From positions 1-64,000 of the IMG/VR virus record IMGVR_UViG_3300042923_000474: DNA of 64,000 bases; one strand, given 5' to 3'. The position numbers were made by a program, and so were the translations under genes. This document shows, one piece after another, positions 1 to 64,000 of this stretch. Each line of letters starts with the position of its first letter. Position 1 is the stretch's first letter. The notes under the pieces are model-generated. The model saw only the letters and a program-made list of their open reading frames with translations, did not search any database and was not told the origin of the DNA.

Positions 1-488
1 ACCACGTCAAACCCTAGCCCGATGAGGTCTTCGCTTTCAGCGTTGCTTCCCAAGGTGAGGTTGGTAGAGTCGTGGCTCAGGTAACGAACCGGAACCATGT
101 TGGAGTAGGGCGTGCTACGGGTCACACCACGGCGAAAGGGCGACTCCCCAATGAGGTAGATGGTTTTGTTACCCGAGTCACCAATGTGCATTCGACCATG
201 GTTGGATTGTGCGGTGAAGCCAAACGTCATGGCAATCTCATTAGAGAGAAAGCCACAGCGTCGGTAGATATCTTCCACAGTCCGAGAAAGGTCGTAGCCA
301 ACTTTCTGAGCCAGGGCAGTCAACATGCTTACCAGCCAATGGTCTGCTGCAACGAAACTAACGTCGTTGTTGCGCCACTGAATGAAAGCTTTGATATCCT
401 GTTCATAGTTGCTAATGAACTGATTGGATGCGCCCACCGGCGAAGGAGCTACGTCTTCCGGCAACGATCCGCCTGTGAGATCAAACAT
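1..488 (-). CDS. Conserved hypothetical protein, divergent from chmA (partial, runs off window)
   Basis: Manually translated and absent from the ORF track. AAGGA SD precedes ATG at 488 (MFDLTGGSLPEDVAPSPVG...); open to base 1. Confidence 0.75.
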   Translation of the reverse strand, partial: MFDLTGGSLPEDVAPSPVGASNQFISNYEQDIKAFIQWRNNDVSFVAADHWLVSMLTALAQKVGYDLSRTVEDIYRRCGFLSNEIAMTFGFTAQSNHGRMHIGDSGNKTIYLIGESPFRRGVTRSTPYSNMVPVRYLSHDSTNLTLGSNAESEDLIGLGFDV

Positions 489-650
489 CGTAGGAGTCCT
501 TATAAAGGGTGTGGGAAAGGTCAAAAGATAGACCAGTGTATTATTTCCGCAAGGGTGTTCCTATGGTATAGCTCACAAGCGATTGGCGCCGGACAGGTGC
601 ATTAACCCTTTGCCGCCGGTTTCTGAAATGGCTGGAAATAAGCTGATCTC

Positions 651-672
651 AGACCTAGACTATCAAGGTGAA
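651..672 (+). promoter_or_regulatory. Putative early (virion RNAP) promoter motif, copy 1, upstream of chmA
   Basis: AGACCTAGACTATCAAGGTGAA; one of five intergenic copies of ARACCTARAYTATYAANKTGAR. Confidence 0.65.
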
Positions 673-726
673 TGGTTCTGGAATTAGCTATTCATAGGCC
701 GAAATAATTCCATCAAGGAGACGGCA

Positions 727-2763
727 ATGCCCGTTGAAAAACGAGGCGACGCATCTTCTGGGAACATCATGGCAGAGGCTTTTAAGAAAGCCAATGTCGC
801 GACCCCGGAACCGTCGCCAAAACAACCCGAGACATCCGCAGCGTCTTCCGCTTCGAGTGCCCAGGTTGAAACTTCTGCGGTCGAAAGACCACAGCCTGCA
901 ATACGACAACGGCAAGCCCAGCAACGCGAAGCAGTTGTCGAACAATCCTCTCACGTGAAAAAGGACAGCATCAACATGTCTCAAACTGACTTCTCCCAAG
1001 GCCGCCGCGACCAGGGCAAAGACGCCAAGAACTTCAACACCCTGAACGACATGGGTGCGAAGCGTCTGCGTCCGCTCAGTCGTTCGGCTGGCTCCGTGCG
1101 CGCCAAAGAACTGGCAACTGCGATCGAGAAAGAGCTGAATGCTGGCCTGAACAAGGACGGCGTATCCAGCTGGGCTGTACAGATCCTGGACGCCGGTCAA
1201 CTGAACCTGCCAACCAGCTCGGTCGTGCTGCTGCAAACGGTCACCGCTGAAAGCATCGACCACATCACCATGTACTCGTTCATGATCGACGGCGCAGACA
1301 TTCGTCTGACTCCACGCGTGGACAAAGTCGATGGCCGTCCGTACGAAACCCCAGTGGTGATCGGCGACATCTACAACAGCCAGGACTACATCACTCGCGC
1401 CGAAGAGCTGATCAAGCAAGCCCGTCCAACCCGCCAGATCAACCTGATCGACGCCGGTGCGACCGTGTTCCCTGCTTCGTTCAACATCGAGCAACATGGC
1501 GTGTGGGACCTGCTGTACAAGGCCACTCTGGCCCTGTTCAACACCATGAACAACCAGGTTGATCTGGGCGAAGAGCCTGCGTACACCCTGGCCGGTCGCA
1601 ATGCCGGTAACGAGCAACTGGTTGGTCGCCTGAACTTCTCCGGCGAGAAGTACATCGACGAAGTCGGTCACCCACAACGTCACGATGTCGTGATCGAAAT
1701 GGACTCCGTGCGTCATCAGCAAGGTCGCGACTTCTCCGGCAACTCCAGCAACGTGACCAAGGTCGCGGGCTACATGGAACCGGTTTACGCTCAGCCTGAT
1801 CCGCAGAACCCAGCGAACAACCAGCCGTTCCTGAACCAGTTCGTTATCACCCAGCTGGCCACCGGTTACGACGCGATCGAAACCGAAATGACCATCCTGG
1901 CTCTGGTTACCTCGACCATGGTTCAAGTACGCAACGGCTGGGCTGACGCCTACCTGCCGCGCTACGCCAACCAGGGCAAAGAGCTGAACTACCGCGACGT
2001 CGGCGCGCTGGGCTTCTGCATGGGCGATGCCAAGCGTATCGACACCAAGGCTGCCAGCTTCAAGGACAACTTCGGCCAGTTCATGCGCGATTACTTCCGC
2101 CTGAACCAAGGCGTGATCTTCTCCATGGACATCCCTGAAGTCGGCCCTGATGCGTTCATCACTGACATCTTCCGCGCTGCGGCTGGTGGCAACCCGAACG
2201 CTGTAGCGGCAATCACCCAGGCGTGCGACAACCTGACCGGCGGTGTTTACAGCCAGAAGGTTGCTCAGTACGGCGGCAACTTCCCGATGTTCATCGACAC
2301 CGGCAACCGTATCCACAACGGTTACTACGTCAACGAAGCGGGCGAGCTGCGTGACATCCGTGACATCGACATGCTGGCAGTGGCCAACGTGCTCGGCAAA
2401 ACCAACCCGCAAGCGCTGGTTGACTACGCTGACTCGTACGTCGCATCCACCGGCCAAGCGGCCGTTCGCATGTCCAAGCGTCTGGCGATCATCGACGACG
2501 TGCTGCAAGGTCGTCAGGTCATCACTGGCTTCTCCGGTCGTTACATCATCGGCCCGAAATGGCTGCAGGTGATCTCCGAAGCTTGCCAAGCGTGCAACCT
2601 GGTTGTTAACCCAGCCAACATGGTTCACGGCCTGGGCTCGGGCGCTGTCCTCGGCGGTTACGACTACGCAGCATTCGCTGCCGGTGGTGCTGGCGGTGGC
2701 GTGTTCAACGGTGGCGGCAACAGCAACCCACAATCGGCTTACGCCGGTCGCGGTCGCTGGTAA
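727..2763 (+). CDS. chmA: Chimallin, phage nuclear shell protein
   Basis: Segment RDVGALGFCMGDAKRIDTKAASF closely resembles the ChmA motif (KDIGALGW...RIDTKAANF). Disordered N-terminus and G-rich C-terminal tail; lies directly upstream of nvRNAP beta'; AAGGAG SD. Second in-frame start with its own SD at 976. Confidence 0.9.
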   Translation: MPVEKRGDASSGNIMAEAFKKANVATPEPSPKQPETSAASSASSAQVETSAVERPQPAIRQRQAQQREAVVEQSSHVKKDSINMSQTDFSQGRRDQGKDAKNFNTLNDMGAKRLRPLSRSAGSVRAKELATAIEKELNAGLNKDGVSSWAVQILDAGQLNLPTSSVVLLQTVTAESIDHITMYSFMIDGADIRLTPRVDKVDGRPYETPVVIGDIYNSQDYITRAEELIKQARPTRQINLIDAGATVFPASFNIEQHGVWDLLYKATLALFNTMNNQVDLGEEPAYTLAGRNAGNEQLVGRLNFSGEKYIDEVGHPQRHDVVIEMDSVRHQQGRDFSGNSSNVTKVAGYMEPVYAQPDPQNPANNQPFLNQFVITQLATGYDAIETEMTILALVTSTMVQVRNGWADAYLPRYANQGKELNYRDVGALGFCMGDAKRIDTKAASFKDNFGQFMRDYFRLNQGVIFSMDIPEVGPDAFITDIFRAAAGGNPNAVAAITQACDNLTGGVYSQKVAQYGGNFPMFIDTGNRIHNGYYVNEAGELRDIRDIDMLAVANVLGKTNPQALVDYADSYVASTGQAAVRMSKRLAIIDDVLQGRQVITGFSGRYIIGPKWLQVISEACQACNLVVNPANMVHGLGSGAVLGGYDYAAFAAGGAGGGVFNGGGNSNPQSAYAGRGRW

Positions 2764-2770
2764 GAAGTTC

Positions 2771-2907
2771 GGCCGGGCGCGTAGTTCCCCTTCGCGCCTG
2801 ACTGTGCTACCGCTGAGTAATCAGCGGACGATAGGACGACTCGAAAGCCACTTGGTCGAAGACCAGGTCAACATAAAGGGTAGGCTGCCCTGTGATCGTC
2901 CGGGTAC
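2771..2907 (+). ncRNA. Candidate structured RNA element in the chmA 3' UTR
   Basis: Five manually identified helices, including CCGCTGA-GTAA-TCAGCGG and the long-range ACGAT/ATCGT pair; followed by a terminator. Confidence 0.5.
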
Positions 2908-2908
2908 T

Positions 2909-2935
2909 AGCCGCCCTCCAGGGGCGGCTTTACTT
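2909..2935 (+). terminator. Intrinsic terminator after chmA
   Basis: AGCCGCCC-TCCA-GGGGCGGCT hairpin followed by TTACTTATGC. Confidence 0.75.
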
Positions 2936-2969
2936 ATGCCCTCAATTCTTTTTTATGGGAGATTTGGCT

Positions 2970-4475
2970 GTGGGGTTAATTGCCTACATCGTTGACCATA
3001 AGCAACTCCTCAATGAACTTGAAGAGCCACCGCTTGTTGTCAATGACCTGAATCTTGACTTCGGGACAAAAGAAGGTAAAGATCAGCTGGCCATGTATCT
3101 GTCGTTTCAATTCGACGGCGACATCATCCCAGCGGTACCAACCTGTCTCGGCGGTCACATCGGCGGGGAAGATAAACTCGGCGATAAGTGTGAGATCTGT
3201 GATACTCGGGTAACCAGTCTCGTAGACCGCGCTGTGGATCAGAGTGTTTGGATTCGCCCACCGGAAGGTGTCAACGGATTTATTCACCCTGAAGTCTGGA
3301 ACGTGCTGTCCCCCAGGCTGACTCCGCTCAAATCGTTCTCGATGCTGAGCTGGGTGTGTGACCCGAACTACGGCGAGACGTTACCGGCATTCGCTGCGGT
3401 GCTCGACGAGTACAAGAAGTTACACAAGCGTAGCCTCAACTACGTGTTGGAAAACTTCGATGACGTGATTCACTTCATCATTACATCGAAGCTGTGCAAC
3501 AAACTGTCGCTACAGGACAAGACCGACATTCAGTTGTTCTTGCTGCAAAACCGTGACAAGGTAATCCAGAAGTATCTGCCGTTACCTAGCTCCATCTTCG
3601 TGGTGTCCGAAAAGACAGCGATGGGTACCTACGCTGACGAGAAGACACCTGCCCTGTTGGATGCGATCTACATGATCACCTCCACCTACGGATCGGCCAT
3701 TGCGCTGAACCAACGGCAACGCGAATCGCACGCTGCTCGTTTCATGGCGGCTATCGGTCCGTGTTATCAGGCAATCTGTACCAAGTTCATCGGCAGTAAG
3801 TATGGTCTGGTTCGTCGTCAATTGATCGGCAGCCGTCTGCACTTTACTGGCCGGGCGGTTATCACTTCCATCAGTGATTCCCACCATTATGAAGAGCTGC
3901 ATGTACCTTGGGCTTTCGCTGTACAAATCCTGGAACCACATCTGCAGAACAAACTGATGCGCCGAGGCTTCTCAGCCAACGATGCACTGGAGTTCCTGGA
4001 AGATCACACGCTGCAATGGCATCCACTGTTGCGTGAACTGTTTGACGAACTGATTGCCGAAGCTCCGCCAATCGATGACTTCCCACCTGGGGTCTTCGAG
4101 GACATCGACAATGATCCATCGCTACTGCGTGGCATTCCGTGCCTGCTGCAGCGTAACCCATCGCTGACCCGCTTGTCGGCTCAGTGCCTGCGTATCACCC
4201 GAATCAAAGACGATGTCGAGGATTACACCATCTCGCTGTCGAACATGATTCTGGTCAGTTACAACGCCGACTATGACGGTGACGAACTGAACCTGTTGCT
4301 GTGCCTGGACAGGAAGATGCTGCAGTGGTTCGAGCGTTTCCGTCCACACCTGGGCATGCGTTCGCTGCGTGAGCCGCGTTCTTTGTCCGACAACCAGAAG
4401 ATCCACGCACCGGTCGCCGCTACATGGGCGCACTACGTGCACCATTCTGAACGTAAATCACCTACTGTTCATTAG
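2970..4475 (+). CDS. rpoC: Non-virion RNA polymerase beta' N-terminal subunit with catalytic Asp motif (phiKZ gp55-like)
   Basis: Contains a Zn-binding CLGGH...CEIC segment, KYGLVRRQLIGSRLHFTGRAVI, LQRNPSL and NADYDGD. Start reassigned to GTG 2970 (GGGAG SD at 2957-2961); the ORF-track start lies inside the RNA element. Confidence 0.93.
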   Translation: MGLIAYIVDHKQLLNELEEPPLVVNDLNLDFGTKEGKDQLAMYLSFQFDGDIIPAVPTCLGGHIGGEDKLGDKCEICDTRVTSLVDRAVDQSVWIRPPEGVNGFIHPEVWNVLSPRLTPLKSFSMLSWVCDPNYGETLPAFAAVLDEYKKLHKRSLNYVLENFDDVIHFIITSKLCNKLSLQDKTDIQLFLLQNRDKVIQKYLPLPSSIFVVSEKTAMGTYADEKTPALLDAIYMITSTYGSAIALNQRQRESHAARFMAAIGPCYQAICTKFIGSKYGLVRRQLIGSRLHFTGRAVITSISDSHHYEELHVPWAFAVQILEPHLQNKLMRRGFSANDALEFLEDHTLQWHPLLRELFDELIAEAPPIDDFPPGVFEDIDNDPSLLRGIPCLLQRNPSLTRLSAQCLRITRIKDDVEDYTISLSNMILVSYNADYDGDELNLLLCLDRKMLQWFERFRPHLGMRSLREPRSLSDNQKIHAPVAATWAHYVHHSERKSPTVH

Positions 4476-4483
4476 GAGCAAGC

Positions 4484-4867
4484 ATGAATCAATTGGGCCC
4501 CAACCTAACCAAGATTCTGCAAGAGCAACAAGCAGATATCGATCCGCTGCTCAAGGGCATGATCGATGATCAGGGAGCCACCAATGCGGTGGTCGATGGC
4601 GTTGCTCAAGTCATCCTGGAAAAGATTGCCATGGCACAAGTCGTGGCAGTTACCAGCGCCGCCACACAGAACAAACCTGTGGACGTGAGTAAGATCCAAC
4701 AGGGGCGGGTTAAGCTTGTAGAGGGTCTGCTGATGATGTTGGAAGGTCAAGATGCTTTGATCGACTTCATCGGCGAAGACGAGATCCTGGGCGATGTCGA
4801 CTTACTGGAAGTTCTCCGTGAGTTCATCGCCTACAACCAGCCCCCAAGCGAGGAATCCGCACAATGA
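4484..4867 (+). CDS. Hypothetical protein
   Basis: AGGAG SD; operon spacing; ATGA overlap with the next gene. Confidence 0.8.
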   Translation: MNQLGPNLTKILQEQQADIDPLLKGMIDDQGATNAVVDGVAQVILEKIAMAQVVAVTSAATQNKPVDVSKIQQGRVKLVEGLLMMLEGQDALIDFIGEDEILGDVDLLEVLREFIAYNQPPSEESAQ

Positions 4868-5286
4868 GCCGTCTGCAAAAGTACGCTGAACTGCACCGCT
4901 ACGCTACCCGTCTGGCCGAAGACGATCTGACTGAAGATCAGGACGAAGCCGCGACCGTGGCCTACTCCGTGGGTCAAATCGCTCAGGCTGTGGGTACCAC
5001 CATCCAGGGCGTGGCGCTGCGCATCCACAAGACTGACGACCAAGCGGCCAAGGACATGTTCTACTCTGGTCTCTCGGAAGTTACCGAGCAGCTCAACGCC
5101 ATGTGTGAAAACGTCGGCGTCATGGCTGCACCGTTCTCCGGGCTGCGTGAAGAAGCTGATAGCGAGCTGTCGCCTCAGCTGCGTGACTCGGTGGCGATGT
5201 TCTCCGACGATGCTCACAGCAAAGTCCTGTTCCAGGCTCAGGAGTTCATCGCTGAGCATTTGAAAGAGGGCCGCGTCAGTGAGTAA
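4864..5286 (+). CDS. Hypothetical acidic helical protein (paralog of 5279-5689)
   Basis: Coupled start and biased codons; N-terminus MSRLQKYAELHR. Confidence 0.8.
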   Translation: MSRLQKYAELHRYATRLAEDDLTEDQDEAATVAYSVGQIAQAVGTTIQGVALRIHKTDDQAAKDMFYSGLSEVTEQLNAMCENVGVMAAPFSGLREEADSELSPQLRDSVAMFSDDAHSKVLFQAQEFIAEHLKEGRVSE

Positions 5287-5689
5287 TCTTTCGCGCTACA
5301 CCAACCTGCACCGCATGACCACCGACCTGAACGTGGATGCTCAGATCGACGTGGTTGAAGGCGACATCGCCAGCGAAGACCGTCAGGTAATCGCAGCAGT
5401 CGGTGCCAGCGTCATGGCGCTCGGCATGGGTATGGTTGAAGCCGCCGGTGGCGACTATCCCGAAGCGATGGACAACGCAGTGGCCAACCTGCTGGATCTG
5501 TCGGCAACACTGGCACCGGTTACCGCCAATGGTTTGGAAGCGCTGCGCGCTAACGTACCGGAAGCACTGGACGGTGATGATGTAGCCATGCTGAGCATCA
5601 TGGGCATGGGTCTGCGCGAGGTGGCAGCTTATCAGGCTGACCGCCGCGAACAAGAGTCACCGGTAGATGAAGAAGAGCCAATTGATTGA
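5279..5689 (+). CDS. Hypothetical acidic helical protein (paralog of 4864-5286)
   Basis: GTG start overlapping the previous gene; N-terminus MSNLSRYTNLHR. Confidence 0.8.
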   Translation: MSNLSRYTNLHRMTTDLNVDAQIDVVEGDIASEDRQVIAAVGASVMALGMGMVEAAGGDYPEAMDNAVANLLDLSATLAPVTANGLEALRANVPEALDGDDVAMLSIMGMGLREVAAYQADRREQESPVDEEEPID

Positions 5690-5698
5690 AGGTGAAAA

Positions 5699-6337
5699 AT
5701 GAACCAGGTCATTTACGGCGGAGAGAGTGTCATCAACGAGCTGGTGTACGGTGCTCGTTCTGATGCTCTGATTCAGGAGCTGAAGAATCACATCAGCGTC
5801 CAGAATCCAATGCTCACCGAACAAGGCCGGTTGTACGCACAGCAGGCCACTCAGGTGTTCGAGGAGGTATCTGGCTGGGATGCGGTGCGTGCTGCACGTA
5901 AAGCTGTATCGGCAGTCGATGGCTACGTTCGTAGTAATCAGATTTCCCCACTGACCACGGTAGAAGAATTGCAGGTCGCACCTCCACGCATGCAGCGTTG
6001 GGTTATGTGTGAGCCGGCAACTCGGTTGCTCTATCAGGAAGGTCGGATTGATGGTTACTCCGAATCGTATGTGGACATTCAACCTAATGCAGTCGGCAAA
6101 GATCATTACGATCATCGCTTGGCTATCAGCGGGTTGGTACGTGGCTACGAGTACGTCGAAGACGATGTTGAACAAGTCCGTTATGAGTTGACTCAAACTC
6201 ATGCCGAACTCGCATCGTGGGACGAACCGCTCACGCCACGTAACGTGGTAGACATCGGTCGGATGCACCAAGTGCAACGTCGCAGTCTCTTTGATGGGGC
6301 TGATGACTTTACCAGTCGTTTTGGTGGCAAGATCTGA
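5699..6337 (+). CDS. Conserved hypothetical jumbo-phage protein
   Basis: GAAGGTG SD; MQRWVMCEP...IDGYSESY...HYDHR block recalled as typical of phiKZ-like core hypotheticals. Confidence 0.8.
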   Translation: MNQVIYGGESVINELVYGARSDALIQELKNHISVQNPMLTEQGRLYAQQATQVFEEVSGWDAVRAARKAVSAVDGYVRSNQISPLTTVEELQVAPPRMQRWVMCEPATRLLYQEGRIDGYSESYVDIQPNAVGKDHYDHRLAISGLVRGYEYVEDDVEQVRYELTQTHAELASWDEPLTPRNVVDIGRMHQVQRRSLFDGADDFTSRFGGKI

Positions 6338-6344
6338 AGTAATG

Positions 6345-6379
6345 ATGAGGGTGGCCTTCGGGTCGCCCTCATTTTTATG
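6345..6379 (+). terminator. Intrinsic terminator
   Basis: 12-bp stem with TTCG loop (ATGAGGGTGGCC-TTCG-GGTCGCCCTCAT) followed by TTTTATG. Confidence 0.85.
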
Positions 6380-6408
6380 ACACTATTTTTTTTTTGCCGG
6401 AGATTGAC

Positions 6409-6834
6409 ATGGCGAACAATGCTTATCCATCGCTCGGTGGCTGGATCACGACTGTAGATAAAAAGTGTGATCTCATACTGGTTGATGCCTTTGCCAGTGA
6501 TCATGCTCAGTCCGACATCTTCTTGGGCAGCGTCACCAGCATCCAGTACATCATCTTCTCCAATGGACAAGACATCCTTGGGGCGGGTAATGAGATTGCC
6601 AACGCTTTGCAAAAGCTCTACATGCGTTACTTCGATGCCGCGATCTTCTCAGCCAAGGTAACAGAGTTCGCTGACAAGTCTGGTCGCCACGACATTGCCA
6701 TTACAGGCTCGGTGGTGCAAGAAGGTCGCAAGTACGATTTCGGTCGCCAGCTGGAATACTCCAATGGCATGTTCGTAAAACTCATGACTACATCTGGGGC
6801 TGTGCTATGGACACCGAATCAGGCGATGGGGTAA
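6409..6834 (+). CDS. Probable virion protein, tentatively gp25-like baseplate wedge
   Basis: GGAG SD, start moved to ATG 6409; size and ...LQKLYMRYF pattern. Function is inferred. Confidence 0.5.
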   Translation: MANNAYPSLGGWITTVDKKCDLILVDAFASDHAQSDIFLGSVTSIQYIIFSNGQDILGAGNEIANALQKLYMRYFDAAIFSAKVTEFADKSGRHDIAITGSVVQEGRKYDFGRQLEYSNGMFVKLMTTSGAVLWTPNQAMG

Positions 6835-7142
6835 AGACAATAAAGGTTGGGGTCATTGCTCACGTCCACGACAGCATGAGCGGCAGAACGGCCCTGATCA
6901 TTTCAGCCCTGCGTCGCATGCGGGATGTTGAAGTGGTGGAGCTGTCGGAGAAAGACGTACTCCTTGTTGAAGACGACATCCGTCCTAGGTTGATTGATCA
7001 ACTCAAAGACTACCCAGAGTCCACCCTCTATGGGAATGAGATGATCTCACCCTATGCGGGAATGGGTCGTCGTGGCAAGGGTGAACGCAAACGTGAGCGT
7101 GCGATGCAACGCAGGTTCTATGGCAAGAGGAATTCATTTTGA
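6807..7142 (+). CDS. Hypothetical protein with Arg/Lys-rich C-terminus
   Basis: Overlaps both neighbours; ends GRRGKGERKRERAMQRRFYGKRNSF. Confidence 0.7.
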   Translation: MDTESGDGVKTIKVGVIAHVHDSMSGRTALIISALRRMRDVEVVELSEKDVLLVEDDIRPRLIDQLKDYPESTLYGNEMISPYAGMGRRGKGERKRERAMQRRFYGKRNSF

Positions 7143-7831
7143 ACAGTGACGAACTGCAACAACTGAACGAGCGTAATAACGCTGTCGCTGCATTGGCCGA
7201 CAAGATCCCGTCTGGTATCCCCTACGGCGTCCGTGAAGCCATCGCTGAACTGAAACTCACTGGACTGGGTGAGTTGGTGCGGGTAGGCGAAGCAACCTTC
7301 GTACAGGAGATCCTACCAGCCTTGACGGGCGAAGAAGGAACGCTGGTTGACTTCAAGTGGTGGGGCTTTCGTTTCGGCAGTCCTTTCCGTGGCTTCTACA
7401 TCGTGGAAGACAATGACGCTTCCAAGGTCATCTTCGAAGTTCCACCCCTGCTCGACAGCAACTTCAAACTGAAGCCCGCTAAGTCCGCACGAGACACGGT
7501 ACGAGAAGCCGCTGCCAACTATGCCAACCGTGCCTACAATCGCCCTGCGCAGGCTAAGAGAGAGTTTAACGACGCACTGCGCGAGCGTATCGACTTCTCT
7601 GAAACCGGGCGACCACTTAAGCACATGGTGATGTTGGATCGGATCTTCATCCACTACGGAAAACCCTCTATCTTTGAGAAGGTTACCGACCCAGAAGTCT
7701 TAAAGGCGGTGGCTGAACTCAAAGCCGAACAGGGTGATACCGCTGCGACCCCAACGTCAGCAGCCTCAGCGACCCCTGCCCAACAAGTCTTCAGTGAAAT
7801 GGACTACTCCGATGAGGGGATGCTCGATTAA
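7139..7831 (+). CDS. Conserved hypothetical protein
   Basis: TTG start with GAGG SD; biased codon usage. Confidence 0.75.
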   Translation: MNSDELQQLNERNNAVAALADKIPSGIPYGVREAIAELKLTGLGELVRVGEATFVQEILPALTGEEGTLVDFKWWGFRFGSPFRGFYIVEDNDASKVIFEVPPLLDSNFKLKPAKSARDTVREAAANYANRAYNRPAQAKREFNDALRERIDFSETGRPLKHMVMLDRIFIHYGKPSIFEKVTDPEVLKAVAELKAEQGDTAATPTSAASATPAQQVFSEMDYSDEGMLD

Positions 7832-9014
7832 GATTGGCAGTACGAGCGATGTCCACATGGGGCACTTGCGTACGCCCTCCGAACTGATCTCGGAAAACTT
7901 CCAGAAGTATGTGTTGCCGGATAACGCAGTCACCGCAGAGCTGGATCTATTTACCATCTGTGGTGACTTCTGGGACCGCCTTCTGAACCTGCCGGACAAA
8001 GATGCTTACACGGGTCGTATGTTATTGGTCTACATCCTGTTGGTGTGTGCCAAGTACAACATCATCCTACGCATCCTGGAAGGCACGCCCCGTCACGACC
8101 GTAAGCAGTCGCGGATGGTGCAAGAGCTGATTGAACTCATGAAGCTCGATGTTGATTACAAGTACATGGATGGCTGTCAGATCGAGTACATTGAAAAGCT
8201 CGATATTCATGTGCTGTACATTCAGGACGAATACGGTACACCTGACTCTGCATTGGCCGAGTTCAAACGCTTGTTGCATGAGCGGAATTTGGAGAAGGTG
8301 GATATCGCAGTAATGCACGGACAGTTTGAGCATCAACTACCCGACGTGGAAGGTGCCAGACACAAGTGTCACATTGCTCGCGAATATCTGGCGCTGGTGC
8401 GCTACCTGATCCTGATTGGACACGACCACAGGTTCAGCGAGTTTCGTCTCCCTGAGTTTCCTGGCGTCATTATCTCTCATGGTTCTCCCGACCGTTTGAT
8501 TCACGGTGAGGAAGAGCCTAAGGGATCGGTGCGTGTGGTGATCGATGAGAAGGAGAACGTGAATGTTACCTTCGTCGAGAACAAGGGGGCAATGGATTAC
8601 CGTACACTGGATGTACAAGGGCTGTCGACCGACCAAGTGATGGACATGATTACCCAGCTCAAGTTACGAGAGGGGAGTCACATCCGGCTCAAGGGTGACA
8701 TTTTCGATAAAGGACTGCGGATGATTCGTCATCTGCGCAAAGACTTCCCGCAGTACCGTCTGGAACCTTTCCCGATAAAAGAGAAGAAGAGAGAGTTGGA
8801 GGCTGTCAAAACATCCTCGTCTACTTACTCCCCTATCCAAATCGGTGAGACCAACGTTGTGGAGATGACCCGCGTGTGGCTGTTGAACAACGGGCACTCT
8901 GAGACGGAGGTGAAGGACTGTGAGGACTACCTGAATGAGCAAATCAACGCAAGCGCTGGCAGCCAGAGAGCAAGGCCAGTTTCCGATTTCCAAGGGGACC
9001 AGCTTAGCCATTGA
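7812..9014 (+). CDS. sbcD: SbcD/Mre11-like metallophosphoesterase nuclease
   Basis: Motifs SDVH, GDFWD, GTPRHD, MHG and GHDH. Start is ATG 7812 or ATT 7827, not 7734. Confidence 0.85.
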   Translation: MRGCSIKIGSTSDVHMGHLRTPSELISENFQKYVLPDNAVTAELDLFTICGDFWDRLLNLPDKDAYTGRMLLVYILLVCAKYNIILRILEGTPRHDRKQSRMVQELIELMKLDVDYKYMDGCQIEYIEKLDIHVLYIQDEYGTPDSALAEFKRLLHERNLEKVDIAVMHGQFEHQLPDVEGARHKCHIAREYLALVRYLILIGHDHRFSEFRLPEFPGVIISHGSPDRLIHGEEEPKGSVRVVIDEKENVNVTFVENKGAMDYRTLDVQGLSTDQVMDMITQLKLREGSHIRLKGDIFDKGLRMIRHLRKDFPQYRLEPFPIKEKKRELEAVKTSSSTYSPIQIGETNVVEMTRVWLLNNGHSETEVKDCEDYLNEQINASAGSQRARPVSDFQGDQLSH

Positions 9015-9798
9015 GTCGTTGGCTAACATGATCCCCGACCGAGATCACATCAAGCCTACCCCGATCGGACAGATCGACGTGTTGCTGGTAAACATCCGTA
9101 CCATTTACCGCAACATGTTGGGTGGGCTGAAAGCTGCTGCAAAAGAACTGGTGGCTGCTGAGGATCTGCCGGACTACATCTTTCAAGAGATGCAGCAGAT
9201 TCGTACAGCGGTCAGCAAGATCAGCAACAACAAAGTGGAAGCGTACTTCTATCTGTGTACTTACCCGGACTTGAAGAAGCGTTTCCCTAAGGCGATGCTG
9301 ATCGAACCGAATACCCTGAAACAGAAAGCTGCCAAAGCCATGGAAGACCAGGTGATGGCAGCGATGGCTGCAAGCCCTCAACTGTACGGGTATCCAAAGA
9401 TCTTCGAGTATTTTGTAGAAGGCGGTAAACTTGAGAACGAACGGGTGGCTGTTCTGACCCACCTCCCCCTGGACTTGGTAAATCGCTACCAGTTCAAGGA
9501 GATGTATTTGCTAGAGAGCAACACTGGCGCATTCAAAAAGCCCAGCGAGTTCAACAGCAAGTTCAAGGTGAAACCAGAAGGCACTCACCTGCCGTTCTCT
9601 CTGTTTACGCTTCAGATCTTTGGTGACGGAGGCAAGATGTTCATGCCGATGTTGTCTGAGGTCACAAGCTTTGTGGCGGACGTGGCCAAGTCTAATCGCT
9701 GGACCCCACTTACCACAGCGGAGAAGATCAAGTACAACTTGGACAATGCACCGCACAACAAGTTTTCAGTGTTCCTGAAGACATTACTACGCGATTAA
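8935..9798 (+). CDS. Conserved core protein (phiKZ gp66-like); possible degenerate PIN/FEN fold
   Basis: GAGG SD; synteny between SbcD and ChmC; VLLVNIRTIYRN and VLTHLPLDL patterns. Confidence 0.6.
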   Translation: MSKSTQALAAREQGQFPISKGTSLAIESLANMIPDRDHIKPTPIGQIDVLLVNIRTIYRNMLGGLKAAAKELVAAEDLPDYIFQEMQQIRTAVSKISNNKVEAYFYLCTYPDLKKRFPKAMLIEPNTLKQKAAKAMEDQVMAAMAASPQLYGYPKIFEYFVEGGKLENERVAVLTHLPLDLVNRYQFKEMYLLESNTGAFKKPSEFNSKFKVKPEGTHLPFSLFTLQIFGDGGKMFMPMLSEVTSFVADVAKSNRWTPLTTAEKIKYNLDNAPHNKFSVFLKTLLRD

Positions 9799-9861
9799 AC
9801 CACAACCGATCCTGGCTATTGTTTGTGACCCAACACCCCAATTTTTTCAAGGAGCATCGCC

Positions 9862-10590
9862 ATGTCCGGCGGTAACGCAGCCCGTACCAACCTCCCCACC
9901 GCGCTGATTGAATTCCGTCTGCGTTTGACTGCTGACAAATTGCCAGAAGGTCGTAAAAACCCGAACCTGGAAGTGAGCGTCAACAAGAAGAACGAAGTCC
10001 AGATCGGTTGCAACACCGGCATCTTCGGTGCCGACAATGCCATGGTTCGTATCCAGGGTACCATGGGCGCATTGGAGTTCAGCCTCCTGCACATGTACGC
10101 TGAAGACATCCACGCCAAAGAACCCGGCTTCAAGTTCCCGCTGCTCCGCCTGTATGGCCCACGCAAGAAGCGCACTCCGCAAGACGCCGGCAAAGGTCTC
10201 GATGCCGTGGTTCTGGTCGGCAAAGACGCGAATGGCGCTTGTTTCATCTCGGTCATGCGCAAAGATGCTCCGCAGGTCAAGTTCATCTTCCAACCTGGCC
10301 GCTGGACTGAAATGGTTGATGCAACCACCCAGCAACCACTGTCGCAAGCTGAGCTGTCCAACTGGTACTCCCAGGCCTGGGCCCGCACCTTTGCACCGCT
10401 GGTTTCCTACGCCCTGAACGTCAAGGTGTACGACTTCCGCGAAGACAACGACCAGAACGGCGGTGGCCAGAACAACAACGGTCAGCAGAACAATTACCAA
10501 CAGCGCAACAACCAGCAGCAGGCGCCGGCTCAAGCAGCTGCTCCAGCTGGCGGCGACTTCGGCGGCTTCGACGACGACATCCCGCTGTAA
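9862..10590 (+). CDS. chmC: Probable ChmC, nucleus-associated nucleic-acid-binding protein
   Basis: Immediately upstream of the sigma-like nvRNAP subunit; N/Q/G-rich disordered tail ending DDDIPL; AAGGAG SD; strong codon bias. Confidence 0.6.
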   Translation: MSGGNAARTNLPTALIEFRLRLTADKLPEGRKNPNLEVSVNKKNEVQIGCNTGIFGADNAMVRIQGTMGALEFSLLHMYAEDIHAKEPGFKFPLLRLYGPRKKRTPQDAGKGLDAVVLVGKDANGACFISVMRKDAPQVKFIFQPGRWTEMVDATTQQPLSQAELSNWYSQAWARTFAPLVSYALNVKVYDFREDNDQNGGGQNNNGQQNNYQQRNNQQQAPAQAAAPAGGDFGGFDDDIPL

Positions 10591-10601
10591 GAAAGCTTTA
10601 C

Positions 10602-10633
10602 AAATGGTGGGCCCAACGGCCTACCATTTATGC
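10602..10633 (+). terminator. Intrinsic terminator
   Basis: AAATGGTGGGCC-CAAC-GGCCTACCATTT followed by ATGC. Confidence 0.8.
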
Positions 10634-10673
10634 TCCCGAGTTGAAAAGTTGGCATAACGAACAACCAGATTTG

Positions 10674-10695
10674 AAACCTAAATTATCAACGTGAG
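10674..10695 (+). promoter_or_regulatory. Putative early promoter motif, copy 2
   Basis: AAACCTAAATTATCAACGTGAG, 43 nt upstream of the nvRNAP specificity-subunit gene. Confidence 0.65.
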
Positions 10696-10738
10696 CATCC
10701 CCCAAGATGTTCGTAACTGACCAAGGAGCCCACGAACG

Positions 10739-12262
10739 ATGGAGATCTTAATTGAAGGTTATTCTCCTACGGGAGCCTTCAAACGGGTTGCCGTGGTACA
10801 TGACGGCAAAACGATCTCGTGGAACACGCAGACTTATTCCAAGCTGAAGTTCCACAATGCGGCAGTGATCTTTAAAGAGATCAACGAACTCTGGGCTAAG
10901 AAGTCGCCTGAGGTTCAGAAGAAGATCTTCGCAGCTTTTGAGGAGATTCATCAACATCTCACAGAGCCCGAGGATAACCAACAGCAGGTCGAAAGACTGG
11001 GCGTGTTGGTGGCAATTATCTACAAGCACTTTACAGCCAAGGATGCCGAAGATATCGTCAACAGTTTGAACTTGACGTATCCAAGCTCCATGGTGGAAGA
11101 CTACACCAGCATCCCCGACAACGGTCGAACCCATACACGGGCAGACTACCACAGACTGGTTCAGCTGGCGATTCGCCTGCGTCCCATGTTGCCGGTGTTC
11201 GGGCAGTACATCCACACGTTCTTGGATCAGCCGGGCTCCCAGTATCGGGAAACCAGCGCGGTCAAGATCCTGAACGATACAGATGTGCTCAGGATGCCTG
11301 CGGTAGAAAAGCTGGTTGGTTTCATGGAGGCAACTCTCAAGAACTTCCAGCACCAGGACTCAGCTATCTTGGGTGGGAAACTGGGTTCTGCGGAAATGCC
11401 TTACTGGCTGGTCGCCAAGGCTATCTTCCGAAGAATTGCGCCGGGTGAAGTACACAGCGTGGACGATGTTTCTTCGATCATCACCAACGTGTACAACTTT
11501 GTGGTGAAGTCGACGCTCGACTCCATCCCAAGGAACTTTGGCGGCACCAAGAACAAGACCCGCACAACCGAAGGCTCGGGTAAGGATGAAAACGTTTCGT
11601 TGTTGGAGGCGATCCGTATCCGTGAGCAGGTATCGGGTGGTCGTCGGAAGATTGTTGACATCTACTCGCGGAACATCTTGTTCACTGCGCGTCGTGTTGA
11701 TCCGACTGTACCAGAAGACCTCGTGCACGAATGCTGCCGCCCTGACATGGCTCGCATCAGTCGTTCCGTACATCCAGTACAAAAGGTCTTGGCCTGCTGG
11801 GTGATGTCTCGTGGTCAGCCACCGAGCCACTACGACCTGCTCAAACGCGAACCTGTGTACCGCTTCATCGGAGCTGCCCAAGCTCTGCTGTGGCATTGGG
11901 GTTACATGGAACTCGCTGCGCTGATGGAAGCTGCACCTGTGCAGGATCTGACCATGGCTCCCGCTGCTGCTCTCTGGGCACGCGAAGAGCTGAGCAAAGA
12001 AAGACTGGAGCGGTTGCGTGAGCGTTATCCGTACACCACCCAGTTGACCCGTGGTAGCCAAAACCCCGATGAGGCTGTCAAGGGTGTCGTGGAGAATGCT
12101 GAGCTAGCTCGGATGATCCACAGTGAAGAATGGGTCCTGGACAAAGACTCGCGGTTCTACAACATCGTGAACCACAACGAGCATGGACACATCATCCTGT
12201 CCCCAGGTTTCCGCAACACAATCGCTGACCTACAACTCGATGTGTCCTCGGGTACTTGGTAA
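10739..12262 (+). CDS. nvRNAP sigma-like promoter-specificity subunit (phiKZ gp68-like)
   Basis: About 500 aa, positioned between ChmC and PicA upstream of the beta/beta' genes; AAGGAG SD. Assigned mainly by synteny. Confidence 0.7.
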   Translation: MEILIEGYSPTGAFKRVAVVHDGKTISWNTQTYSKLKFHNAAVIFKEINELWAKKSPEVQKKIFAAFEEIHQHLTEPEDNQQQVERLGVLVAIIYKHFTAKDAEDIVNSLNLTYPSSMVEDYTSIPDNGRTHTRADYHRLVQLAIRLRPMLPVFGQYIHTFLDQPGSQYRETSAVKILNDTDVLRMPAVEKLVGFMEATLKNFQHQDSAILGGKLGSAEMPYWLVAKAIFRRIAPGEVHSVDDVSSIITNVYNFVVKSTLDSIPRNFGGTKNKTRTTEGSGKDENVSLLEAIRIREQVSGGRRKIVDIYSRNILFTARRVDPTVPEDLVHECCRPDMARISRSVHPVQKVLACWVMSRGQPPSHYDLLKREPVYRFIGAAQALLWHWGYMELAALMEAAPVQDLTMAPAAALWAREELSKERLERLRERYPYTTQLTRGSQNPDEAVKGVVENAELARMIHSEEWVLDKDSRFYNIVNHNEHGHIILSPGFRNTIADLQLDVSSGTW

Positions 12263-12288
12263 GCAAACATTTTTAAAGGAAAAGTGCT

Positions 12289-13902
12289 ATGAACAAAGGC
12301 GTAAAGATTCTGAGCATTCTGCTGGCCGAAGCCCCACCTTCGCCGCAACTGTACGTTCGCCCATGGGAAGTTAACTGGCGCGATGGCTACACCGATCAGC
12401 TGCTGGAAGCAACCAATGACGGGGCTAACCTGTCGTCTGGTGCAATCCGTCAAGTGGCGACCGAGATGCTGGTACCTGCGGCTGCTCATGGCGGGGCGGT
12501 AAACATCGCCAACGGTTTCGGCTTTACTCGTAGCACCGTCACTCTGGTTGTTGAAACCGAAGACGTCGGTGGTCGCAAGACTCAGGAGATCATCTCCGGC
12601 TACACAGACCACATGGGCATTGGTGGTACCGACACCAACCCAACCTACAACCGTGAAATGCGTTTCTTCTTCAACCACATGGGCACGCTGCAGATCACCA
12701 GCGGTTCTGGCCATGAAGGTTACGGCATGTACCAATTCGGCAATGCCACCGAGATCCTGACGCCGATGACTGGCTGGGATTCCAATGGCGACATCCCGAT
12801 CGTCAACCGTAAGGCAACCACCATGCGTCCGAAAGACGTAATGGCCAGCCTGGGTGAAGGTGCATTCGCCGGCATGGGCGTGCACGATGACAATGGTAGC
12901 AAGTTGAATGGTGCGCCTGTACTGGGTAACACCAGCTATCAGTTCGGTAGCCGCGCCAAGCGCTCCAGCTTCGACAACAACGTATCCTCTGAATTCCTGT
13001 CTCGGGTGTTCACTGGTGTGCGCGACACCATGCTGGACAATGCCACTGATCAACGTCAGTACGGCAACGCCCTGCAAAAGGCAAGCGAGTCGAAGTACAT
13101 CAACGAACCGATGACCTCCAACTCGGCGATGCTGCTGCTGCTGCAACGTCGTAGTCAGTTCCAACAGGAATGGTCGGTCACGTTGGGCGAGCTGCTGAAC
13201 ATCGACCACACGATCACGTCTCGCATCCAGCCGATCAAGATGCGCGTGCAGGATCGTCAGACCGCTGCTGCAATCATGACCAACACTGATGGTTGGGAAT
13301 CGACCAGCTTTGAAGGTCAGGTGGCTCAGCTGGCTACATTGATCATGCCGAATGCAATGTCCAAGTTCGCACTGGGGCATCTGCACTTCATCGCTCACAC
13401 CGAAACCCTCGACGGCTCGGTGGATGTGCGGGTGGTCAACATGGCCGGTATCGCTCAAGGTATCGATCCACGTTCGATCATCAACATGATCAAACAACAC
13501 ATCGCGTTCGAGATCTTCCCGGCGCTGACCATGGGCCGCTTCAAGATCCACATCGAGGCTAACGTCTCGCTGAACCGGATCTCGACCATCACCGTTGGCA
13601 TCAACGGCGGTATCAAGAAGCCGTTCCCAATCGCCAGCTACTGCTCGGCACTGTACAGCCCATGCTTGGCTCCGAACCCGACTGTCTTGGAAAAGGTAGC
13701 AGGGGATTTGAGTGGTGTGGCTTCTCAGTTGACAGCGGCTGCGATGAACCTCGGCCCTGGTCTGATTCACAGTCAGCCACCGGCACAAGTAATGGACTAT
13801 GGAAGTGGCAGCATTGCCTCCACCCCGTTGTCCAATGTTCAATTTACTAACCCAAATGCCGCAGGTCAGATGCCTGGCGGTGGCACTAGCCGCGGGTTCT
13901 GA
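12289..13902 (+). CDS. picA: Probable nuclear-shell protein import factor PicA/Imp1 (phiKZ gp69-like)
   Basis: Directly follows the gp68-like gene in the conserved core block; 537 aa; AAAGGA SD. Confidence 0.6.
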   Translation: MNKGVKILSILLAEAPPSPQLYVRPWEVNWRDGYTDQLLEATNDGANLSSGAIRQVATEMLVPAAAHGGAVNIANGFGFTRSTVTLVVETEDVGGRKTQEIISGYTDHMGIGGTDTNPTYNREMRFFFNHMGTLQITSGSGHEGYGMYQFGNATEILTPMTGWDSNGDIPIVNRKATTMRPKDVMASLGEGAFAGMGVHDDNGSKLNGAPVLGNTSYQFGSRAKRSSFDNNVSSEFLSRVFTGVRDTMLDNATDQRQYGNALQKASESKYINEPMTSNSAMLLLLQRRSQFQQEWSVTLGELLNIDHTITSRIQPIKMRVQDRQTAAAIMTNTDGWESTSFEGQVAQLATLIMPNAMSKFALGHLHFIAHTETLDGSVDVRVVNMAGIAQGIDPRSIINMIKQHIAFEIFPALTMGRFKIHIEANVSLNRISTITVGINGGIKKPFPIASYCSALYSPCLAPNPTVLEKVAGDLSGVASQLTAAAMNLGPGLIHSQPPAQVMDYGSGSIASTPLSNVQFTNPNAAGQMPGGGTSRGF

Positions 13903-13913
13903 TAGGAAGTACC

Positions 13914-15284
13914 ATGGAAAATACATTGGAAAAGACGCTCAACTTCCTGACCGAAATCCTGCAGTCTTTGGGGATGACGGTCAAAGGGCGCTCCATTCTC
14001 ATCGAGGGTGAGGATGGGGAATACGAAATCGAGGTGGATGGCAAGACCTTGGTTCTGCCTACCGAGGAAACGCTCAAGCTGTCGAAGTGGGATAAGGAGA
14101 TTGCCTTCTTCCCGCTCTGCGAAAGCACACTGCGCGGTGAATCGGAAGTGCAGCACGAGCTGCTGTCCATGGTCAAGGGTGCGGTCAACGTGCGTTTGGC
14201 CAGTCTGTTGTGGGAGCTGTTCAAGGTAGCGAACAGCGAGGAATGTAAAGCAAACAAACTCTCGCCAGAACAGGCTGAGTTCCTGCCGCACATTCCAGGG
14301 TTCGACGCCAACATGGTGAAGAACATGGGCAAGCTTGTATTGGGTGTTGATCCCACCGAGTACAAGACCAGCCTGATCCACATGAACCTCAAGCGTCGTA
14401 CCAAGATCAACGGTCAGCCGTTCGATCGTGCGTGCCTGGTTCGTTTCCCATTGGCTGAGATGGAACGCAAGGAGAAGCCATTCGGCGTCGAACTGCGCGT
14501 CAAGGACATGGATGCTCTGCTGAGTCTGCTGGACTACGTGCTGCCTGATTGGCAAATCGAGAACAGCTACAGTCGTGGTACCGACAGCAAGGTTGCTCCG
14601 TATTTCGTGGCGACCCTGATGGCGTACCAGAACATCAATGCTCGCATCACGCTGCTGGCGAAACGCTTCGTGCCAACCTTCCCCAAGTTCGGGGCACTGG
14701 TCAACGAAGACAACTGGGTCGAGTGCATGGATGACCTGCACCGCATGCGTGATTGCATGCCTAACCTGCCGGGTAACGACGGCGCCGTAGTTCGCGGGGG
14801 TGGTAATGGTGGGGATGCTCCTATCATTACCAACGAACCCAAGGTGGCTCGCTCAGCACCCATGCCGACGAAGACGCAGCCGAACCTCCCGTGGGAAGAA
14901 CAGTCGCAGGCTCAATCCGCGCCAGCTCAACCTACGCACCGTGCTCCAGCAGCTGATGACGATGTCGTTGAATACGTTCCTCGTCAGGCTGTCCATCCGC
15001 AGGCGGGACAGATCCCAGTAGGTCATGAACAAACCTACGCAACACCGGGCACTGTCCCAGCAGGCTATGGCAGTACAAACGGCCCAAGCTTTGCCGAGAT
15101 CCAGCGTTCACGTATGCAGGGTCCGGCTTACGCAGCGGTCAACCAACCACCACCTGTCGGCGGCAGCTCCTTTAGCTCCGACTATCGCGGCGCAGATACA
15201 ACCGGCAATGTAAACGGTTACAACGTCGGCTACGTCACACCAGCAGCTAACCAGTACGCTCAGCCAACCGGCCGGGGCTACTGA
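13914..15284 (+). CDS. Conserved core protein (phiKZ gp70-like) with long Pro/Gln/Gly-rich disordered C-terminus
   Basis: Synteny; AGGAAG SD; low-complexity tail. Confidence 0.7.
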   Translation: MENTLEKTLNFLTEILQSLGMTVKGRSILIEGEDGEYEIEVDGKTLVLPTEETLKLSKWDKEIAFFPLCESTLRGESEVQHELLSMVKGAVNVRLASLLWELFKVANSEECKANKLSPEQAEFLPHIPGFDANMVKNMGKLVLGVDPTEYKTSLIHMNLKRRTKINGQPFDRACLVRFPLAEMERKEKPFGVELRVKDMDALLSLLDYVLPDWQIENSYSRGTDSKVAPYFVATLMAYQNINARITLLAKRFVPTFPKFGALVNEDNWVECMDDLHRMRDCMPNLPGNDGAVVRGGGNGGDAPIITNEPKVARSAPMPTKTQPNLPWEEQSQAQSAPAQPTHRAPAADDDVVEYVPRQAVHPQAGQIPVGHEQTYATPGTVPAGYGSTNGPSFAEIQRSRMQGPAYAAVNQPPPVGGSSFSSDYRGADTTGNVNGYNVGYVTPAANQYAQPTGRGY

Positions 15285-15285
15285 C

Positions 15286-15322
15286 GGCATAGCCCCTCCT
15301 CCCGCAAGGGAGGAGGGGAACT
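15286..15322. terminator. Bidirectional terminator between convergent genes
   Basis: GGCATAG followed by CCCCTCCTCCC-GCAA-GGGAGGAGGGG. Confidence 0.8.
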
Positions 15323-15335
15323 ATCACGGCGGTTA

Positions 15336-15686
15336 TTATTTTACCACCTTGCTGCGAGATGTAACGTACAGTCCCTTAAGTCGACTATAAGAGTCGCGTG
15401 TTGGGATGTACAGAACGGTTGTGTCTGGCGAGAAATCGGTTGGACTCTCAATGTCACTCAGTCGCATGATCGCAAAGTGAAACTCAGGATGGAGGTTCTG
15501 AGACGACAGATACCCGTAGAGGTCGTACCGGTATTTGAAGGCTTCGTGTGAATCGACGGCATGCACTTCAAAGCGACCGTCTTGACGGAAGAACGCCCGA
15601 TGAGTTTCGATCATCAGCCGGAAACCGTCTTCGTTTGTAAAGGAGTCTGGCACTGGGGTTGCCAGTTTACGCAAAGGCGATCCCAT
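15336..15686 (-). CDS. Small protein, tentatively tail-X/T4 gp53-like (LysM-like) baseplate component
   Basis: CAGGA SD; YRYDLYGYL...FAIMRLSDIESPTDF...LYIP resembles the gpX/gp53 pattern. Confidence 0.5.
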   Translation of the reverse strand: MGSPLRKLATPVPDSFTNEDGFRLMIETHRAFFRQDGRFEVHAVDSHEAFKYRYDLYGYLSSQNLHPEFHFAIMRLSDIESPTDFSPDTTVLYIPTRDSYSRLKGLYVTSRSKVVK

Positions 15687-15714
15687 GAGTGAGTTCCTGA
15701 GGTAAGGGAATTTG

Positions 15715-15736
15715 AGACCTAGATTATTAAGTTGAA
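15715..15736 (+). promoter_or_regulatory. Putative early promoter motif, copy 3
   Basis: AGACCTAGATTATTAAGTTGAA, upstream of the nvRNAP beta gene. Confidence 0.65.
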
Positions 15737-15815
15737 GGTCGTTTGGCTTTCATAAGTTAGGCTTTGATTACAGCGAGCACTTCAGTCGCCGTGGTCAAAA
15801 GGAGATAGGAACAAT

Positions 15816-17921
15816 ATGCCCCGTTCAAAGGCCAATCAACTGCATCCTGAGTTTCTCTCGACGCAGAACCTGAATCCTTTTGTGGGCAATGACTCGGCTT
15901 CGCGTAAACAGATGATGGCGGGCAACATGCCCCAAGCGTTGTCTCTGCTTAATCCAACTCGTCGGATACTGATGACGGGTATGGAACCTGAGTACGCGAA
16001 ATACGTGTTCAAGATTGAAATGCCGTGCGATGCGTACGTCATTGATGTCATTGACCGAGTCACTGCCAGTAATGTCAAAGGAGCCCTCAAACGCAACCCT
16101 GAGACCGTGGTGGTCTACGAGGATATTCAGAGCGGTGAAGTTGGGGTGATGTACATCCCAGAGTACCTGTCGTTCCATAAGCGGTTCGGCTTCGAGTTGG
16201 TCAAGGTTCCAGAAGCCATGGCGTTACTCGTGCCAGGGAACGGCGTCCCTAAAGGTACTGTGTTTGCACAACCTGCTACTGTAACACCGGAAGGTGAGTA
16301 CATGTACGGGCGGGAGCTGTCCTGCGTTTGGGCTACACTGCCAGGCGTAATTGAAGACGGCGGCATTATCGGTGAGACCGCTGCACGCAACATGTCCACT
16401 TACATGTACGAAGAACGTTCTGCGTCCTTCGGTAAGTCTGAGTATCCGCTCAACTTGTTCGGTGACGACGAGACGTATCGGATGTGCCCAGACGTAGGCG
16501 GGATTGTCGGGGACGATGGTGTCCTCATGGCATTCCGTCGCAAGCGCGAGATGATGGGATCGGTTGAAATGACCCCAGAGCGCCTGCGCAAGATCGACCG
16601 TATCTCTGATCGTCAGATCAAGGTACCGCCAGGATCTGAGGTTGTGAACATCACAGTCCAACACGATTCTGAAGCACGGGTGAACAACACGCCATTCGGC
16701 ATGGAATACACACCGAGCCGTTATGACGACGCTCAGCGCCGTTACTATCAGCGGATCATCGCCAAGTATCGTGAGCTGGAAAACTCCCGTCCAGGAGAAC
16801 AGCTGGTACTGTCGCGTGAGTTCCACCGTCTGGTAGTGGAAGCACTGGTTTACATCAACCCGTATCACAAGGGCGGTCGTAAGCTGTGCTACCGGAAAGT
16901 TGAACTGGATGATTGGCGCATCACTGTTACGGTACGCAAAGAAATCCGTGCGGGCATGGGTATTAAAATCACCTGTACTCACGGCGGTAAGGGCGTAATC
17001 GTTAAGGTGATGAAAGACGAAGATATGCCACGCGATAAGCATGGTCGTATCATCGATCTGGTCATGGACCCGATGTCACTCACCAAACGGATGAACATGG
17101 GTCGAGTAATCGAACCACGGATCAGTTCGGTGTGCATGGAGTACACACGCTTGTTGCGTGAAGCTCTGGGTCTGCGCGATGAGTTCACCCAGTACAACGT
17201 GGCCGAAGCGATTGTGCGTAAGCGTGGTGAGCTGCACACGGAGTTCTTCGATAAGTTCATGAGCTTCTATGAGCTGATCTCTCCGCGCATGGCTAAAGGT
17301 ATCCGCGACTACGAAGGCTTCAGTATTGAAGGCCATCTGGCCACAGTAGCTGCACACGGTATGCAACTCTGGCTACCTACCGATAACCCGGTGGTGTACT
17401 CGGACATCCTGCCACGTCTGCGTGCAGAGCATCCGTGCAACTATAGTCAGATCACGTGGCGCACTGGCAAAGGTAAAGTGGTCACCAGCCGCAAAGAAAT
17501 GGTTGTGGGTTCCATTTACACGATCATGCTGGAGAAGATTGCCCGAGACATGGCTGCCGTATCCTCGGCGAAGCTACAGATCAACGGCGTGCCTTCCCGG
17601 ATTGCGAACAACGATCGCTACAGCAGCCACATCCGCATGCAGCCAATGCGTTTTGCGGGTGAGACTGAAGTGCGGTTGATGCTGATGGCTATCGGTGGGA
17701 TGGCGACACGGGATCTGTTGGAACAAACCAACAACCCAGACTCGCATGCAATCGTGTACGAGAGTATCGTGCTGGCTGACTTCCCAACCAACCTGCCAGA
17801 AGCCATTCCGCGGGATAAGTTCCCTGCTAACGGCCACCGGATTGCCAAGCAGATCAAAGACCTTCACATGTGTGCGGGGATTGGATTTAAGCTGGTACCT
17901 GATAACATTCCAACTGAGTGA
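15816..17921 (+). CDS. rpoB: Non-virion RNA polymerase beta C-terminal subunit (phiKZ gp71-73-like), uninterrupted
   Basis: RpoB-type motifs DSASRKQMMAGNMPQA, THGGKGVIVKVMKDEDMP, DPMSLTKRMNMG and QPMRFAGETE. Confidence 0.93.
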   Translation: MPRSKANQLHPEFLSTQNLNPFVGNDSASRKQMMAGNMPQALSLLNPTRRILMTGMEPEYAKYVFKIEMPCDAYVIDVIDRVTASNVKGALKRNPETVVVYEDIQSGEVGVMYIPEYLSFHKRFGFELVKVPEAMALLVPGNGVPKGTVFAQPATVTPEGEYMYGRELSCVWATLPGVIEDGGIIGETAARNMSTYMYEERSASFGKSEYPLNLFGDDETYRMCPDVGGIVGDDGVLMAFRRKREMMGSVEMTPERLRKIDRISDRQIKVPPGSEVVNITVQHDSEARVNNTPFGMEYTPSRYDDAQRRYYQRIIAKYRELENSRPGEQLVLSREFHRLVVEALVYINPYHKGGRKLCYRKVELDDWRITVTVRKEIRAGMGIKITCTHGGKGVIVKVMKDEDMPRDKHGRIIDLVMDPMSLTKRMNMGRVIEPRISSVCMEYTRLLREALGLRDEFTQYNVAEAIVRKRGELHTEFFDKFMSFYELISPRMAKGIRDYEGFSIEGHLATVAAHGMQLWLPTDNPVVYSDILPRLRAEHPCNYSQITWRTGKGKVVTSRKEMVVGSIYTIMLEKIARDMAAVSSAKLQINGVPSRIANNDRYSSHIRMQPMRFAGETEVRLMLMAIGGMATRDLLEQTNNPDSHAIVYESIVLADFPTNLPEAIPRDKFPANGHRIAKQIKDLHMCAGIGFKLVPDNIPTE

Positions 17922-19918
17922 GCCCCATGTCACTGATCGTTATCAATGGACGCGAGCTGCTTGGCATGCGTCCCGAACGTGTCAATGAATGGCTCATGGC
18001 TAAAGGCCTGGCAGAAGACGCAAAAGTTCTGCTGGAGCTGGACGACGGCCAACATGAGTCATCGGTTCAGCGGGTGGTTTATTCAACCTTCTGCTGGAAC
18101 TTTCAACGCATCTGGAAGAAGACTGCGCTCTGCGCCCGTCATGCGTTACTTCCACCTGCGCGCATTACCAGCAACAGCCATCTGCGGCTGATGGAGCACA
18201 GCTACTGGGATACCTTCGACACCTACCTTGAGGCGGGCGAAGAGCTGGACCTGGAATACCTGGACCTCATCGGCTGTAAGTCCGCCAACGCCATCTACAA
18301 CTACGCGGTCGATGAACTGCAAGAGTGGGTCGAAACGCTGTCGCTCGACGACTACTCCGACGTTGTAGAGTCTCCAGAGATCAAACACGCTCTGGATACC
18401 GTAGAGCCCAACCGTCGTTCCGTGGCAGAGTGTCACGACAACATCGGTCGCCTACTGATGACGTCGCCGGACCTGGAAAAGAATACGCTGTCGGAGTTCT
18501 GCCGATCGCGATTCATCATGAACGGTCAGGTGTTGCAGTGCATCGGTCCAAAGGGTTATCCCACAGAGATCAGTTCGGGTTACTTCCGTCATCCGATTCT
18601 GAACTCATTCTTGACGGGTCTGAACACGCTGTACGAAAGTGCGGCCGAGTCTCGCTCTGCTACTAAGGCGATGTACTACTCGAAAGACCACGTTGAGAAG
18701 GGTGAATACTTCCAGCGTAAGATGCAGCTGGGCGCGTTCCCTGTGGCACGGTTGTTCAAGGGTGACTGCGGTTCTACCAAGTACCTGCAGATCACGATGA
18801 GCGAAGAGCTGCTTTATGCGTTTGCCGGTAAGTACCGACTGACGAAAGAAGGCAAGCTTGTAGCCATCTGGAAGAACAGCCGTGAATTGATCGGTGAAAC
18901 GATTCTGCTGCGCTCCTCCATCCACTGTCAGCGCTTCCATGAGCACGGCGTGTGTCAGACCTGCTTCGGCTATCTGGGACATTCTATTGTTCGTGGTTCC
19001 AACCTCGGCCATGTATCCTCGTCTGAGCTTTGCAAGGACGCCTCTCAGGCGCTTCTGGCAGTTAAGCATAGCGATGCTACCGTGGACATCGCAGACATCG
19101 CCCTGGGCGATCTGGAGCAGCTCTACCTCACACCATCGGCAGACGAAGAGGCTGCAGACCTACGGTTGTTGTATAACTCGGGTCTGAAGGATCTCCGGCT
19201 GGCTGTCGATGAACGCTACGTGCGTAACTTGCACGACGTGAAGGTAGTGGACGATCTGTCCAAGCTGACCCTGTCGAACACCACCAGCCTGTATTCGCTA
19301 CAGCTGTGGTACACCGATGAGGATGGCTTTGAGCAGGTGCAGCGTTTGACGGTAGCCAACGGTTCTCGTCAGGCGTCGTTTACTCTGCCCATGCTGGAGT
19401 ACATCCGCAAAGCGGGTTGGACCATCGTCGAGGGGATGGTGGTAATTGACATGAAAGAATGGGAATACGATGACAGCCTGTTGTCGCTCCCAGTGCAGCA
19501 TGCCAACATGTTGGAGTACATCAACGACGTAGAAACCTTCACGCGCTCCAGTGGTAAAGGTAGCGGTGACGGCGCACGCGATCGTCTGGTGAACTACGAG
19601 ACTCTCGATGAGGGTCTACTGATGATGAACAAGATGGTGTCGTCGAAACTCAACGTCAACATCGCTCACCAGGAAATCGTTATCTCCTGCATGACCGCCA
19701 TCAGTGAAACTGACGCGCGCTTCCCGCGCATGCCGTCTGAAGGTACGATCCGTCCGTATGAGGATCTGATTCGTGATCGATCCCTAGCCGGGACTCTTTC
19801 TTACGAACATTTGGAGCGTATCTATGGAAACCCACGCACCTATTTGAATATGAACAGGTGCTATCATCCGATGGATGCGCTGCATGCCGATCTTCCAGAA
19901 GGCGTGACGGTGCTGTAA
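17918..19918 (+). CDS. rpoC: Non-virion RNA polymerase beta' C-terminal subunit (phiKZ gp74-like)
   Basis: QCIGPKG, bridge-helix-like ESRSATKAM...GEYFQRKM, DCGS and LRSSIHC...GVCQTCFG; coupled to the beta gene. Confidence 0.92.
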   Translation: MSPMSLIVINGRELLGMRPERVNEWLMAKGLAEDAKVLLELDDGQHESSVQRVVYSTFCWNFQRIWKKTALCARHALLPPARITSNSHLRLMEHSYWDTFDTYLEAGEELDLEYLDLIGCKSANAIYNYAVDELQEWVETLSLDDYSDVVESPEIKHALDTVEPNRRSVAECHDNIGRLLMTSPDLEKNTLSEFCRSRFIMNGQVLQCIGPKGYPTEISSGYFRHPILNSFLTGLNTLYESAAESRSATKAMYYSKDHVEKGEYFQRKMQLGAFPVARLFKGDCGSTKYLQITMSEELLYAFAGKYRLTKEGKLVAIWKNSRELIGETILLRSSIHCQRFHEHGVCQTCFGYLGHSIVRGSNLGHVSSSELCKDASQALLAVKHSDATVDIADIALGDLEQLYLTPSADEEAADLRLLYNSGLKDLRLAVDERYVRNLHDVKVVDDLSKLTLSNTTSLYSLQLWYTDEDGFEQVQRLTVANGSRQASFTLPMLEYIRKAGWTIVEGMVVIDMKEWEYDDSLLSLPVQHANMLEYINDVETFTRSSGKGSGDGARDRLVNYETLDEGLLMMNKMVSSKLNVNIAHQEIVISCMTAISETDARFPRMPSEGTIRPYEDLIRDRSLAGTLSYEHLERIYGNPRTYLNMNRCYHPMDALHADLPEGVTVL

Positions 19919-19928
19919 CAGGTAAAGG

Positions 19929-19950
19929 CTGCCCCTCTTCGGAGGGGTAG
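19929..19950 (+). terminator. Hairpin/terminator
   Basis: CTGCCCCTC-TTCG-GAGGGGTAG. Confidence 0.65.
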
Positions 19951-19983
19951 TGCTCCCTGTAATTTTTTGTATGGGGGAGTCCG

Positions 19984-21504
19984 ATGCGGATTGACGTTTA
20001 CTCGCACGGGTACACAGTAAGTAAGTTGACACGCGCAGCCCTTACTGGCATCTCAAGGCTTTGCCGCTTCCTCGGACATTTTGAACTGCAGCCCAACGAA
20101 GTCGGTCGCTATGAGCAAAAGCAAACAGCGACTTACGCCGGTGGTTATGCAAACAGGGAGCTGTTCTGTTTTCACAAAGGCACGCTTGATCGCTTTCTGG
20201 CAATCATCCGTGACATTGATGCAAGCATTAAGCCTGAGATTGTCACCCACGAGTTGTGGGATTCTGTACCTGTAGAGATGAAGCTTAAAGACCTTCGAGA
20301 TCCTCGTTGGGGTCAGCCTGGTGCAATTCGCCATGCGATCGCTGAAGGGGAAATCAAGGCAGTCTGCCTAGGCCCTGGCCGCGGTAAGACGTTTGTGTTC
20401 AACCGAGTTACCCACCACTTCCAACGACGTGTGTGTATGGTCATTCGGGCGAACTATGTAGACAAATGGGAAGAGGATATCGGGGAAGCCCACGAGTGCG
20501 AGGATGGTGACATTCTCAAAGTCAAAGGTGGCAAGGACCTTATGGCCCTGATGCATGCGGCACTAGCGGGAACGCTGACAGCCAAGTACATCCTGATCTC
20601 TAACTCTACCTACCGCAATTACCTCAAGTTGTGGGAGATGGCGAGTGGTGACCTGAAAGACAAAGGGTTCCCTCTAAGTCCTCATGAAGTGATGGGTGCG
20701 TTGGGCGTAGAGATTCTGGGCATCGACGAGGTGCACCAGGACTTCCACTTCAACCACCGCCTGATCATCTACAGCCACGTTCCAAAGATCTTGACGCTGT
20801 CGGGTACACTGGACCCAGATAACTCGTTCAAGAACGATGTGACGAAGCTGACGTTCCCGTTAGAAACCCGCTTCATTGAGCCACCGCCTCCACCTTATCT
20901 GCGCTGCAAGGCTCTCCAGTTCTCGCTGGCCAGTCCGCATCTGATCAAGTGGAAGCACCGTGGTCGTTCCGAGTATTCGCAGGCCGCTTTGGAAAAGAGC
21001 ATCCTGCATTACAAGAAGACTCTGGACAACTACAAGAACATGATCCTGGACATCGCGTCCATCAGCTTTATGCCCTTGTGGAAACCCGGCAGGAAACTGT
21101 TGGTCTTCGCAGGCACGAAGAAGATGTGTACGGTGTTGGCAGATGCGTTCGCCAAGAAATACCCGGACATGCAAGTTCGGCGATACATTGGTGAGGACCC
21201 GTATGTTCATTTGCGTGAGGGTGACATCATTGTCTCCACCACCAAGTCGTGCGGTACGGCTGTCGACATTCCAGGCTTGGCCATCTCTTTGATGACCGAG
21301 GCGGTCAACGATACACAGGCGAACTTGCAGCACATTAAACGTCTGCGAGAACCGCCACCAGGACCGGATTACTTTACGCCCGAGTTTCTGTATTTCTTGT
21401 GCGTGAACATTCCACAACACATGAATTACCACAAACGCAAGACAGAGATCTTTGCGAAAGAGGTGATTTCCCATGAACTCTTATTAACGGATTACGTGAT
21501 ATGA
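19984..21504 (+). CDS. Superfamily 2 (DExH) helicase (phiKZ gp75-like)
   Basis: Walker A GPGRGKT, DEVH, TLSGT, and motifs V/VI (GTAVDIPG, QHIKRLR). Confidence 0.9.
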   Translation: MRIDVYSHGYTVSKLTRAALTGISRLCRFLGHFELQPNEVGRYEQKQTATYAGGYANRELFCFHKGTLDRFLAIIRDIDASIKPEIVTHELWDSVPVEMKLKDLRDPRWGQPGAIRHAIAEGEIKAVCLGPGRGKTFVFNRVTHHFQRRVCMVIRANYVDKWEEDIGEAHECEDGDILKVKGGKDLMALMHAALAGTLTAKYILISNSTYRNYLKLWEMASGDLKDKGFPLSPHEVMGALGVEILGIDEVHQDFHFNHRLIIYSHVPKILTLSGTLDPDNSFKNDVTKLTFPLETRFIEPPPPPYLRCKALQFSLASPHLIKWKHRGRSEYSQAALEKSILHYKKTLDNYKNMILDIASISFMPLWKPGRKLLVFAGTKKMCTVLADAFAKKYPDMQVRRYIGEDPYVHLREGDIIVSTTKSCGTAVDIPGLAISLMTEAVNDTQANLQHIKRLREPPPGPDYFTPEFLYFLCVNIPQHMNYHKRKTEIFAKEVISHELLLTDYVI

Positions 21505-21860
21505 GCCGTGCAGTGATAACTCACAAAGGACCTGCCAAGGCCCACGACATCATGGCGTTGTTCATTCAGGACAACCCAGCCTTACTGCACTCGCACCTTG
21601 AGGGCATGACGGTAACCCTGCTGTCGGTGAACGGTAAACCTAACACCTTGGATGCTAAGATGGAGCCTCTGCCATCCTACCCACCCAAGACTGGCCAGGA
21701 AGACCGTACGGTTCATCATTACAACGGCGAAGGCCGACTGGTGCTGGCTGTAAAGCAAAGCCCTCAACGGGGCTCTGTCGCAGTTCACCCCATCGGCTCG
21801 GAGCTGGAATCCTCTGACCTTGAGTTCGAGGTGGTCGCACGTATCCGTCAGGCAAACTAG
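21501..21860 (+). CDS. Hypothetical protein
   Basis: ATGA coupling to the helicase gene. Confidence 0.7.
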   Translation: MSRAVITHKGPAKAHDIMALFIQDNPALLHSHLEGMTVTLLSVNGKPNTLDAKMEPLPSYPPKTGQEDRTVHHYNGEGRLVLAVKQSPQRGSVAVHPIGSELESSDLEFEVVARIRQAN

Positions 21861-21862
21861 TC

Positions 21863-22141
21863 ATGACGATCTTTGTAAAACCCGCCTCTCTGTATGAGGT
21901 GGGCAGCAGTGGTGACCGGGTGTATACACCCGGCATTGCCTTTGAATTCGAGCAGTACAATGGAGTTGAAGAGATTCAGTTTGGTATCCACCACCGCCAC
22001 TGCAAGGTAGGCACCTGGGCTTATAACTCCCGGACTGGTGTCACCACCCTGACCTTCATCGAAGACTTCCTCAAGCGTGACTGGTTGGTTGAAACCAATT
22101 CAACCTTTCACACCGACACAGTAAGGAACTACACCCTGTGA
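21863..22141 (+). CDS. Hypothetical protein
   Basis: Tight operon spacing. Confidence 0.7.
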   Translation: MTIFVKPASLYEVGSSGDRVYTPGIAFEFEQYNGVEEIQFGIHHRHCKVGTWAYNSRTGVTTLTFIEDFLKRDWLVETNSTFHTDTVRNYTL

Positions 22142-22941
22142 ACAAGCCTTATCAATCCGCTCCCCTTTCCGAATCCCACCTGCGCCTCGGCCTGTTGCTG
22201 GACTTCGCGAACAACGTGAACCGTGGCCTGGACCGCAAAGAGATGAACCCAATGGGTAGCCTCTATGTGTTCGACGACCACAGCGAAATCCGCACCCCAA
22301 CCGTCGTGCCTGAAAACTGGCCACATGGTTTGATCCGCGTATATCGTGAGCAGAAGACCCAAGGCTTCGAGCCAGAATTCGTGTTGCACCAGTTCGACCC
22401 TGCCATGCAAACCGTCGCCTTCGACGCCAAGCGTTCCGGTGGTCTGGACCAGCAAGGCATTCGCTTCATCACCCAGACTGGTTGGCACGGCCTGGACGCT
22501 CACTATCTGGTCATGCCAGAATTCGAGCAGCTCTCCTTCATTCCCCTGATCGGCACTCACACCGACTCCGTGGAATCCATCCTGGACCAATCGAAGCTCG
22601 GCGGCTATGATCGCAAGATCGTACGCATGACTTACGAAGAAGCCATGATCAAGGAAGCGTACGACAGCGAAGACGATCTGGAACTGTATCGCGGCGTACC
22701 GCATACCTACCACAACTGGATCATGCTCAACGCACTGATCGTGGCGAAGATCGTTACCCTGCGTGCCATTGCACTGGCTGAAGCTGGTGAGAATGCGTTC
22801 CGTGAAACAGTCGAGCGCGACAGTGTTACCGGTGCACCACTGCCGGTCGACGTATCGGGTGAAGCCGATCTGGTCGACCCAGAGCCGATCGTGATCGAGC
22901 AGCCTTTCATCCCTGAAGCAGTCGAAGACGAAAAGCCGTAA
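22138..22941 (+). CDS. Hypothetical protein with acidic C-tail
   Basis: AAGGA SD and GTG start; strong codon bias; followed by a terminator. Confidence 0.8.
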   Translation: MNKPYQSAPLSESHLRLGLLLDFANNVNRGLDRKEMNPMGSLYVFDDHSEIRTPTVVPENWPHGLIRVYREQKTQGFEPEFVLHQFDPAMQTVAFDAKRSGGLDQQGIRFITQTGWHGLDAHYLVMPEFEQLSFIPLIGTHTDSVESILDQSKLGGYDRKIVRMTYEEAMIKEAYDSEDDLELYRGVPHTYHNWIMLNALIVAKIVTLRAIALAEAGENAFRETVERDSVTGAPLPVDVSGEADLVDPEPIVIEQPFIPEAVEDEKP

Positions 22942-22999
22942 CGGCATAGCCCCCTCTCCCTCACGGGAGAGGGGGTTTGACTCTATGCTCTTTTTTTTT
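22942..22999. terminator. Bidirectional terminator
   Basis: CGGCATA + GCCCCCTCTCCC-TCAC-GGGAGAGGGGGT + CTATGC + T9. Confidence 0.85.
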
Positions 23000-23002
23000 G
23001 TT

Positions 23003-23488
23003 TCAAGGCGCGTGGTAAAAGCCCTTGAGACGTTCAACTTGCATCTCGTCGTTCACGCAGCGGTGGATGCGGTTCCAGTCGTAACGGGACACAGCCACCG
23101 AGCGCGATTGCGGGTCGCAGGTTTGGGCCATCATGTGCAGAACGCGTTCGAGGAAGTTGCGGTCCATGACAGCCACAGCCTTCATCTTGTCCTGCCAGCG
23201 GTTACGGAAACGCATGTGCATGCAACCGTCGCGGTTCTTGTACACCCACTGCAGCAGCGAATCCCAGGCCGTGTTGAAGTCCTGGCCTTCCAGACGCATG
23301 ACCATCTTGATGTGACGCAGCAGTTTGGTTTGCTGTTCCACACCTTCTTCTTCGCTGGTCGCACGCTTGGGGCTCATGATCTCTTCGTACTGCTTGAGAA
23401 TCCCCGAGACCGTTTCCATCGTGATGGTCAGTTTGGATTTGATCGGTACAACAGCGGCGGCTTGTTTAGCCAATACTTCTTCGCCCAT
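23003..23488 (-). CDS. Conserved hypothetical protein downstream of vRNAP beta'
   Basis: AGGAG SD before ATG 23488 (MGEEVLAKQ...). Confidence 0.75.
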   Translation of the reverse strand: MGEEVLAKQAAAVVPIKSKLTITMETVSGILKQYEEIMSPKRATSEEEGVEQQTKLLRHIKMVMRLEGQDFNTAWDSLLQWVYKNRDGCMHMRFRNRWQDKMKAVAVMDRNFLERVLHMMAQTCDPQSRSVAVSRYDWNRIHRCVNDEMQVERLKGFYHAP

Positions 23489-23501
23489 TGCAAGGCTCCT
23501 T

Positions 23502-24785
23502 TTAAGTGAAGTGACGCGATGGTTCAAAACGGGTGGTCTTCAAGGCAGTGCCGTGAGCCTTACCCATGAAGATGTAGAGCATCATCGATCCCATGTCCGA
23601 CGCCTGCCCACCCAGAGAGTTCGGGAAGCGTGCGTTCATGTCACCCATGCAGCGAGCACAGTAACCAGCACCTTCAGTGCGGCAACGTTGAGGGCTACGC
23701 AACAGGACAACCTTGTTCACGTACCGAGAGATGTTCTCCTTGGTCAGCGCAACGGTCTTGCCTTGTTCGATGATGTAGTAGCCAACATAACGATCTGCTT
23801 TGTTGGCATTGATCAGGCGACGAATACCGAGGATAGCTCCGCAGTCTTCTTCGGTGATCGCATGGTTCTGGAATACCCGGATCAGGTACTGTACAGCCTC
23901 ACCCCCGAGTGCAGTCTGTGCACCCCGGTTAAAGGAACCCTCACGCAGACTGTTGGCATAGTCAGGGAGGTTCTGAAGGTTGAGGCCTTCATCCAGAGAC
24001 GTGGGGATCAGGGTTACAGATGTACCGTCACCGAAAGCCGACTCCTCACCGTGCATGAGCAATGTCTTCATGCGAACGATGTCAAAGTTCTTCTTACCGA
24101 TGAGGTAGTCTTCCGAGTCATCCCCCTTGATCCATTCACGGTCAAGTTTGGACAGCTCACCCTTGATGATCGAAATCGTGGCCGGGTCGTGCAGACGATC
24201 CTTGTACTGCTCCAGCAACTTGGCGCGCAGCTCACGGATCTTCGGATCAGTCACCAGAGACTTACGTGTGGTCCCCGGTGTAAAGATCTGAGTCATACCC
24301 GACAGAATGCAGGCACAGGCCTCGGTGTACTTGAGGTACTCCCAGACGTAGATCTTGGCTGGATCGTTCTGACTACGGTCGGCGGGATTACTCGTCAACC
24401 TCGCGGCAATGATCTTTTCGACGTTGCTGATGCGGATGGCTTCCGGGTTGAACGGGATCTTGCCGTTGAACGCGTAGACCACAACGACATGGTGCCATAG
24501 AACCCAAGCGTAAGGGGCTTGGCAATCTGCTTCGCAGCCAATGAAGTCACCTTTCTTCAAGTCCACCAGTTCACGCTTCTGGTAGAGAGGTTTGGTTGCG
24601 TCCGCTTCAAAGCGCAGCTTGGATTCGCCGATCTTGACAACCCACTGCTTATCTTCGATGTACGGCTCGAACTCACCACCCTCGCCACGGGTGACAGTAA
24701 AGGCACGGATGGACCAAGACAATCGCTTGTACAGGCCCAGCTCCATGCACTTGAGGAAGAACAGCTTCTTGTCAAGCGTTTCCAT
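23502..24785 (-). CDS. rpoC: Virion RNA polymerase beta' fragment (phiKZ gp80-like)
   Basis: REGSFNRGAQTALGGEAVQY, EDCG and the LRSPQRC...YCARCMG Zn motif; a second set of beta' C-region motifs in the window. Confidence 0.88.
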   Translation of the reverse strand: METLDKKLFFLKCMELGLYKRLSWSIRAFTVTRGEGGEFEPYIEDKQWVVKIGESKLRFEADATKPLYQKRELVDLKKGDFIGCEADCQAPYAWVLWHHVVVVYAFNGKIPFNPEAIRISNVEKIIAARLTSNPADRSQNDPAKIYVWEYLKYTEACACILSGMTQIFTPGTTRKSLVTDPKIRELRAKLLEQYKDRLHDPATISIIKGELSKLDREWIKGDDSEDYLIGKKNFDIVRMKTLLMHGEESAFGDGTSVTLIPTSLDEGLNLQNLPDYANSLREGSFNRGAQTALGGEAVQYLIRVFQNHAITEEDCGAILGIRRLINANKADRYVGYYIIEQGKTVALTKENISRYVNKVVLLRSPQRCRTEGAGYCARCMGDMNARFPNSLGGQASDMGSMMLYIFMGKAHGTALKTTRFEPSRHFT

Positions 24786-25614
24786 GACCCAGTACCTTTG
24801 TCAGAATCTTGGTGATCACACCCATGATGCGTTGACCCGCCAGACTGGAACCCAGCACCGGTTCAATCAAGTGGGCGGTTTCCTGAATCAGGTCATTGCG
24901 AGGCAGATCAGAGATCAATGCCATGCCCGCCACCTCAACGGCCATCTCCTCAGGCGGGATGCCTTGGAACCATGCGTCGTTGTTCAGGATCAGGGTGTTC
25001 ATTGACTGACCCAGTGCGGCACCATCACGGACGTAGGCCACCACCTTGGCGTCTGGGTACAGGGCGGCAAAGACGCGGAAGTCGCTCAGCGCACCCGAAG
25101 CCACCTTAGGCTCATCGAGGGTCAGCACAGGCTCAGACTTGAACGTACCATCCAGTTTGTTGATCAGGCTGTCCGATACGCTGACGATCCAGTCGATCAT
25201 GTGACCGTCATGGTTCTTACCGGCAGACTCAAACAACTCGATCAGGATGTCTTCATTACTGGCACCCATCTCCCGTACGTCTGTGCCTTCTGGATAGTCA
25301 GCAGGCGACACACCTTCAGGCGTATCCCACATGACCAAGAACTCCAAGAGGTCAGCGGTAACGCTCAAGGCTGAGGGTTCGAACTCGATCTCTACACCGA
25401 ACTGAGCATAAGCGGCAAGGATACCCTCGATCATCATGTTCTCGGCATTGCCAGCGATGACCTCAGGTTCAATGCCCTGTTCACCCAGGACGATGTGTTC
25501 GATGCGATCGGTATGACCGTTCATGCCAAACCGGTAAAGTAGGTTGATTGCATGCATCAATTCTACTACCCGATTGGGGTGGTAAACGGCGTTGAAGAAT
25601 TTCTCAAGGTCCAT
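24772..25614 (-). CDS. Conserved hypothetical protein
   Basis: Likely start ATG 25614 (MDLEKFFNAVY); overlaps the vRNAP gene start. Confidence 0.75.
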   Translation of the reverse strand: MDLEKFFNAVYHPNRVVELMHAINLLYRFGMNGHTDRIEHIVLGEQGIEPEVIAGNAENMMIEGILAAYAQFGVEIEFEPSALSVTADLLEFLVMWDTPEGVSPADYPEGTDVREMGASNEDILIELFESAGKNHDGHMIDWIVSVSDSLINKLDGTFKSEPVLTLDEPKVASGALSDFRVFAALYPDAKVVAYVRDGAALGQSMNTLILNNDAWFQGIPPEEMAVEVAGMALISDLPRNDLIQETAHLIEPVLGSSLAGQRIMGVITKILTKVLGHGNA

Positions 25615-25721
25615 GGGGCACCTGGAATGTGTTATATAGGAAGGGCGTCTACTAAGATATAGCGGCTGTAATGTTAACTTAATGAGCCCTATACGCACTC
25701 CATCAAAAGGAACAGTTCCAC

Positions 25722-26678
25722 ATGGCAAAAAACAAAGGCGGTTCTTTCGGCAGCCGCAAAGGCGTCCGCACTCCACCGGTGATGGTGCAAGGTAACACCA
25801 TGCGTTTCAGCAAAGATCCATCGCCATGGTTTGCCGACTTCGACTCTCTGGCGGCGCAGTGCACCTCACTGACCACCTCCCCCGGCATCCTGTTGAACTT
25901 CATCAACGATGCCGAACTGATGGCCAAGGTTGACCGCGACGCGCTCAACACCAGCATCCAGTCAATGAACGAGCTGATCCTCAAGGAAAAGACTCGTCTC
26001 AAGGGCCTGAAAGAAGAAACCCGTATCCTGCGTGAAGGTGCTCCGGCCGACGGCGATAAGCCTGCCCGTGAAGCAATCACCCGCATCACCCAGGACAACA
26101 CCATTCCACTGCTGGACCACGGCGAGCAGTTCCAACTGTTCATGAACGACTGGGTCAACGTGATCTACTTCGCTCTGGACGAATGCCTGCAACACTTCCG
26201 TGCCGCCGGCGCCGAGATCCCTGTCCTGTGCCCACGCAGCCCAGGCTTCTTCAAGACCGAAGGCACCATGACTGCCGACGAGTTGAAGAAGGCTCAAGAG
26301 ATCAGCCTCACCGAACTGCAACGCGACGAGCGTGATGCGCAGGAAGTGGTTGAGATCGTTCAGGCAATGGCCGGGCGCTTCAAGCGTAAGCACTACCGTC
26401 ACGTGGCCAAAGGTCTGGGCATCCCTGAAACGCACTTCGAAGCACTGGTCCAGGGCAATCACGCCCTGCTGACTTCCGCGCAGTTGAAAGACGTGCGTGC
26501 GAAGCTGGACGCGGCCATTGCCTCCGTGCCGAAAGATGATCTGCCAGTCGATGAGAAGGAGGCTGAAATCTCCGCGCGTCTGGCTCAGCCCAACCCAATC
26601 GACTCCAACGGTTACGCACGCGGCCAGCGTCCTGAAATCGTGCACATCGACGAAGCCCCCTTCATCAAAAGCGAGTAA
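25722..26678 (+). CDS. Hypothetical protein, probably highly expressed
   Basis: AAAGGA SD; strong codon bias. Confidence 0.8.
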   Translation: MAKNKGGSFGSRKGVRTPPVMVQGNTMRFSKDPSPWFADFDSLAAQCTSLTTSPGILLNFINDAELMAKVDRDALNTSIQSMNELILKEKTRLKGLKEETRILREGAPADGDKPAREAITRITQDNTIPLLDHGEQFQLFMNDWVNVIYFALDECLQHFRAAGAEIPVLCPRSPGFFKTEGTMTADELKKAQEISLTELQRDERDAQEVVEIVQAMAGRFKRKHYRHVAKGLGIPETHFEALVQGNHALLTSAQLKDVRAKLDAAIASVPKDDLPVDEKEAEISARLAQPNPIDSNGYARGQRPEIVHIDEAPFIKSE

Positions 26679-26680
26679 TC

Positions 26681-28318
26681 ATGAAAGACGATTCTGATCT
26701 GCCCCAAGAGCAACCTCTGGGCGGCGACGAGGGTGAGTTCCCGGTTGACAACACTCCGGTGGTGCCAGCGGCTGCTCGCCCTGCCGAAGAGGCTGAGCCT
26801 ACCCCACGTACCGAACTGGACTTCAACGAAGACAGCGACCTGTTGTCCGAAGCAGAAGCCTCCGGTGGTGCAGCTGAACCTGAAAAGCCGTTCTACGGCG
26901 AACGTCACTGGACCAACGAACACGTGTTCGGTCATGACGAGATGGTTAAAGAGCGTCCGGCGAACTACGCGCCTCGCTTCACCCTGATCGTGCCTACGAT
27001 GTCCATGACCGACACTGAAAAGGTCGGCAATGCCTTGGCCCCGGTTATGAAGCATCTGGCGCCTGCGGCCCGTACATGGGTCGAGAAGGTACTGTCCAGT
27101 CAGCTGATGGTGATGGCAGACGACCAGTTCACCGATGCGCTGGAACGTGATGGTTCCATGTGGATTCAGCGTCCTGAATACGACGGCACTAAGCTGGTTG
27201 CCCAAGTACCCGGCGTTGTGCAGCCTGCAGCGGGTGCAATCCTGTCTGGTCAGGATGCCGAAATCCACATGGCGCAACAGACTGGTAAGTACGCCCGTCT
27301 GATGTTCCCGCTGGTGCACACCGGTATCTGGCTGAACGTGCAGGTACCAGAAGGCGATGAGCTGCATACGCTCGAAGAGCATATCGCGGCTGCCAAGTAT
27401 GAATTGGGCTGGCTGTCCAAAGGCCTGGTTTACTCCAACACCTCGGTCATGCAGAACATCATCCTGGCCAACTTCATTCTGGAGCGTGCTGTTGCGTCTT
27501 CGGCTGAAGTCACCTCGCTGGAGTTCCTGAAGAAGGTCATTCGCATCACCGACCTGAACCTCATGGCAGCTCACATGGCGTCGGCGATCTACCCATCGGG
27601 CTTCCCGCTGGAGCGTCCTTGCTCTGCTTCCCCGCAGACCTGCCACGAGATCACCAAAGGCATTCTGCGCCTGTCGAAGATCATCTGGGTTGACAGCAAT
27701 GGCCTGTCGATTGACCAGAAGAAATTCATGGCCACTCGCCTGACCGGTCGCAAGAAGACTGAGGCTGACTTCAAGAAGTATCAGGAGCAGTTCCCAGGCG
27801 TCACTCAGCGCGTTGAACAGATCGCCCCGAACATCTGGGTGCGTTTCATGCCTCCGACGCTGGAGCAGTACGAGCAGTCCGGCTACGACTGGATCGACTC
27901 GATCGAGCGCGATGCCAACCAGGTTCTCTCCACGCCGAGCGGTCAGCAGCTCAACAGCTACATGCAAAAGCAATACCAGCTGACCTCGATGCGTCAGTAC
28001 GCTCACTGGGTGGATGCCATCATCTATCCAAACGACGTGCAGACCACTGGCCGTGAAGACATCAACAACCTGCTGGCGAAGAACTCGTCCAACACGGAGA
28101 TGGTGGAAAAGTTCATGAAGGCTGTCAAACGCTTCATCGACGACTGCACTGTTGGTCTGGTCGGTATCAACAACTACGACTGCCCGAAATGCGGTAACTC
28201 GCAGACTGCGGAAGCCGTGCGCAATCCGAAGTTGATCCCACTCGATCCAATGCACACTTTTTTCACCCTCAGCGGCCTGAAGACTCAAACTATTCAATCA
28301 GCAAATATGGCGTACTAG
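26681..28318 (+). CDS. Cys-motif protein, tentatively baseplate-hub/tail assembly chaperone-like; 0-frame product of a frameshift locus
   Basis: CSASPQTC and CPKCG motifs; acidic disordered N-terminus; slippery site near the 3' end. Confidence 0.7.
   Translation: MKDDSDLPQEQPLGGDEGEFPVDNTPVVPAAARPAEEAEPTPRTELDFNEDSDLLSEAEASGGAAEPEKPFYGERHWTNEHVFGHDEMVKERPANYAPRFTLIVPTMSMTDTEKVGNALAPVMKHLAPAARTWVEKVLSSQLMVMADDQFTDALERDGSMWIQRPEYDGTKLVAQVPGVVQPAAGAILSGQDAEIHMAQQTGKYARLMFPLVHTGIWLNVQVPEGDELHTLEEHIAAAKYELGWLSKGLVYSNTSVMQNIILANFILERAVASSAEVTSLEFLKKVIRITDLNLMAAHMASAIYPSGFPLERPCSASPQTCHEITKGILRLSKIIWVDSNGLSIDQKKFMATRLTGRKKTEADFKKYQEQFPGVTQRVEQIAPNIWVRFMPPTLEQYEQSGYDWIDSIERDANQVLSTPSGQQLNSYMQKQYQLTSMRQYAHWVDAIIYPNDVQTTGREDINNLLAKNSSNTEMVEKFMKAVKRFIDDCTVGLVGINNYDCPKCGNSQTAEAVRNPKLIPLDPMHTFFTLSGLKTQTIQSANMAY
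28258..28264 (+). other. Putative programmed -1 ribosomal frameshift site T TTT TTC
   Basis: In-frame X XXY YYZ heptamer; the -1 frame is open from here to stop 28803. Confidence 0.7.
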
Positions 28319-28803
28319 AATCCCCCGTTATTCGGTCCAATGGGCAATTGGTTGCTAACACTCAGCGACACGTTAACGACCCGCACTTTGGACTGGACAC
28401 CGAGGTATTCGACCGAGAGCTGGATCGGATTAAAACCGATACCCAAGCTCTCGGTGAACGCCCTGACTATGTGGATTCTGAAATGATGATGCGGGCTCTG
28501 TACGAGACTGCATTTGGCATTCACAACCACTACGGTGGGAAGCAGCATCCTTTTGCTCCGGTCGCGGCATATCCCAAGGAAGACTTCGCTCCGTACTCCA
28601 GTCGCTTTCGCGATTATGCTCGTTACATGGACGAACGTATTTTCGAGGCTACTGGGATTCCATTGGACAGTTTCTTCAAACGCCCTCGGGCAGAGATTGA
28701 AACGATCTTTGGTTTGGTCAGATTGCGCAACAAGAAACAATCAGCTAGCGCAGAAGAAATCGCTGCCGCTGCTGCCAAGAAAATGAAAGAGGGCAAGGGC
28801 TAA
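28261..28803 (+). CDS. -1 frame extension (ORF-track 28348-28803), likely expressed as a fusion with 26681
   Basis: No ATG/GTG between the upstream in-frame stop (28195-28197) and the SD-less TTG at 28348. Confidence 0.65.
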   Translation, partial: FHPQRPEDSNYSISKYGVLESPVIRSNGQLVANTQRHVNDPHFGLDTEVFDRELDRIKTDTQALGERPDYVDSEMMMRALYETAFGIHNHYGGKQHPFAPVAAYPKEDFAPYSSRFRDYARYMDERIFEATGIPLDSFFKRPRAEIETIFGLVRLRNKKQSASAEEIAAAAAKKMKEGKG

Positions 28804-29120
28804 TGAAAGACACCCTACGTCAAGGTCAGCACGATGTTCAGTTGGAGGCAGGTAAAACTACTCCCAACTCTATCGCTGATCTGGGTATGATCTTTGACCG
28901 TCACACGAGGCAGCTGATTAACTACCGTGACCTCATGTCTGAGGCAGATGTGTGTCGCTGGTTCAACATCCGCAAGGGTGAGCTGCGCAAGGCTGTAGCA
29001 CGTGGTGAGTTCCCTAAAGCCACGACGCTTAAAGCAGGTAACACTCCGTTCTGGGCAGATAGCATCATTGCTCGGGTACGGCGGGTAGACAACGAAGAAG
29101 AAGACTACGTTGGTGCCTGA
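28803..29120 (+). CDS. Small AlpA/excisionase-like helix-turn-helix DNA-binding protein
   Basis: MSEADVCRWFNIRKGELRKAVARGEFPKA...PFW pattern; TAATG coupling; GAGGG SD. Confidence 0.6.
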   Translation: MKDTLRQGQHDVQLEAGKTTPNSIADLGMIFDRHTRQLINYRDLMSEADVCRWFNIRKGELRKAVARGEFPKATTLKAGNTPFWADSIIARVRRVDNEEEDYVGA

Positions 29121-29162
29121 CGGCATAGCCGCCTGCCCCTAGGGGCAGGCGGTGCTTTATGC
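29121..29162. terminator. Bidirectional terminator
   Basis: CGGCATA + perfect palindrome CCGCCTGCCCCTAGGGGCAGGCGG + TTTATGC. Confidence 0.85.
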
Positions 29163-30914
29163 GCTCTCTTTGTGGTCTTCGTCGTACCAAGCCAGCAGGT
29201 CGTTAGACGATGGCAGGCCCAGCAGTTGTTGTGCAATCATGTTACCGTTGACATGTCCACCCGTAAGGTCAATGCCGATCCACCTCCACTGATCCTCTTC
29301 CATGTCATCCACTGACGACAACTCAGTCTGAGTCGTGAACTTGTCAATGTTGAGCATGTCTTGCAGCTTCGGATAAGTAGAGACCACGTCAATGTCAGAC
29401 ACGTGAGTGTGCAACAGTGTTCTGTGGCCGAACATGTCTCGAACAAGGTCTTTGTCTGAGTCAGGTCCCATGTACGCAGGTAGGGTGATGATCCAATTCC
29501 CTAATCCGGGACTGGCCTGGTCCACCTCCGTCAGCATCTCATCGCTGGTGGTACCGGCTACCAAGCCTCGGCCCAACAGGAAGAAGTGTAAGTCGTCAGC
29601 GATCATCCGTGGCTGAGAGTCGTAGTTACGATACTCAGAGCACTTCAGCAAAGCAGGCAGACACATGGAGATGTCTTTGGTCACCTCGTCCAGCATCTCT
29701 ACGCCGATATCGTCGTAAAGGTTGTATACGCAGTATTCCACTGGGTAATACTTCTGCATGAACGCATGCCACTCACCCTTGACGTAACCATCGGCCTGAG
29801 TGAACTTGAGCTTACCGGCTAACTTGTGCTTACGCAGCAGGTAGTCCAGGTTGTACTCAGGGTCGTTCGCAGACGCTGTACGGATACGCTTGTACAACAG
29901 CATCGAGTCACAGATCTGGAAGGAGGCCTGCAGACTAACGGTGTGCCATTGGTCAATTGGGTTGATTGGAACCTTGGTATCCTTACCACCATCCTTTTTG
30001 ATCTTGTGTGCAGCGCCTTGGTTCCACTTGAAGTTACGGAACTTCTTGGGGATACGTTGATCGCAGAACACATCGGACGGGTCGTAACCAGAGTCCAGCA
30101 GAGCTTGTTCAGATTTGGGGATATCGAACGCCATGTTGAAGATGGTCACGTAGTCTGGTTGCCACTGGTGGGCGGCCTCAAAGGACTTCTGCACCAGATG
30201 CGCTGGCAAGTCTAGGATGTTGATCTCCAGACTCTTAGGATCGAAAGGATCAATCCCTCGCTGCTTAAGAATGGACCCGAGCAGCTCCTCACTCTTTTCC
30301 CGCACCAGTTGTTCAAAGCGTGCAGGCTCTTTATCTGCCTCTGGGATGGCCGATTCAGCGATCCAGTTGGACAGGATGTTTTGACAAGCCTTTTCCTTTA
30401 ATGTCATAGACGCAATGATGATCTCCTTTTCTTCGGAGTTCATGTTGGTCTCGATATCGTAGACGGCCACACTGCTTGGGGTCGGTGTACCGCCGTACTT
30501 ATCCCGATAGCCACGCTTAATCAACACAGGCGTCTGGATGTCGGCACCGTATAAGTAAGCTGAACGTGCAAGCTGTCGTAATCCCCCACGAGCAGCCGGG
30601 TTGCCCAGTGCCCGAGCGACCTTATTATGTAGTTCATGCTGACTGCAAGTGAACTTTCGAAGGTGCTTCAGAGGCGCCCATGGGCGCTTGTCCTTATGGG
30701 TCCGATACTTATCCAGCGTGACGTAAAAGTCGCGTTGGTAGTTGTGTATCAGCCGCACGTTCGGAATGATTCTTCCGTCCTTGCAGTGAATCAGTTCCTT
30801 GACGACCACCACATCGTTAGGCGAGTAGTCATTCGCTTTTGAATAGGTGGCATGCACGCATTCGTAGCGGTCGATCTCATCTCGTGTGGGCAGTTCCGGG
30901 TATGCGAATGCCAT
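29157..30914 (-). CDS. Family B DNA polymerase, split subunit with 3'-5' exonuclease and motif A (phiKZ gp82-like)
   Basis: Exo I YDIET, Exo II FNMAFDI, Exo III YNLYD and motif A DIDVVSTYP; ends without motifs B/C. Confidence 0.88.
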   Translation of the reverse strand: MAFAYPELPTRDEIDRYECVHATYSKANDYSPNDVVVVKELIHCKDGRIIPNVRLIHNYQRDFYVTLDKYRTHKDKRPWAPLKHLRKFTCSQHELHNKVARALGNPAARGGLRQLARSAYLYGADIQTPVLIKRGYRDKYGGTPTPSSVAVYDIETNMNSEEKEIIIASMTLKEKACQNILSNWIAESAIPEADKEPARFEQLVREKSEELLGSILKQRGIDPFDPKSLEINILDLPAHLVQKSFEAAHQWQPDYVTIFNMAFDIPKSEQALLDSGYDPSDVFCDQRIPKKFRNFKWNQGAAHKIKKDGGKDTKVPINPIDQWHTVSLQASFQICDSMLLYKRIRTASANDPEYNLDYLLRKHKLAGKLKFTQADGYVKGEWHAFMQKYYPVEYCVYNLYDDIGVEMLDEVTKDISMCLPALLKCSEYRNYDSQPRMIADDLHFFLLGRGLVAGTTSDEMLTEVDQASPGLGNWIITLPAYMGPDSDKDLVRDMFGHRTLLHTHVSDIDVVSTYPKLQDMLNIDKFTTQTELSSVDDMEEDQWRWIGIDLTGGHVNGNMIAQQLLGLPSSNDLLAWYDEDHKESA

Positions 30915-30975
30915 GACTGTCTCCAGCGTGAATCAAAATTCTCTAAACAGTATCTCCCCTCGGTAGGACTTCAAC

Positions 30976-32277
30976 ATGACTCGCAATCTCAAGCCCCATG
31001 CCGCGATGGTGCAGGAGGCTATTGCCCATCAGGGCCGTAGTCAGCTCTTCCGGGACATTTGCCTGATCTTTCGTGAGATCAAGGAACTGCCCTACAATGC
31101 CCTGACCAAGGACCTGCTCACAAAGAAGGGCTTGGATAAGGTCATCGAGAAGCACACGGGCCTCAACGTCCCTGTGAAGATCAGCCGTGAACCCTACATC
31201 AACGCCTGGGTTTATCCGCCGTACATCGATGCCAACCACGCGGTGTTCGCCGGTAACAAATACGAGCGCGACAATCCGTGGATTCTGGATTACATCAAGA
31301 AGCAGTCCGACAAGGCCTTCGGCAAGTCCGAGTCCATCTTCGGCACTGTTGACCGCGAGAAGTCTCGCGTCTCGGGTGACTTCACCAAGATCGAATGCCC
31401 GATGTTCATCACCGCGCTTTTGATCAACCGTCCAGATATCACGCCAGAAATGGCTACCTCGGTGATTCTGCACGAGCTGGGTCATGTCTTCACCTACTTC
31501 GAGTTCATGGGCCGCGTGACCACCTTCAACGGTGCTCTGCAGGCAGCCTCGGAAATGTTCTTCAAGTGCGACACCCGTGAAGACCGTCTGAAGATCATCC
31601 GCGATGTGGGTGACAAGTTCGGCGTGGACACGGACGATCGTGATGCATTGATGAATGCCCGTAACAAGGATTCGTTCATCACTGTTCTGGCTCGCGGCTA
31701 TGTCATTGACCGCAAGTCGAGCATGGGTTCTTCGATCTATGACATCACCCTCTGGGAATCGCTGTCTGACCAGTTCAGCATGCGCCATGGTTCCGGCGTG
31801 GACGGCGTCAAGATGATGGACATCCTGTACAAGAACAGCGGCGCCTCGGCGTACTCCAGCACCCTGGGCCACGTCATCTTCACCCTGTTCAAAGTGTTGA
31901 TGTTCATCATCTTCACCTTCTTCACCTTCGGCTTGCCGCTGTTGATCTTGTTCATCAACCCGGCAGAGAAGATTTATGACGAGCCTGAGGCTCGCATGAA
32001 GCGCATGCGCAACGACTTCGTGATGGGTCTCAAGTCCCCGAACATCTCTGATGAAGAGAAGAAGAAGATTGCGCAAGACGTCAAGGACATCGATGACATC
32101 ATCCGTGACCTCAATGACAAGCGCGGTCTGATCGAACTGTTCTACACCTCCTGCACACCAGAGGGTCGCCGTCAGTTCAGCCAAATGCGTTTCCAGCAAG
32201 ATGTTGAGCGCCTGATGGCCAACGACCTCTTGGTATCGTCTACCCGTCTGCAGAGTCTTGCTGACCGTCTTTCCTAA
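30976..32277 (+). CDS. Putative membrane-associated Zn metalloprotease-like virion protein
   Basis: ILHELGH (HExxH), downstream ESLSDQF (ExxAD-like) and a long hydrophobic stretch; AGGA SD. Confidence 0.65.
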   Translation: MTRNLKPHAAMVQEAIAHQGRSQLFRDICLIFREIKELPYNALTKDLLTKKGLDKVIEKHTGLNVPVKISREPYINAWVYPPYIDANHAVFAGNKYERDNPWILDYIKKQSDKAFGKSESIFGTVDREKSRVSGDFTKIECPMFITALLINRPDITPEMATSVILHELGHVFTYFEFMGRVTTFNGALQAASEMFFKCDTREDRLKIIRDVGDKFGVDTDDRDALMNARNKDSFITVLARGYVIDRKSSMGSSIYDITLWESLSDQFSMRHGSGVDGVKMMDILYKNSGASAYSSTLGHVIFTLFKVLMFIIFTFFTFGLPLLILFINPAEKIYDEPEARMKRMRNDFVMGLKSPNISDEEKKKIAQDVKDIDDIIRDLNDKRGLIELFYTSCTPEGRRQFSQMRFQQDVERLMANDLLVSSTRLQSLADRLS

Positions 32278-32288
32278 GGAGCCCTGAC

Positions 32289-32735
32289 ATGGCCGAACTC
32301 AAGATTACCCGCAAGAAGTCGGGCTCGATCATTTCCAACATCAACCAAATGCTGACCAGCACCAAAGTTGATGCCATGGACCGTACCCCGGTTACCGAAC
32401 TGGCTTTCGCTGAGCTGATCGCTGCCACCCTGCCGTTGGCCCCACAAGGTCAAGACGTGGCGGACTTCTACCGCACCAACTGCATCGAGGGCGTCAAGGC
32501 TTTCCTCGACCAGGCCGTAGAGCTGGTGTCCATCAGCCAAGAGCAGTGCCTGCTCGCGGTGTACGGTGTGTACGCTTACCGCGTGTCGATGATCCAGCCA
32601 GAGAACCTGACTGACGTGCGCCCATGCATTGGCCGCTACATCCGTCGCCTGCCGCAGCGTCATGCTGACATGGTCATGAAGTACCCGACCCTGAACGACA
32701 ACTACTGGGCTCTGGCCGACAGCATCTACGTGTGA
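32289..32735 (+). CDS. Hypothetical, probable virion protein
   Basis: AAGGAG SD; biased codons; lies in the head cluster. Confidence 0.75.
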   Translation: MAELKITRKKSGSIISNINQMLTSTKVDAMDRTPVTELAFAELIAATLPLAPQGQDVADFYRTNCIEGVKAFLDQAVELVSISQEQCLLAVYGVYAYRVSMIQPENLTDVRPCIGRYIRRLPQRHADMVMKYPTLNDNYWALADSIYV

Positions 32736-32745
32736 GGCGCTGACC

Positions 32746-34083
32746 ATGAAGATGATCACTGAAGACCTGACAGAGGAGTTGTTTACCGACGACCCTCTGA
32801 TTCCTCAGGGGATCATCTCCACTTATCAAGCGATCAAGAAAAATCGCATGGTGAGCCAAGAGATGGTCAGTCCGTACATCCAGAACTTCCCGATGAACAT
32901 CTCGCTGAGCAACTTCAGTGAGCTGCCTTCGGAGAAAGGGTTGGACATCGCGCTGGAAGGCTTTGCAGTGCTGTTTAAGGTGGCTGCCGGTGTATTGCTG
33001 GTGTCTGCCTTGGGTGTGTGCATCTTTAACTTCGTGCGCTCTCGTAAGGCAGCTGAGGCAACCACTGCCAATGCGTCTAGCGGTGCCATGCTGCATAGGG
33101 AGATTACCAAGCTGTTGACGGGTATCCGTGCAGCCGGTGGCTACCATGACCGCACGATCAAGATCAAGTCCAGCGACATCCCAACTGGGGTGACTCGCCG
33201 GGCGTTGAACCTGCATGGTGAGATCACCTACACGGATTGGGCCAATAGCTTCTATGCTTACGGCCACGATCAACACTTCGTGAATGCAATCGCCTCCAAG
33301 GTTGCCACCAACCAGTTCCCCAGCGTGACCGAACACCTGATGACACCGATGGCCGATTACCTGTCGGACTTGGGTGGTCGTGTGAAACAGCTTGCCCTCA
33401 TTATTCAGGACCTGCCTGCAGCTCTGAATGCTGGTCGTCTCCCGGAGATGGTCAGGAGTATTGAGAACCTCAATATTCAAGAGGTCCGTGCCACGTTCTT
33501 GGGTCACCTGGAACGCGTCTACGGCAAAGAGCTGTCAGCCCCACGCACCATCCTGCCTGCCAACAGTGCTCTGCTGTTGGACAGTCGTGTCACCTCCCTC
33601 AAAGAGTTCTACGACAACACCCGCGAAGACAAGCACTTCGTGCGTGACCACTACCAGAACAACCTGGACCGTTGGCGCAATGGCGACGTGGAAGGGATGT
33701 TGGGTCGAATCCCTGAGATCTGTACACAGGCTTCCAAGCTGGGTGCTGCTCCATCGCTCTCTACTGGCAAGAACATTGTCGATGAGTGTGAGAAGCTGCG
33801 TCAGAAGGTGTCTGCTCAGGAAGTCCCGGAAGTGGTTGAGGATGCTCTGAAAAAGATCCTTGAAGATATTCGTCTGGACTCGGTGGCCTCGGTCAACCTG
33901 TTTGAAATGGTGATCAACGAACAACGTCAGTTCACCATCTACATTCAGGACATCCTGAACCAGACCATCGAGTGGGGTGGTGCCGTAGCAGCCTTTACCA
34001 AGCCTGTTGATCCATCAGGTGCGAGGAAGCTGTTGCGTGACGTCCAGGAAGCTACCGCGTCGACGCGCAAGGTCAAACTTTAA
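32746..34083 (+). CDS. Probable head/ejection protein with propeptide, ALE site and hydrophobic helix
   Basis: IALE|GFAVLFKVAAGVLLVSALGVCIF. Confidence 0.7.
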   Translation: MKMITEDLTEELFTDDPLIPQGIISTYQAIKKNRMVSQEMVSPYIQNFPMNISLSNFSELPSEKGLDIALEGFAVLFKVAAGVLLVSALGVCIFNFVRSRKAAEATTANASSGAMLHREITKLLTGIRAAGGYHDRTIKIKSSDIPTGVTRRALNLHGEITYTDWANSFYAYGHDQHFVNAIASKVATNQFPSVTEHLMTPMADYLSDLGGRVKQLALIIQDLPAALNAGRLPEMVRSIENLNIQEVRATFLGHLERVYGKELSAPRTILPANSALLLDSRVTSLKEFYDNTREDKHFVRDHYQNNLDRWRNGDVEGMLGRIPEICTQASKLGAAPSLSTGKNIVDECEKLRQKVSAQEVPEVVEDALKKILEDIRLDSVASVNLFEMVINEQRQFTIYIQDILNQTIEWGGAVAAFTKPVDPSGARKLLRDVQEATASTRKVKL

Positions 34084-34091
34084 TGCCAACC

Positions 34092-34127
34092 ACCCCCTAC
34101 AGGGCAATCGCTCTTGTAGGGGGTTTC
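34092..34127 (+). terminator. Hairpin/terminator within the head-protein cluster
   Basis: ACCCCCTACAGGGC-AATC-GCTCTTGTAGGGGGT followed by TT. Confidence 0.6.
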
Positions 34128-34138
34128 AGGAGCTTTTT

Positions 34139-37100
34139 ATGAAGAAGTACGATTTGGCCGCACTGGCGCAGGCGCCGGGTAAGGATCTGGTCGAATTCAT
34201 CGGTCAGAACGACAAGGTCATTGCTGAGGTCACCACCCATGTGGCCAACCTTGAACGTCTGCGTGGCACCAGTCAGGCTCACGCCCTGGGCTACATGGAA
34301 TACATGCCCGATGAAGTAACCATGGGCGACTTCGATACCCACCTGTCGAAGAAAGGCCACCAGATGTCCATGGAGGCCTTGCACACCATCCTTCTGGTGG
34401 CAGCCTCTGCTGCCGTGGTAGCTGGCATTGGTTTCATTGCGTACAAGCTGTTCAAAGCAGCTCAGTCCAAAGAACCCAAGTCGGCGAACTACGTCGAGAA
34501 GGCCGAGCAAGTTCAGCGCATGGCTGAGAAGCTCAAAGAGTTCCGTATCAAGTTTGCCGAGTCTGCCCCGGCTACCCAAGAAGCCCTCAAGCAGCGCTTC
34601 TTGGCAGACAGCGTCAAGGAAGCCATCGTTGGTATGTCCGATGCTGAACTGCTGAACGATACGTTTGTGGCCTATGTTCGCAGCGAGATGCACCGCGAGC
34701 AGCCATCGTACTTGACTGCTGTGGCCCGTTACCGTGGTGAGCAGTCCCTGTTCCTCAATGCGGCCCTCATCTATCTGGACGGCGTCAAGGAATCGCTCGA
34801 AGCATTCCGTCGCGAGTTCCTCGATGTGGTGGCCAAAGCTCCAGACATCACCGACTACCAAATGGTCAACCTGGTCAACGGCCTCAAGTGGGACCGTATC
34901 GACAACGGTAACCATGCGGGCGTTCAGGCGGTGTTCGCTTGGGCTCAGGCGATGGGGACTCCGGTCACCAACCGTGTTGAAGAAACCCTCAAGGTGGCTC
35001 ACGACACATTGGTTGCACCGATCACCACTGAACAGGTGCGCGAGTACAACCCAGACATCGTTGCAGCGACCATCCCTAAAGGTGGCTACCACAAACTGTG
35101 GGCACTGCTCAAAGGCCTCAAGGACACTGGCAAGTACATTGAAGGTGCCAAGGGTGGTTTCACTCAGGGCGAGAAGCGTTCGCAGCAAGTCGCTGACCTG
35201 TACAAGGCTCAGATCGATCGTGCCAGTCAGTTGGCCGACAGCGTGGGCATCATCGAACAGATGGCTCGTGCTGAGAGCGATGCGATTGTTCGCAACATGA
35301 AGATCTCCACCAACGCCACCAAAGCCCTGCTTAACGCCATTGAAGAAGTGGCCGATAAGCTGGAAGACAAGGAACAGGCCAAAGAGATCAAGAACGCACT
35401 GGACGCGATCACTCGCGCTACTGCCTCTGGTCTGTCCATGAAGACTGAAGGTCTCCTGGATAACGGTCTGATGCCAATCAGCTTTGGCGCTGTCATGGCA
35501 TTGGAAGGCCGTAACCAGTGGGTTGAGTTCCTGAAGTCTGTTGCGGTTGTAGCTGCCATTGGTTTGGCGATCTATGCCCTGCAAGCGCTGGTTCTCTCCA
35601 TGCTGGGTCTGCAGTCGATGGCCGCTACCTTCTCCGGTGGTGTCGTCTACATGCAGAAGAACGGCAAGCGCATCACTCCGGGCGAAGCCGCTGACATCGT
35701 GGCAGAAGCTGCCAAGGACAAACGTCTGGGCAACTACGGCGTGTTCATGTTGGCCAAGAACCAAAGCCTGCCGTTCAAGTTGACTGAGCGCCATCTGGGC
35801 TCGGGCTTCCATGACGTGTCTCAAGGCGTGGTTGAATCGCTGCGTGGCTTTGCTGGCAAGCTGCATGGCAAGCCGAAGGATCAGGACGTTATCAATGCGT
35901 CCAAAGAAGGTTCGCGTTTGGTTAAGCGCACCATCGAGATCCTCAAAGGTCGTCTCAAGGACATGAGCTTCAACGTCCCGAACGGTGACCCGCACATCCC
36001 GGCTACTACCCACCAACTGCGTGATGCCATGGAAGCATTCATGGATCAGTGGTTCAACCCAGAAAAGGCCGACTACGGTCTGATCAAGCGCGGCATTGAT
36101 ACCACCTGGTTCGGTGTACTGGACGCCAAGGCCGAGCAGCATGTGGATCAGAATGCCAAGATCCTGACCGACGGCATCACCAGCTTCTCCAAATCCATCC
36201 CTGACGTCAAGAAGGAAGACCTCAAGGAAATGGGCGAAGAGGCTCAGGAAGCCCATGCCAACTTTACTCAGGAACTGGCCTACATGGCAGCACTGGGTCA
36301 TGTGGTGACCGAGGTGACCAAGAAGGCGATCCGTGACGGCGCAATGTCGATGCAGGCTGTTCGCAGTCAGCTGAAGATGCGCGGTGAAGGTATCGAGGGC
36401 CTGGACGAGGCCGACGAAGACATGGACGACTTCCAGCCTTACGAAGAACCACTCGATCCGTTGGTGGATATGGCTGAGGCCATGGGCGACCTGTACGTGG
36501 ACGAACAGTCTGACGTGGTGATGGCAACCGAGAACCGCAAGGTCATGATCACTCGTCTGTTGATGACTGCTGGCATCGTCATCATTCTGGGCGCTGGTGC
36601 CTACATGCTGCTCTCCATGTCGCAGAATCGCCGCAAGCCTAACTCGTTTGCAACCGACAAGATGTTCAAGGACATCAAGCGCGACCTGGATGCATCGCTC
36701 AAGTCGGAAGAGTTCTCGGCCCGCATGAAAGCGAGCACTGAGCGCTTTGCCGATGATCTGCAGGAAGACCTCAAGCGGTTCAAGGCTCGTATGGATGCGG
36801 CTCGTCAGCCAGCTGGTGGCAAACAGACTGAGAAGGAAGTCAATGGTCAGCGCGTAGACAGCGGCGCTGCTCAGTCGGCAGACGTGCGTCCTCGCATTGG
36901 TGAGACCGGATCTCCAGTCAGCGGCAGCAACAATGCTTCTTCGGTCACCCCGGAAGGCAACGTCAAGTCGATCTACGAGCTGGAAAACGCCGACCTGATG
37001 CAGATCGCCAAGGACGCAGACAAGCTGGTTGAAAACATCAGCAAGTTTGACTACAAAGGTCCTCTGCGTGAGCGTTTGATCGAACGTGTGCCGGGCATGC

Positions 37101-37879
37101 TGTCATTGAACATGGCATGTGGTTCCTTCGATCAGGTTACTCGCAACATCAGCACTGACCGCGAAAAGCGTATTCATGCGTTGAGCGAGCTGACCAAGCA
37201 CATCATGGACAACGTTGTTGATCCAGTGTTTGATGTGTTGAATGCCAAGGGCGATCACGAAGCGTTGGCTGAGAAGAACTACGACGGTGTAGTGTCTGCC
37301 ATTGCCAAGGCCATTGAGGACGCGACCAAAGAAGGCCTGCTGGACGAAATCCGCATGGATGAACACCAGAAGACCTTGGACGCCTTCAAGCGCCAAAGCA
37401 CTGAAGCTGAAGTGGACGATGCAATGAAGTCGTTCAACCCAAGCTGCATTCAGACAGCTGAGCGTGTGTACCTGGGTGAGGCGAAAGCGTATCACAACCT
37501 GACCCAAGAGCTAGACACCATGATGGTCGAGAACAAAGACTTCATGAATGTCGACTCCGGTGCACGCTTCAACGAACTGAAGGGCAACCGCGACATGGCC
37601 TCCAAACTCATCCGTCGTCTGGAAGAGTTCAAGCCAACCTTCAACATCATTGCCCGTGCTGTTCGGGCCCACGTCAACCTGAGCGATGTCATCTTTGAAG
37701 CCGCGGAGTTCACCTTGCGTGTTCACCGTAGCGTTCAGCGCGAGCTGATCAAGTCGGTTGAATTCCAGGCCATGAAAGCTGCTGAACTCAAAGCCCGTCT
37801 GGGTGGCGAATCGGCTACGCTGGATGAGCTGGAGAAAGCCATCGATGACCTGCGCAATGACTTTGGCAGTGGCAAGTAA
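34139..37879 (+). CDS. Large head/ejection protein with three repeated protease-site + hydrophobic-helix modules
   Basis: AGGAG SD before ATG 34139; SME, ALE and ATE sites each followed by a ~25-aa apolar helix. Confidence 0.75.
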   Translation: MKKYDLAALAQAPGKDLVEFIGQNDKVIAEVTTHVANLERLRGTSQAHALGYMEYMPDEVTMGDFDTHLSKKGHQMSMEALHTILLVAASAAVVAGIGFIAYKLFKAAQSKEPKSANYVEKAEQVQRMAEKLKEFRIKFAESAPATQEALKQRFLADSVKEAIVGMSDAELLNDTFVAYVRSEMHREQPSYLTAVARYRGEQSLFLNAALIYLDGVKESLEAFRREFLDVVAKAPDITDYQMVNLVNGLKWDRIDNGNHAGVQAVFAWAQAMGTPVTNRVEETLKVAHDTLVAPITTEQVREYNPDIVAATIPKGGYHKLWALLKGLKDTGKYIEGAKGGFTQGEKRSQQVADLYKAQIDRASQLADSVGIIEQMARAESDAIVRNMKISTNATKALLNAIEEVADKLEDKEQAKEIKNALDAITRATASGLSMKTEGLLDNGLMPISFGAVMALEGRNQWVEFLKSVAVVAAIGLAIYALQALVLSMLGLQSMAATFSGGVVYMQKNGKRITPGEAADIVAEAAKDKRLGNYGVFMLAKNQSLPFKLTERHLGSGFHDVSQGVVESLRGFAGKLHGKPKDQDVINASKEGSRLVKRTIEILKGRLKDMSFNVPNGDPHIPATTHQLRDAMEAFMDQWFNPEKADYGLIKRGIDTTWFGVLDAKAEQHVDQNAKILTDGITSFSKSIPDVKKEDLKEMGEEAQEAHANFTQELAYMAALGHVVTEVTKKAIRDGAMSMQAVRSQLKMRGEGIEGLDEADEDMDDFQPYEEPLDPLVDMAEAMGDLYVDEQSDVVMATENRKVMITRLLMTAGIVIILGAGAYMLLSMSQNRRKPNSFATDKMFKDIKRDLDASLKSEEFSARMKASTERFADDLQEDLKRFKARMDAARQPAGGKQTEKEVNGQRVDSGAAQSADVRPRIGETGSPVSGSNNASSVTPEGNVKSIYELENADLMQIAKDADKLVENISKFDYKGPLRERLIERVPGMLSLNMACGSFDQVTRNISTDREKRIHALSELTKHIMDNVVDPVFDVLNAKGDHEALAEKNYDGVVSAIAKAIEDATKEGLLDEIRMDEHQKTLDAFKRQSTEAEVDDAMKSFNPSCIQTAERVYLGEAKAYHNLTQELDTMMVENKDFMNVDSGARFNELKGNRDMASKLIRRLEEFKPTFNIIARAVRAHVNLSDVIFEAAEFTLRVHRSVQRELIKSVEFQAMKAAELKARLGGESATLDELEKAIDDLRNDFGSGK

Positions 37880-37891
37880 AGGAGAGCGTCT

Positions 37892-39238
37892 GTGAGCGAC
37901 TATTCCATGAAGATGGAAGAGCTGTTCGAGGACCTCACGGGAGAGGAGCCGACTCCTTTGGCCGAGCTGATGCAGCGCGAAGCCGAGGAGCAGCTCCCCA
38001 CCTATGGGGAAGACGAGGGCTCGGATCTGGATGATCAGATCCATGTGGCACAGGTTCGTGAGGATGAGTTGGTCAACATCATGGAGATGCTCCAGTCCAC
38101 TGGCGGTGTCTCCCGTGAAATGGCCAGCGGGTTCAAGGACGTCTTGCCGGAACACATGGCAATGGAATCCTTCACGTCCCAAGTGACCAAGACCAACCAC
38201 GTCATGTGTCTGGAGTTCGTGGGTACTGCGATTAAGTTGGCCGCTGCTGCTGGATTGGTAGCGGTCATCGGGGCCATTGGTTATGCGATCTATCGTATCA
38301 CCAAAACCCAAAAGCGCATGCCCAAGAACAAGTTGGATAAGGCTGTGTCTGCAGCGTTCTCCTCTGCCGAAGAGAAACTCAAGGTAGTGGTGGAAGGCCT
38401 CAAGCACGAGTACCCCAACATCGAGCACAAGGACCTCAACTGGAACAAGCAAGAGGCGTTGGTACAGGCGGCCATTCAAGCCCAGATTCAGGAGTTGGAC
38501 CTGCGCATGATGTCAGGCACCTACTCCTCTCTGATCGAGAAGGCTGCCCCCGATGCCTTGACTCAGGCCAACGAGGTCAAGACGTTCTTCGAAACCAGTA
38601 TCTTCAAAGAACTGGAGAAGATGACTCGTGGCGGTACCGGGAAAGATCTGGAAGCTGTGACCCAGAAGATCCAAGAGTTCAAGTTCGAGGACCGTGTGTC
38701 CAAACACTTGGATCGTTTCGGTCATGACATGCAGGTTAACTTCGAGCGTCCCGATCAGGTCTGTGAGAAGTTCCGTGCCAAGTACCAACGTGGTGTCAGT
38801 GCCGAGGAAGTTGCCAGTCAGCTGAAGAATGCCAAAGCTGGTGTGGCCAACATTCCAGAGCAATCGGCTACCACGATGTACAAAGCGCAGGATGTCATGA
38901 CGAGCCTGCTGTCTCGCATCAAAGCCTACGAAAAGAAGATGGACAAGACGAAAGAGCTTCCAGCTGATTACGTGGCCCAGATGAAAGGCGTGTTGCAAAA
39001 GTGCAAGGAGCCGATCAGTTCCCTAGGTGACATCTTCGCCATCTTGGAAATTGAGATCTCCTCGCAAACCCGCTGTGCCAAGATCAAAGGCATGGCAGTG
39101 GCCGATGGTTACAAGTCGGTCGCCAATCATTACAAAGAGAAAACCCTTACGGACAAGGAACACCGTAACGAGTACCGTGCTTGCGTCAAAGTGCTGGACA
39201 AGGCTTTTGACGACATTCGCGCTTCTCTGAAGTTGTGA
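37892..39238 (+). CDS. Probable head/ejection protein, paralog of 32746-34083
   Basis: AAGGAG SD with GTG start; acidic propeptide, then VMCLE|FVGTAIKLAAAAGLVAVIGAIGYAIY. Confidence 0.7.
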   Translation: MSDYSMKMEELFEDLTGEEPTPLAELMQREAEEQLPTYGEDEGSDLDDQIHVAQVREDELVNIMEMLQSTGGVSREMASGFKDVLPEHMAMESFTSQVTKTNHVMCLEFVGTAIKLAAAAGLVAVIGAIGYAIYRITKTQKRMPKNKLDKAVSAAFSSAEEKLKVVVEGLKHEYPNIEHKDLNWNKQEALVQAAIQAQIQELDLRMMSGTYSSLIEKAAPDALTQANEVKTFFETSIFKELEKMTRGGTGKDLEAVTQKIQEFKFEDRVSKHLDRFGHDMQVNFERPDQVCEKFRAKYQRGVSAEEVASQLKNAKAGVANIPEQSATTMYKAQDVMTSLLSRIKAYEKKMDKTKELPADYVAQMKGVLQKCKEPISSLGDIFAILEIEISSQTRCAKIKGMAVADGYKSVANHYKEKTLTDKEHRNEYRACVKVLDKAFDDIRASLKL

Positions 39239-39277
39239 CATACGCCCCCGGCCCGTTGCGGGCCGGGGGCTATGCCG
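39239..39277. terminator. Bidirectional terminator
   Basis: CATAC + GCCCCCGGCCCG-TTG-CGGGCCGGGGGC + TATGCCG. Confidence 0.85.
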
Positions 39278-42211
39278 TTACTCCATGCCTCGACCAGGCA
39301 GGTGTCTTACAAACGAGAAGTCCACGTCTTCCTCAACGGTGTAAGTACCGTCCGGCAGCGCAGTCAGCTTCTTGGCAATAGACATGCGTCCACTGTCGTC
39401 AGCCATCGTTACCAACGGATAGTTCTTGTCACCGCCCAGCCCTTGAATGCGGATCGCAATGATACTGCCGCCAGAGTTTTCCTTAGCCGCGTTACCAATG
39501 TCTTGCACCACAGTCGTAGCCAGGTTGAGACCTTCTGCCAGATAGCCAATGATAGCCACTCGCAGTTTCTCTTTGAGTTCCTCGTTCTTCCAATCGTTCT
39601 CGTTCATGTACACCGTCACCTTGAACGCCTGTTCGGCTTGCAGGGTAACCGATGCACCACCTTCCACAATCGCCTTGAGCATGCCAGTGGTGGCCATTGG
39701 CTTGAGGTAGAGTGTGGTCTTTTCCAACGCGCGCTTGTTGGTCTCCGTCATGTCAGAGCCGGCCCATTGCAACAGCTTATCGCAGATGGTGGTCATGTAG
39801 TTGATGGTGGACTGATCATTGGCGAAGTAGTAGCGCCCGTCGAACAGAGTCAAGTCAATCTGGCGAGCCAGCTGACGCCCTGTCTTCAGAACCTTATCAC
39901 CGTTGACATCACGGACGAAGTCACCTGCGTACTTGTCGTACTTAGGCGTGCCGTCTGGCATCAGAACAGGATCACCTGCCTTGTTGACAATCTCCGTCAC
40001 CAGTTTCCCATCCACCAACTCAATCTTGAGACTGCCGTCTGGATTGGTGGCCAACTCGTTCTCTTTGTAGAACGCCGGCACGTTGTAATCGTAGACCTCG
40101 TAGTCGGCTTCGGTGGTGACCGTACGGCTACCCGACCACAGATACTTCAACGGACTGCCCAACTTGACCCGCACACGTTCCTGCAAGATACCAATGGCAT
40201 CGTACGGCAACATGTTGCGGTTCTTGTCTTGATCGATCGTGGTTTCTTTCATGTCCAAGACTTTGTAGTCCGAGACGGTGTAGATGAGATTGAACTCCAC
40301 GGTCAAATCAATCTGATGCGGCAGAGGACCATCCCCGAACATGGAGAAGTTCTTGAGCGTCAGCGTATCGGCAGCATCAATGGCGTAGGTCGTTTCCAGC
40401 AGGAAGCCGTACACACGGTCCTTACCATCTTTGGCGATCAGCGTACCGTTGAGGTAAGCCATGCTGCTCTCACCTGGTGGCGTGTAAGCCAACTGCACCT
40501 GAACCTGAGTGTCATCCAGATCCTGATACAGTTCACCGCTCTGAGTCAGCACGTAGATCTGGTAACCCGCTTCCACACGCTCCACAATGATCGTCTTGGC
40601 CGTCTTCAGGTCAAGTTGCAGCGTAGGGTTCTCCAGCGTGTAACGACGCGAGAGGATCTCTGGGGCGTCCAGGTAGTAGCAGCGCACAGCAAAGCTTTCG
40701 TTAGCCGCATCCAGCACCCAATGGAAAGGGCTGAAACGGTAACCCGCTGAACTGATCTGTCTGGCCATGGCTTCTGGCTTGAGCTGACGCAGGTCATCGA
40801 TCTCACCTTGACGCACAAACGAGATAGCACCGTCTTGATGTTTGAACAACACCGAGGGATGCAGCGTCACAGAGTCACCGTTGTGGGTAACACCTGGAAT
40901 GCCATTAAGCTCTGCCATGCGCACCACGATGTTTTCTACGGCTGCCGAGATCGGAGTGACCGTATACTTGTCAAGTGGCGTAGCGAGCGCTCGGGTGGCG
41001 TTCAGGGTACGTTTTGTGATAGCGTCGACGTCCTTGACCGAGTTGTACTCAGAATCGCTCAGCACTTGGGCCAAGTTAACCTGGGTGATCGGCAGGTTGA
41101 TCGCACCGGTGTTGTGTTGCATCACACGGTCACGCAACTGTTCCAGCGTCAGCGCTTTACTGCCACCCGACGTGTAGCCATCGCAGTAAACCGAATACGT
41201 GGACACCTTCGCCCAGTTCGCGGTGTACTTGCCATTGTCCTCGTTGTCAAGGTCAATCCATTCCTCGGACCACTCGTTAGGCGTGTAGCCATCCCAACGG
41301 GTATCGTTCTCGGCACGGGTGGTATAAACGTCAAGCCGCAGTTCACCTGTGATCAAGCCGCTGGTCTGATAGACCAATGGGATACGGGCTTCCATCACGC
41401 CACTGTAAACCTTGACCAACACCGTCGGGACGTACGGGTCGAAGGTCTGATCCGTGTAACTCACACGAATCTCTTTCCAACCGAGCGTACCATCGTCATT
41501 ACGGACACGGCTGTAGGCACGGGTGTAGTGATAAAGGTTGCGGAACGTCATGCGAGTGTTCCACACCACCGCTTGGTTCAGCTGGTAGACCTCACTCATG
41601 ATCTCCATCTGACTGACGCTGGCTTTAACCATCAGCATCGGTGTACCGTCAGTGCTGGTATCCTGCACGGTTTCCAACAGGTTACCGTTGGACTCATGTA
41701 GCACGCCATTGACAGGGACGCCATAAACAACGCTCGGTTCACCCACTGGTGGGATACGGAACTCGATTGGGTATTCCAATGTGAAAGGAACACCGGCACA
41801 GGTGAACACCGAGTTCTTCGGCATCACCAACTTACGCATCCCACCGGGTGTTACTTCCACCGCGTAACGCAGAATCTCGTCACGGCTAACCAGAATGGTG
41901 AAAGGTGCGCTAGGCGGCTTGGAGAAGATGTTCAGGAAATCCCGGTCGGTCATGTGCAGATAAAGGTCTTCTGCAGTCAGGGCCAACCCAGGGAAACGCT
42001 TACGGTGCAGGACGTCAATGGCATTGAGCACATGAGCACCAGACGCCGCAGCCATTTCCCACAGCAACATAAAAGGAGTGGAGGGGTCAACCAAGCGGTA
42101 GTTACCCGCTAGGTTATCGTCCACCGCATCCAGAACACTGAGCGCTTTACCGGCAGGATCAAAGCGCGCGTCGTCCATGGCCTTCATCAGATCTTCGCTG
42201 GTCATGGTCAT
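39278..42211 (-). CDS. Large virion structural protein, probable baseplate wedge (phiKZ gp87-like)
   Basis: 977 aa, beta-rich; GGSKALTLEQLRDRV resembles a baseplate-J/gp6 segment; synteny. Confidence 0.6.
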   Translation of the reverse strand: MTMTSEDLMKAMDDARFDPAGKALSVLDAVDDNLAGNYRLVDPSTPFMLLWEMAAASGAHVLNAIDVLHRKRFPGLALTAEDLYLHMTDRDFLNIFSKPPSAPFTILVSRDEILRYAVEVTPGGMRKLVMPKNSVFTCAGVPFTLEYPIEFRIPPVGEPSVVYGVPVNGVLHESNGNLLETVQDTSTDGTPMLMVKASVSQMEIMSEVYQLNQAVVWNTRMTFRNLYHYTRAYSRVRNDDGTLGWKEIRVSYTDQTFDPYVPTVLVKVYSGVMEARIPLVYQTSGLITGELRLDVYTTRAENDTRWDGYTPNEWSEEWIDLDNEDNGKYTANWAKVSTYSVYCDGYTSGGSKALTLEQLRDRVMQHNTGAINLPITQVNLAQVLSDSEYNSVKDVDAITKRTLNATRALATPLDKYTVTPISAAVENIVVRMAELNGIPGVTHNGDSVTLHPSVLFKHQDGAISFVRQGEIDDLRQLKPEAMARQISSAGYRFSPFHWVLDAANESFAVRCYYLDAPEILSRRYTLENPTLQLDLKTAKTIIVERVEAGYQIYVLTQSGELYQDLDDTQVQVQLAYTPPGESSMAYLNGTLIAKDGKDRVYGFLLETTYAIDAADTLTLKNFSMFGDGPLPHQIDLTVEFNLIYTVSDYKVLDMKETTIDQDKNRNMLPYDAIGILQERVRVKLGSPLKYLWSGSRTVTTEADYEVYDYNVPAFYKENELATNPDGSLKIELVDGKLVTEIVNKAGDPVLMPDGTPKYDKYAGDFVRDVNGDKVLKTGRQLARQIDLTLFDGRYYFANDQSTINYMTTICDKLLQWAGSDMTETNKRALEKTTLYLKPMATTGMLKAIVEGGASVTLQAEQAFKVTVYMNENDWKNEELKEKLRVAIIGYLAEGLNLATTVVQDIGNAAKENSGGSIIAIRIQGLGGDKNYPLVTMADDSGRMSIAKKLTALPDGTYTVEEDVDFSFVRHLPGRGME

Positions 42212-43359
42212 ACGACAGCACCTGTTGTGTTAGGGGTGAGAGACTGAACGATCGCTTGGGCAGATTGGCTATCGAGCTTGCCACCGTAACCAATGGGCAT
42301 CAATGCACCTTTAGGTACACGAGTGTTCCACGCCACTTGTCGATCATTCATCCGTGCAGCATACACTTCCTTAGAAACCCAGCGTTCCAAGATTTGTTCC
42401 TCTGGGTCAATCCAGAAAAACGTGTCGTAAGTAAAGAGGTGGAAGGTGTCTTCATTCAACTGAACCATCGCCGTGTTCCGAAGAGCTGGGTGCATGTTCG
42501 GGTTAAAGTATGCGACGATGTTATTGAACTCTGTGAAGACGATCGGGTCGAAGGTATCGCACCCGTGACACTTCCAGTTCACGCCCACCTGTTGACCGTC
42601 CGTGTTGAACGGGTTGTCGATGGACATGTTGGCACCTGTAGCAGAAGGCGCAACGTACGGATAAGCAATTGTGGACCACCAGCTCGTAATACGCTTTTTG
42701 TTTGCGTCCAGAGCGAAGCGGTAGATCCGCGTGTGATAGTCGATACGGTGCTGCATGATCGAGTCCGGCAACGGTACCAAATCGCCCTCGTAAATGAGGG
42801 AGCCGTAGCACACCCACGCGAAAAGCAACATTACTATGACGTTACCCGACCCGTTACGCAGTGTCGTATTCAGATCCCACACCCTGAAGTTCTTGATCGT
42901 ATCGTCGATCATGCTCCAGGACTCATGGTGGTTACCCTCAACAGAGGAGAACGTACCCGGTGAGATCTCTGGCCAACCGGACTGAGACATCAGACCGTTG
43001 GACAGCCAAGGAATGAACGCTTGCTCATGGTTTGTCAGGGGGGAGCCTCTGCCGTTACGCCAAACGCCGACTGGGTCCAACATGGCCCGGACAGCACGAG
43101 GCAGGCTTATCCCGTCATTGCCCCCGATCATGCTAAAGAATGGTCGGAAGGCACGTAGGTTGCCGTCGGTAAAGTTCAGCCGCGGTCTGGTGAAGAAAGT
43201 CAGGCCAAACTGTTCCCGCACAGGCGGCATCGAGGGATGTGTCCCAAGGCTGTTGATGCCCCGCAATTGCTCGTAAATCGATGATACGGAACTACCCTTA
43301 CCACCGATTCGCGAGATGTAGTCAAAAATCTTTTCGTATTGTTCGCTGCTTAAACTCAT
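42208..43359 (-). CDS. Virion structural protein, probable baseplate/tube-initiator (phiKZ gp88-like)
   Basis: GGAGGG SD before ATG 43359 (MSLSSEQ...); coupled to 39278-42211; synteny. Confidence 0.55.
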   Translation of the reverse strand: MSLSSEQYEKIFDYISRIGGKGSSVSSIYEQLRGINSLGTHPSMPPVREQFGLTFFTRPRLNFTDGNLRAFRPFFSMIGGNDGISLPRAVRAMLDPVGVWRNGRGSPLTNHEQAFIPWLSNGLMSQSGWPEISPGTFSSVEGNHHESWSMIDDTIKNFRVWDLNTTLRNGSGNVIVMLLFAWVCYGSLIYEGDLVPLPDSIMQHRIDYHTRIYRFALDANKKRITSWWSTIAYPYVAPSATGANMSIDNPFNTDGQQVGVNWKCHGCDTFDPIVFTEFNNIVAYFNPNMHPALRNTAMVQLNEDTFHLFTYDTFFWIDPEEQILERWVSKEVYAARMNDRQVAWNTRVPKGALMPIGYGGKLDSQSAQAIVQSLTPNTTGAVV

Positions 43360-43391
43360 ATTCCCTCCAGACCGGTCAGGAGCACCCCCCA

Positions 43392-44690
43392 ATGAACATC
43401 AACATTCTGCCAGACCTCAGCCTGGCAGCAGCCCCGTTCACCACGGTTCTAGGCAATGCACTCAAGGTGGCTGCGACCACTAATAGCGACAGCATCATAC
43501 AGTATTCCGCTCCAGCCCGTGTGGAGCCGATCTGTCTGGTGGATGCTGCCTTGGCCCAGTATGAACATCTGTACCCAATCCTGCAGACGACCAACAGCAT
43601 CTTTGCTGCGTACTACATGCAGGCCGCTGCCTCGATGATCAACGTGTCGGCCATGCGTCTGCTCCGCGACATCGACCCGCTCAAGCCTGACCGCAACATG
43701 AACGCGGCTATCTTTGACTTCGTTGAACGTTCGGGCCAACAGGTCTACGGCGACAACAAGTCTCTGCCGTCGCGTGTCGAAGGCAAGGTACTGGAGATCG
43801 TGACTGAATCGATGTCCCTGCCTCGCCCTGGCGCTGCAGAGCCTCACATGACCTTCATGATCACTGAAGCTGCCGATGGCAAGCCTGTGTTCAAGGTAGC
43901 GTCCCCTGAAGAGGTCAAGCGCTACAAGGAAGCCTCCGCCAAGGCTGCCACCGATCTGGCCAAGAAGGAATACGAGAAGAATCTCGCTGACCTCAAGTCT
44001 GCCGGTAACATGGCCAAGTCCAGCGGCGTAGGCATGAGCAATGCCGTGATGGATACTCCGAACCTTGCAGTGGGCAAGATCTTCGAAGTCTCTGCTGACT
44101 ACGGTCAAGGCGTTGTGACCATTCAGGTTATCGTCGCCCTGAAGACCATGATCACCAGCTCGCAGAACCTGCAAGACATCTATGCCACCGGTGGTGAGCT
44201 GCGTAGCGCCAGTGAGCGCTGGCACGGCTGGCGTTCGGGCCAACTCCGTTTTGTCGAAGACATCATGTTCTGCTCCGACATCATCGAGAACCATCGCCGC
44301 ACTGCAATCCGCGACAACACTGGCGTCTACCTGCTCAACCGTGAGCGCGACACCAAGAACCGCGTGACTGCACTGCTGACTGGCAAGGCGTCTATCGGCA
44401 CTGCCTCGGGCATCGCCGTGTTCGACTCCGTCACTGCCAAGCGTCTGGAAGCTGCCGTGGGTGGCAAGCTCTCCGACTTCAACACCCGCGAGAAGATCTT
44501 CAAGCGTACCTACGCGATGAACATTATCGTGGTTGACCGCGAGTGGGAAGACGTCACTGTCTACAACCGCGGTATCCCGAAAGCGGTTGAAATGCCGATC
44601 GCCGAATACACCCGCTCCAAGAGCAAGGGTGGCTCCGACGTGGCTGACATCGTCAAACTGTTCCTGTCTGGCTCTGCCCCTACTCTCTGA
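43392..44690 (+). CDS. Head/inner-body protein (phiKZ gp89-like)
   Basis: AGGAG SD before ATG 43392 (MNINILPD...); synteny; strong codon bias. Confidence 0.65.
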   Translation: MNINILPDLSLAAAPFTTVLGNALKVAATTNSDSIIQYSAPARVEPICLVDAALAQYEHLYPILQTTNSIFAAYYMQAAASMINVSAMRLLRDIDPLKPDRNMNAAIFDFVERSGQQVYGDNKSLPSRVEGKVLEIVTESMSLPRPGAAEPHMTFMITEAADGKPVFKVASPEEVKRYKEASAKAATDLAKKEYEKNLADLKSAGNMAKSSGVGMSNAVMDTPNLAVGKIFEVSADYGQGVVTIQVIVALKTMITSSQNLQDIYATGGELRSASERWHGWRSGQLRFVEDIMFCSDIIENHRRTAIRDNTGVYLLNRERDTKNRVTALLTGKASIGTASGIAVFDSVTAKRLEAAVGGKLSDFNTREKIFKRTYAMNIIVVDREWEDVTVYNRGIPKAVEMPIAEYTRSKSKGGSDVADIVKLFLSGSAPTL

Positions 44691-44720
44691 GTAGGGCAAC
44701 CCCTTTAAAGGATTGTATCC

Positions 44721-45629
44721 ATGAAGATCACCGCATTCGTCGACAAGATCGTCGACGGTTTCAGTCGCAATGCTACGGTCAACGTACACGCGGCAGTTGT
44801 AAAAGAGATGAACGATACCACGATCCCGGTGTTGGAAACTTTCATCGAGTACGTGGAAAGCGATTCCCGTGCCAAGAAAGTCATCTCGGGTTTTGGCAAA
44901 GACTTCGTGACCCGCCTCGGTCGCGGTGGTAAGGGTGAGTTCTACGATCGCATCCTCGCTGCCATGAACGCCAACGTGGCACAAGCCGGTGACGTGGAAG
45001 ACCTGATCGCTAAGCTGATCCCGAAAGACGCGGACGCTCAGTCGCTTGATGGTCGTGCTGCCAACCTCGTGCAGTATGTCGAGATCATGGGCTTCACCAA
45101 CCGCTACCTGCGCCACCTGTTGCTGTCCTTCACCCAGGACATCACCAAGGCTATCAAAGGGCCCGACTTCAAACAAGGCCTGACCGACAGCCAACTCAAA
45201 GGCCTGCAGGCCAACATGAGTGCATTCGCTACCGCGATCTCCGTGTTGGAAACTGCTGCGTCTGGTGTGGACCGTGCGATCAAGAACATCCCTGAGTTCA
45301 ACGTCGCCCTGACCGACATCGACGCCATGACGGCTGCGAACGGTGCTGCGAAGATGGACCCATTGGGCACCAGCGGTTTCTTCTCTGCCGACTGGAACCC
45401 GATCCTGGCTGTTCGCATGTTGTACGAAGATCGCATCATCGCGAACTACCAAGGCGCCAAGGAAGACCGTCAGGCTCTGGAATATCGCATCCAGGCTTTG
45501 AAGGACTCCAAAGATGGCACCACCAACCCACGGTTGGAAGAAACCATCAACTACCACACCGGTCGCCTCAAAGAGGTGAACAAGAAGATCGAGAAGTACG
45601 AAGCCTCGGTCAAGGAGCCCTCCAAATGA
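44721..45629 (+). CDS. Head/inner-body protein (phiKZ gp90-like)
   Basis: AAGGA SD; very strong codon bias; synteny. Confidence 0.65.
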   Translation: MKITAFVDKIVDGFSRNATVNVHAAVVKEMNDTTIPVLETFIEYVESDSRAKKVISGFGKDFVTRLGRGGKGEFYDRILAAMNANVAQAGDVEDLIAKLIPKDADAQSLDGRAANLVQYVEIMGFTNRYLRHLLLSFTQDITKAIKGPDFKQGLTDSQLKGLQANMSAFATAISVLETAASGVDRAIKNIPEFNVALTDIDAMTAANGAAKMDPLGTSGFFSADWNPILAVRMLYEDRIIANYQGAKEDRQALEYRIQALKDSKDGTTNPRLEETINYHTGRLKEVNKKIEKYEASVKEPSK

Positions 45630-46180
45630 ATGACCGCGGGTTCGACGTCTACAGCAGCGGGTTTGCACGCCTGAACCCGCTCCAGGCCGGTACGGGCTAC
45701 AAAGAGCCTGATACTATGGCAGTTACTCACTATGATGGTATGGTTAAAGGCCAGCTTGCCGTCGTGGATGCAAAACACTTCGACAGCGTCATGCGTAATG
45801 CTTTGGCATTGCTCGGCACGGGGCCTGACTGGATTCAAATCCAGACCATGAATCCCAACCTCTCCCGCTACCAAGTAGACTTTATGGTTGACACTGTCAA
45901 TTATATAGCCACTGGGAAACGCCGCTATTATCTAGCGACGTGGCGTGAGTTGCACGCTGATGCGAACAACAACGGTTCGGTAAAGCCTATTGTTATGGGT
46001 GGCCGTATCGTGAACCCCGAAATCAAAGTGCCCCCTGAGCTACTCAAGGGACACCCCACGGAAATCATATCCCGCTGGATCTCCCGAGAGGGCGGTGTAG
46101 TGGATTTGATAGAGTCGCTGCACTTGATGTTCGGTGGAGACATCGAAGTCGGTGAGATCGGCTCGCTAGTAGCTAGCTAG
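45626..46180 (+). CDS. Hypothetical, probable virion protein
   Basis: ATGA coupling; AAGGAG SD. Confidence 0.7.
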   Translation: MNDRGFDVYSSGFARLNPLQAGTGYKEPDTMAVTHYDGMVKGQLAVVDAKHFDSVMRNALALLGTGPDWIQIQTMNPNLSRYQVDFMVDTVNYIATGKRRYYLATWRELHADANNNGSVKPIVMGGRIVNPEIKVPPELLKGHPTEIISRWISREGGVVDLIESLHLMFGGDIEVGEIGSLVAS

Positions 46181-46216
46181 CGCTAACGCAATCAACAACT
46201 CTGGAGTTACAACCTC

Positions 46217-47473
46217 ATGCGTAAATTTGGCAATCGCCGCCCGTCCGTCGGCGGCATGGCGCTGGAAAACATTGAAGGCGCCGATCAAACTGCAGCCGAA
46301 ATCGATCTGGACACCGACAGCCAACACGGCGACGGCGCTGACCAGGCTCTGTTGGAGCTGAAAGACGTTCAGAACGATCAAGACGGCAACGAAGCCGCCG
46401 TGGGCGACCTGGAAAACACCGTCGCTGCTCTGGAATCCCTGCTGGAAACCGCAGAAGCTGCCACCGAAACCGGCGGTCTGGACCCAGTTGCTGCTGACCT
46501 GCTGCAAAAAGCGGTCGAGAACGAAACTGCTCCACTGGGCACCCCAGCTGAAGAAGTCGTTCCTGCCCTGGAAAACTTCCAGTCGCCGTCCAACCGTCGT
46601 CAAGCCACCGTCATGGCGTGCGAAGGCATCCGCGAGTGGATCGACAAAGTCTGGGCCAAGATCAAAGAGCTGATCCAGAAAGGTCGTGACCTGGCCAAGA
46701 AAGCCTACGTCGCGGTCAAGCAGTTCATCCAGCGTATCGAGCCGCGCATCAAGGCGCTGCAAGCTGACCTGGGTAACCGCAACTTCTCGATGCCGAAATC
46801 CGGCAACGTCAGCGTCAGCGGCGAATGGGCTCTGAGCGAAGTGGGCAAGCTGGAAAAGCTGGCCGACTCGATCCTGACCAAATACACCGCCGGCGCAATC
46901 GCGCACGCCAAGTCGATCGCTTCCGCTCTGTCGGCCGGCGATGCTGCCAAGGCTGCCGAAGGCGAAGAGAAGAAAGAGCAAGCCGCTCCAGAATTCACCG
47001 TTCCTGCTGACCTGGCGCGCGCCGTCAAGCCTGCTCTGGACGCTGACTTCTTCTCCGGCCTGCCTGGCGGTCGTGTCATGGCTTCGGCCGGTGACGTCCT
47101 GACCATCCGCACCAAAACTGCGGGTGCCAAAGGCGGCGCTGAAGGTTCGAAAGCAGCCGGCGAAGCTGACATCAAGTCGGCTCTGGACAGCCTGGCCAAC
47201 GTGGCCAAAGTTGTTATCGGCTACGAGAAGAACTTCCAGGAGAAGGACCGTGCGCAGGAAGAAGTTATCCGCGCTGGTGACACCTTCGCCAAGAAGGCCA
47301 AGGCGAACGACAAAGGCGACGACGCTCAGGCTCGCGCTGCTGTCAACGCTGCCAAGGATGCCGGTCGTTACCTCGACCAGCCTGCCAAGGACACCCTGAA
47401 CTACCTGGTCACCGCGATCAACGGCTACTGCACCACGATCGCCGGCCACCTGAAGCACTACGACAAGAAGTAA
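46217..47473 (+). CDS. Abundant inner-head/ejection protein of the phiKZ gp93 paralog family
   Basis: Acidic propeptide with repeated ALE sites, then VMACE|GIREWIDKVWAKIKELI amphipathic helix; extreme codon bias. Confidence 0.75.
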   Translation: MRKFGNRRPSVGGMALENIEGADQTAAEIDLDTDSQHGDGADQALLELKDVQNDQDGNEAAVGDLENTVAALESLLETAEAATETGGLDPVAADLLQKAVENETAPLGTPAEEVVPALENFQSPSNRRQATVMACEGIREWIDKVWAKIKELIQKGRDLAKKAYVAVKQFIQRIEPRIKALQADLGNRNFSMPKSGNVSVSGEWALSEVGKLEKLADSILTKYTAGAIAHAKSIASALSAGDAAKAAEGEEKKEQAAPEFTVPADLARAVKPALDADFFSGLPGGRVMASAGDVLTIRTKTAGAKGGAEGSKAAGEADIKSALDSLANVAKVVIGYEKNFQEKDRAQEEVIRAGDTFAKKAKANDKGDDAQARAAVNAAKDAGRYLDQPAKDTLNYLVTAINGYCTTIAGHLKHYDKK

Positions 47474-47501
47474 TTCGCGTCTAGCGCCGATGGCGTTGTA
47501 A

Positions 47502-47540
47502 ATAAAAGCCGGGCCTTAGGGTCCGGCTTTTATGCTGTCG
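47502..47540 (+). terminator. Intrinsic terminator
   Basis: ATAAAAGCCGGGCC-TTAG-GGTCCGGCTTTTAT followed by GCTGTC. Confidence 0.85.
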
Positions 47541-47581
47541 TTTGAACATGCTATGAACGCTTCCCTCTAAGGACTACCAAC

Positions 47582-49162
47582 ATGCCCAACGGTAACTTTG
47601 CCATCGGGAACACCTACGAGACGACAACCCGCCCCGTGGCTTGGGCCGTGGCAAAAGATTGCCTTGCTCGTTTAGGGTTCGCCGAGGGTGCCTTCTTGAA
47701 CTTTGTCGGGCACTATGAAAAGACCCAGACAAAAGACACCGCCATTGACGACTATCAGAACAAGAACTGGTTCGGTACTAACACCGAAGCGATTCTGCAA
47801 GTCGAAGAAGATCCGATCATTGAAAGGATCTACGAGGCGTCCGTCATCCGACTGGATAACGTCCCTGTGTTCAAAGACGCAGAGACCCACACTTACATCC
47901 GCCCCATCTACCAACCCGTCAAGATGACCTTGCGCTTTCGCTTGCGTTGTAAAGATGAGGTGGAGGCTAACCGCTACCGCGACGACACATGGGCACGATC
48001 CCATCTGTTACGCCATGAGGGGCTGCATGAGCTTACTTACCACTGGCAACTGCCTAAGGTCTACCTTGTCATCTTGCAGGAGATCTGGAAGCTCCAGGAG
48101 GCTCACGACAAGACAGGGACTTCATTCGGTAAATACTTGCGTGATCGCTTCGATCCTCGCATTGACACCGTGACCAACTTGGCTGGTAAAGAGGCTACGT
48201 TGGTTGTACCGGAAGATCAAGTCCGTGCGTTGGGTTGGTTTGACTTTGCTGGGGTGATGGAAAAACCTACCTTCAACAAAGACAACGGTACGTGGGATCT
48301 GGAATGGTCGTACAGTCTGGTCTATGACAAACCTGTCGAAGCTGCCATGACTTATCCGCTGGTGGTTCGCCAGAAGATGATCGGGCCAGACTTCCGTCCA
48401 ACCAAGGGCATGTACAAACTCGACGACAAAGATCCAAGTCTGTCGAACGTGCAGCGCTCGCTGTTCAGCTTCTTCAACGTGTGGGTGCCGCCCAAGGGGA
48501 TTCTGGATCGTCGTTATCCAGACTTCGACACGTGGGAGCCAGAGGCGCCTACCTACGGCTGCATGGATCTGTGGATTGGCATGCTCGGGCTTAAGCTTGA
48601 GAACCGCCGTGATCTCGTGTCCGTTAACCGCCTAGGTGAGCATAAGCTCTCCGACGCTGCCCTCACCCTGTTGATGGATGAGCGTGAGTACGTCTGTAAC
48701 CCCCGTCAGAGCATTTTCGAGATTGGGGTGTACTCTGACAACGAAAGAGCCTTCCCTGATCAGGTGACGCTCGGTGAGGACGGCATTGTGCGGGCCAACT
48801 TTGACCTGTCAATGATTCCGATCTATCACGTCGTGGTTTCGTTCCGTACGGATCTGCGCACCCTCGACCCTGAGAACATCCCTCGCATTACCAAGAACGC
48901 CTGCAAGGTCTACGGCGTATTGGCAGAGATGTATCCTCGTGCTGTTGAGTTGGGCCTACTCCCATTACCCAGCAAGCGCTGTCAGTGGACATGGGATCAG
49001 TGGCAACAGATCGTTGAGGTCGTCAGCCCCCCACCACGTCGCCCTAATCCCAACCCTGGAGTGGGAGGCGGAACCTCTGTCTCAGCTAACCAACGTCGTC
49101 TAGCCATGCAGACGGTAGGCACATACACCATCATTACCCGGAGAGACAAAAATGTTGATTGA
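47582..49162 (+). CDS. Virion structural protein (possible neck/tail-terminator)
   Basis: AAGGA SD; position in the structural block. Function is inferred. Confidence 0.55.
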   Translation: MPNGNFAIGNTYETTTRPVAWAVAKDCLARLGFAEGAFLNFVGHYEKTQTKDTAIDDYQNKNWFGTNTEAILQVEEDPIIERIYEASVIRLDNVPVFKDAETHTYIRPIYQPVKMTLRFRLRCKDEVEANRYRDDTWARSHLLRHEGLHELTYHWQLPKVYLVILQEIWKLQEAHDKTGTSFGKYLRDRFDPRIDTVTNLAGKEATLVVPEDQVRALGWFDFAGVMEKPTFNKDNGTWDLEWSYSLVYDKPVEAAMTYPLVVRQKMIGPDFRPTKGMYKLDDKDPSLSNVQRSLFSFFNVWVPPKGILDRRYPDFDTWEPEAPTYGCMDLWIGMLGLKLENRRDLVSVNRLGEHKLSDAALTLLMDEREYVCNPRQSIFEIGVYSDNERAFPDQVTLGEDGIVRANFDLSMIPIYHVVVSFRTDLRTLDPENIPRITKNACKVYGVLAEMYPRAVELGLLPLPSKRCQWTWDQWQQIVEVVSPPPRRPNPNPGVGGGTSVSANQRRLAMQTVGTYTIITRRDKNVD

Positions 49163-50528
49163 AGTTGACCCGGCCAAGCCAAAAAAAGAAGCCAGTGGTC
49201 GTGTAGTCCCGATGGACATGAGCACGGCTCTGGTGCAGTCCCGCTTCCAGCCTCGTGAGTCGTTGATCACGATGATGGCGGGTTCCATCTTCTCCACCAC
49301 GTGGTTCTTCCAAGTGGGTGGCACTGCCGATGCCCCTAAGCCTCAGCAATTGGAACAGGACGCACCGTGGCAACAATATGAACGTGTCAACAATTACGAG
49401 ACACGTTTGCAGGGCGACCTCTCTTTCTCCTACGTGGAAGAATCGGGAGATCGCACGGTTACTGGCACTCTGCAGACTTACCCCGGTAGGCAGCCAAATG
49501 TTGGCGACCCGTTCCTGGCCGATGCTGGCGACGGGCGTGTGGGGCACTTTGAGGTGACCAACGTTGAACCACTGACCTGGATGAATCAGGCGTGCTACAG
49601 CGTGCAGTTTGTCCTCAAGGCTCGCAATGATCCGATTCGCTTGGCTGACCTTGAAAAGAAAACCGTCGAGACGTTTCAGTTCGTCACCGACTTTATCCGC
49701 TTTGGCAAGAACCCCGTTCTGATCGACTCGCTGTACCAAGACTACCGCACGCTGTTTCGCACCAGCGAGACAATGATCGGTGAGTACATGCGTTTGTTCT
49801 TCAGTGAGGTTAGCCAAACCCTCATGATTCCTGGACAGGCTACAAACTGCTATGATCCCTTTCTGGTTTCTGCTGTGCTCGGCGTTCTTGAAACTACCGA
49901 ACACCCACTACTGCGCAAAGTCTCGGCCCACAACACCGACGCCCAGTACGCTTTTCGAACCACCACGATCTGGGATGCCCTCCTGCAAATGGAGCCCAGT
50001 CACATCCACCTCTCGTGCCAGCGCCTTGGTCTAGCCACCAAAGCCGTTGTCCGTACCCGCGCTAACTACGGCGGGGCCTATTGGGCGCAGATCGACCACA
50101 TCATGTTTCCTATGGAAGCGCGTGAAGATGTGGACGCCATGCGCACTGGGCCAACCTACACCGCTACCCATCGTCTGGACCCAGGGCCTGCACCTGTCCG
50201 TGACTTCAACCGACTGATCCGTGAGAAAGACACCACCAGTGTTCGTATCGTGGAGAAGTTGGAAGAGCGTGACCGCGTGGTTAACATTCACGATGTCACG
50301 GTCGACGATTACTACGTGTTCAGCAAGGCCTTCTATGAAGAAGACGCGGCTGGCATGAGTCATTTGGAGAAACTTGTCTGGGCTGTCCTCAATCAGGGCG
50401 AACTGGATGTCCCTAAACTGGCTCAGTTGGTCCGCCAGTCGAAGTATTGGGATAAGCTCGAACGTTTCTACTACGTGCCAGTGCTGATGATTCTTTGCAT
50501 CTTGGCAATGCGAGGACCTTCGATATGA
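49152..50528 (+). CDS. Virion structural protein (possible T4 gp14-like neck protein)
   Basis: PNVGDPFLADAGDGRVGHFEVTNV resembles the head-closure pattern; GGAG SD. Confidence 0.55.
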   Translation: MLIEVDPAKPKKEASGRVVPMDMSTALVQSRFQPRESLITMMAGSIFSTTWFFQVGGTADAPKPQQLEQDAPWQQYERVNNYETRLQGDLSFSYVEESGDRTVTGTLQTYPGRQPNVGDPFLADAGDGRVGHFEVTNVEPLTWMNQACYSVQFVLKARNDPIRLADLEKKTVETFQFVTDFIRFGKNPVLIDSLYQDYRTLFRTSETMIGEYMRLFFSEVSQTLMIPGQATNCYDPFLVSAVLGVLETTEHPLLRKVSAHNTDAQYAFRTTTIWDALLQMEPSHIHLSCQRLGLATKAVVRTRANYGGAYWAQIDHIMFPMEAREDVDAMRTGPTYTATHRLDPGPAPVRDFNRLIREKDTTSVRIVEKLEERDRVVNIHDVTVDDYYVFSKAFYEEDAAGMSHLEKLVWAVLNQGELDVPKLAQLVRQSKYWDKLERFYYVPVLMILCILAMRGPSI

Positions 50529-51148
50529 ACAACGGTCGAACCAAGCTTAAGCCTGACCGTCCCAGTAGCCTGAGTGCTGCTGAGAAAATCTCGGTCAGGT
50601 TGTATGAGGTCTTCGTACCTCGGTTGTTTCTGCAGGACGCAGAGGCAGCTGCCTTCTACGGCAGTATGGCTCAAGACAACCCGATGGCGCAGAAGGAGCA
50701 GGAACAAGGCGACATGCGCGTCAACCTGCCCGGCATCAAAATGGCTGACCTGTTTGTTAAGGGCTGCAAGCCATGGTTCTTGAAGCCTGAAACCAGCCGG
50801 GTCCTGTATCTGGATTTGGTGGAGTATCTCAAGGAAGCAGAACACCACTTCAACAACTCGCCGAACTCCAACCGCTGGACGCCAGAGTTTCTGGACAACC
50901 TGCTCAAGATCGAGAACTTCGCTCAATGGCTCTTGGGCATCGCCAAGCCTTACCTCACCGAAGTGGACACCGGCCCTACCCGCGATCAGTTGGCAGGCTA
51001 CCGTCGTATCACTCCGTTGGCGCGTAAGACGGTTACGCAGTTGGAAGAGGAAAGCAAGCAACGCGAACACTTCGCCCAAGATCACACCCGTGTTGTTGAC
51101 GAGATGATCGAACGGCATGTGGCTCGTAGTCGCAGAGGGTGGCATTGA
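50525..51148 (+). CDS. Conserved hypothetical protein
   Basis: ATGA coupling at 50525; GAGG SD. Confidence 0.75.
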   Translation: MNNGRTKLKPDRPSSLSAAEKISVRLYEVFVPRLFLQDAEAAAFYGSMAQDNPMAQKEQEQGDMRVNLPGIKMADLFVKGCKPWFLKPETSRVLYLDLVEYLKEAEHHFNNSPNSNRWTPEFLDNLLKIENFAQWLLGIAKPYLTEVDTGPTRDQLAGYRRITPLARKTVTQLEEESKQREHFAQDHTRVVDEMIERHVARSRRGWH

Positions 51149-52518
51149 TGGAGACGCGCAAGTCAACGGTGCTGGAGGAGATCCATGCGATCTTCCAGGA
51201 CGGGTCCAAGCCCGTTCACTTTGTGTGGAAGTGTACGTTGGAAGTCAACGGTGAAGTCATCGAACCTCACCGCACCTTCAACATCGACATCCATCGCCAC
51301 TACGGCGAGGACTATGCTGAGCAGATCATGGCCGAACTGCAGATCGCACCCTCGCAGTACGTGGACAAGGTCTACCCCAACCGCCAGAACATCACAGCCA
51401 CCCTGTACCAGATTCCGTTAAACGAAGATGGTTCAGAGAACTGGGACGAGAAGCGCTACTTGCAGATCTACCGGGGCATGATCAAAGGCGGTAAGGACAT
51501 GAAGCTGAACCCCGGCCGAGAGCAGGGGACCAGTGAAGACCTTGACATGGGCGGGCACGTGGTGGTGGAGTTCCAGCTGGTGTCTCGTGCACTGGAGCAG
51601 CTGCGTCTCAAATTGCCGGGAGGCATCTATCGGGATACCACAGCGGGTCGTGTGCTCAAGTCGATCTTTGACCAAGAGCGTACCCGTATCAAGGTGGACA
51701 GCATTGAAGCGATCACCGGTGTTGACATGGTGCCACCCGATAACAAGGTGACCCGTGAACACATCGTGGTTGACCATGGTCTGCAATTGATCCAGTTGCC
51801 GCGGTTCCTGCAAGACAGCTGTGGCGGTGTGTACAACGCTGACATTGGTTTCTTCTTGCAAGGCGACAAGTGGTACATCTGGCCCAAGTACGGGTTGGAA
51901 CGCAAGGAACGAGAGAAGAAGGTCCTCACCATCTTTGACGTCCCGGCTAACCAGTTCCCAGGCGTGGAGCGTACCTACCGTGAAACACTGGGTCAGGTGA
52001 TCATCCTCTGTACCGGTAAGTCTTCCAACTCTGATGTCAGTGAAGTGCTGGACTTGAACCAAGGTAACGGCATTCGGTTTACTGACGCCATGCAGATGTT
52101 GGACGGCATTGTCAAGATGGATAACGGAGTACCGATCGCCCGTCGTGGCGCTTCGGCTTCTGAGTTCGTCGACTCTGTCCGAGAAACTGGTTTGAACTTC
52201 GCACCCATCGCTGCAGAGCGTATCACTTCCAACGCCATGCAGATGGCTAGCCGTCTGGCACCTCGTAAGGGGATGACCATGCAGCTGGAGTGGGAGAACG
52301 CAAACCCTTTCGTGATCTATCCGGGCATGCCTGTGATCATGTACACCCCTCGCAACGGTGTGCTGGAAGAACGTAAGGGTGTAGTGGCGGATGCTCAGTT
52401 CTTTATCGCCCCAAGAGCCAAGACAGCCAAGAACTCCCAGCAAGCATGTGTGGGACACCTCGCAGTCTTCGTTTCCAGAGCGACAACAGAAGATCAGCTA
52501 CCTGACATACCAACGTAA
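51148..52518 (+). CDS. Conserved protein, tentatively baseplate-hub-like
   Basis: TGATG coupling; beta-rich; hub function is inference only. Confidence 0.5.
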   Translation: METRKSTVLEEIHAIFQDGSKPVHFVWKCTLEVNGEVIEPHRTFNIDIHRHYGEDYAEQIMAELQIAPSQYVDKVYPNRQNITATLYQIPLNEDGSENWDEKRYLQIYRGMIKGGKDMKLNPGREQGTSEDLDMGGHVVVEFQLVSRALEQLRLKLPGGIYRDTTAGRVLKSIFDQERTRIKVDSIEAITGVDMVPPDNKVTREHIVVDHGLQLIQLPRFLQDSCGGVYNADIGFFLQGDKWYIWPKYGLERKEREKKVLTIFDVPANQFPGVERTYRETLGQVIILCTGKSSNSDVSEVLDLNQGNGIRFTDAMQMLDGIVKMDNGVPIARRGASASEFVDSVRETGLNFAPIAAERITSNAMQMASRLAPRKGMTMQLEWENANPFVIYPGMPVIMYTPRNGVLEERKGVVADAQFFIAPRAKTAKNSQQACVGHLAVFVSRATTEDQLPDIPT

Positions 52519-52525
52519 GCTTATC

Positions 52526-52571
52526 GCTCTCTACGGGCCTTACAGAGGCTCGTAGGGGGCTTTATGCTGTC
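52526..52571 (+). terminator. Intrinsic terminator
   Basis: GCTCTCTACGGGCCT-TACAG-AGGCTCGTAGGGGGC followed by TTTATGCTGTC. Confidence 0.85.
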
Positions 52572-52588
52572 GGATATTAAAGTATCTC

Positions 52589-52610
52589 AGACCTAGACTA
52601 TCAATTTGAA
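52589..52610 (+). promoter_or_regulatory. Putative early promoter motif, copy 4
   Basis: AGACCTAGACTATCAATTTGAA, immediately after a terminator. Confidence 0.65.
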
Positions 52611-52636
52611 CACTATCCCGTTAAAAGGAATTCAAA

Positions 52637-52663
52637 ATGAATCGTTTGGAAGTTGTCGTATGA
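52637..52663 (+). CDS. 8-aa leader peptide MNRLEVVV coupled to the next gene
   Basis: AAAGGA SD; its TGA overlaps ATG 52660 (ATGA). Confidence 0.4.
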   Translation: MNRLEVVV

Positions 52664-53118
52664 GCGTGACGTACTTCGTAGTTGCAAAGCCCGGTCAGAT
52701 CAAGAAGGCCCCCAACCTGCAGTATGCGGCCTACGTCGGAACGCTTGCAGGCTTCAAAGCTGAAACCGGTGACACCCTCAAAGAGTTCCAGATCACTACC
52801 CTCAGCGAACACGCGTCCAAGCATGTCTCGGTGATGGTGGCTACGCTGAACTCCGCTAACTTCCACAGCGATAAGGTGTACTTCATTGTAGACCTCGGCT
52901 ATGAGAAGTTGGATGATTTGGTGGATGACATCAACGCAGACCTCTGCTCAATGAAGTGGCGTTGGGTGGCATCGTGGTTGGCCGAGTGGACGCTAGAGGT
53001 TGGCGTTCACGATTATCAGGTGGCAGGCTTCAGAGACACTGCTGTTCAGGCACTGATCTTTGACCACGGCGCTGCCAAGGTACGCAAGAACTTCATCACT
53101 GACCTGGCTGCGGTCTAG
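52660..53118 (+). CDS. Hypothetical accessory (early) protein
   Basis: Start moved to ATG 52660 because the ORF-track start lies in the promoter motif. Confidence 0.7.
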   Translation: MSVTYFVVAKPGQIKKAPNLQYAAYVGTLAGFKAETGDTLKEFQITTLSEHASKHVSVMVATLNSANFHSDKVYFIVDLGYEKLDDLVDDINADLCSMKWRWVASWLAEWTLEVGVHDYQVAGFRDTAVQALIFDHGAAKVRKNFITDLAAV

Positions 53119-53127
53119 GAGAAACAC

Positions 53128-53577
53128 ATGAGCTTTACATTTGTTCACCACGCTCCATTGGGTCGTGGCGTTGATCCAAACAGCGAAGGCGACGTTCGCT
53201 ATCTGTACAGCTATCTGGATTTCTTGGATGGCGTTGATACCGGTGGTTCTTACATCGGTGGTGGTGTTGTGTTCCCGGACGTGGAAGACCCTGAGTTTGA
53301 GATTCAGATCTATCGCATCCTGGACCAGAACGTCCACAACGAAAAGCTGTACCTGATCTTTGAAATAAACATGGACCTCAAAGTCATGCTGACCGATAAG
53401 GGCCCTCTCTGGGATCGAGTTATGCGTCAGGTTAAATGGCACACCACCGAAGGCGGCGGCGGGCAGTGTGTAAATATCTATCAGGCAGGCAACGCAGCGG
53501 TGTTCGTCCTTGAATCCAATAAAGGAATGGACAGCGTCATTACCCAACAGTCCCGCTCGCAGTTTAAGGCGGTCTAA
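53128..53577 (+). CDS. Hypothetical accessory protein
   Basis: AGGAG SD. Confidence 0.75.
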   Translation: MSFTFVHHAPLGRGVDPNSEGDVRYLYSYLDFLDGVDTGGSYIGGGVVFPDVEDPEFEIQIYRILDQNVHNEKLYLIFEINMDLKVMLTDKGPLWDRVMRQVKWHTTEGGGGQCVNIYQAGNAAVFVLESNKGMDSVITQQSRSQFKAV

Positions 53578-53589
53578 CAGGAGAATGCA

Positions 53590-53946
53590 ATGTACGGTAA
53601 TAACAAGTTCGGTGAGGAGATAATCCCAGCTGATCCTGAAATGCACATCCACCACACTGAATTCTACAAACGGAATCCACTGGCTCGACGGCTGGCAGAT
53701 TCTCCTTTAAAGAAGATTGGCCTCTTGCATGTATTGGTACTACTCTTCTTCATTGGCCTTGGAGCTACTTATGCATTACAAGAACTGGTCGGCACTGGAC
53801 TTGGCACTGATCCTGGAGTTGACACTCCAAAAGGATGGGGACAAGCAAGAGAATATCCGCTCAACCTTAACCAGCCTGTCGAGCCCCGACAAGGTGTGGA
53901 AACACGGGGACGAGTCTCTGCCTCTGTACTGCCGGAGTCTGCTTGA
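53590..53946 (+). CDS. Small predicted membrane protein
   Basis: AGGAG SD; hydrophobic IGLLHVLVLLFFIGLGATYAL; 3' half overlaps the next gene. Confidence 0.5.
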   Translation: MYGNNKFGEEIIPADPEMHIHHTEFYKRNPLARRLADSPLKKIGLLHVLVLLFFIGLGATYALQELVGTGLGTDPGVDTPKGWGQAREYPLNLNQPVEPRQGVETRGRVSASVLPESA

Positions 53947-54187
53947 CTTACCCGACCCTGTGAAGGCCACACGCGATGTGGTCAACAACTTCTACGAGCT
54001 GTTCACACAGTCGGACGAGTTTGAAGAACAGGTCAGCGTCAGCGAGACGGTAGAAGCAAAGCTTACTGATGCATTGCTCGATACAGTGGCTTCGGTTTAC
54101 CACGAACTGGTGGCGGACGACCTCACCCAACGTCTCCGCGATATCGGTACTGGAAAGATTCCTTTGGATCAGGTACACGTAGTCTGA
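53771..54187 (+). CDS. Hypothetical protein
   Basis: GGAG SD before ATG 53771; genome-typical codon usage. Confidence 0.65.
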   Translation: MHYKNWSALDLALILELTLQKDGDKQENIRSTLTSLSSPDKVWKHGDESLPLYCRSLLDLPDPVKATRDVVNNFYELFTQSDEFEEQVSVSETVEAKLTDALLDTVASVYHELVADDLTQRLRDIGTGKIPLDQVHVV

Positions 54188-54189
54188 CT

Positions 54190-54253
54190 GCGGCATAAAG
54201 CCTCCCTCCCACCTACGGGTGGGAGGGAGTTATGCTGTCACTGTTTTTTTTTT
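54190..54253. terminator. Bidirectional terminator
   Basis: GCGGCATAAA + CTCCCTCCCACC-TACG-GGTGGGAGGGAG + TTATGCTGTC + T10. Confidence 0.85.
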
Positions 54254-54256
54254 GTC

Positions 54257-55807
54257 TTAGAAGTCAGTCATGAAGTTGGTCATGTCAGCCTGATCTTCAC
54301 CGACCTTACGCATGGAGCGATCTGGACCATTGACGTCATCAGGGAAACCAGGCGCCAGGTTCTCCGAGAACTTGTACACCCAGTACAGGTCACGACTTGG
54401 GGTGATGGAACTGATACGGTGCTTACCGCGTCGGTTAGTCAGGTAGGCATTCCCGCCGAACTCAACGATGTGGCAGTAGATCTCCATGTCCAGTTCCTGG
54501 TGTAGGGTACGGCAACCGTCGTAGTAACCACGACCAGCCACTTCGTTAACCAGCTGCTCAGTCACACCCATCTTGGTCAGGTTCAACGCCTCAGACGACA
54601 TCTGGTGCGCTGTGATCAAACCAATCTTCTTCTTGTTGAAGAAGTTACGCACTCGGGAGTACAGGTTCTTGACGTCAGCCCCTGTCATGCCCTGAGTACA
54701 GCCTTCCTTGTTCAACTTCGCCAGGTAGTCGATCACACACAGCTGGATCTCGTAACCGAGCTTCTCGTAGTATTCGATCAGGGCGAACAGTTTACGGAAG
54801 TTGGAGTTGTCAGGGTCAACCCGGATGAACTCAACCTTCCAACCATTCTTCTCCAAACGATCCTTAACAACCGCCGACACCTCTTCAATCGACATGTTGA
54901 TGGTTTTAGGATCGACACGAATACCTTGCTCATTGAGCATGATCTGTGCGTAGACGCCTTTGTAGTTGTCCTCCACCGACTGCTCGTAAGAGATGTGCAG
55001 CAGTAGAGGAATCCTGCCGGGCGTGACCAGCGGGAAGTTGTACTGCGCTGCCTGCCGGAAATAGTTCAGCACCTTACCGGATTTGAAGTTGTGAGACAGA
55101 GCCGAGACGCAGAGCACGTCCACACGACGCAGGCCTTCCGCATCACCGAATGCACGGTTGTCACCCTGCCAGCCAAACTTGAAGACATAGTCAGCGATTG
55201 GGTCGTCTTCACCTTCTTCTGACTTGAACTGATCTTTGATGTTATCGAGTTCGCCAACAGCGATACGCTCCATCACACCCAGATCTTCTAGGCCACCTAC
55301 GCCGCCCACGCGGTGATAAGGTTCGAGTTCCAGAACCAGATCACGAACGAATGTGGACCAGTCAATCTTGGCCCCTTCGAACATGAGCTTACGGCGAGCC
55401 TTCGCAATGATTTGATCTACAGCCAACTTAGCCTGATAGCTTTGGATGTCGTAGATGGTGCGATCGCGGTACTGGGCCATCTTCTCATTGTCGTCTGAGA
55501 TGTCCAAGAACCCGATGAACGCTTCAACAATAAACGACTCGCCCTGTGCGTTCATCGTTATTCTTTGAAGTAGGTCCTCACGGCCGACTGGTGTGCCTTC
55601 GCCGACACACTGCACCAACCACCCGGCCGTGCTAAGCAGGCCTTCAAGGATTTCTCGCCCGTAGTCGTTCTCTGCACCGGCGTTGGGTAACTCCGTGGTG
55701 TTGATAATCTCACGAGCCAAAGTGAGTATGTCATCACTGCGAGTCCCGAGCAGGCCTTCGACGTGCAGCAACGAAATGACTTTGATCAGCAGGAGTTTGT
55801 TATCCAT
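54257..55807 (-). CDS. dnaB: DnaB-like replicative helicase (phiKZ gp118-like)
   Basis: Variant P-loop SALSHNFKSG, Walker B CVIDYL, TAHQ and RGKHR; lies just before the capsid gene. Confidence 0.85.
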   Translation of the reverse strand: MDNKLLLIKVISLLHVEGLLGTRSDDILTLAREIINTTELPNAGAENDYGREILEGLLSTAGWLVQCVGEGTPVGREDLLQRITMNAQGESFIVEAFIGFLDISDDNEKMAQYRDRTIYDIQSYQAKLAVDQIIAKARRKLMFEGAKIDWSTFVRDLVLELEPYHRVGGVGGLEDLGVMERIAVGELDNIKDQFKSEEGEDDPIADYVFKFGWQGDNRAFGDAEGLRRVDVLCVSALSHNFKSGKVLNYFRQAAQYNFPLVTPGRIPLLLHISYEQSVEDNYKGVYAQIMLNEQGIRVDPKTINMSIEEVSAVVKDRLEKNGWKVEFIRVDPDNSNFRKLFALIEYYEKLGYEIQLCVIDYLAKLNKEGCTQGMTGADVKNLYSRVRNFFNKKKIGLITAHQMSSEALNLTKMGVTEQLVNEVAGRGYYDGCRTLHQELDMEIYCHIVEFGGNAYLTNRRGKHRISSITPSRDLYWVYKFSENLAPGFPDDVNGPDRSMRKVGEDQADMTNFMTDF

Positions 55808-55820
55808 GTACCGGTCCTAT

Positions 55821-56345
55821 ATGTTCGGAGGTCGAGACTACCAACCGGGGGCGATTAACCTTATCGCTGTACCTCGGTGGCTCGACTTGGCTTTTAAATC
55901 GAAGGGAGTGACGGTCGAGCAAGCCATCGGGCTCGATCCTCAACTGGGATTCACTGACTGTCGCAGTACGCAGTTCGTTGCGCCTATAGTGTCATCCCAA
56001 GAGGTTGACTTTCACAACACTGTCACGTGGGGATTGGCCGATTACCTATTCCCTGAGCCTAAGCAACGAGGCAACCGTGACGAACTATATGCGAAACTTG
56101 TGCGCGATTGGCACGGGGTTCCTCTTGTAAAAGGGCTGAAGGTTAACCTCCACCCTATTATCTTGGGGAGCAATCTCATTGGTCTGTACCACGTCGAGGA
56201 AGAACCCGGTGTGACCGATACAGATTTATATGGGCGTATTCTGCGATGCGCACATACCTTGGCTTATAGCAAAATCGGTGTCGGTGCTTTCGGCTGCGAC
56301 TTGATTAAGGATGTGTTGTACGAGATTTCGCTGGGTCAGCAATGA
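55821..56345 (+). CDS. Conserved hypothetical protein upstream of the MCP gene (phiKZ gp119 position)
   Basis: Open frame from ATG 55821; exact start is uncertain (no upstream SD). Confidence 0.65.
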   Translation: MFGGRDYQPGAINLIAVPRWLDLAFKSKGVTVEQAIGLDPQLGFTDCRSTQFVAPIVSSQEVDFHNTVTWGLADYLFPEPKQRGNRDELYAKLVRDWHGVPLVKGLKVNLHPIILGSNLIGLYHVEEEPGVTDTDLYGRILRCAHTLAYSKIGVGAFGCDLIKDVLYEISLGQQ

Positions 56346-56472
56346 TCTGGCACAAGGATCTGTAACGACGGCTCGCCCGTAGTAACAGGTATCATATAGC
56401 GAACGTATTTCAACGGGTCGCTTCGTTAGTCGACTAACACAAACGCAGCATCCAGTAACTGGAGAGTCATAC

Positions 56473-58794
56473 ATGAACGTGTTTTCTTTGGCAGGTGGTG
56501 CTCAGGCTCCCCTGGACACCTTGGTGGCGAGCCTCAACGCAAGCTTCAAGAACCGCAAGTCCGAGTTCGGCGACCACATGATCAAAGGTATGGTCATGGC
56601 TGTCGAAGGCCTTGACGATACCACTCAGGCCAACCTGCGCGCGTCGCTGGGCAGCCTGAAAACCATGATCGTTGAATCGTTCTCCGAAGTCGAGAACAAC
56701 CTCAACCTCGGCCACCTGGGCGACGTTGAAGCGAAAGATGCCAACGGCACCACCATCAAGTCGGATACCGCCGGCCTGAACGAAAACCAACTGCGCGCTG
56801 CTACCGCCGTCGCAATGGCTTTCAGCGATCCTGAAGCTTACGCTTTGGCCGCGACCAACACCGCTACTCCAAGCGGCGCTCAAGCTGTTACCATGGCCTC
56901 TGAAGGCCTGGGTGGTCAGCTGCAGCACTTCAGCAAATCCGTCATGGCCCAGGAAGCGTTCTCTGAACAACCTCTGCGCCAAATGATGGGCTGGTCCGTG
57001 ACCCTCGCTGCTGCCAACGCCCGTCAAGACGCGTTCGCCGAAGCCTGGTTCCCGACCACCGTTCTGACTCCGGCCGACGCCGGTCTGACTCTGTCCATCG
57101 CCCGCTCCATGATCGTCAACACTCCGATCCACGAGCTGAACGGTGCACCGAACAACCTGAACCGCGTCAACCTGATCGATGCTGCTCGTAACCCAGAAAT
57201 CCTGGAAGACGAAAGCACCCGCATCATCCCGGTTGTTCCTCAGGACACCAACAGCCCGATCCGTGACTTCCTGATCGCCGACTTCGGCATCCAGAACGTC
57301 GACATCGATGGCTTCAAGGTTCCAACCGCTCCGCTGAAGTTCGGCGCTGTTGGCTTGATCAACGTCTCCACTCCTTCGCACCTGGCTCAGGCTGGCGTGA
57401 TGGATCTGACCGACGCCATCGGCCAGGGCGCTCGTCTGGAATACCTCGTTGGTAAACTGGGCGACGACTACCTGCGTATCAACGTGCGCAACCTGGCGAC
57501 CTCGGGCTTCCTGCCTGCTCAAGAAGGTGAAGCGCCTCGTCAAGTCCTGAGCTTCGTTGCTCAAGATCTGCCGATCCACGCTGGCACCCGCACCGTTTCC
57601 GGCGCCGTCATCGACTGGCCGGAAGTTGTGAACAACGAACTGACCATCCGCTACGCGGTTGACGTCACTGGTTCGTTGGACCTGCAAACCACCGAAGCTC
57701 GTGTCAACGGTGCCATCATCGGCATCAGCGCTGTCCTGGACAAGGATGGTAACGAGATCTCGCTGGAAGACGGCATCGGCAAAACCGTTGCTGACAAGTT
57801 CAAGGCGGACTTCAAGCTGGAAGGCTGGTACCCATTCGCCGTGCGTACCAACGAAAACCGTCGTCAGCTCGGCAAACTGCTGGACGTGCTGGAACAGCGC
57901 TACTGCTACGGCATCCCGCTGACCGCACCGATCTCGGTTCCGGCTCCTGTTGGCTCCAACAAGCCAGCTCAGAACCTGGAAGCTCTGATCTCCGCTCAGC
58001 GCCGCCGTTGCTCGAACGCTGCGATCACCACCCTGATCAACCACGCTGGTCTGCTCGCAGACTACATGGCTGGTAAGCGCCGTAAAGGCACCATGCCTCA
58101 GCTGGGTTCGATCGGTCGTCTGGTCGTGCATCCGTTCTACGAGAAGCGTGTTATCGACGCCGCCGCTGCCGTGCAAACCCTGCGCGACAACGACAAAGCG
58201 CTCGACATCGCTGCGCTGCTCACCAACACCATCAAGGATCTGGCAGCCGACATGCTGATCCAGTCGGCATACCCTGCCGCGCTGGAAGCTTCGCTGACTG
58301 GTTCCAAGTCGGTGAAACTGCTGGTTGGTACCGACATCAAAATCGGTCAGCACCTGCAAGTGGTTGGTGATCTGCGTACCTTCGGTCCGATGTTCAGCAA
58401 CATGACCGTTGTGACCACCCTGAACAAGAAGATGGACAACCGCGTCTTCCTGACGCTGACCCGCGACAGCGAGTCGAATGTCCCTGACGTACTTCAGTTC
58501 GGCTGGCACGCGTTCATGCCTGAGCTGGTTTCCGTTGTTCAGGTTACCCGTCACGGCAACACCCGTCAGGAAGCAACTGTGCAATCGCGTTACCTGCACA
58601 TTTGCAACCTGCCAATCCTGGCCGAAATCGAAGTGAAGAACCTGTCTCAGGCTCTCTACAACAAATCGGCCATGCGCGTCGAGCTTACTCAGGAGTCGGA
58701 GTTTCCCGTTGTCCCTGGCGACGGTACTGACCCAGACGCAGGTGGTACTGCCGGCGGTGCTGGTACTGGCAGCGGCACCCAACCAGGCGCCTAA
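56473..58794 (+). CDS. Major capsid protein (phiKZ gp120-like)
   Basis: 773 aa with extreme codon bias; propeptide ending near ASE/AQE|AFSEQ; synteny DnaB - small gene - MCP - nvRNAP beta. Confidence 0.9.
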   Translation: MNVFSLAGGAQAPLDTLVASLNASFKNRKSEFGDHMIKGMVMAVEGLDDTTQANLRASLGSLKTMIVESFSEVENNLNLGHLGDVEAKDANGTTIKSDTAGLNENQLRAATAVAMAFSDPEAYALAATNTATPSGAQAVTMASEGLGGQLQHFSKSVMAQEAFSEQPLRQMMGWSVTLAAANARQDAFAEAWFPTTVLTPADAGLTLSIARSMIVNTPIHELNGAPNNLNRVNLIDAARNPEILEDESTRIIPVVPQDTNSPIRDFLIADFGIQNVDIDGFKVPTAPLKFGAVGLINVSTPSHLAQAGVMDLTDAIGQGARLEYLVGKLGDDYLRINVRNLATSGFLPAQEGEAPRQVLSFVAQDLPIHAGTRTVSGAVIDWPEVVNNELTIRYAVDVTGSLDLQTTEARVNGAIIGISAVLDKDGNEISLEDGIGKTVADKFKADFKLEGWYPFAVRTNENRRQLGKLLDVLEQRYCYGIPLTAPISVPAPVGSNKPAQNLEALISAQRRRCSNAAITTLINHAGLLADYMAGKRRKGTMPQLGSIGRLVVHPFYEKRVIDAAAAVQTLRDNDKALDIAALLTNTIKDLAADMLIQSAYPAALEASLTGSKSVKLLVGTDIKIGQHLQVVGDLRTFGPMFSNMTVVTTLNKKMDNRVFLTLTRDSESNVPDVLQFGWHAFMPELVSVVQVTRHGNTRQEATVQSRYLHICNLPILAEIEVKNLSQALYNKSAMRVELTQESEFPVVPGDGTDPDAGGTAGGAGTGSGTQPGA

Positions 58795-58820
58795 TCCGTA
58801 AGGGTTGGTAACTGGCTAAA

Positions 58821-58858
58821 CATAGAGGCCAGCCTTCGGGCTGGCTTTTATGCCGTCG
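58821..58858. terminator. Bidirectional terminator after MCP
   Basis: CATAGAGGCCAGCC-TTCG-GGCTGGCTTTTATG followed by CCGTC. Confidence 0.88.
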
Positions 58859-58860
58859 TT

Positions 58861-58989
58861 TCATTTCTGCTTGACCTTACCTTCCACAGCTTCCTTGAGC
58901 AGAACCTTATCCAGCGAGTAGTTAGTGGCAGCACGACGCTGTTGCTTGTAGATTGCCATGCAGTCGATTTGATGAAAAGCAGGTTTCAT
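58861..58989 (-). CDS. Unannotated 42-aa protein MKPAFHQIDCMAIYKQQRRAATNYSLDKVLLKEAVEGKVKQK
   Basis: Perfect AGGAGG SD; stop abuts the bidirectional terminator; below the ORF-track size cutoff. Confidence 0.7.
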   Translation of the reverse strand: MKPAFHQIDCMAIYKQQRRAATNYSLDKVLLKEAVEGKVKQK

Positions 58990-59016
58990 AATAGCCTCCT
59001 AGTTTAAACGAAATAC

Positions 59017-59038
59017 AAACCTAAATTATCAATGTGAG
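59017..59038 (+). promoter_or_regulatory. Putative early promoter motif, copy 5
   Basis: AAACCTAAATTATCAATGTGAG, upstream of the operon containing nvRNAP beta-N. Confidence 0.65.
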
Positions 59039-59192
59039 CCTACTGTCAATAGCGGCCCTATTGAAAGTCTGTTCAAGCGGTATGCGTAACCCCCGACGCC
59101 ATATCTGACCCATTGACTGGGAGTAGTGCAAATGGAAGTTGGTTTAAAGGCCAGCTCGATCCGATACCATCTGCCGGCACCGGAGCAGTTCA

Positions 59193-60338
59193 ATGACACT
59201 AACCATCAGTGTCCCGGACAGGATTATCGAGGAGATCCCAATTGCAGAGATGGAATGGTTTAACGATCAGTCCATCATGTTTGATCACATGCCGACCATG
59301 GAAACAACCGTGACGTGCATGAACTACACACACCGAGATGTGTGGGTTGCGGAACGCTCTGGAGCGGTGAGCAAGACCAGCCCCAAGAGTAACTCAGGAT
59401 CTAACTGTTTCTGCATCAAGATATCTCGAAGACGGTCGGCTTCTACACAGACAGAGTTTGAACTCTACGACATGGTAGAAGACGGGACTGGGAAAATAAA
59501 GACAAGCAGTGGCCTGTCTGCGATGTCGAGGTCCTATCAGATCTCGAATAATCGCATGCACGGAATGCATACGTGTCACGAAATAATCTTCACTATCCCC
59601 ATGCAAAAGATTCAATCGCATGGTGGATCTGTTTATCATCCCGAGACCGACATGGTGCTAGCGCTTAGCCGGGACCATGCTGTACATCCAGGCTCGCCAC
59701 AATCGAGACTGAGATCCCTGCATCGATCTAGAGGGGATGACTTCACTGTATTGCCAGATGACGGTCCTGAGCTTAAGGAACTCAAGACGATACTGGGAAT
59801 GCGCCGAGGGTCCGATATGGCGAGAGTCATGATCGGGATAATTGATAGCGAGCGCAAGTACGGAGATAAGTATGTCAACCTCCTAGGGACGCCTCACTTA
59901 GTGAAGGCGACGGTGAGTGACAAACTACTCGATGGTGTGTACGTTGTACGGGACGAGAAGGTCAATGAGGCAGGCCGTTCTTCAAAGGCAACTATCACGC
60001 ACTATTCATTCGAGGACGTTGGCACTTCTGGCATTAAGCTTTTTAACTCCAGCAATGACGCCCTTACCTACGGTGACCCTGAGAGAGCAGCTGAGAGAAA
60101 GGCTGAAGAACTCAAGGCCCAAAACTTGGTTCTGAAACAACAGCTGGATCATCAGCAAACTCAGAGCAAGCTGACCATTACCCAGGTCTCCGACAAGATT
60201 GACAAGGAGGCCGTGGCTCGCAAAGACTACTATGAGGAACGATCCCACAGGCGGAAAGATTCTTCGGAGGATATGAAATACGTCTATGCGGGGCTGGCTG
60301 GGTTCCTAGGTTTGATCGCCTTATTCCTTAAGAAGTAA
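59193..60338 (+). CDS. Conserved protein with coiled coil and C-terminal membrane anchor
   Basis: GGAG SD; ERKAEELKAQNLVLKQQL coiled coil; ends YVYAGLAGFLGLIALFLKK. Confidence 0.75.
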   Translation: MTLTISVPDRIIEEIPIAEMEWFNDQSIMFDHMPTMETTVTCMNYTHRDVWVAERSGAVSKTSPKSNSGSNCFCIKISRRRSASTQTEFELYDMVEDGTGKIKTSSGLSAMSRSYQISNNRMHGMHTCHEIIFTIPMQKIQSHGGSVYHPETDMVLALSRDHAVHPGSPQSRLRSLHRSRGDDFTVLPDDGPELKELKTILGMRRGSDMARVMIGIIDSERKYGDKYVNLLGTPHLVKATVSDKLLDGVYVVRDEKVNEAGRSSKATITHYSFEDVGTSGIKLFNSSNDALTYGDPERAAERKAEELKAQNLVLKQQLDHQQTQSKLTITQVSDKIDKEAVARKDYYEERSHRRKDSSEDMKYVYAGLAGFLGLIALFLKK

Positions 60339-60356
60339 CACAGGGGAGTTGTCTGG

Positions 60357-61976
60357 ATGAACGCACAAATGTTGGCAATCATGGCGAAGGAGACTCCGCC
60401 GATCAACCCCGACATTGCCAATGGCATCGCAACAGTTCAAGTCAAGACGGCTGAGTCGTACATTGACCGAGACCTGCGTGCTTGTTCGGAGCAGTTACCG
60501 GAAGGTATCAGCTACGATGGTTATCGCCGCTGCACCCCGATGGAAGAGTACAAGACTCTCCATCAGAAGAAAGAAAAGAACTATGTCGAACTCTCCCGCA
60601 CGAGCATGTATCTGATTGATACACTGTTCAGTCTGCACGGCAGACCGCTGGAGAATCGTCCCATGTATATGCCGTTTGTAGGCGACGCTGGCATTATGTG
60701 GATCAGGGGCACGCCGTATGTGGTGAACCCTGTGATTGGCGATGTGGCTGTGAGCGTCACTCGTGGTGGTCTGTTCGCATGGCTGGGCCTGACCAAGGTT
60801 CAGTTCTACCGGATGAACTACCACTTCTACGCCGATGGGAAAACTCAAGGTGCGTCCGTGGCGCACTCTAACCTGTATCACCGCAGTACCAAGTCCAAAG
60901 CGACCAAGGTTGGCAAGAACAGCCTGCGCTCCACGCTTGCGCATTACATGCTGTGCCGGATGGGGTTAACTGAACTGCTCGTCAAACACTTCAAGTGTGC
61001 TGACGTACGGATTGGTGACAAAGACCTCATCAACCACGATCACCTCGATCCTGATGAATGGCTGATCTGCTCCAGTGGCGGCCAAGGTGGTCACATGCGT
61101 CGTCCTGCGGACTATGTCCCTAGCCGACTGGCGATTGCGATTCCTCGCAACGCTGTGACTGCCGATCAGATCGATGCGATCTGCGGGGTGTTCTATGTGG
61201 TGGACACCTACCCTGACCAAGCGACGCCTCAGTATGTGGAGAATCCGCACATGTGGCAGCGCCTGATGGGCCGTATCATCTTCGGTGACACCATGAACGA
61301 AGGTGAGCGAATGATCTTGCTGCGTGAGCACTTGATCTCCATCGACGGTTATGTGAACTACCAATCGCGACGTACCCTCCATCAAGGTGGGATCATGGTG
61401 GAAAACATCCATGACTTCTTTGCCTGGGTTGTGCGTGAGTTGCCAGTGTTGATCGCCAGTGCGCCTACGGAAGTAGCTTCGCTGTACGGTAAACGTCTGA
61501 TGACTGTGCGGTACCTGCTCAAGGACATTAGCCGGTCCATCTACCTGCTCATGTTCCGATTGCGCGCTCAGTACAACAAACGAGGGCGCCTGAGTGAGAA
61601 AGAGATTCGCGACGCCATGCGTAAAGGCTTACTGCGTGACCGCATCACTGTAGTCAACGTAGGACATGCCGAGGTGTCAACGGTTTCCTCACCGGGTGAC
61701 AACAAGATCTTTAAGATCACGAGTACGGCTGTACTTCAGGAAAACACCGACAGTCCTAAAGGCAAGGGCGGTGGCGGTAGTTTGAATGACCCAAGCAAGT
61801 TCATCCACGTCTCGGTCATCGAGTTCTGCTCCTATTGCGCAATGCGTAAGAACGAGCCGACTGGTCGTGGTAACTTGGGCACTCACGCTATCACCAATGA
61901 ACGTGGTGACCTGATTCGCAACCCCAAGTACATCAACCTCATGGAACATACGCAGCATCTTCTGACGCGCATGTAA
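60357..61976 (+). CDS. rpoB: Non-virion RNA polymerase beta N-terminal subunit (phiKZ gp123-like)
   Basis: RPMYMPFV...GIMWIRGTPYVVNP resembles the RpoB IP.MT..G.F.ING region; HVSVIEFCSY...EPTGRG; synteny after MCP. Confidence 0.8.
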   Translation: MNAQMLAIMAKETPPINPDIANGIATVQVKTAESYIDRDLRACSEQLPEGISYDGYRRCTPMEEYKTLHQKKEKNYVELSRTSMYLIDTLFSLHGRPLENRPMYMPFVGDAGIMWIRGTPYVVNPVIGDVAVSVTRGGLFAWLGLTKVQFYRMNYHFYADGKTQGASVAHSNLYHRSTKSKATKVGKNSLRSTLAHYMLCRMGLTELLVKHFKCADVRIGDKDLINHDHLDPDEWLICSSGGQGGHMRRPADYVPSRLAIAIPRNAVTADQIDAICGVFYVVDTYPDQATPQYVENPHMWQRLMGRIIFGDTMNEGERMILLREHLISIDGYVNYQSRRTLHQGGIMVENIHDFFAWVVRELPVLIASAPTEVASLYGKRLMTVRYLLKDISRSIYLLMFRLRAQYNKRGRLSEKEIRDAMRKGLLRDRITVVNVGHAEVSTVSSPGDNKIFKITSTAVLQENTDSPKGKGGGGSLNDPSKFIHVSVIEFCSYCAMRKNEPTGRGNLGTHAITNERGDLIRNPKYINLMEHTQHLLTRM

Positions 61977-62002
61977 CCAACTTCAGTTAAAAGGACACAA
62001 CC

Positions 62003-64000
62003 ATGCATTACAACGGCGGAGGTCTGCCCTTCCCTGCAGATAGCCTGATCAACGGTAACTGGATCAGCGACCCGATGAATGCTCAACTACCTGTTCCCCA
62101 AAAGCAGGTATTCGCCCAATATCCACAAGTTCAGTGGGTGCTGGGATTTACCGCAGCATTGTTGGTTACGGCATTGCAAGACAAATCGCGTGGCGGTCCT
62201 GTGTCGACATTCGCGTACAACCTGTTCTCCAGCAACGGTTACAACAACCAGTTCTGGCTGACCATCGTGGACGAAGCTTCTGACTTCGCGCTGGCTCAGT
62301 TGCAGGCATCACCTCAGCACAATGCTCAGCAGGTGGTGGCGGGTGCAGTGAACTTCTACTCTGACTACGCGGCCGCTGCTTGCGTGCTCAAGTGGCCTGA
62401 TCTGCAACGCTGGCTTCAACCAGACCAGCTGGCACGCTGCCAGCAGGCAATCAACCAGTGGCATGCGGCGAACGGCCATCAGGCTGCAGCGCCCATTCCA
62501 AGCAACACGGCGAACTACGCAACGGCGAACGTGGGTGCAGGTATCACAACCCCGAGCGCCAGTTCCTTTGCGTACAACGTCCAACCCCTCGAAGCTTCTT
62601 CTAAGTACGGTGGTCGTCCGAAAGTAAAACCGGATGCCCGTCGCTTGCAAGGAGAACCTACTGACGATCTGAAGGATCTGGGCGTGACTGAAGTCGATAG
62701 CATCGGTAAGCAGCAACAGCCAACACCTACGCAGTTGCAGCAACCCGCTATGGCCTCGGCTGGCGGTGCAGCACCTGTCGTGCGTCGTCGTCCACGTCCT
62801 ACGCCGCTCGCGGCTGAAGCGATCGTGGTGACTGACAACGCCGGTCAACCTATCCAGCCGAACATTCAGCCTCAACAAGCTGAACGTCCACCGCAGGACA
62901 TCCCTCGTGAAGCTCCGCAGGAATTCCTGCCGATGGATCAGGGCATTCCTTCTCTGGACGTGTTGGGCGTGGATGAAAGCGAGTGGGGCGAAATCCCTGC
63001 CTCGCACACCGGTGGCGCTGCTGCGGTAGTTGACAACGATACCCCGCCGGACGATTACGCGATTCACACCAGTGGTCGTTTCCTGATCCGTCCAAAGCAC
63101 AATGACGTGGTTCTGCCTAGCACCTTGGAAGACGCTCAGCTGGAAGAAGAAGACGACCTGGAAATCATTCAGATCTCTTCCCTGCCAGTCGAAGGCGACT
63201 ACTCGGCGCTGGAACTGGAAGATGGCAACGTTGCCGTTGTGGTTGCTCACGACGACACCGGCCGTACTTGGACGGTTGCTCAACCGCACAACTTCCCGTA
63301 CAGCCCACTCACCCACATCCGCTACCTCGTGCACGTCGACGACGATCTCAAGTACGAGGCATTCATGCCGCGAGACCCAGACGTGGAATACGAAGACCTG
63401 GAATTCGATGCGGCCAAACGCATCTCGGCGCGTCAACTGCGTCTGTCGGACAAGACCATCCTGGCTGACCTGTCGGTCATCACCGAGATCGTCCCTGCGG
63501 GTGCTCCGTACACGCTCATCGGTGCTACCGAAGATCTGGTGCGTGCATCTCAATCGGCCGACCAAGGCGCTGCACTGGAAGCTGTAGAACGTTTCCAAGG
63601 CAAGCTGACGTGGTTCGAAGGTACGCTGGAAGAAACCGCCCTGCACAAGGCGCTGTACCGTGTGGACAGTTTCTTCGATCAGGTCAAGGCGCGCAATGCG
63701 GTTATCGTGGCCTACGCCAGCGACACAGTGTCGTTCGTGGCTCACGGCATGGGTACCAAGATCAAAGAACTCAACACGGCACAACACAATCAGCGGCTGG
63801 CTAAACTGCTGCTGTTCGTTCGTGATCTGGAAACCGTGGTGCCACGAGCATTCGTGTACCTCAATGACTGGATGACGCGTGAAGTCAACCGTGTCCTGCA
63901 ATACGAAACGGGGCTCGCTGAGTACACCGTGACTGACTTCGCCCAGGATTACTTCGAACTCATCGAGATGGTTGAGGCGGAGAAGGGCGAACTGGCGGCC
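62003..64000 (+). CDS. Large conserved protein (partial, runs off window)
   Basis: AAGGA SD before ATG 62003 (MHYNGGGLPFP...). Biased codons; no in-frame stop noticed in the parts I translated; absent from the ORF track, presumably because it lacks a stop. Confidence 0.8.
   Translation, partial: MHYNGGGLPFPADSLINGNWISDPMNAQLPVPQKQVFAQYPQVQWVLGFTAALLVTALQDKSRGGPVSTFAYNLFSSNGYNNQFWLTIVDEASDFALAQLQASPQHNAQQVVAGAVNFYSDYAAAACVLKWPDLQRWLQPDQLARCQQAINQWHAANGHQAAAPIPSNTANYATANVGAGITTPSASSFAYNVQPLEASSKYGGRPKVKPDARRLQGEPTDDLKDLGVTEVDSIGKQQQPTPTQLQQPAMASAGGAAPVVRRRPRPTPLAAEAIVVTDNAGQPIQPNIQPQQAERPPQDIPREAPQEFLPMDQGIPSLDVLGVDESEWGEIPASHTGGAAAVVDNDTPPDDYAIHTSGRFLIRPKHNDVVLPSTLEDAQLEEEDDLEIIQISSLPVEGDYSALELEDGNVAVVVAHDDTGRTWTVAQPHNFPYSPLTHIRYLVHVDDDLKYEAFMPRDPDVEYEDLEFDAAKRISARQLRLSDKTILADLSVITEIVPAGAPYTLIGATEDLVRASQSADQGAALEAVERFQGKLTWFEGTLEETALHKALYRVDSFFDQVKARNAVIVAYASDTVSFVAHGMGTKIKELNTAQHNQRLAKLLLFVRDLETVVPRAFVYLNDWMTREVNRVLQYETGLAEYTVTDFAQDYFELIEMVEAEKGELAA

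What the first reader, a model, noticed from the sequence alone, without database searches (positions are those of the whole stretch)
34139..37879. Apparent viral polyprotein: three ejection-protein modules in one ORF
Seen: SME|ALHTILLVAASAAVVAGIGFIAYKLFK (34367), ALE|GRNQWVEFLKSVAVVAAIGLAIYALQALVL (35498) and, after an acidic spacer, ATE|NRKVMITRLLMTAGIVIILGAGAYMLL (36524). The modules are about 340-450 aa, similar to the free-standing neighbours. Established: the phiKZ prohead protease cuts after S/A/G-X-E. Inference: one precursor is cut in the head into three mature membrane-targeting proteins at fixed 1:1:1 stoichiometry, or it records a gene fusion.
Basis: partly seen in the sequence, partly recalled or inferred. 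Interest (0 to 1): 0.75.

Follow-up and report, generated by a model that had tools for sequence, protein, structure and literature searches.

The report
Triple gp86-fold head-protein precursor
A nucleus-forming jumbo phage encodes one 1,246-residue head protein made of three copies of a known capsid-interior fold, each starting with a membrane-like helix and separated by conserved protease-type cut sites, so it is probably cut into three proteins inside the head.

Summary
ORF 34139-37879 (+) is one real gene of 1,246 aa (137.7 kDa). It has three strong hydrophobic helices, each just after an S/A-x-E motif. The window is the start of a 231.7-kb chimallivirus (phiKZ-like) genome that encodes a homologue of the phiKZ prohead protease.

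New here: AlphaFold models of modules 1 and 3 each match solved phiKZ gp86 (Z 14.5 and 14.4, nearly full length). Module 2 matches module 1 by profile comparison. The gene and its two free-standing paralogues sit where phiKZ has single gp86.

Nineteen cluster representatives of 1,205-1,344 aa keep the three-module plan. Five [M/I]-x-x-E motifs (P1 = E79, E437, E456, E750, E798) are among the few conserved columns. They flank variable linkers that AlphaFold predicts as disordered.

The polyprotein reading is therefore plausible but unproven. Site 2 reads D-L-Q in four relatives. Positions 437 and 750 have K/R at P3 here. Goslar's two-domain gp65 is deposited as one chain.

"Ejection" and "membrane-targeting" are not shown. 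The nearest solved relative lies on the inner capsid surface. SPN3US gp47, in the same slot, already has the single-module propeptide-cut-TM layout.

Verdict: a new variant of a known kind.

The parts
34139..37879 (+). Single gene for the 1,246-aa (137.7 kDa) precursor with three tandem gp86-fold modules
   Evidence: ORF and Shine-Dalgarno sequence. Full-length homologues at 55-98% identity. Nineteen three-module representatives.
34139..34375 (+). N-terminal propeptide, aa 1-79, ending in M-S-M-E79. Probably a capsid-targeting sequence.
   Evidence: It is the most conserved stretch and is shared with the single-module paralogues. The targeting role is by analogy with the SPN3US gp47 propeptide (PMC5694885).
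34376..35449 (+). Module 1, aa 80-437: hydrophobic helix (aa 80-105, nt 34376-34453) followed by a helical bundle with the gp86 fold
   Evidence: Hydropathy. AF2 model. VIA-align to 8y6v_G gives Z 14.5 with 285/297 residues aligned. HHalign to the free-standing paralogues gives E 3e-16.
35438..35506 (+). Junction 1: M-K-T-E437, a 19-aa linker (aa 438-456), and M-A-L-E456
   Evidence: E437 is 19/19, M453 19/19 and E456 15/19 (Q in P0003-6). pLDDT is below 50 over aa 430-469.
35507..36388 (+). Module 2, aa 457-750: hydrophobic helix (aa 461-492, nt 35519-35614) followed by a helical bundle
   Evidence: Hydropathy. AF2 pLDDT about 70-89. HHalign against module 1 with the helix removed gives E 6e-6, against 0.26 for the reversed control.
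36377..36532 (+). Junction 2: M-R-G-E750, a 48-aa acidic linker (aa 751-798, pI 4.05), and M-A-T-E798
   Evidence: M747 is 18/19, E750 18/19, M795 17/19 and E798 19/19. Linker length varies by tens of residues among relatives. pLDDT is below 50 over aa 750-798.
36533..37876 (+). Module 3, aa 799-1246: hydrophobic helix (aa 801-829, nt 36539-36625), a disordered insert, then a gp86-fold bundle with the conserved C-terminal motif LKGNRD..SKLIRR.EEFKP.F
   Evidence: AF2 pLDDT 79. VIA-align to 8y6v_G gives Z 14.4 with 274/297 aligned; the next hit is Z 7.6. Conserved columns.
32746..34083 (+). Free-standing single-module paralogue (445 aa) with its own propeptide, then ALE71|hydrophobic helix
   Evidence: Orthologues in L009, L013 and L014.
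37892..39238 (+). Free-standing single-module paralogue (448 aa): propeptide with MAME93|SF, then CLE|hydrophobic helix
   Evidence: Orthologues in L009 and L013.
32289..32735 (+). Positional counterpart of phiKZ gp85 (148 aa against 149 aa). In phiKZ, gp85 is the partner of gp86 in the vertex-binding complex.
   Evidence: Synteny only. No sequence match was obtained.
30976..32277 (+). phiKZ gp84 homologue (head protein) with a conserved hydrophobic segment at aa 294-330. Left border of the gene slot.
   Evidence: phrog_2767, E 4e-89. blastp to phiKZ gp84, E 3e-18.
39278..42211 (-). phiKZ gp87 homologue. Right border of the gene slot.
   Evidence: blastp gives 31% identity over 971 aa, E 4e-169.

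Best explanation
The gene encodes a late head protein made of three tandem, diverged copies of the phiKZ gp86 fold. It arose by duplication and fusion within the 'gp86 slot' of a chimallivirus.

Proposed mechanism:
- The conserved 79-residue propeptide carries the whole 138-kDa precursor into the prohead.
- The gp175-type prohead protease then cuts after Glu at conserved [M/I]-x-x-E motifs: E79, E437 and/or E456, E750 and E798.
- This removes the propeptide and two linker peptides (19 aa and 48 aa, the second acidic).
- It leaves three mature proteins of about 39, 32 and 50 kDa in equimolar amounts. Each begins with a strongly hydrophobic helix packed on a gp86-like helical bundle.
- Modules 2 and 3 have no propeptide of their own and ride in on module 1.
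- In the virion they most likely sit with the capsid-interior (vertex-binding) protein set, as gp86 does. Whether they are then ejected and put their helices into the host or EPI-vesicle membrane is a further inference.

Status of each part:
- Shown: the ORF, the three helices, the fold of modules 1 and 3, synteny, the protease gene, and motif conservation in linkers predicted to be disordered.
- Inferred: cleavage, stoichiometry, virion location and membrane insertion.
For: Context:
- The window carries chimallin, virion and non-virion RNA polymerase subunits and the major capsid protein.
- The gene order gp84-gp85-[slot]-gp87-gp88-gp89-gp90-gp91-gp92 matches phiKZ.

Fold:
- Module 1 (aa 84-436) aligns to 8y6v_G residues 120-421 with Z 14.5. 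Module 3 aligns to residues 124-413 with Z 14.4. The next hits are Z 5.3 and 7.6.
- 8y6v_G is gp86.
- Both alignments begin at the experimentally mapped gp86 maturation site, SQE-122 (PMC5694885, PMC11297242).
- Module 1 against module 2 without the helix gives HHalign E 6e-6; the reversed control gives 0.26.

Protease:
- A gp175 homologue lies at genome 136371-137138 (35% identity, E 7e-42).
- phiKZ MCP cleavage G-L-E163|N aligns with M-A-Q-E161|A here.
- M-A-x-E occurs three times in the MCP propeptide and at residue 17 of the PF12699-like protein.
- The phiKZ motif was refined to L-S-x-E, so P4 is hydrophobic there too (PMC10449902).

Conservation:
- Of 42 columns that are at least 17/19 identical, seven are junction-motif residues: E79, E437, M453, M747, E750, M795 and E798.
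- The linkers between them vary in length and sequence and have pLDDT below 50.

Precedents:
- SPN3US gp47, in the same slot, is cut at AVE-79 and probably ALE-111. Its mature part starts with a predicted TM helix, 'ALE|SWANAGKVGLVV', the same local pattern as module 3 in relatives (PMC5694885).
- phiKZ gp162 and gp93 are cut into several retained fragments with separate roles (PMC11297242).

Other:
- The internal Met codons have no Shine-Dalgarno sequence.
Against: - No proteomic data exist for this uncultured phage.
- E456 is Q, with D at P3, in P0003-P0006, and P3 is E in P0002.
- P3 at 437 and 750 is K/R in this phage, outside the S/A/G rule, although it is A in more distant members.
- P3 is V or I at site 3 in six of the 19 representatives.
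- Goslar gp65, a two-domain gp86 homologue with an internal A-L-E/T-M-E motif before a hydrophobic helix, is deposited as one chain spanning residues 134-934. Multi-module members therefore need not be cut.
- The fold of module 2 was not modelled on its own.
- Profile comparisons of modules 1 or 2 against module 3, and of any module against gp86, are not significant. Those links rest on predicted structure alone.
Confidence: 0.6

Rival explanations
1. Only the N-terminal propeptide is removed. The rest stays as one three-domain polypeptide of about 129 kDa that occupies several positions in a capsid-interior complex. The hydrophobic helices serve as protein-protein contacts. The M-x-x-E motifs are conserved for binding or folding reasons.
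For: Goslar gp65 has two folded domains in the vertex-binding complex, and a PDB entity covers residues 134-934 as one chain. Site 2 has no Glu in four relatives. P3 is K/R at 437 and 750. phiKZ gp86 is capsid-bound (PMC11297242).
Against: Motifs of the same type as the MCP maturation site are conserved at both ends of two linkers that are otherwise variable and predicted to be disordered. Each module starts where mature gp86 starts. A deposited entity sequence does not prove an unbroken chain.
Confidence: 0.25
2. The three products are true ejection proteins. After cleavage they leave the head with the DNA, insert their N-terminal helices into the host inner membrane or EPI vesicle, and act together there.
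For: Hydropathy peaks of 2.25-2.45, with basic residues after helices 1 and 3. SPN3US gp47 is essential: mutant virions assemble but are not infective, and it has the same cut-then-TM layout (PMC5694885). The vertex-complex protein gp184 of phiKZ is injected (PMC10449902). Weak similarity of module 3 to ClyA-type pore formers, Z 5-7.
Against: Ejection was not tested. The gp86 fold is seen bound under capsid vertices (PMC11297242). The first helix of phiKZ gp86 is only amphipathic (maximum KD 1.04). Z values of 5-7 are within the noise for helical bundles (tool note).
Confidence: 0.3
3. The long ORF is an artefact (misassembly or read-through of three genes), or modules 2 and 3 are made from internal start codons.
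For: Each junction motif contains a Met codon. The neighbours are separate genes of module size.
Against: Nineteen 50%-identity cluster representatives from independent samples are 1,205-1,344 aa with the same plan. There are no stops, and no Shine-Dalgarno sequence before M434, M453, M747 or M795. The Met is replaced by I, L or V in some members.
Confidence: 0.03

Closest known systems
phiKZ gp86 (PDB 8Y6V chain G), minor capsid protein of the vertex-binding complex
   Same: Same genomic slot between gp85 and gp87. Same fold for modules 1 and 3 (Z 14.5 and 14.4 over about 95% of the solved chain). The mature protein starts right after an S-x-E protease site (SQE-122).
   Different: gp86 is a single module of 422 aa. 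Its first helix is amphipathic, not TM-like. No sequence or profile similarity is detectable.
Salmonella phage SPN3US gp47 (essential head 'ejection protein' candidate; PMC5694885)
   Same: Same slot. It has a long propeptide cut by the prohead protease (AVE-79 seen, ALE-111 inferred), and the mature part begins with a predicted TM helix. The local pattern 'ALE|SW...K.G' equals that at module 3 in relatives.
   Different: gp47 has one module (577 aa). No profile similarity is detectable. It is not a tandem fusion.
E. coli phage Goslar gp65 (934 aa; vertex-binding complex; bioRxiv 10.64898/2026.04.21.720040)
   Same: It is a gp86 homologue enlarged by a second folded domain. That domain is preceded by A-L-E/T-M-E and a hydrophobic helix (KD 1.68). 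It shows that multi-module members exist in a cultured phage.
   Different: It has two domains, not three. It is treated as one chain in the deposited model. The helix is less hydrophobic. No similarity was found by profile.
phiKZ gp162 and gp93 (PF12699 inner-body proteins)
   Same: One precursor is cut by gp175 at several S/A/G-x-E sites into fragments that are kept and do different jobs (PMC11297242).
   Different: The fold is different. The fragments are unlike each other rather than repeats, and there are no TM-like helices.
T4 internal proteins with capsid-targeting sequences, cut by gp21
   Same: An N-terminal targeting peptide brings cargo into the prohead and is removed after Glu.
   Different: The T4 targeting sequences are 10-20 residues, with one cargo per precursor. 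The proteins are unrelated.

Membership tests
gp86 / gp47 / gp65 family of chimallivirus head proteins | Gene lies between the gp85 and gp87 homologues in the head-gene cluster | tested here: met
gp86 / gp47 / gp65 family of chimallivirus head proteins | Elongated helical-bundle fold of solved gp86 | tested here: met
   Module 1 Z 14.5 and module 3 Z 14.4 to 8y6v_G, each well above the next hit. Module 2 is linked only through HHalign to module 1, E 6e-6.
gp86 / gp47 / gp65 family of chimallivirus head proteins | Detectable sequence or profile similarity to gp86 homologues | tested here: not met
   blastp and HHalign are not significant against a six-member gp86 alignment, Goslar gp65 or SPN3US gp47. 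Known members are also mutually undetectable (PMC5694885).
gp86 / gp47 / gp65 family of chimallivirus head proteins | Present in the virion head | not testable with these tools
   Uncultured phage; no proteome.
Substrates of the gp175 / T4 gp21-type prohead protease | The genome encodes the protease | tested here: met
   35% identity to phiKZ gp175, E 7e-42.
Substrates of the gp175 / T4 gp21-type prohead protease | S/A/G-x-E motif at the proposed sites | tested here: inconclusive
   Met at 79, 456 and 798 in this phage. At 437 (K-T-E) and 750 (R-G-E) P3 is basic here but Ala in distant members. Site 456 is D-L-Q in four relatives.
Substrates of the gp175 / T4 gp21-type prohead protease | Sites lie in accessible, unstructured segments | tested here: met
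   pLDDT is below 50 over aa 430-469 and 750-798. This is a prediction only.
Substrates of the gp175 / T4 gp21-type prohead protease | Cleavage observed (semi-tryptic termini or a mass shift) | not testable with these tools
   Needs virion mass spectrometry.
Viral polyprotein (one ORF, several mature proteins) | Modules occur as free-standing genes in the same or related genomes | tested here: met
   Module 1 matches the single-module paralogues (E 3e-16). The second module of the two-module protein P0020 matches the 37892-type free-standing gene (E 1.8e-5). No free-standing orthologue of module 2 or module 3 was found.
Membrane-inserting phage ejection proteins | Transmembrane-grade hydrophobic helix | tested here: met
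   Kyte-Doolittle 19-residue maxima of 2.25-2.45. No dedicated TM predictor was available.
Membrane-inserting phage ejection proteins | Leaves the capsid and enters the host membrane | not testable with these tools
   Inferred only, from SPN3US gp47 genetics (PMC5694885).
ClyA-type alpha pore-forming toxins | Fold match clearly above the helical-bundle background | tested here: not met
   Z 4.8-7.1 to ClyA, AhlB, SmhB and MakA/B, below the tool's caution level for helical proteins.

The most novel reading that the evidence does not exclude
The protease releases three different gp86-fold proteins in strict 1:1:1 ratio. They are ejected with the DNA and assemble through their N-terminal helices into a hetero-oligomeric membrane device in the early-infection (EPI) vesicle, for example a conduit for DNA entry, NTP uptake or mRNA exit. 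The capsid vertex complex of chimalliviruses would then double as a store of membrane-active infection proteins.
Probability: 0.15. Interest if true: 0.85.

Novelty: new variant of a known kind. Interest (0 to 1): 0.5.

Why it matters
How chimalliviruses build and operate the lipid EPI vesicle is an open question. No phage-encoded membrane protein was named in the EPI-vesicle papers I searched.

This locus shows that the fast-evolving gp86/gp47 slot can expand to five modules in three genes, with a sixth module elsewhere in the genome. Every module starts, after a protease-type site, with a TM-grade helix.

The locus also links two known proteins by fold and position. One is the capsid-bound gp86 of phiKZ. 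The other is the 'ejection protein' gp47 of SPN3US. Their kinship had only been guessed from gene order.

If the cuts are real, this is a clear phage case of a polyprotein used to co-package equimolar paralogues with a single targeting peptide.

Tried and rejected
- DNA and protein searches of 50,697 cultured phage records with the whole protein and with the distant member P0015 found nothing. The three-module family was found only in metagenome-derived collections.
- Pfam and PHROGs gave no hit for the protein or its paralogues.
- Foldseek alone gave no significant PDB or BFVD match; gp86 ranked 50th by E-value. It became clear only on re-alignment.
- The ESM Atlas look-up of module 2 was uninformative.
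- HHalign scores that included the helices were inflated. I repeated them with the helices removed and with reversed controls. Only module 1-module 2 and module 1-single-module matches survived.
- I considered and rejected internal translation starts.
- I rejected the + strand ORFs 39272-40750 and 40808-41701 as genes. They shadow the gp87 homologue on the - strand.
- I rejected a ClyA-type toxin relationship as below threshold.
Full report
**What the window is.** The 64-kb window is the start of a 231,724-bp virus record with direct terminal repeats. PHROG matches identify chimallin (727-2763), several subunits of the phage multisubunit RNA polymerases, a DnaB-like helicase, a PF12699-type internal head protein (46217-47473) and the major capsid protein (56473-58794). 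This is a nucleus-forming jumbo phage of the phiKZ kind. No cultured phage record matches the gene at DNA or protein level.

**The observation.** ORF 34139-37879 (+) starts at an ATG with CAGGAG seven bases upstream and encodes 1,246 aa, 137.7 kDa.
- Hydropathy gives three strong segments, aa 80-105, 461-492 and 801-829, with 19-residue maxima of 2.25-2.45.
- Each segment is directly preceded by S-M-E79, A-L-E456 or A-T-E798.
- The neighbours 32746-34083 and 37892-39238 have one such unit each, behind their own N-terminal extension.
- Within this one sequence the coincidence is modest (P about 0.01 by random placement). Conservation makes it robust, as described below.

**Genomic position.** blastp against phiKZ proteins fixes the following equivalences:

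| Window ORF | phiKZ counterpart |
|---|---|
| 30976-32277 | gp84 |
| 39278-42211 (-) | gp87 (31% identity over 971 aa) |
| 42208-43392 (-) | gp88 |
| 43281-44690 | gp89 |
| 44721-45629 | gp90 |
| 45626-46180 | gp91 |
| 46217-47473 | gp92/93 |

- The 148-aa ORF 32289-32735 sits where gp85 does.
- The three genes 32746-39238 therefore fill the place of the single phiKZ gene gp86.
- The + strand ORFs 39272-40750 and 40808-41701 are shadows of the gp87 homologue.
- Other chimalliviruses have one or two helix-less gp86-like genes in this slot (L007, L008, L010, L011).
- Goslar has two genes of about 930 aa. SPN3US has gp47.

**The family.**
- A word-indexed search found six full-length homologues of 1,235-1,246 aa.
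- A profile search of 1.84 billion representatives found 18 proteins: 14 of 1,205-1,344 aa, one of 886 aa and three of 425-455 aa.
- Every long member has exactly three strong hydrophobic segments.
- Contigs for a distant three-module member (L013) and for the two-module member (L014) show the same neighbourhood. L014 also carries gp87, gp88, PF25618 (PhiKZ_gp91) and PF12699 genes.
- The own genome holds a further single-module paralogue at 157053-158372 (-), with 'ATE|ALSTAVKV...'.

**Fold.**
- AlphaFold2 on aa 80-798 with 19 sequences gave two helical domains (pLDDT mostly 70-89). Low-confidence stretches fall at full-length aa 430-469 and 750-798.
- Module 3 gave pLDDT 79.
- Foldseek alone was not significant. 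Re-alignment put phiKZ capsid chain 8y6v_G first for both models, well clear of the rest.
- Module 1 (aa 84-436) aligns to chain residues 120-421 with Z 14.5 and 285 of 297 residues aligned. The next hit is Z 5.3.
- Module 3 aligns to residues 124-413 with Z 14.4 and 274 of 297 aligned. The next hit is Z 7.6.
- That chain is gp86. [quoted passage not shown]
- Both alignments start at the position of the mapped gp86 maturation site, SQE-122 (PMC5694885).
- Profile comparison with the helices removed links module 1 to module 2 (E 6e-6; reversed control 0.26) and module 1 to the free-standing paralogues (E 9e-8). It does not link module 3 or gp86 to any of them.
- So modules 1 and 3 share a fold by prediction, and module 2 joins through module 1.

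**Are the junctions protease sites?**
- The genome encodes a gp175 homologue.
- The phiKZ capsid-protein cut G-L-E163|N aligns with M-A-Q-E161|A here.
- M-A-x-E occurs three times in the first 161 residues of the capsid protein and at residue 17 of the PF12699-like protein. The genome-wide rate of M-[SAG]-x-E is 0.56 per 1,000 aa.
- phiKZ proteomics refined the motif to L-S-x-E, so a hydrophobic P4 is expected (PMC10449902).
- In the 19-sequence alignment only 42 columns are at least 17/19 identical. Seven of them are E79, E437, M453, M747, E750, M795 and E798.
- There are thus five conserved [M/I]-x-x-E motifs, not three. They bracket a 19-aa linker and a 48-aa acidic linker whose length and sequence vary widely.
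- This is the pattern expected for excised spacers.
- The predicted products are M1 aa 80-437 (39.4 kDa), M2 aa 457-750 (32.2 kDa) and M3 aa 799-1246 (50.0 kDa).
- The internal Met codons have no ribosome-binding site.

**Cautions.**
- E456 is Q, with D at P3, in P0003-P0006, and P3 is E in P0002. In those phages the cut, if any, would have to be at E437.
- P3 at 437 and 750 is K or R here, though Ala in distant members.
- Goslar gp65 is described as a gp86 homologue with a second folded domain in the vertex complex (10.64898/2026.04.21.720040). That domain follows A-L-E567/T-M-E571 and a hydrophobic helix. One PDB entity covers residues 134-934 as a single chain.
- A deposited entity does not prove an unbroken chain, but it shows that fusion need not imply cleavage.

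**Function.**
- SPN3US gp47 is the closest studied case. It lies in the same slot and is essential.
- Its propeptide is cut at AVE-79 and probably ALE-111. Its mature part opens with a predicted TM helix.
- Mutant virions look normal but are dead, so the authors infer an ejected, membrane-interacting protein (PMC5694885).
- Its sequence 'ALE|SWANAGKVGLVV' repeats the local pattern at module 3 of relatives ('MAME|SWSNGAK', 'MALE|SWGRFAR').
- Against a purely ejected role, gp86 is seen fixed under the vertices. However, another vertex-complex protein, gp184, is injected (PMC10449902).
- I found no report of a phage-encoded membrane protein of the EPI vesicle.
- Weak matches of module 3 to ClyA-type pore formers (Z 5-7) are within the noise for helical bundles.

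**Fusion history.**
- Module 1 is homologous over its full length to the single-module genes (E 3e-16).
- The 886-aa protein P0020 is a module-1-like unit followed by a unit that best matches the 37892-type free-standing gene (E 1.8e-5). That second unit lacks a propeptide.
- Free-standing members always carry the conserved propeptide, and internal modules never do.
- This fits a model in which one targeting peptide loads several modules.

**Verdict.**
- The 'three homologous modules in one ORF' reading is well supported.
- Proteolytic resolution into three proteins is the best-supported mechanism but is unproven (about 0.6).
- Ejection and membrane targeting remain inference.
- The object is a new, conserved, metagenome-only variant of the known gp86/gp47 head-protein family.

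Noticed in passing
window 39272-40750 and 40808-41701 (+): These long + strand ORFs are shadow ORFs. The real gene is 39278-42211 on the - strand, a phiKZ gp87 homologue (31% identity, E 4e-169).
   Followed up: yes
own genome G000:C1:157053-158372 (-), outside the window: A further single-module paralogue (439 aa). Its propeptide carries MSIE, MANE and IAME|SF, followed by VATE|ALSTAVKVAIGVAIVAAF. It is closest to P0023 (27% identity, full length).
   Followed up: partly
window 30976-32277 (+), aa 294-330: The gp84 homologue carries a very hydrophobic segment (KD 2.59). The same segment is present in phiKZ gp84, Goslar gp67 and the gp84 homologues of L007, L008, L009 and L011. This is a conserved head protein with a TM-like segment of unexplained role.
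   Followed up: partly
window 34092-34122 (+), between 32746-34083 and 34139: A 9-bp GC-rich inverted repeat (CCCCCTACA ... TGTAGGGGG) with a 13-nt loop lies just upstream of the Shine-Dalgarno sequence of the long gene. The terminator scan did not call it because the loop is too long.
   Followed up: no
window 56473-58794 (+), aa 1-161: The capsid-protein propeptide holds three M-A-x-E motifs (MAVE45, MASE144, MAQE161). The last aligns with the phiKZ Glu163|Asn164 cut. This suggests that the protease site in this clade is M-A-x-E.
   Followed up: partly
window 46217-47473 (+), aa 1-136: The PF12699-like internal head protein has nine S/A/G-x-E motifs in its acidic first 136 residues, starting with G-M-A-L-E17|N. 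This is reminiscent of the phiKZ gp93 cut at Glu13|Ser14.
   Followed up: no
P0003-P0006 (relatives), alignment A1 columns about 452-457: One subclade has D-L-Q instead of A-L-E at site 2 while keeping M-K-T-E 19 residues upstream. This is a natural test of whether the site-2 cut is dispensable.
   Followed up: partly
relatives P0014-P0019, acidic linker between modules 2 and 3: The linker is otherwise variable, yet it carries a clade-conserved motif LPEY.QAGYRFDPREG. The window's clade has Y..(E/D)..DP(L/M)(V/I)D instead. The spacer may itself have a function, for example a second targeting or scaffold contact.
   Followed up: no
L007:12509-14937 (-): This chimallivirus has two tandem gp86-like genes (411 and 396 aa, 35% identical) without hydrophobic helices. 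It is an independent duplication in the same slot.
   Followed up: partly
PDB 36za chain C7, compared with L012:29884-32688 (Goslar gp65): A chain identical to Goslar gp65 residues 134-934, present in 55 copies, is labelled 'Inner-peripheral baseplate spoke gp32'. Entry 11fg calls the same protein 'PVC Protein gp65'. The first label looks inconsistent with a vertex-complex copy number.
   Followed up: no
L012:27032-29824 (-) (Goslar gp64, 930 aa): A second protein of about 930 aa sits in Goslar's gp86 slot, with a hydrophobic segment near its C-terminus (aa about 890, KD 1.93). The Goslar structure paper does not mention it, and its relation to gp86 is untested.
   Followed up: no
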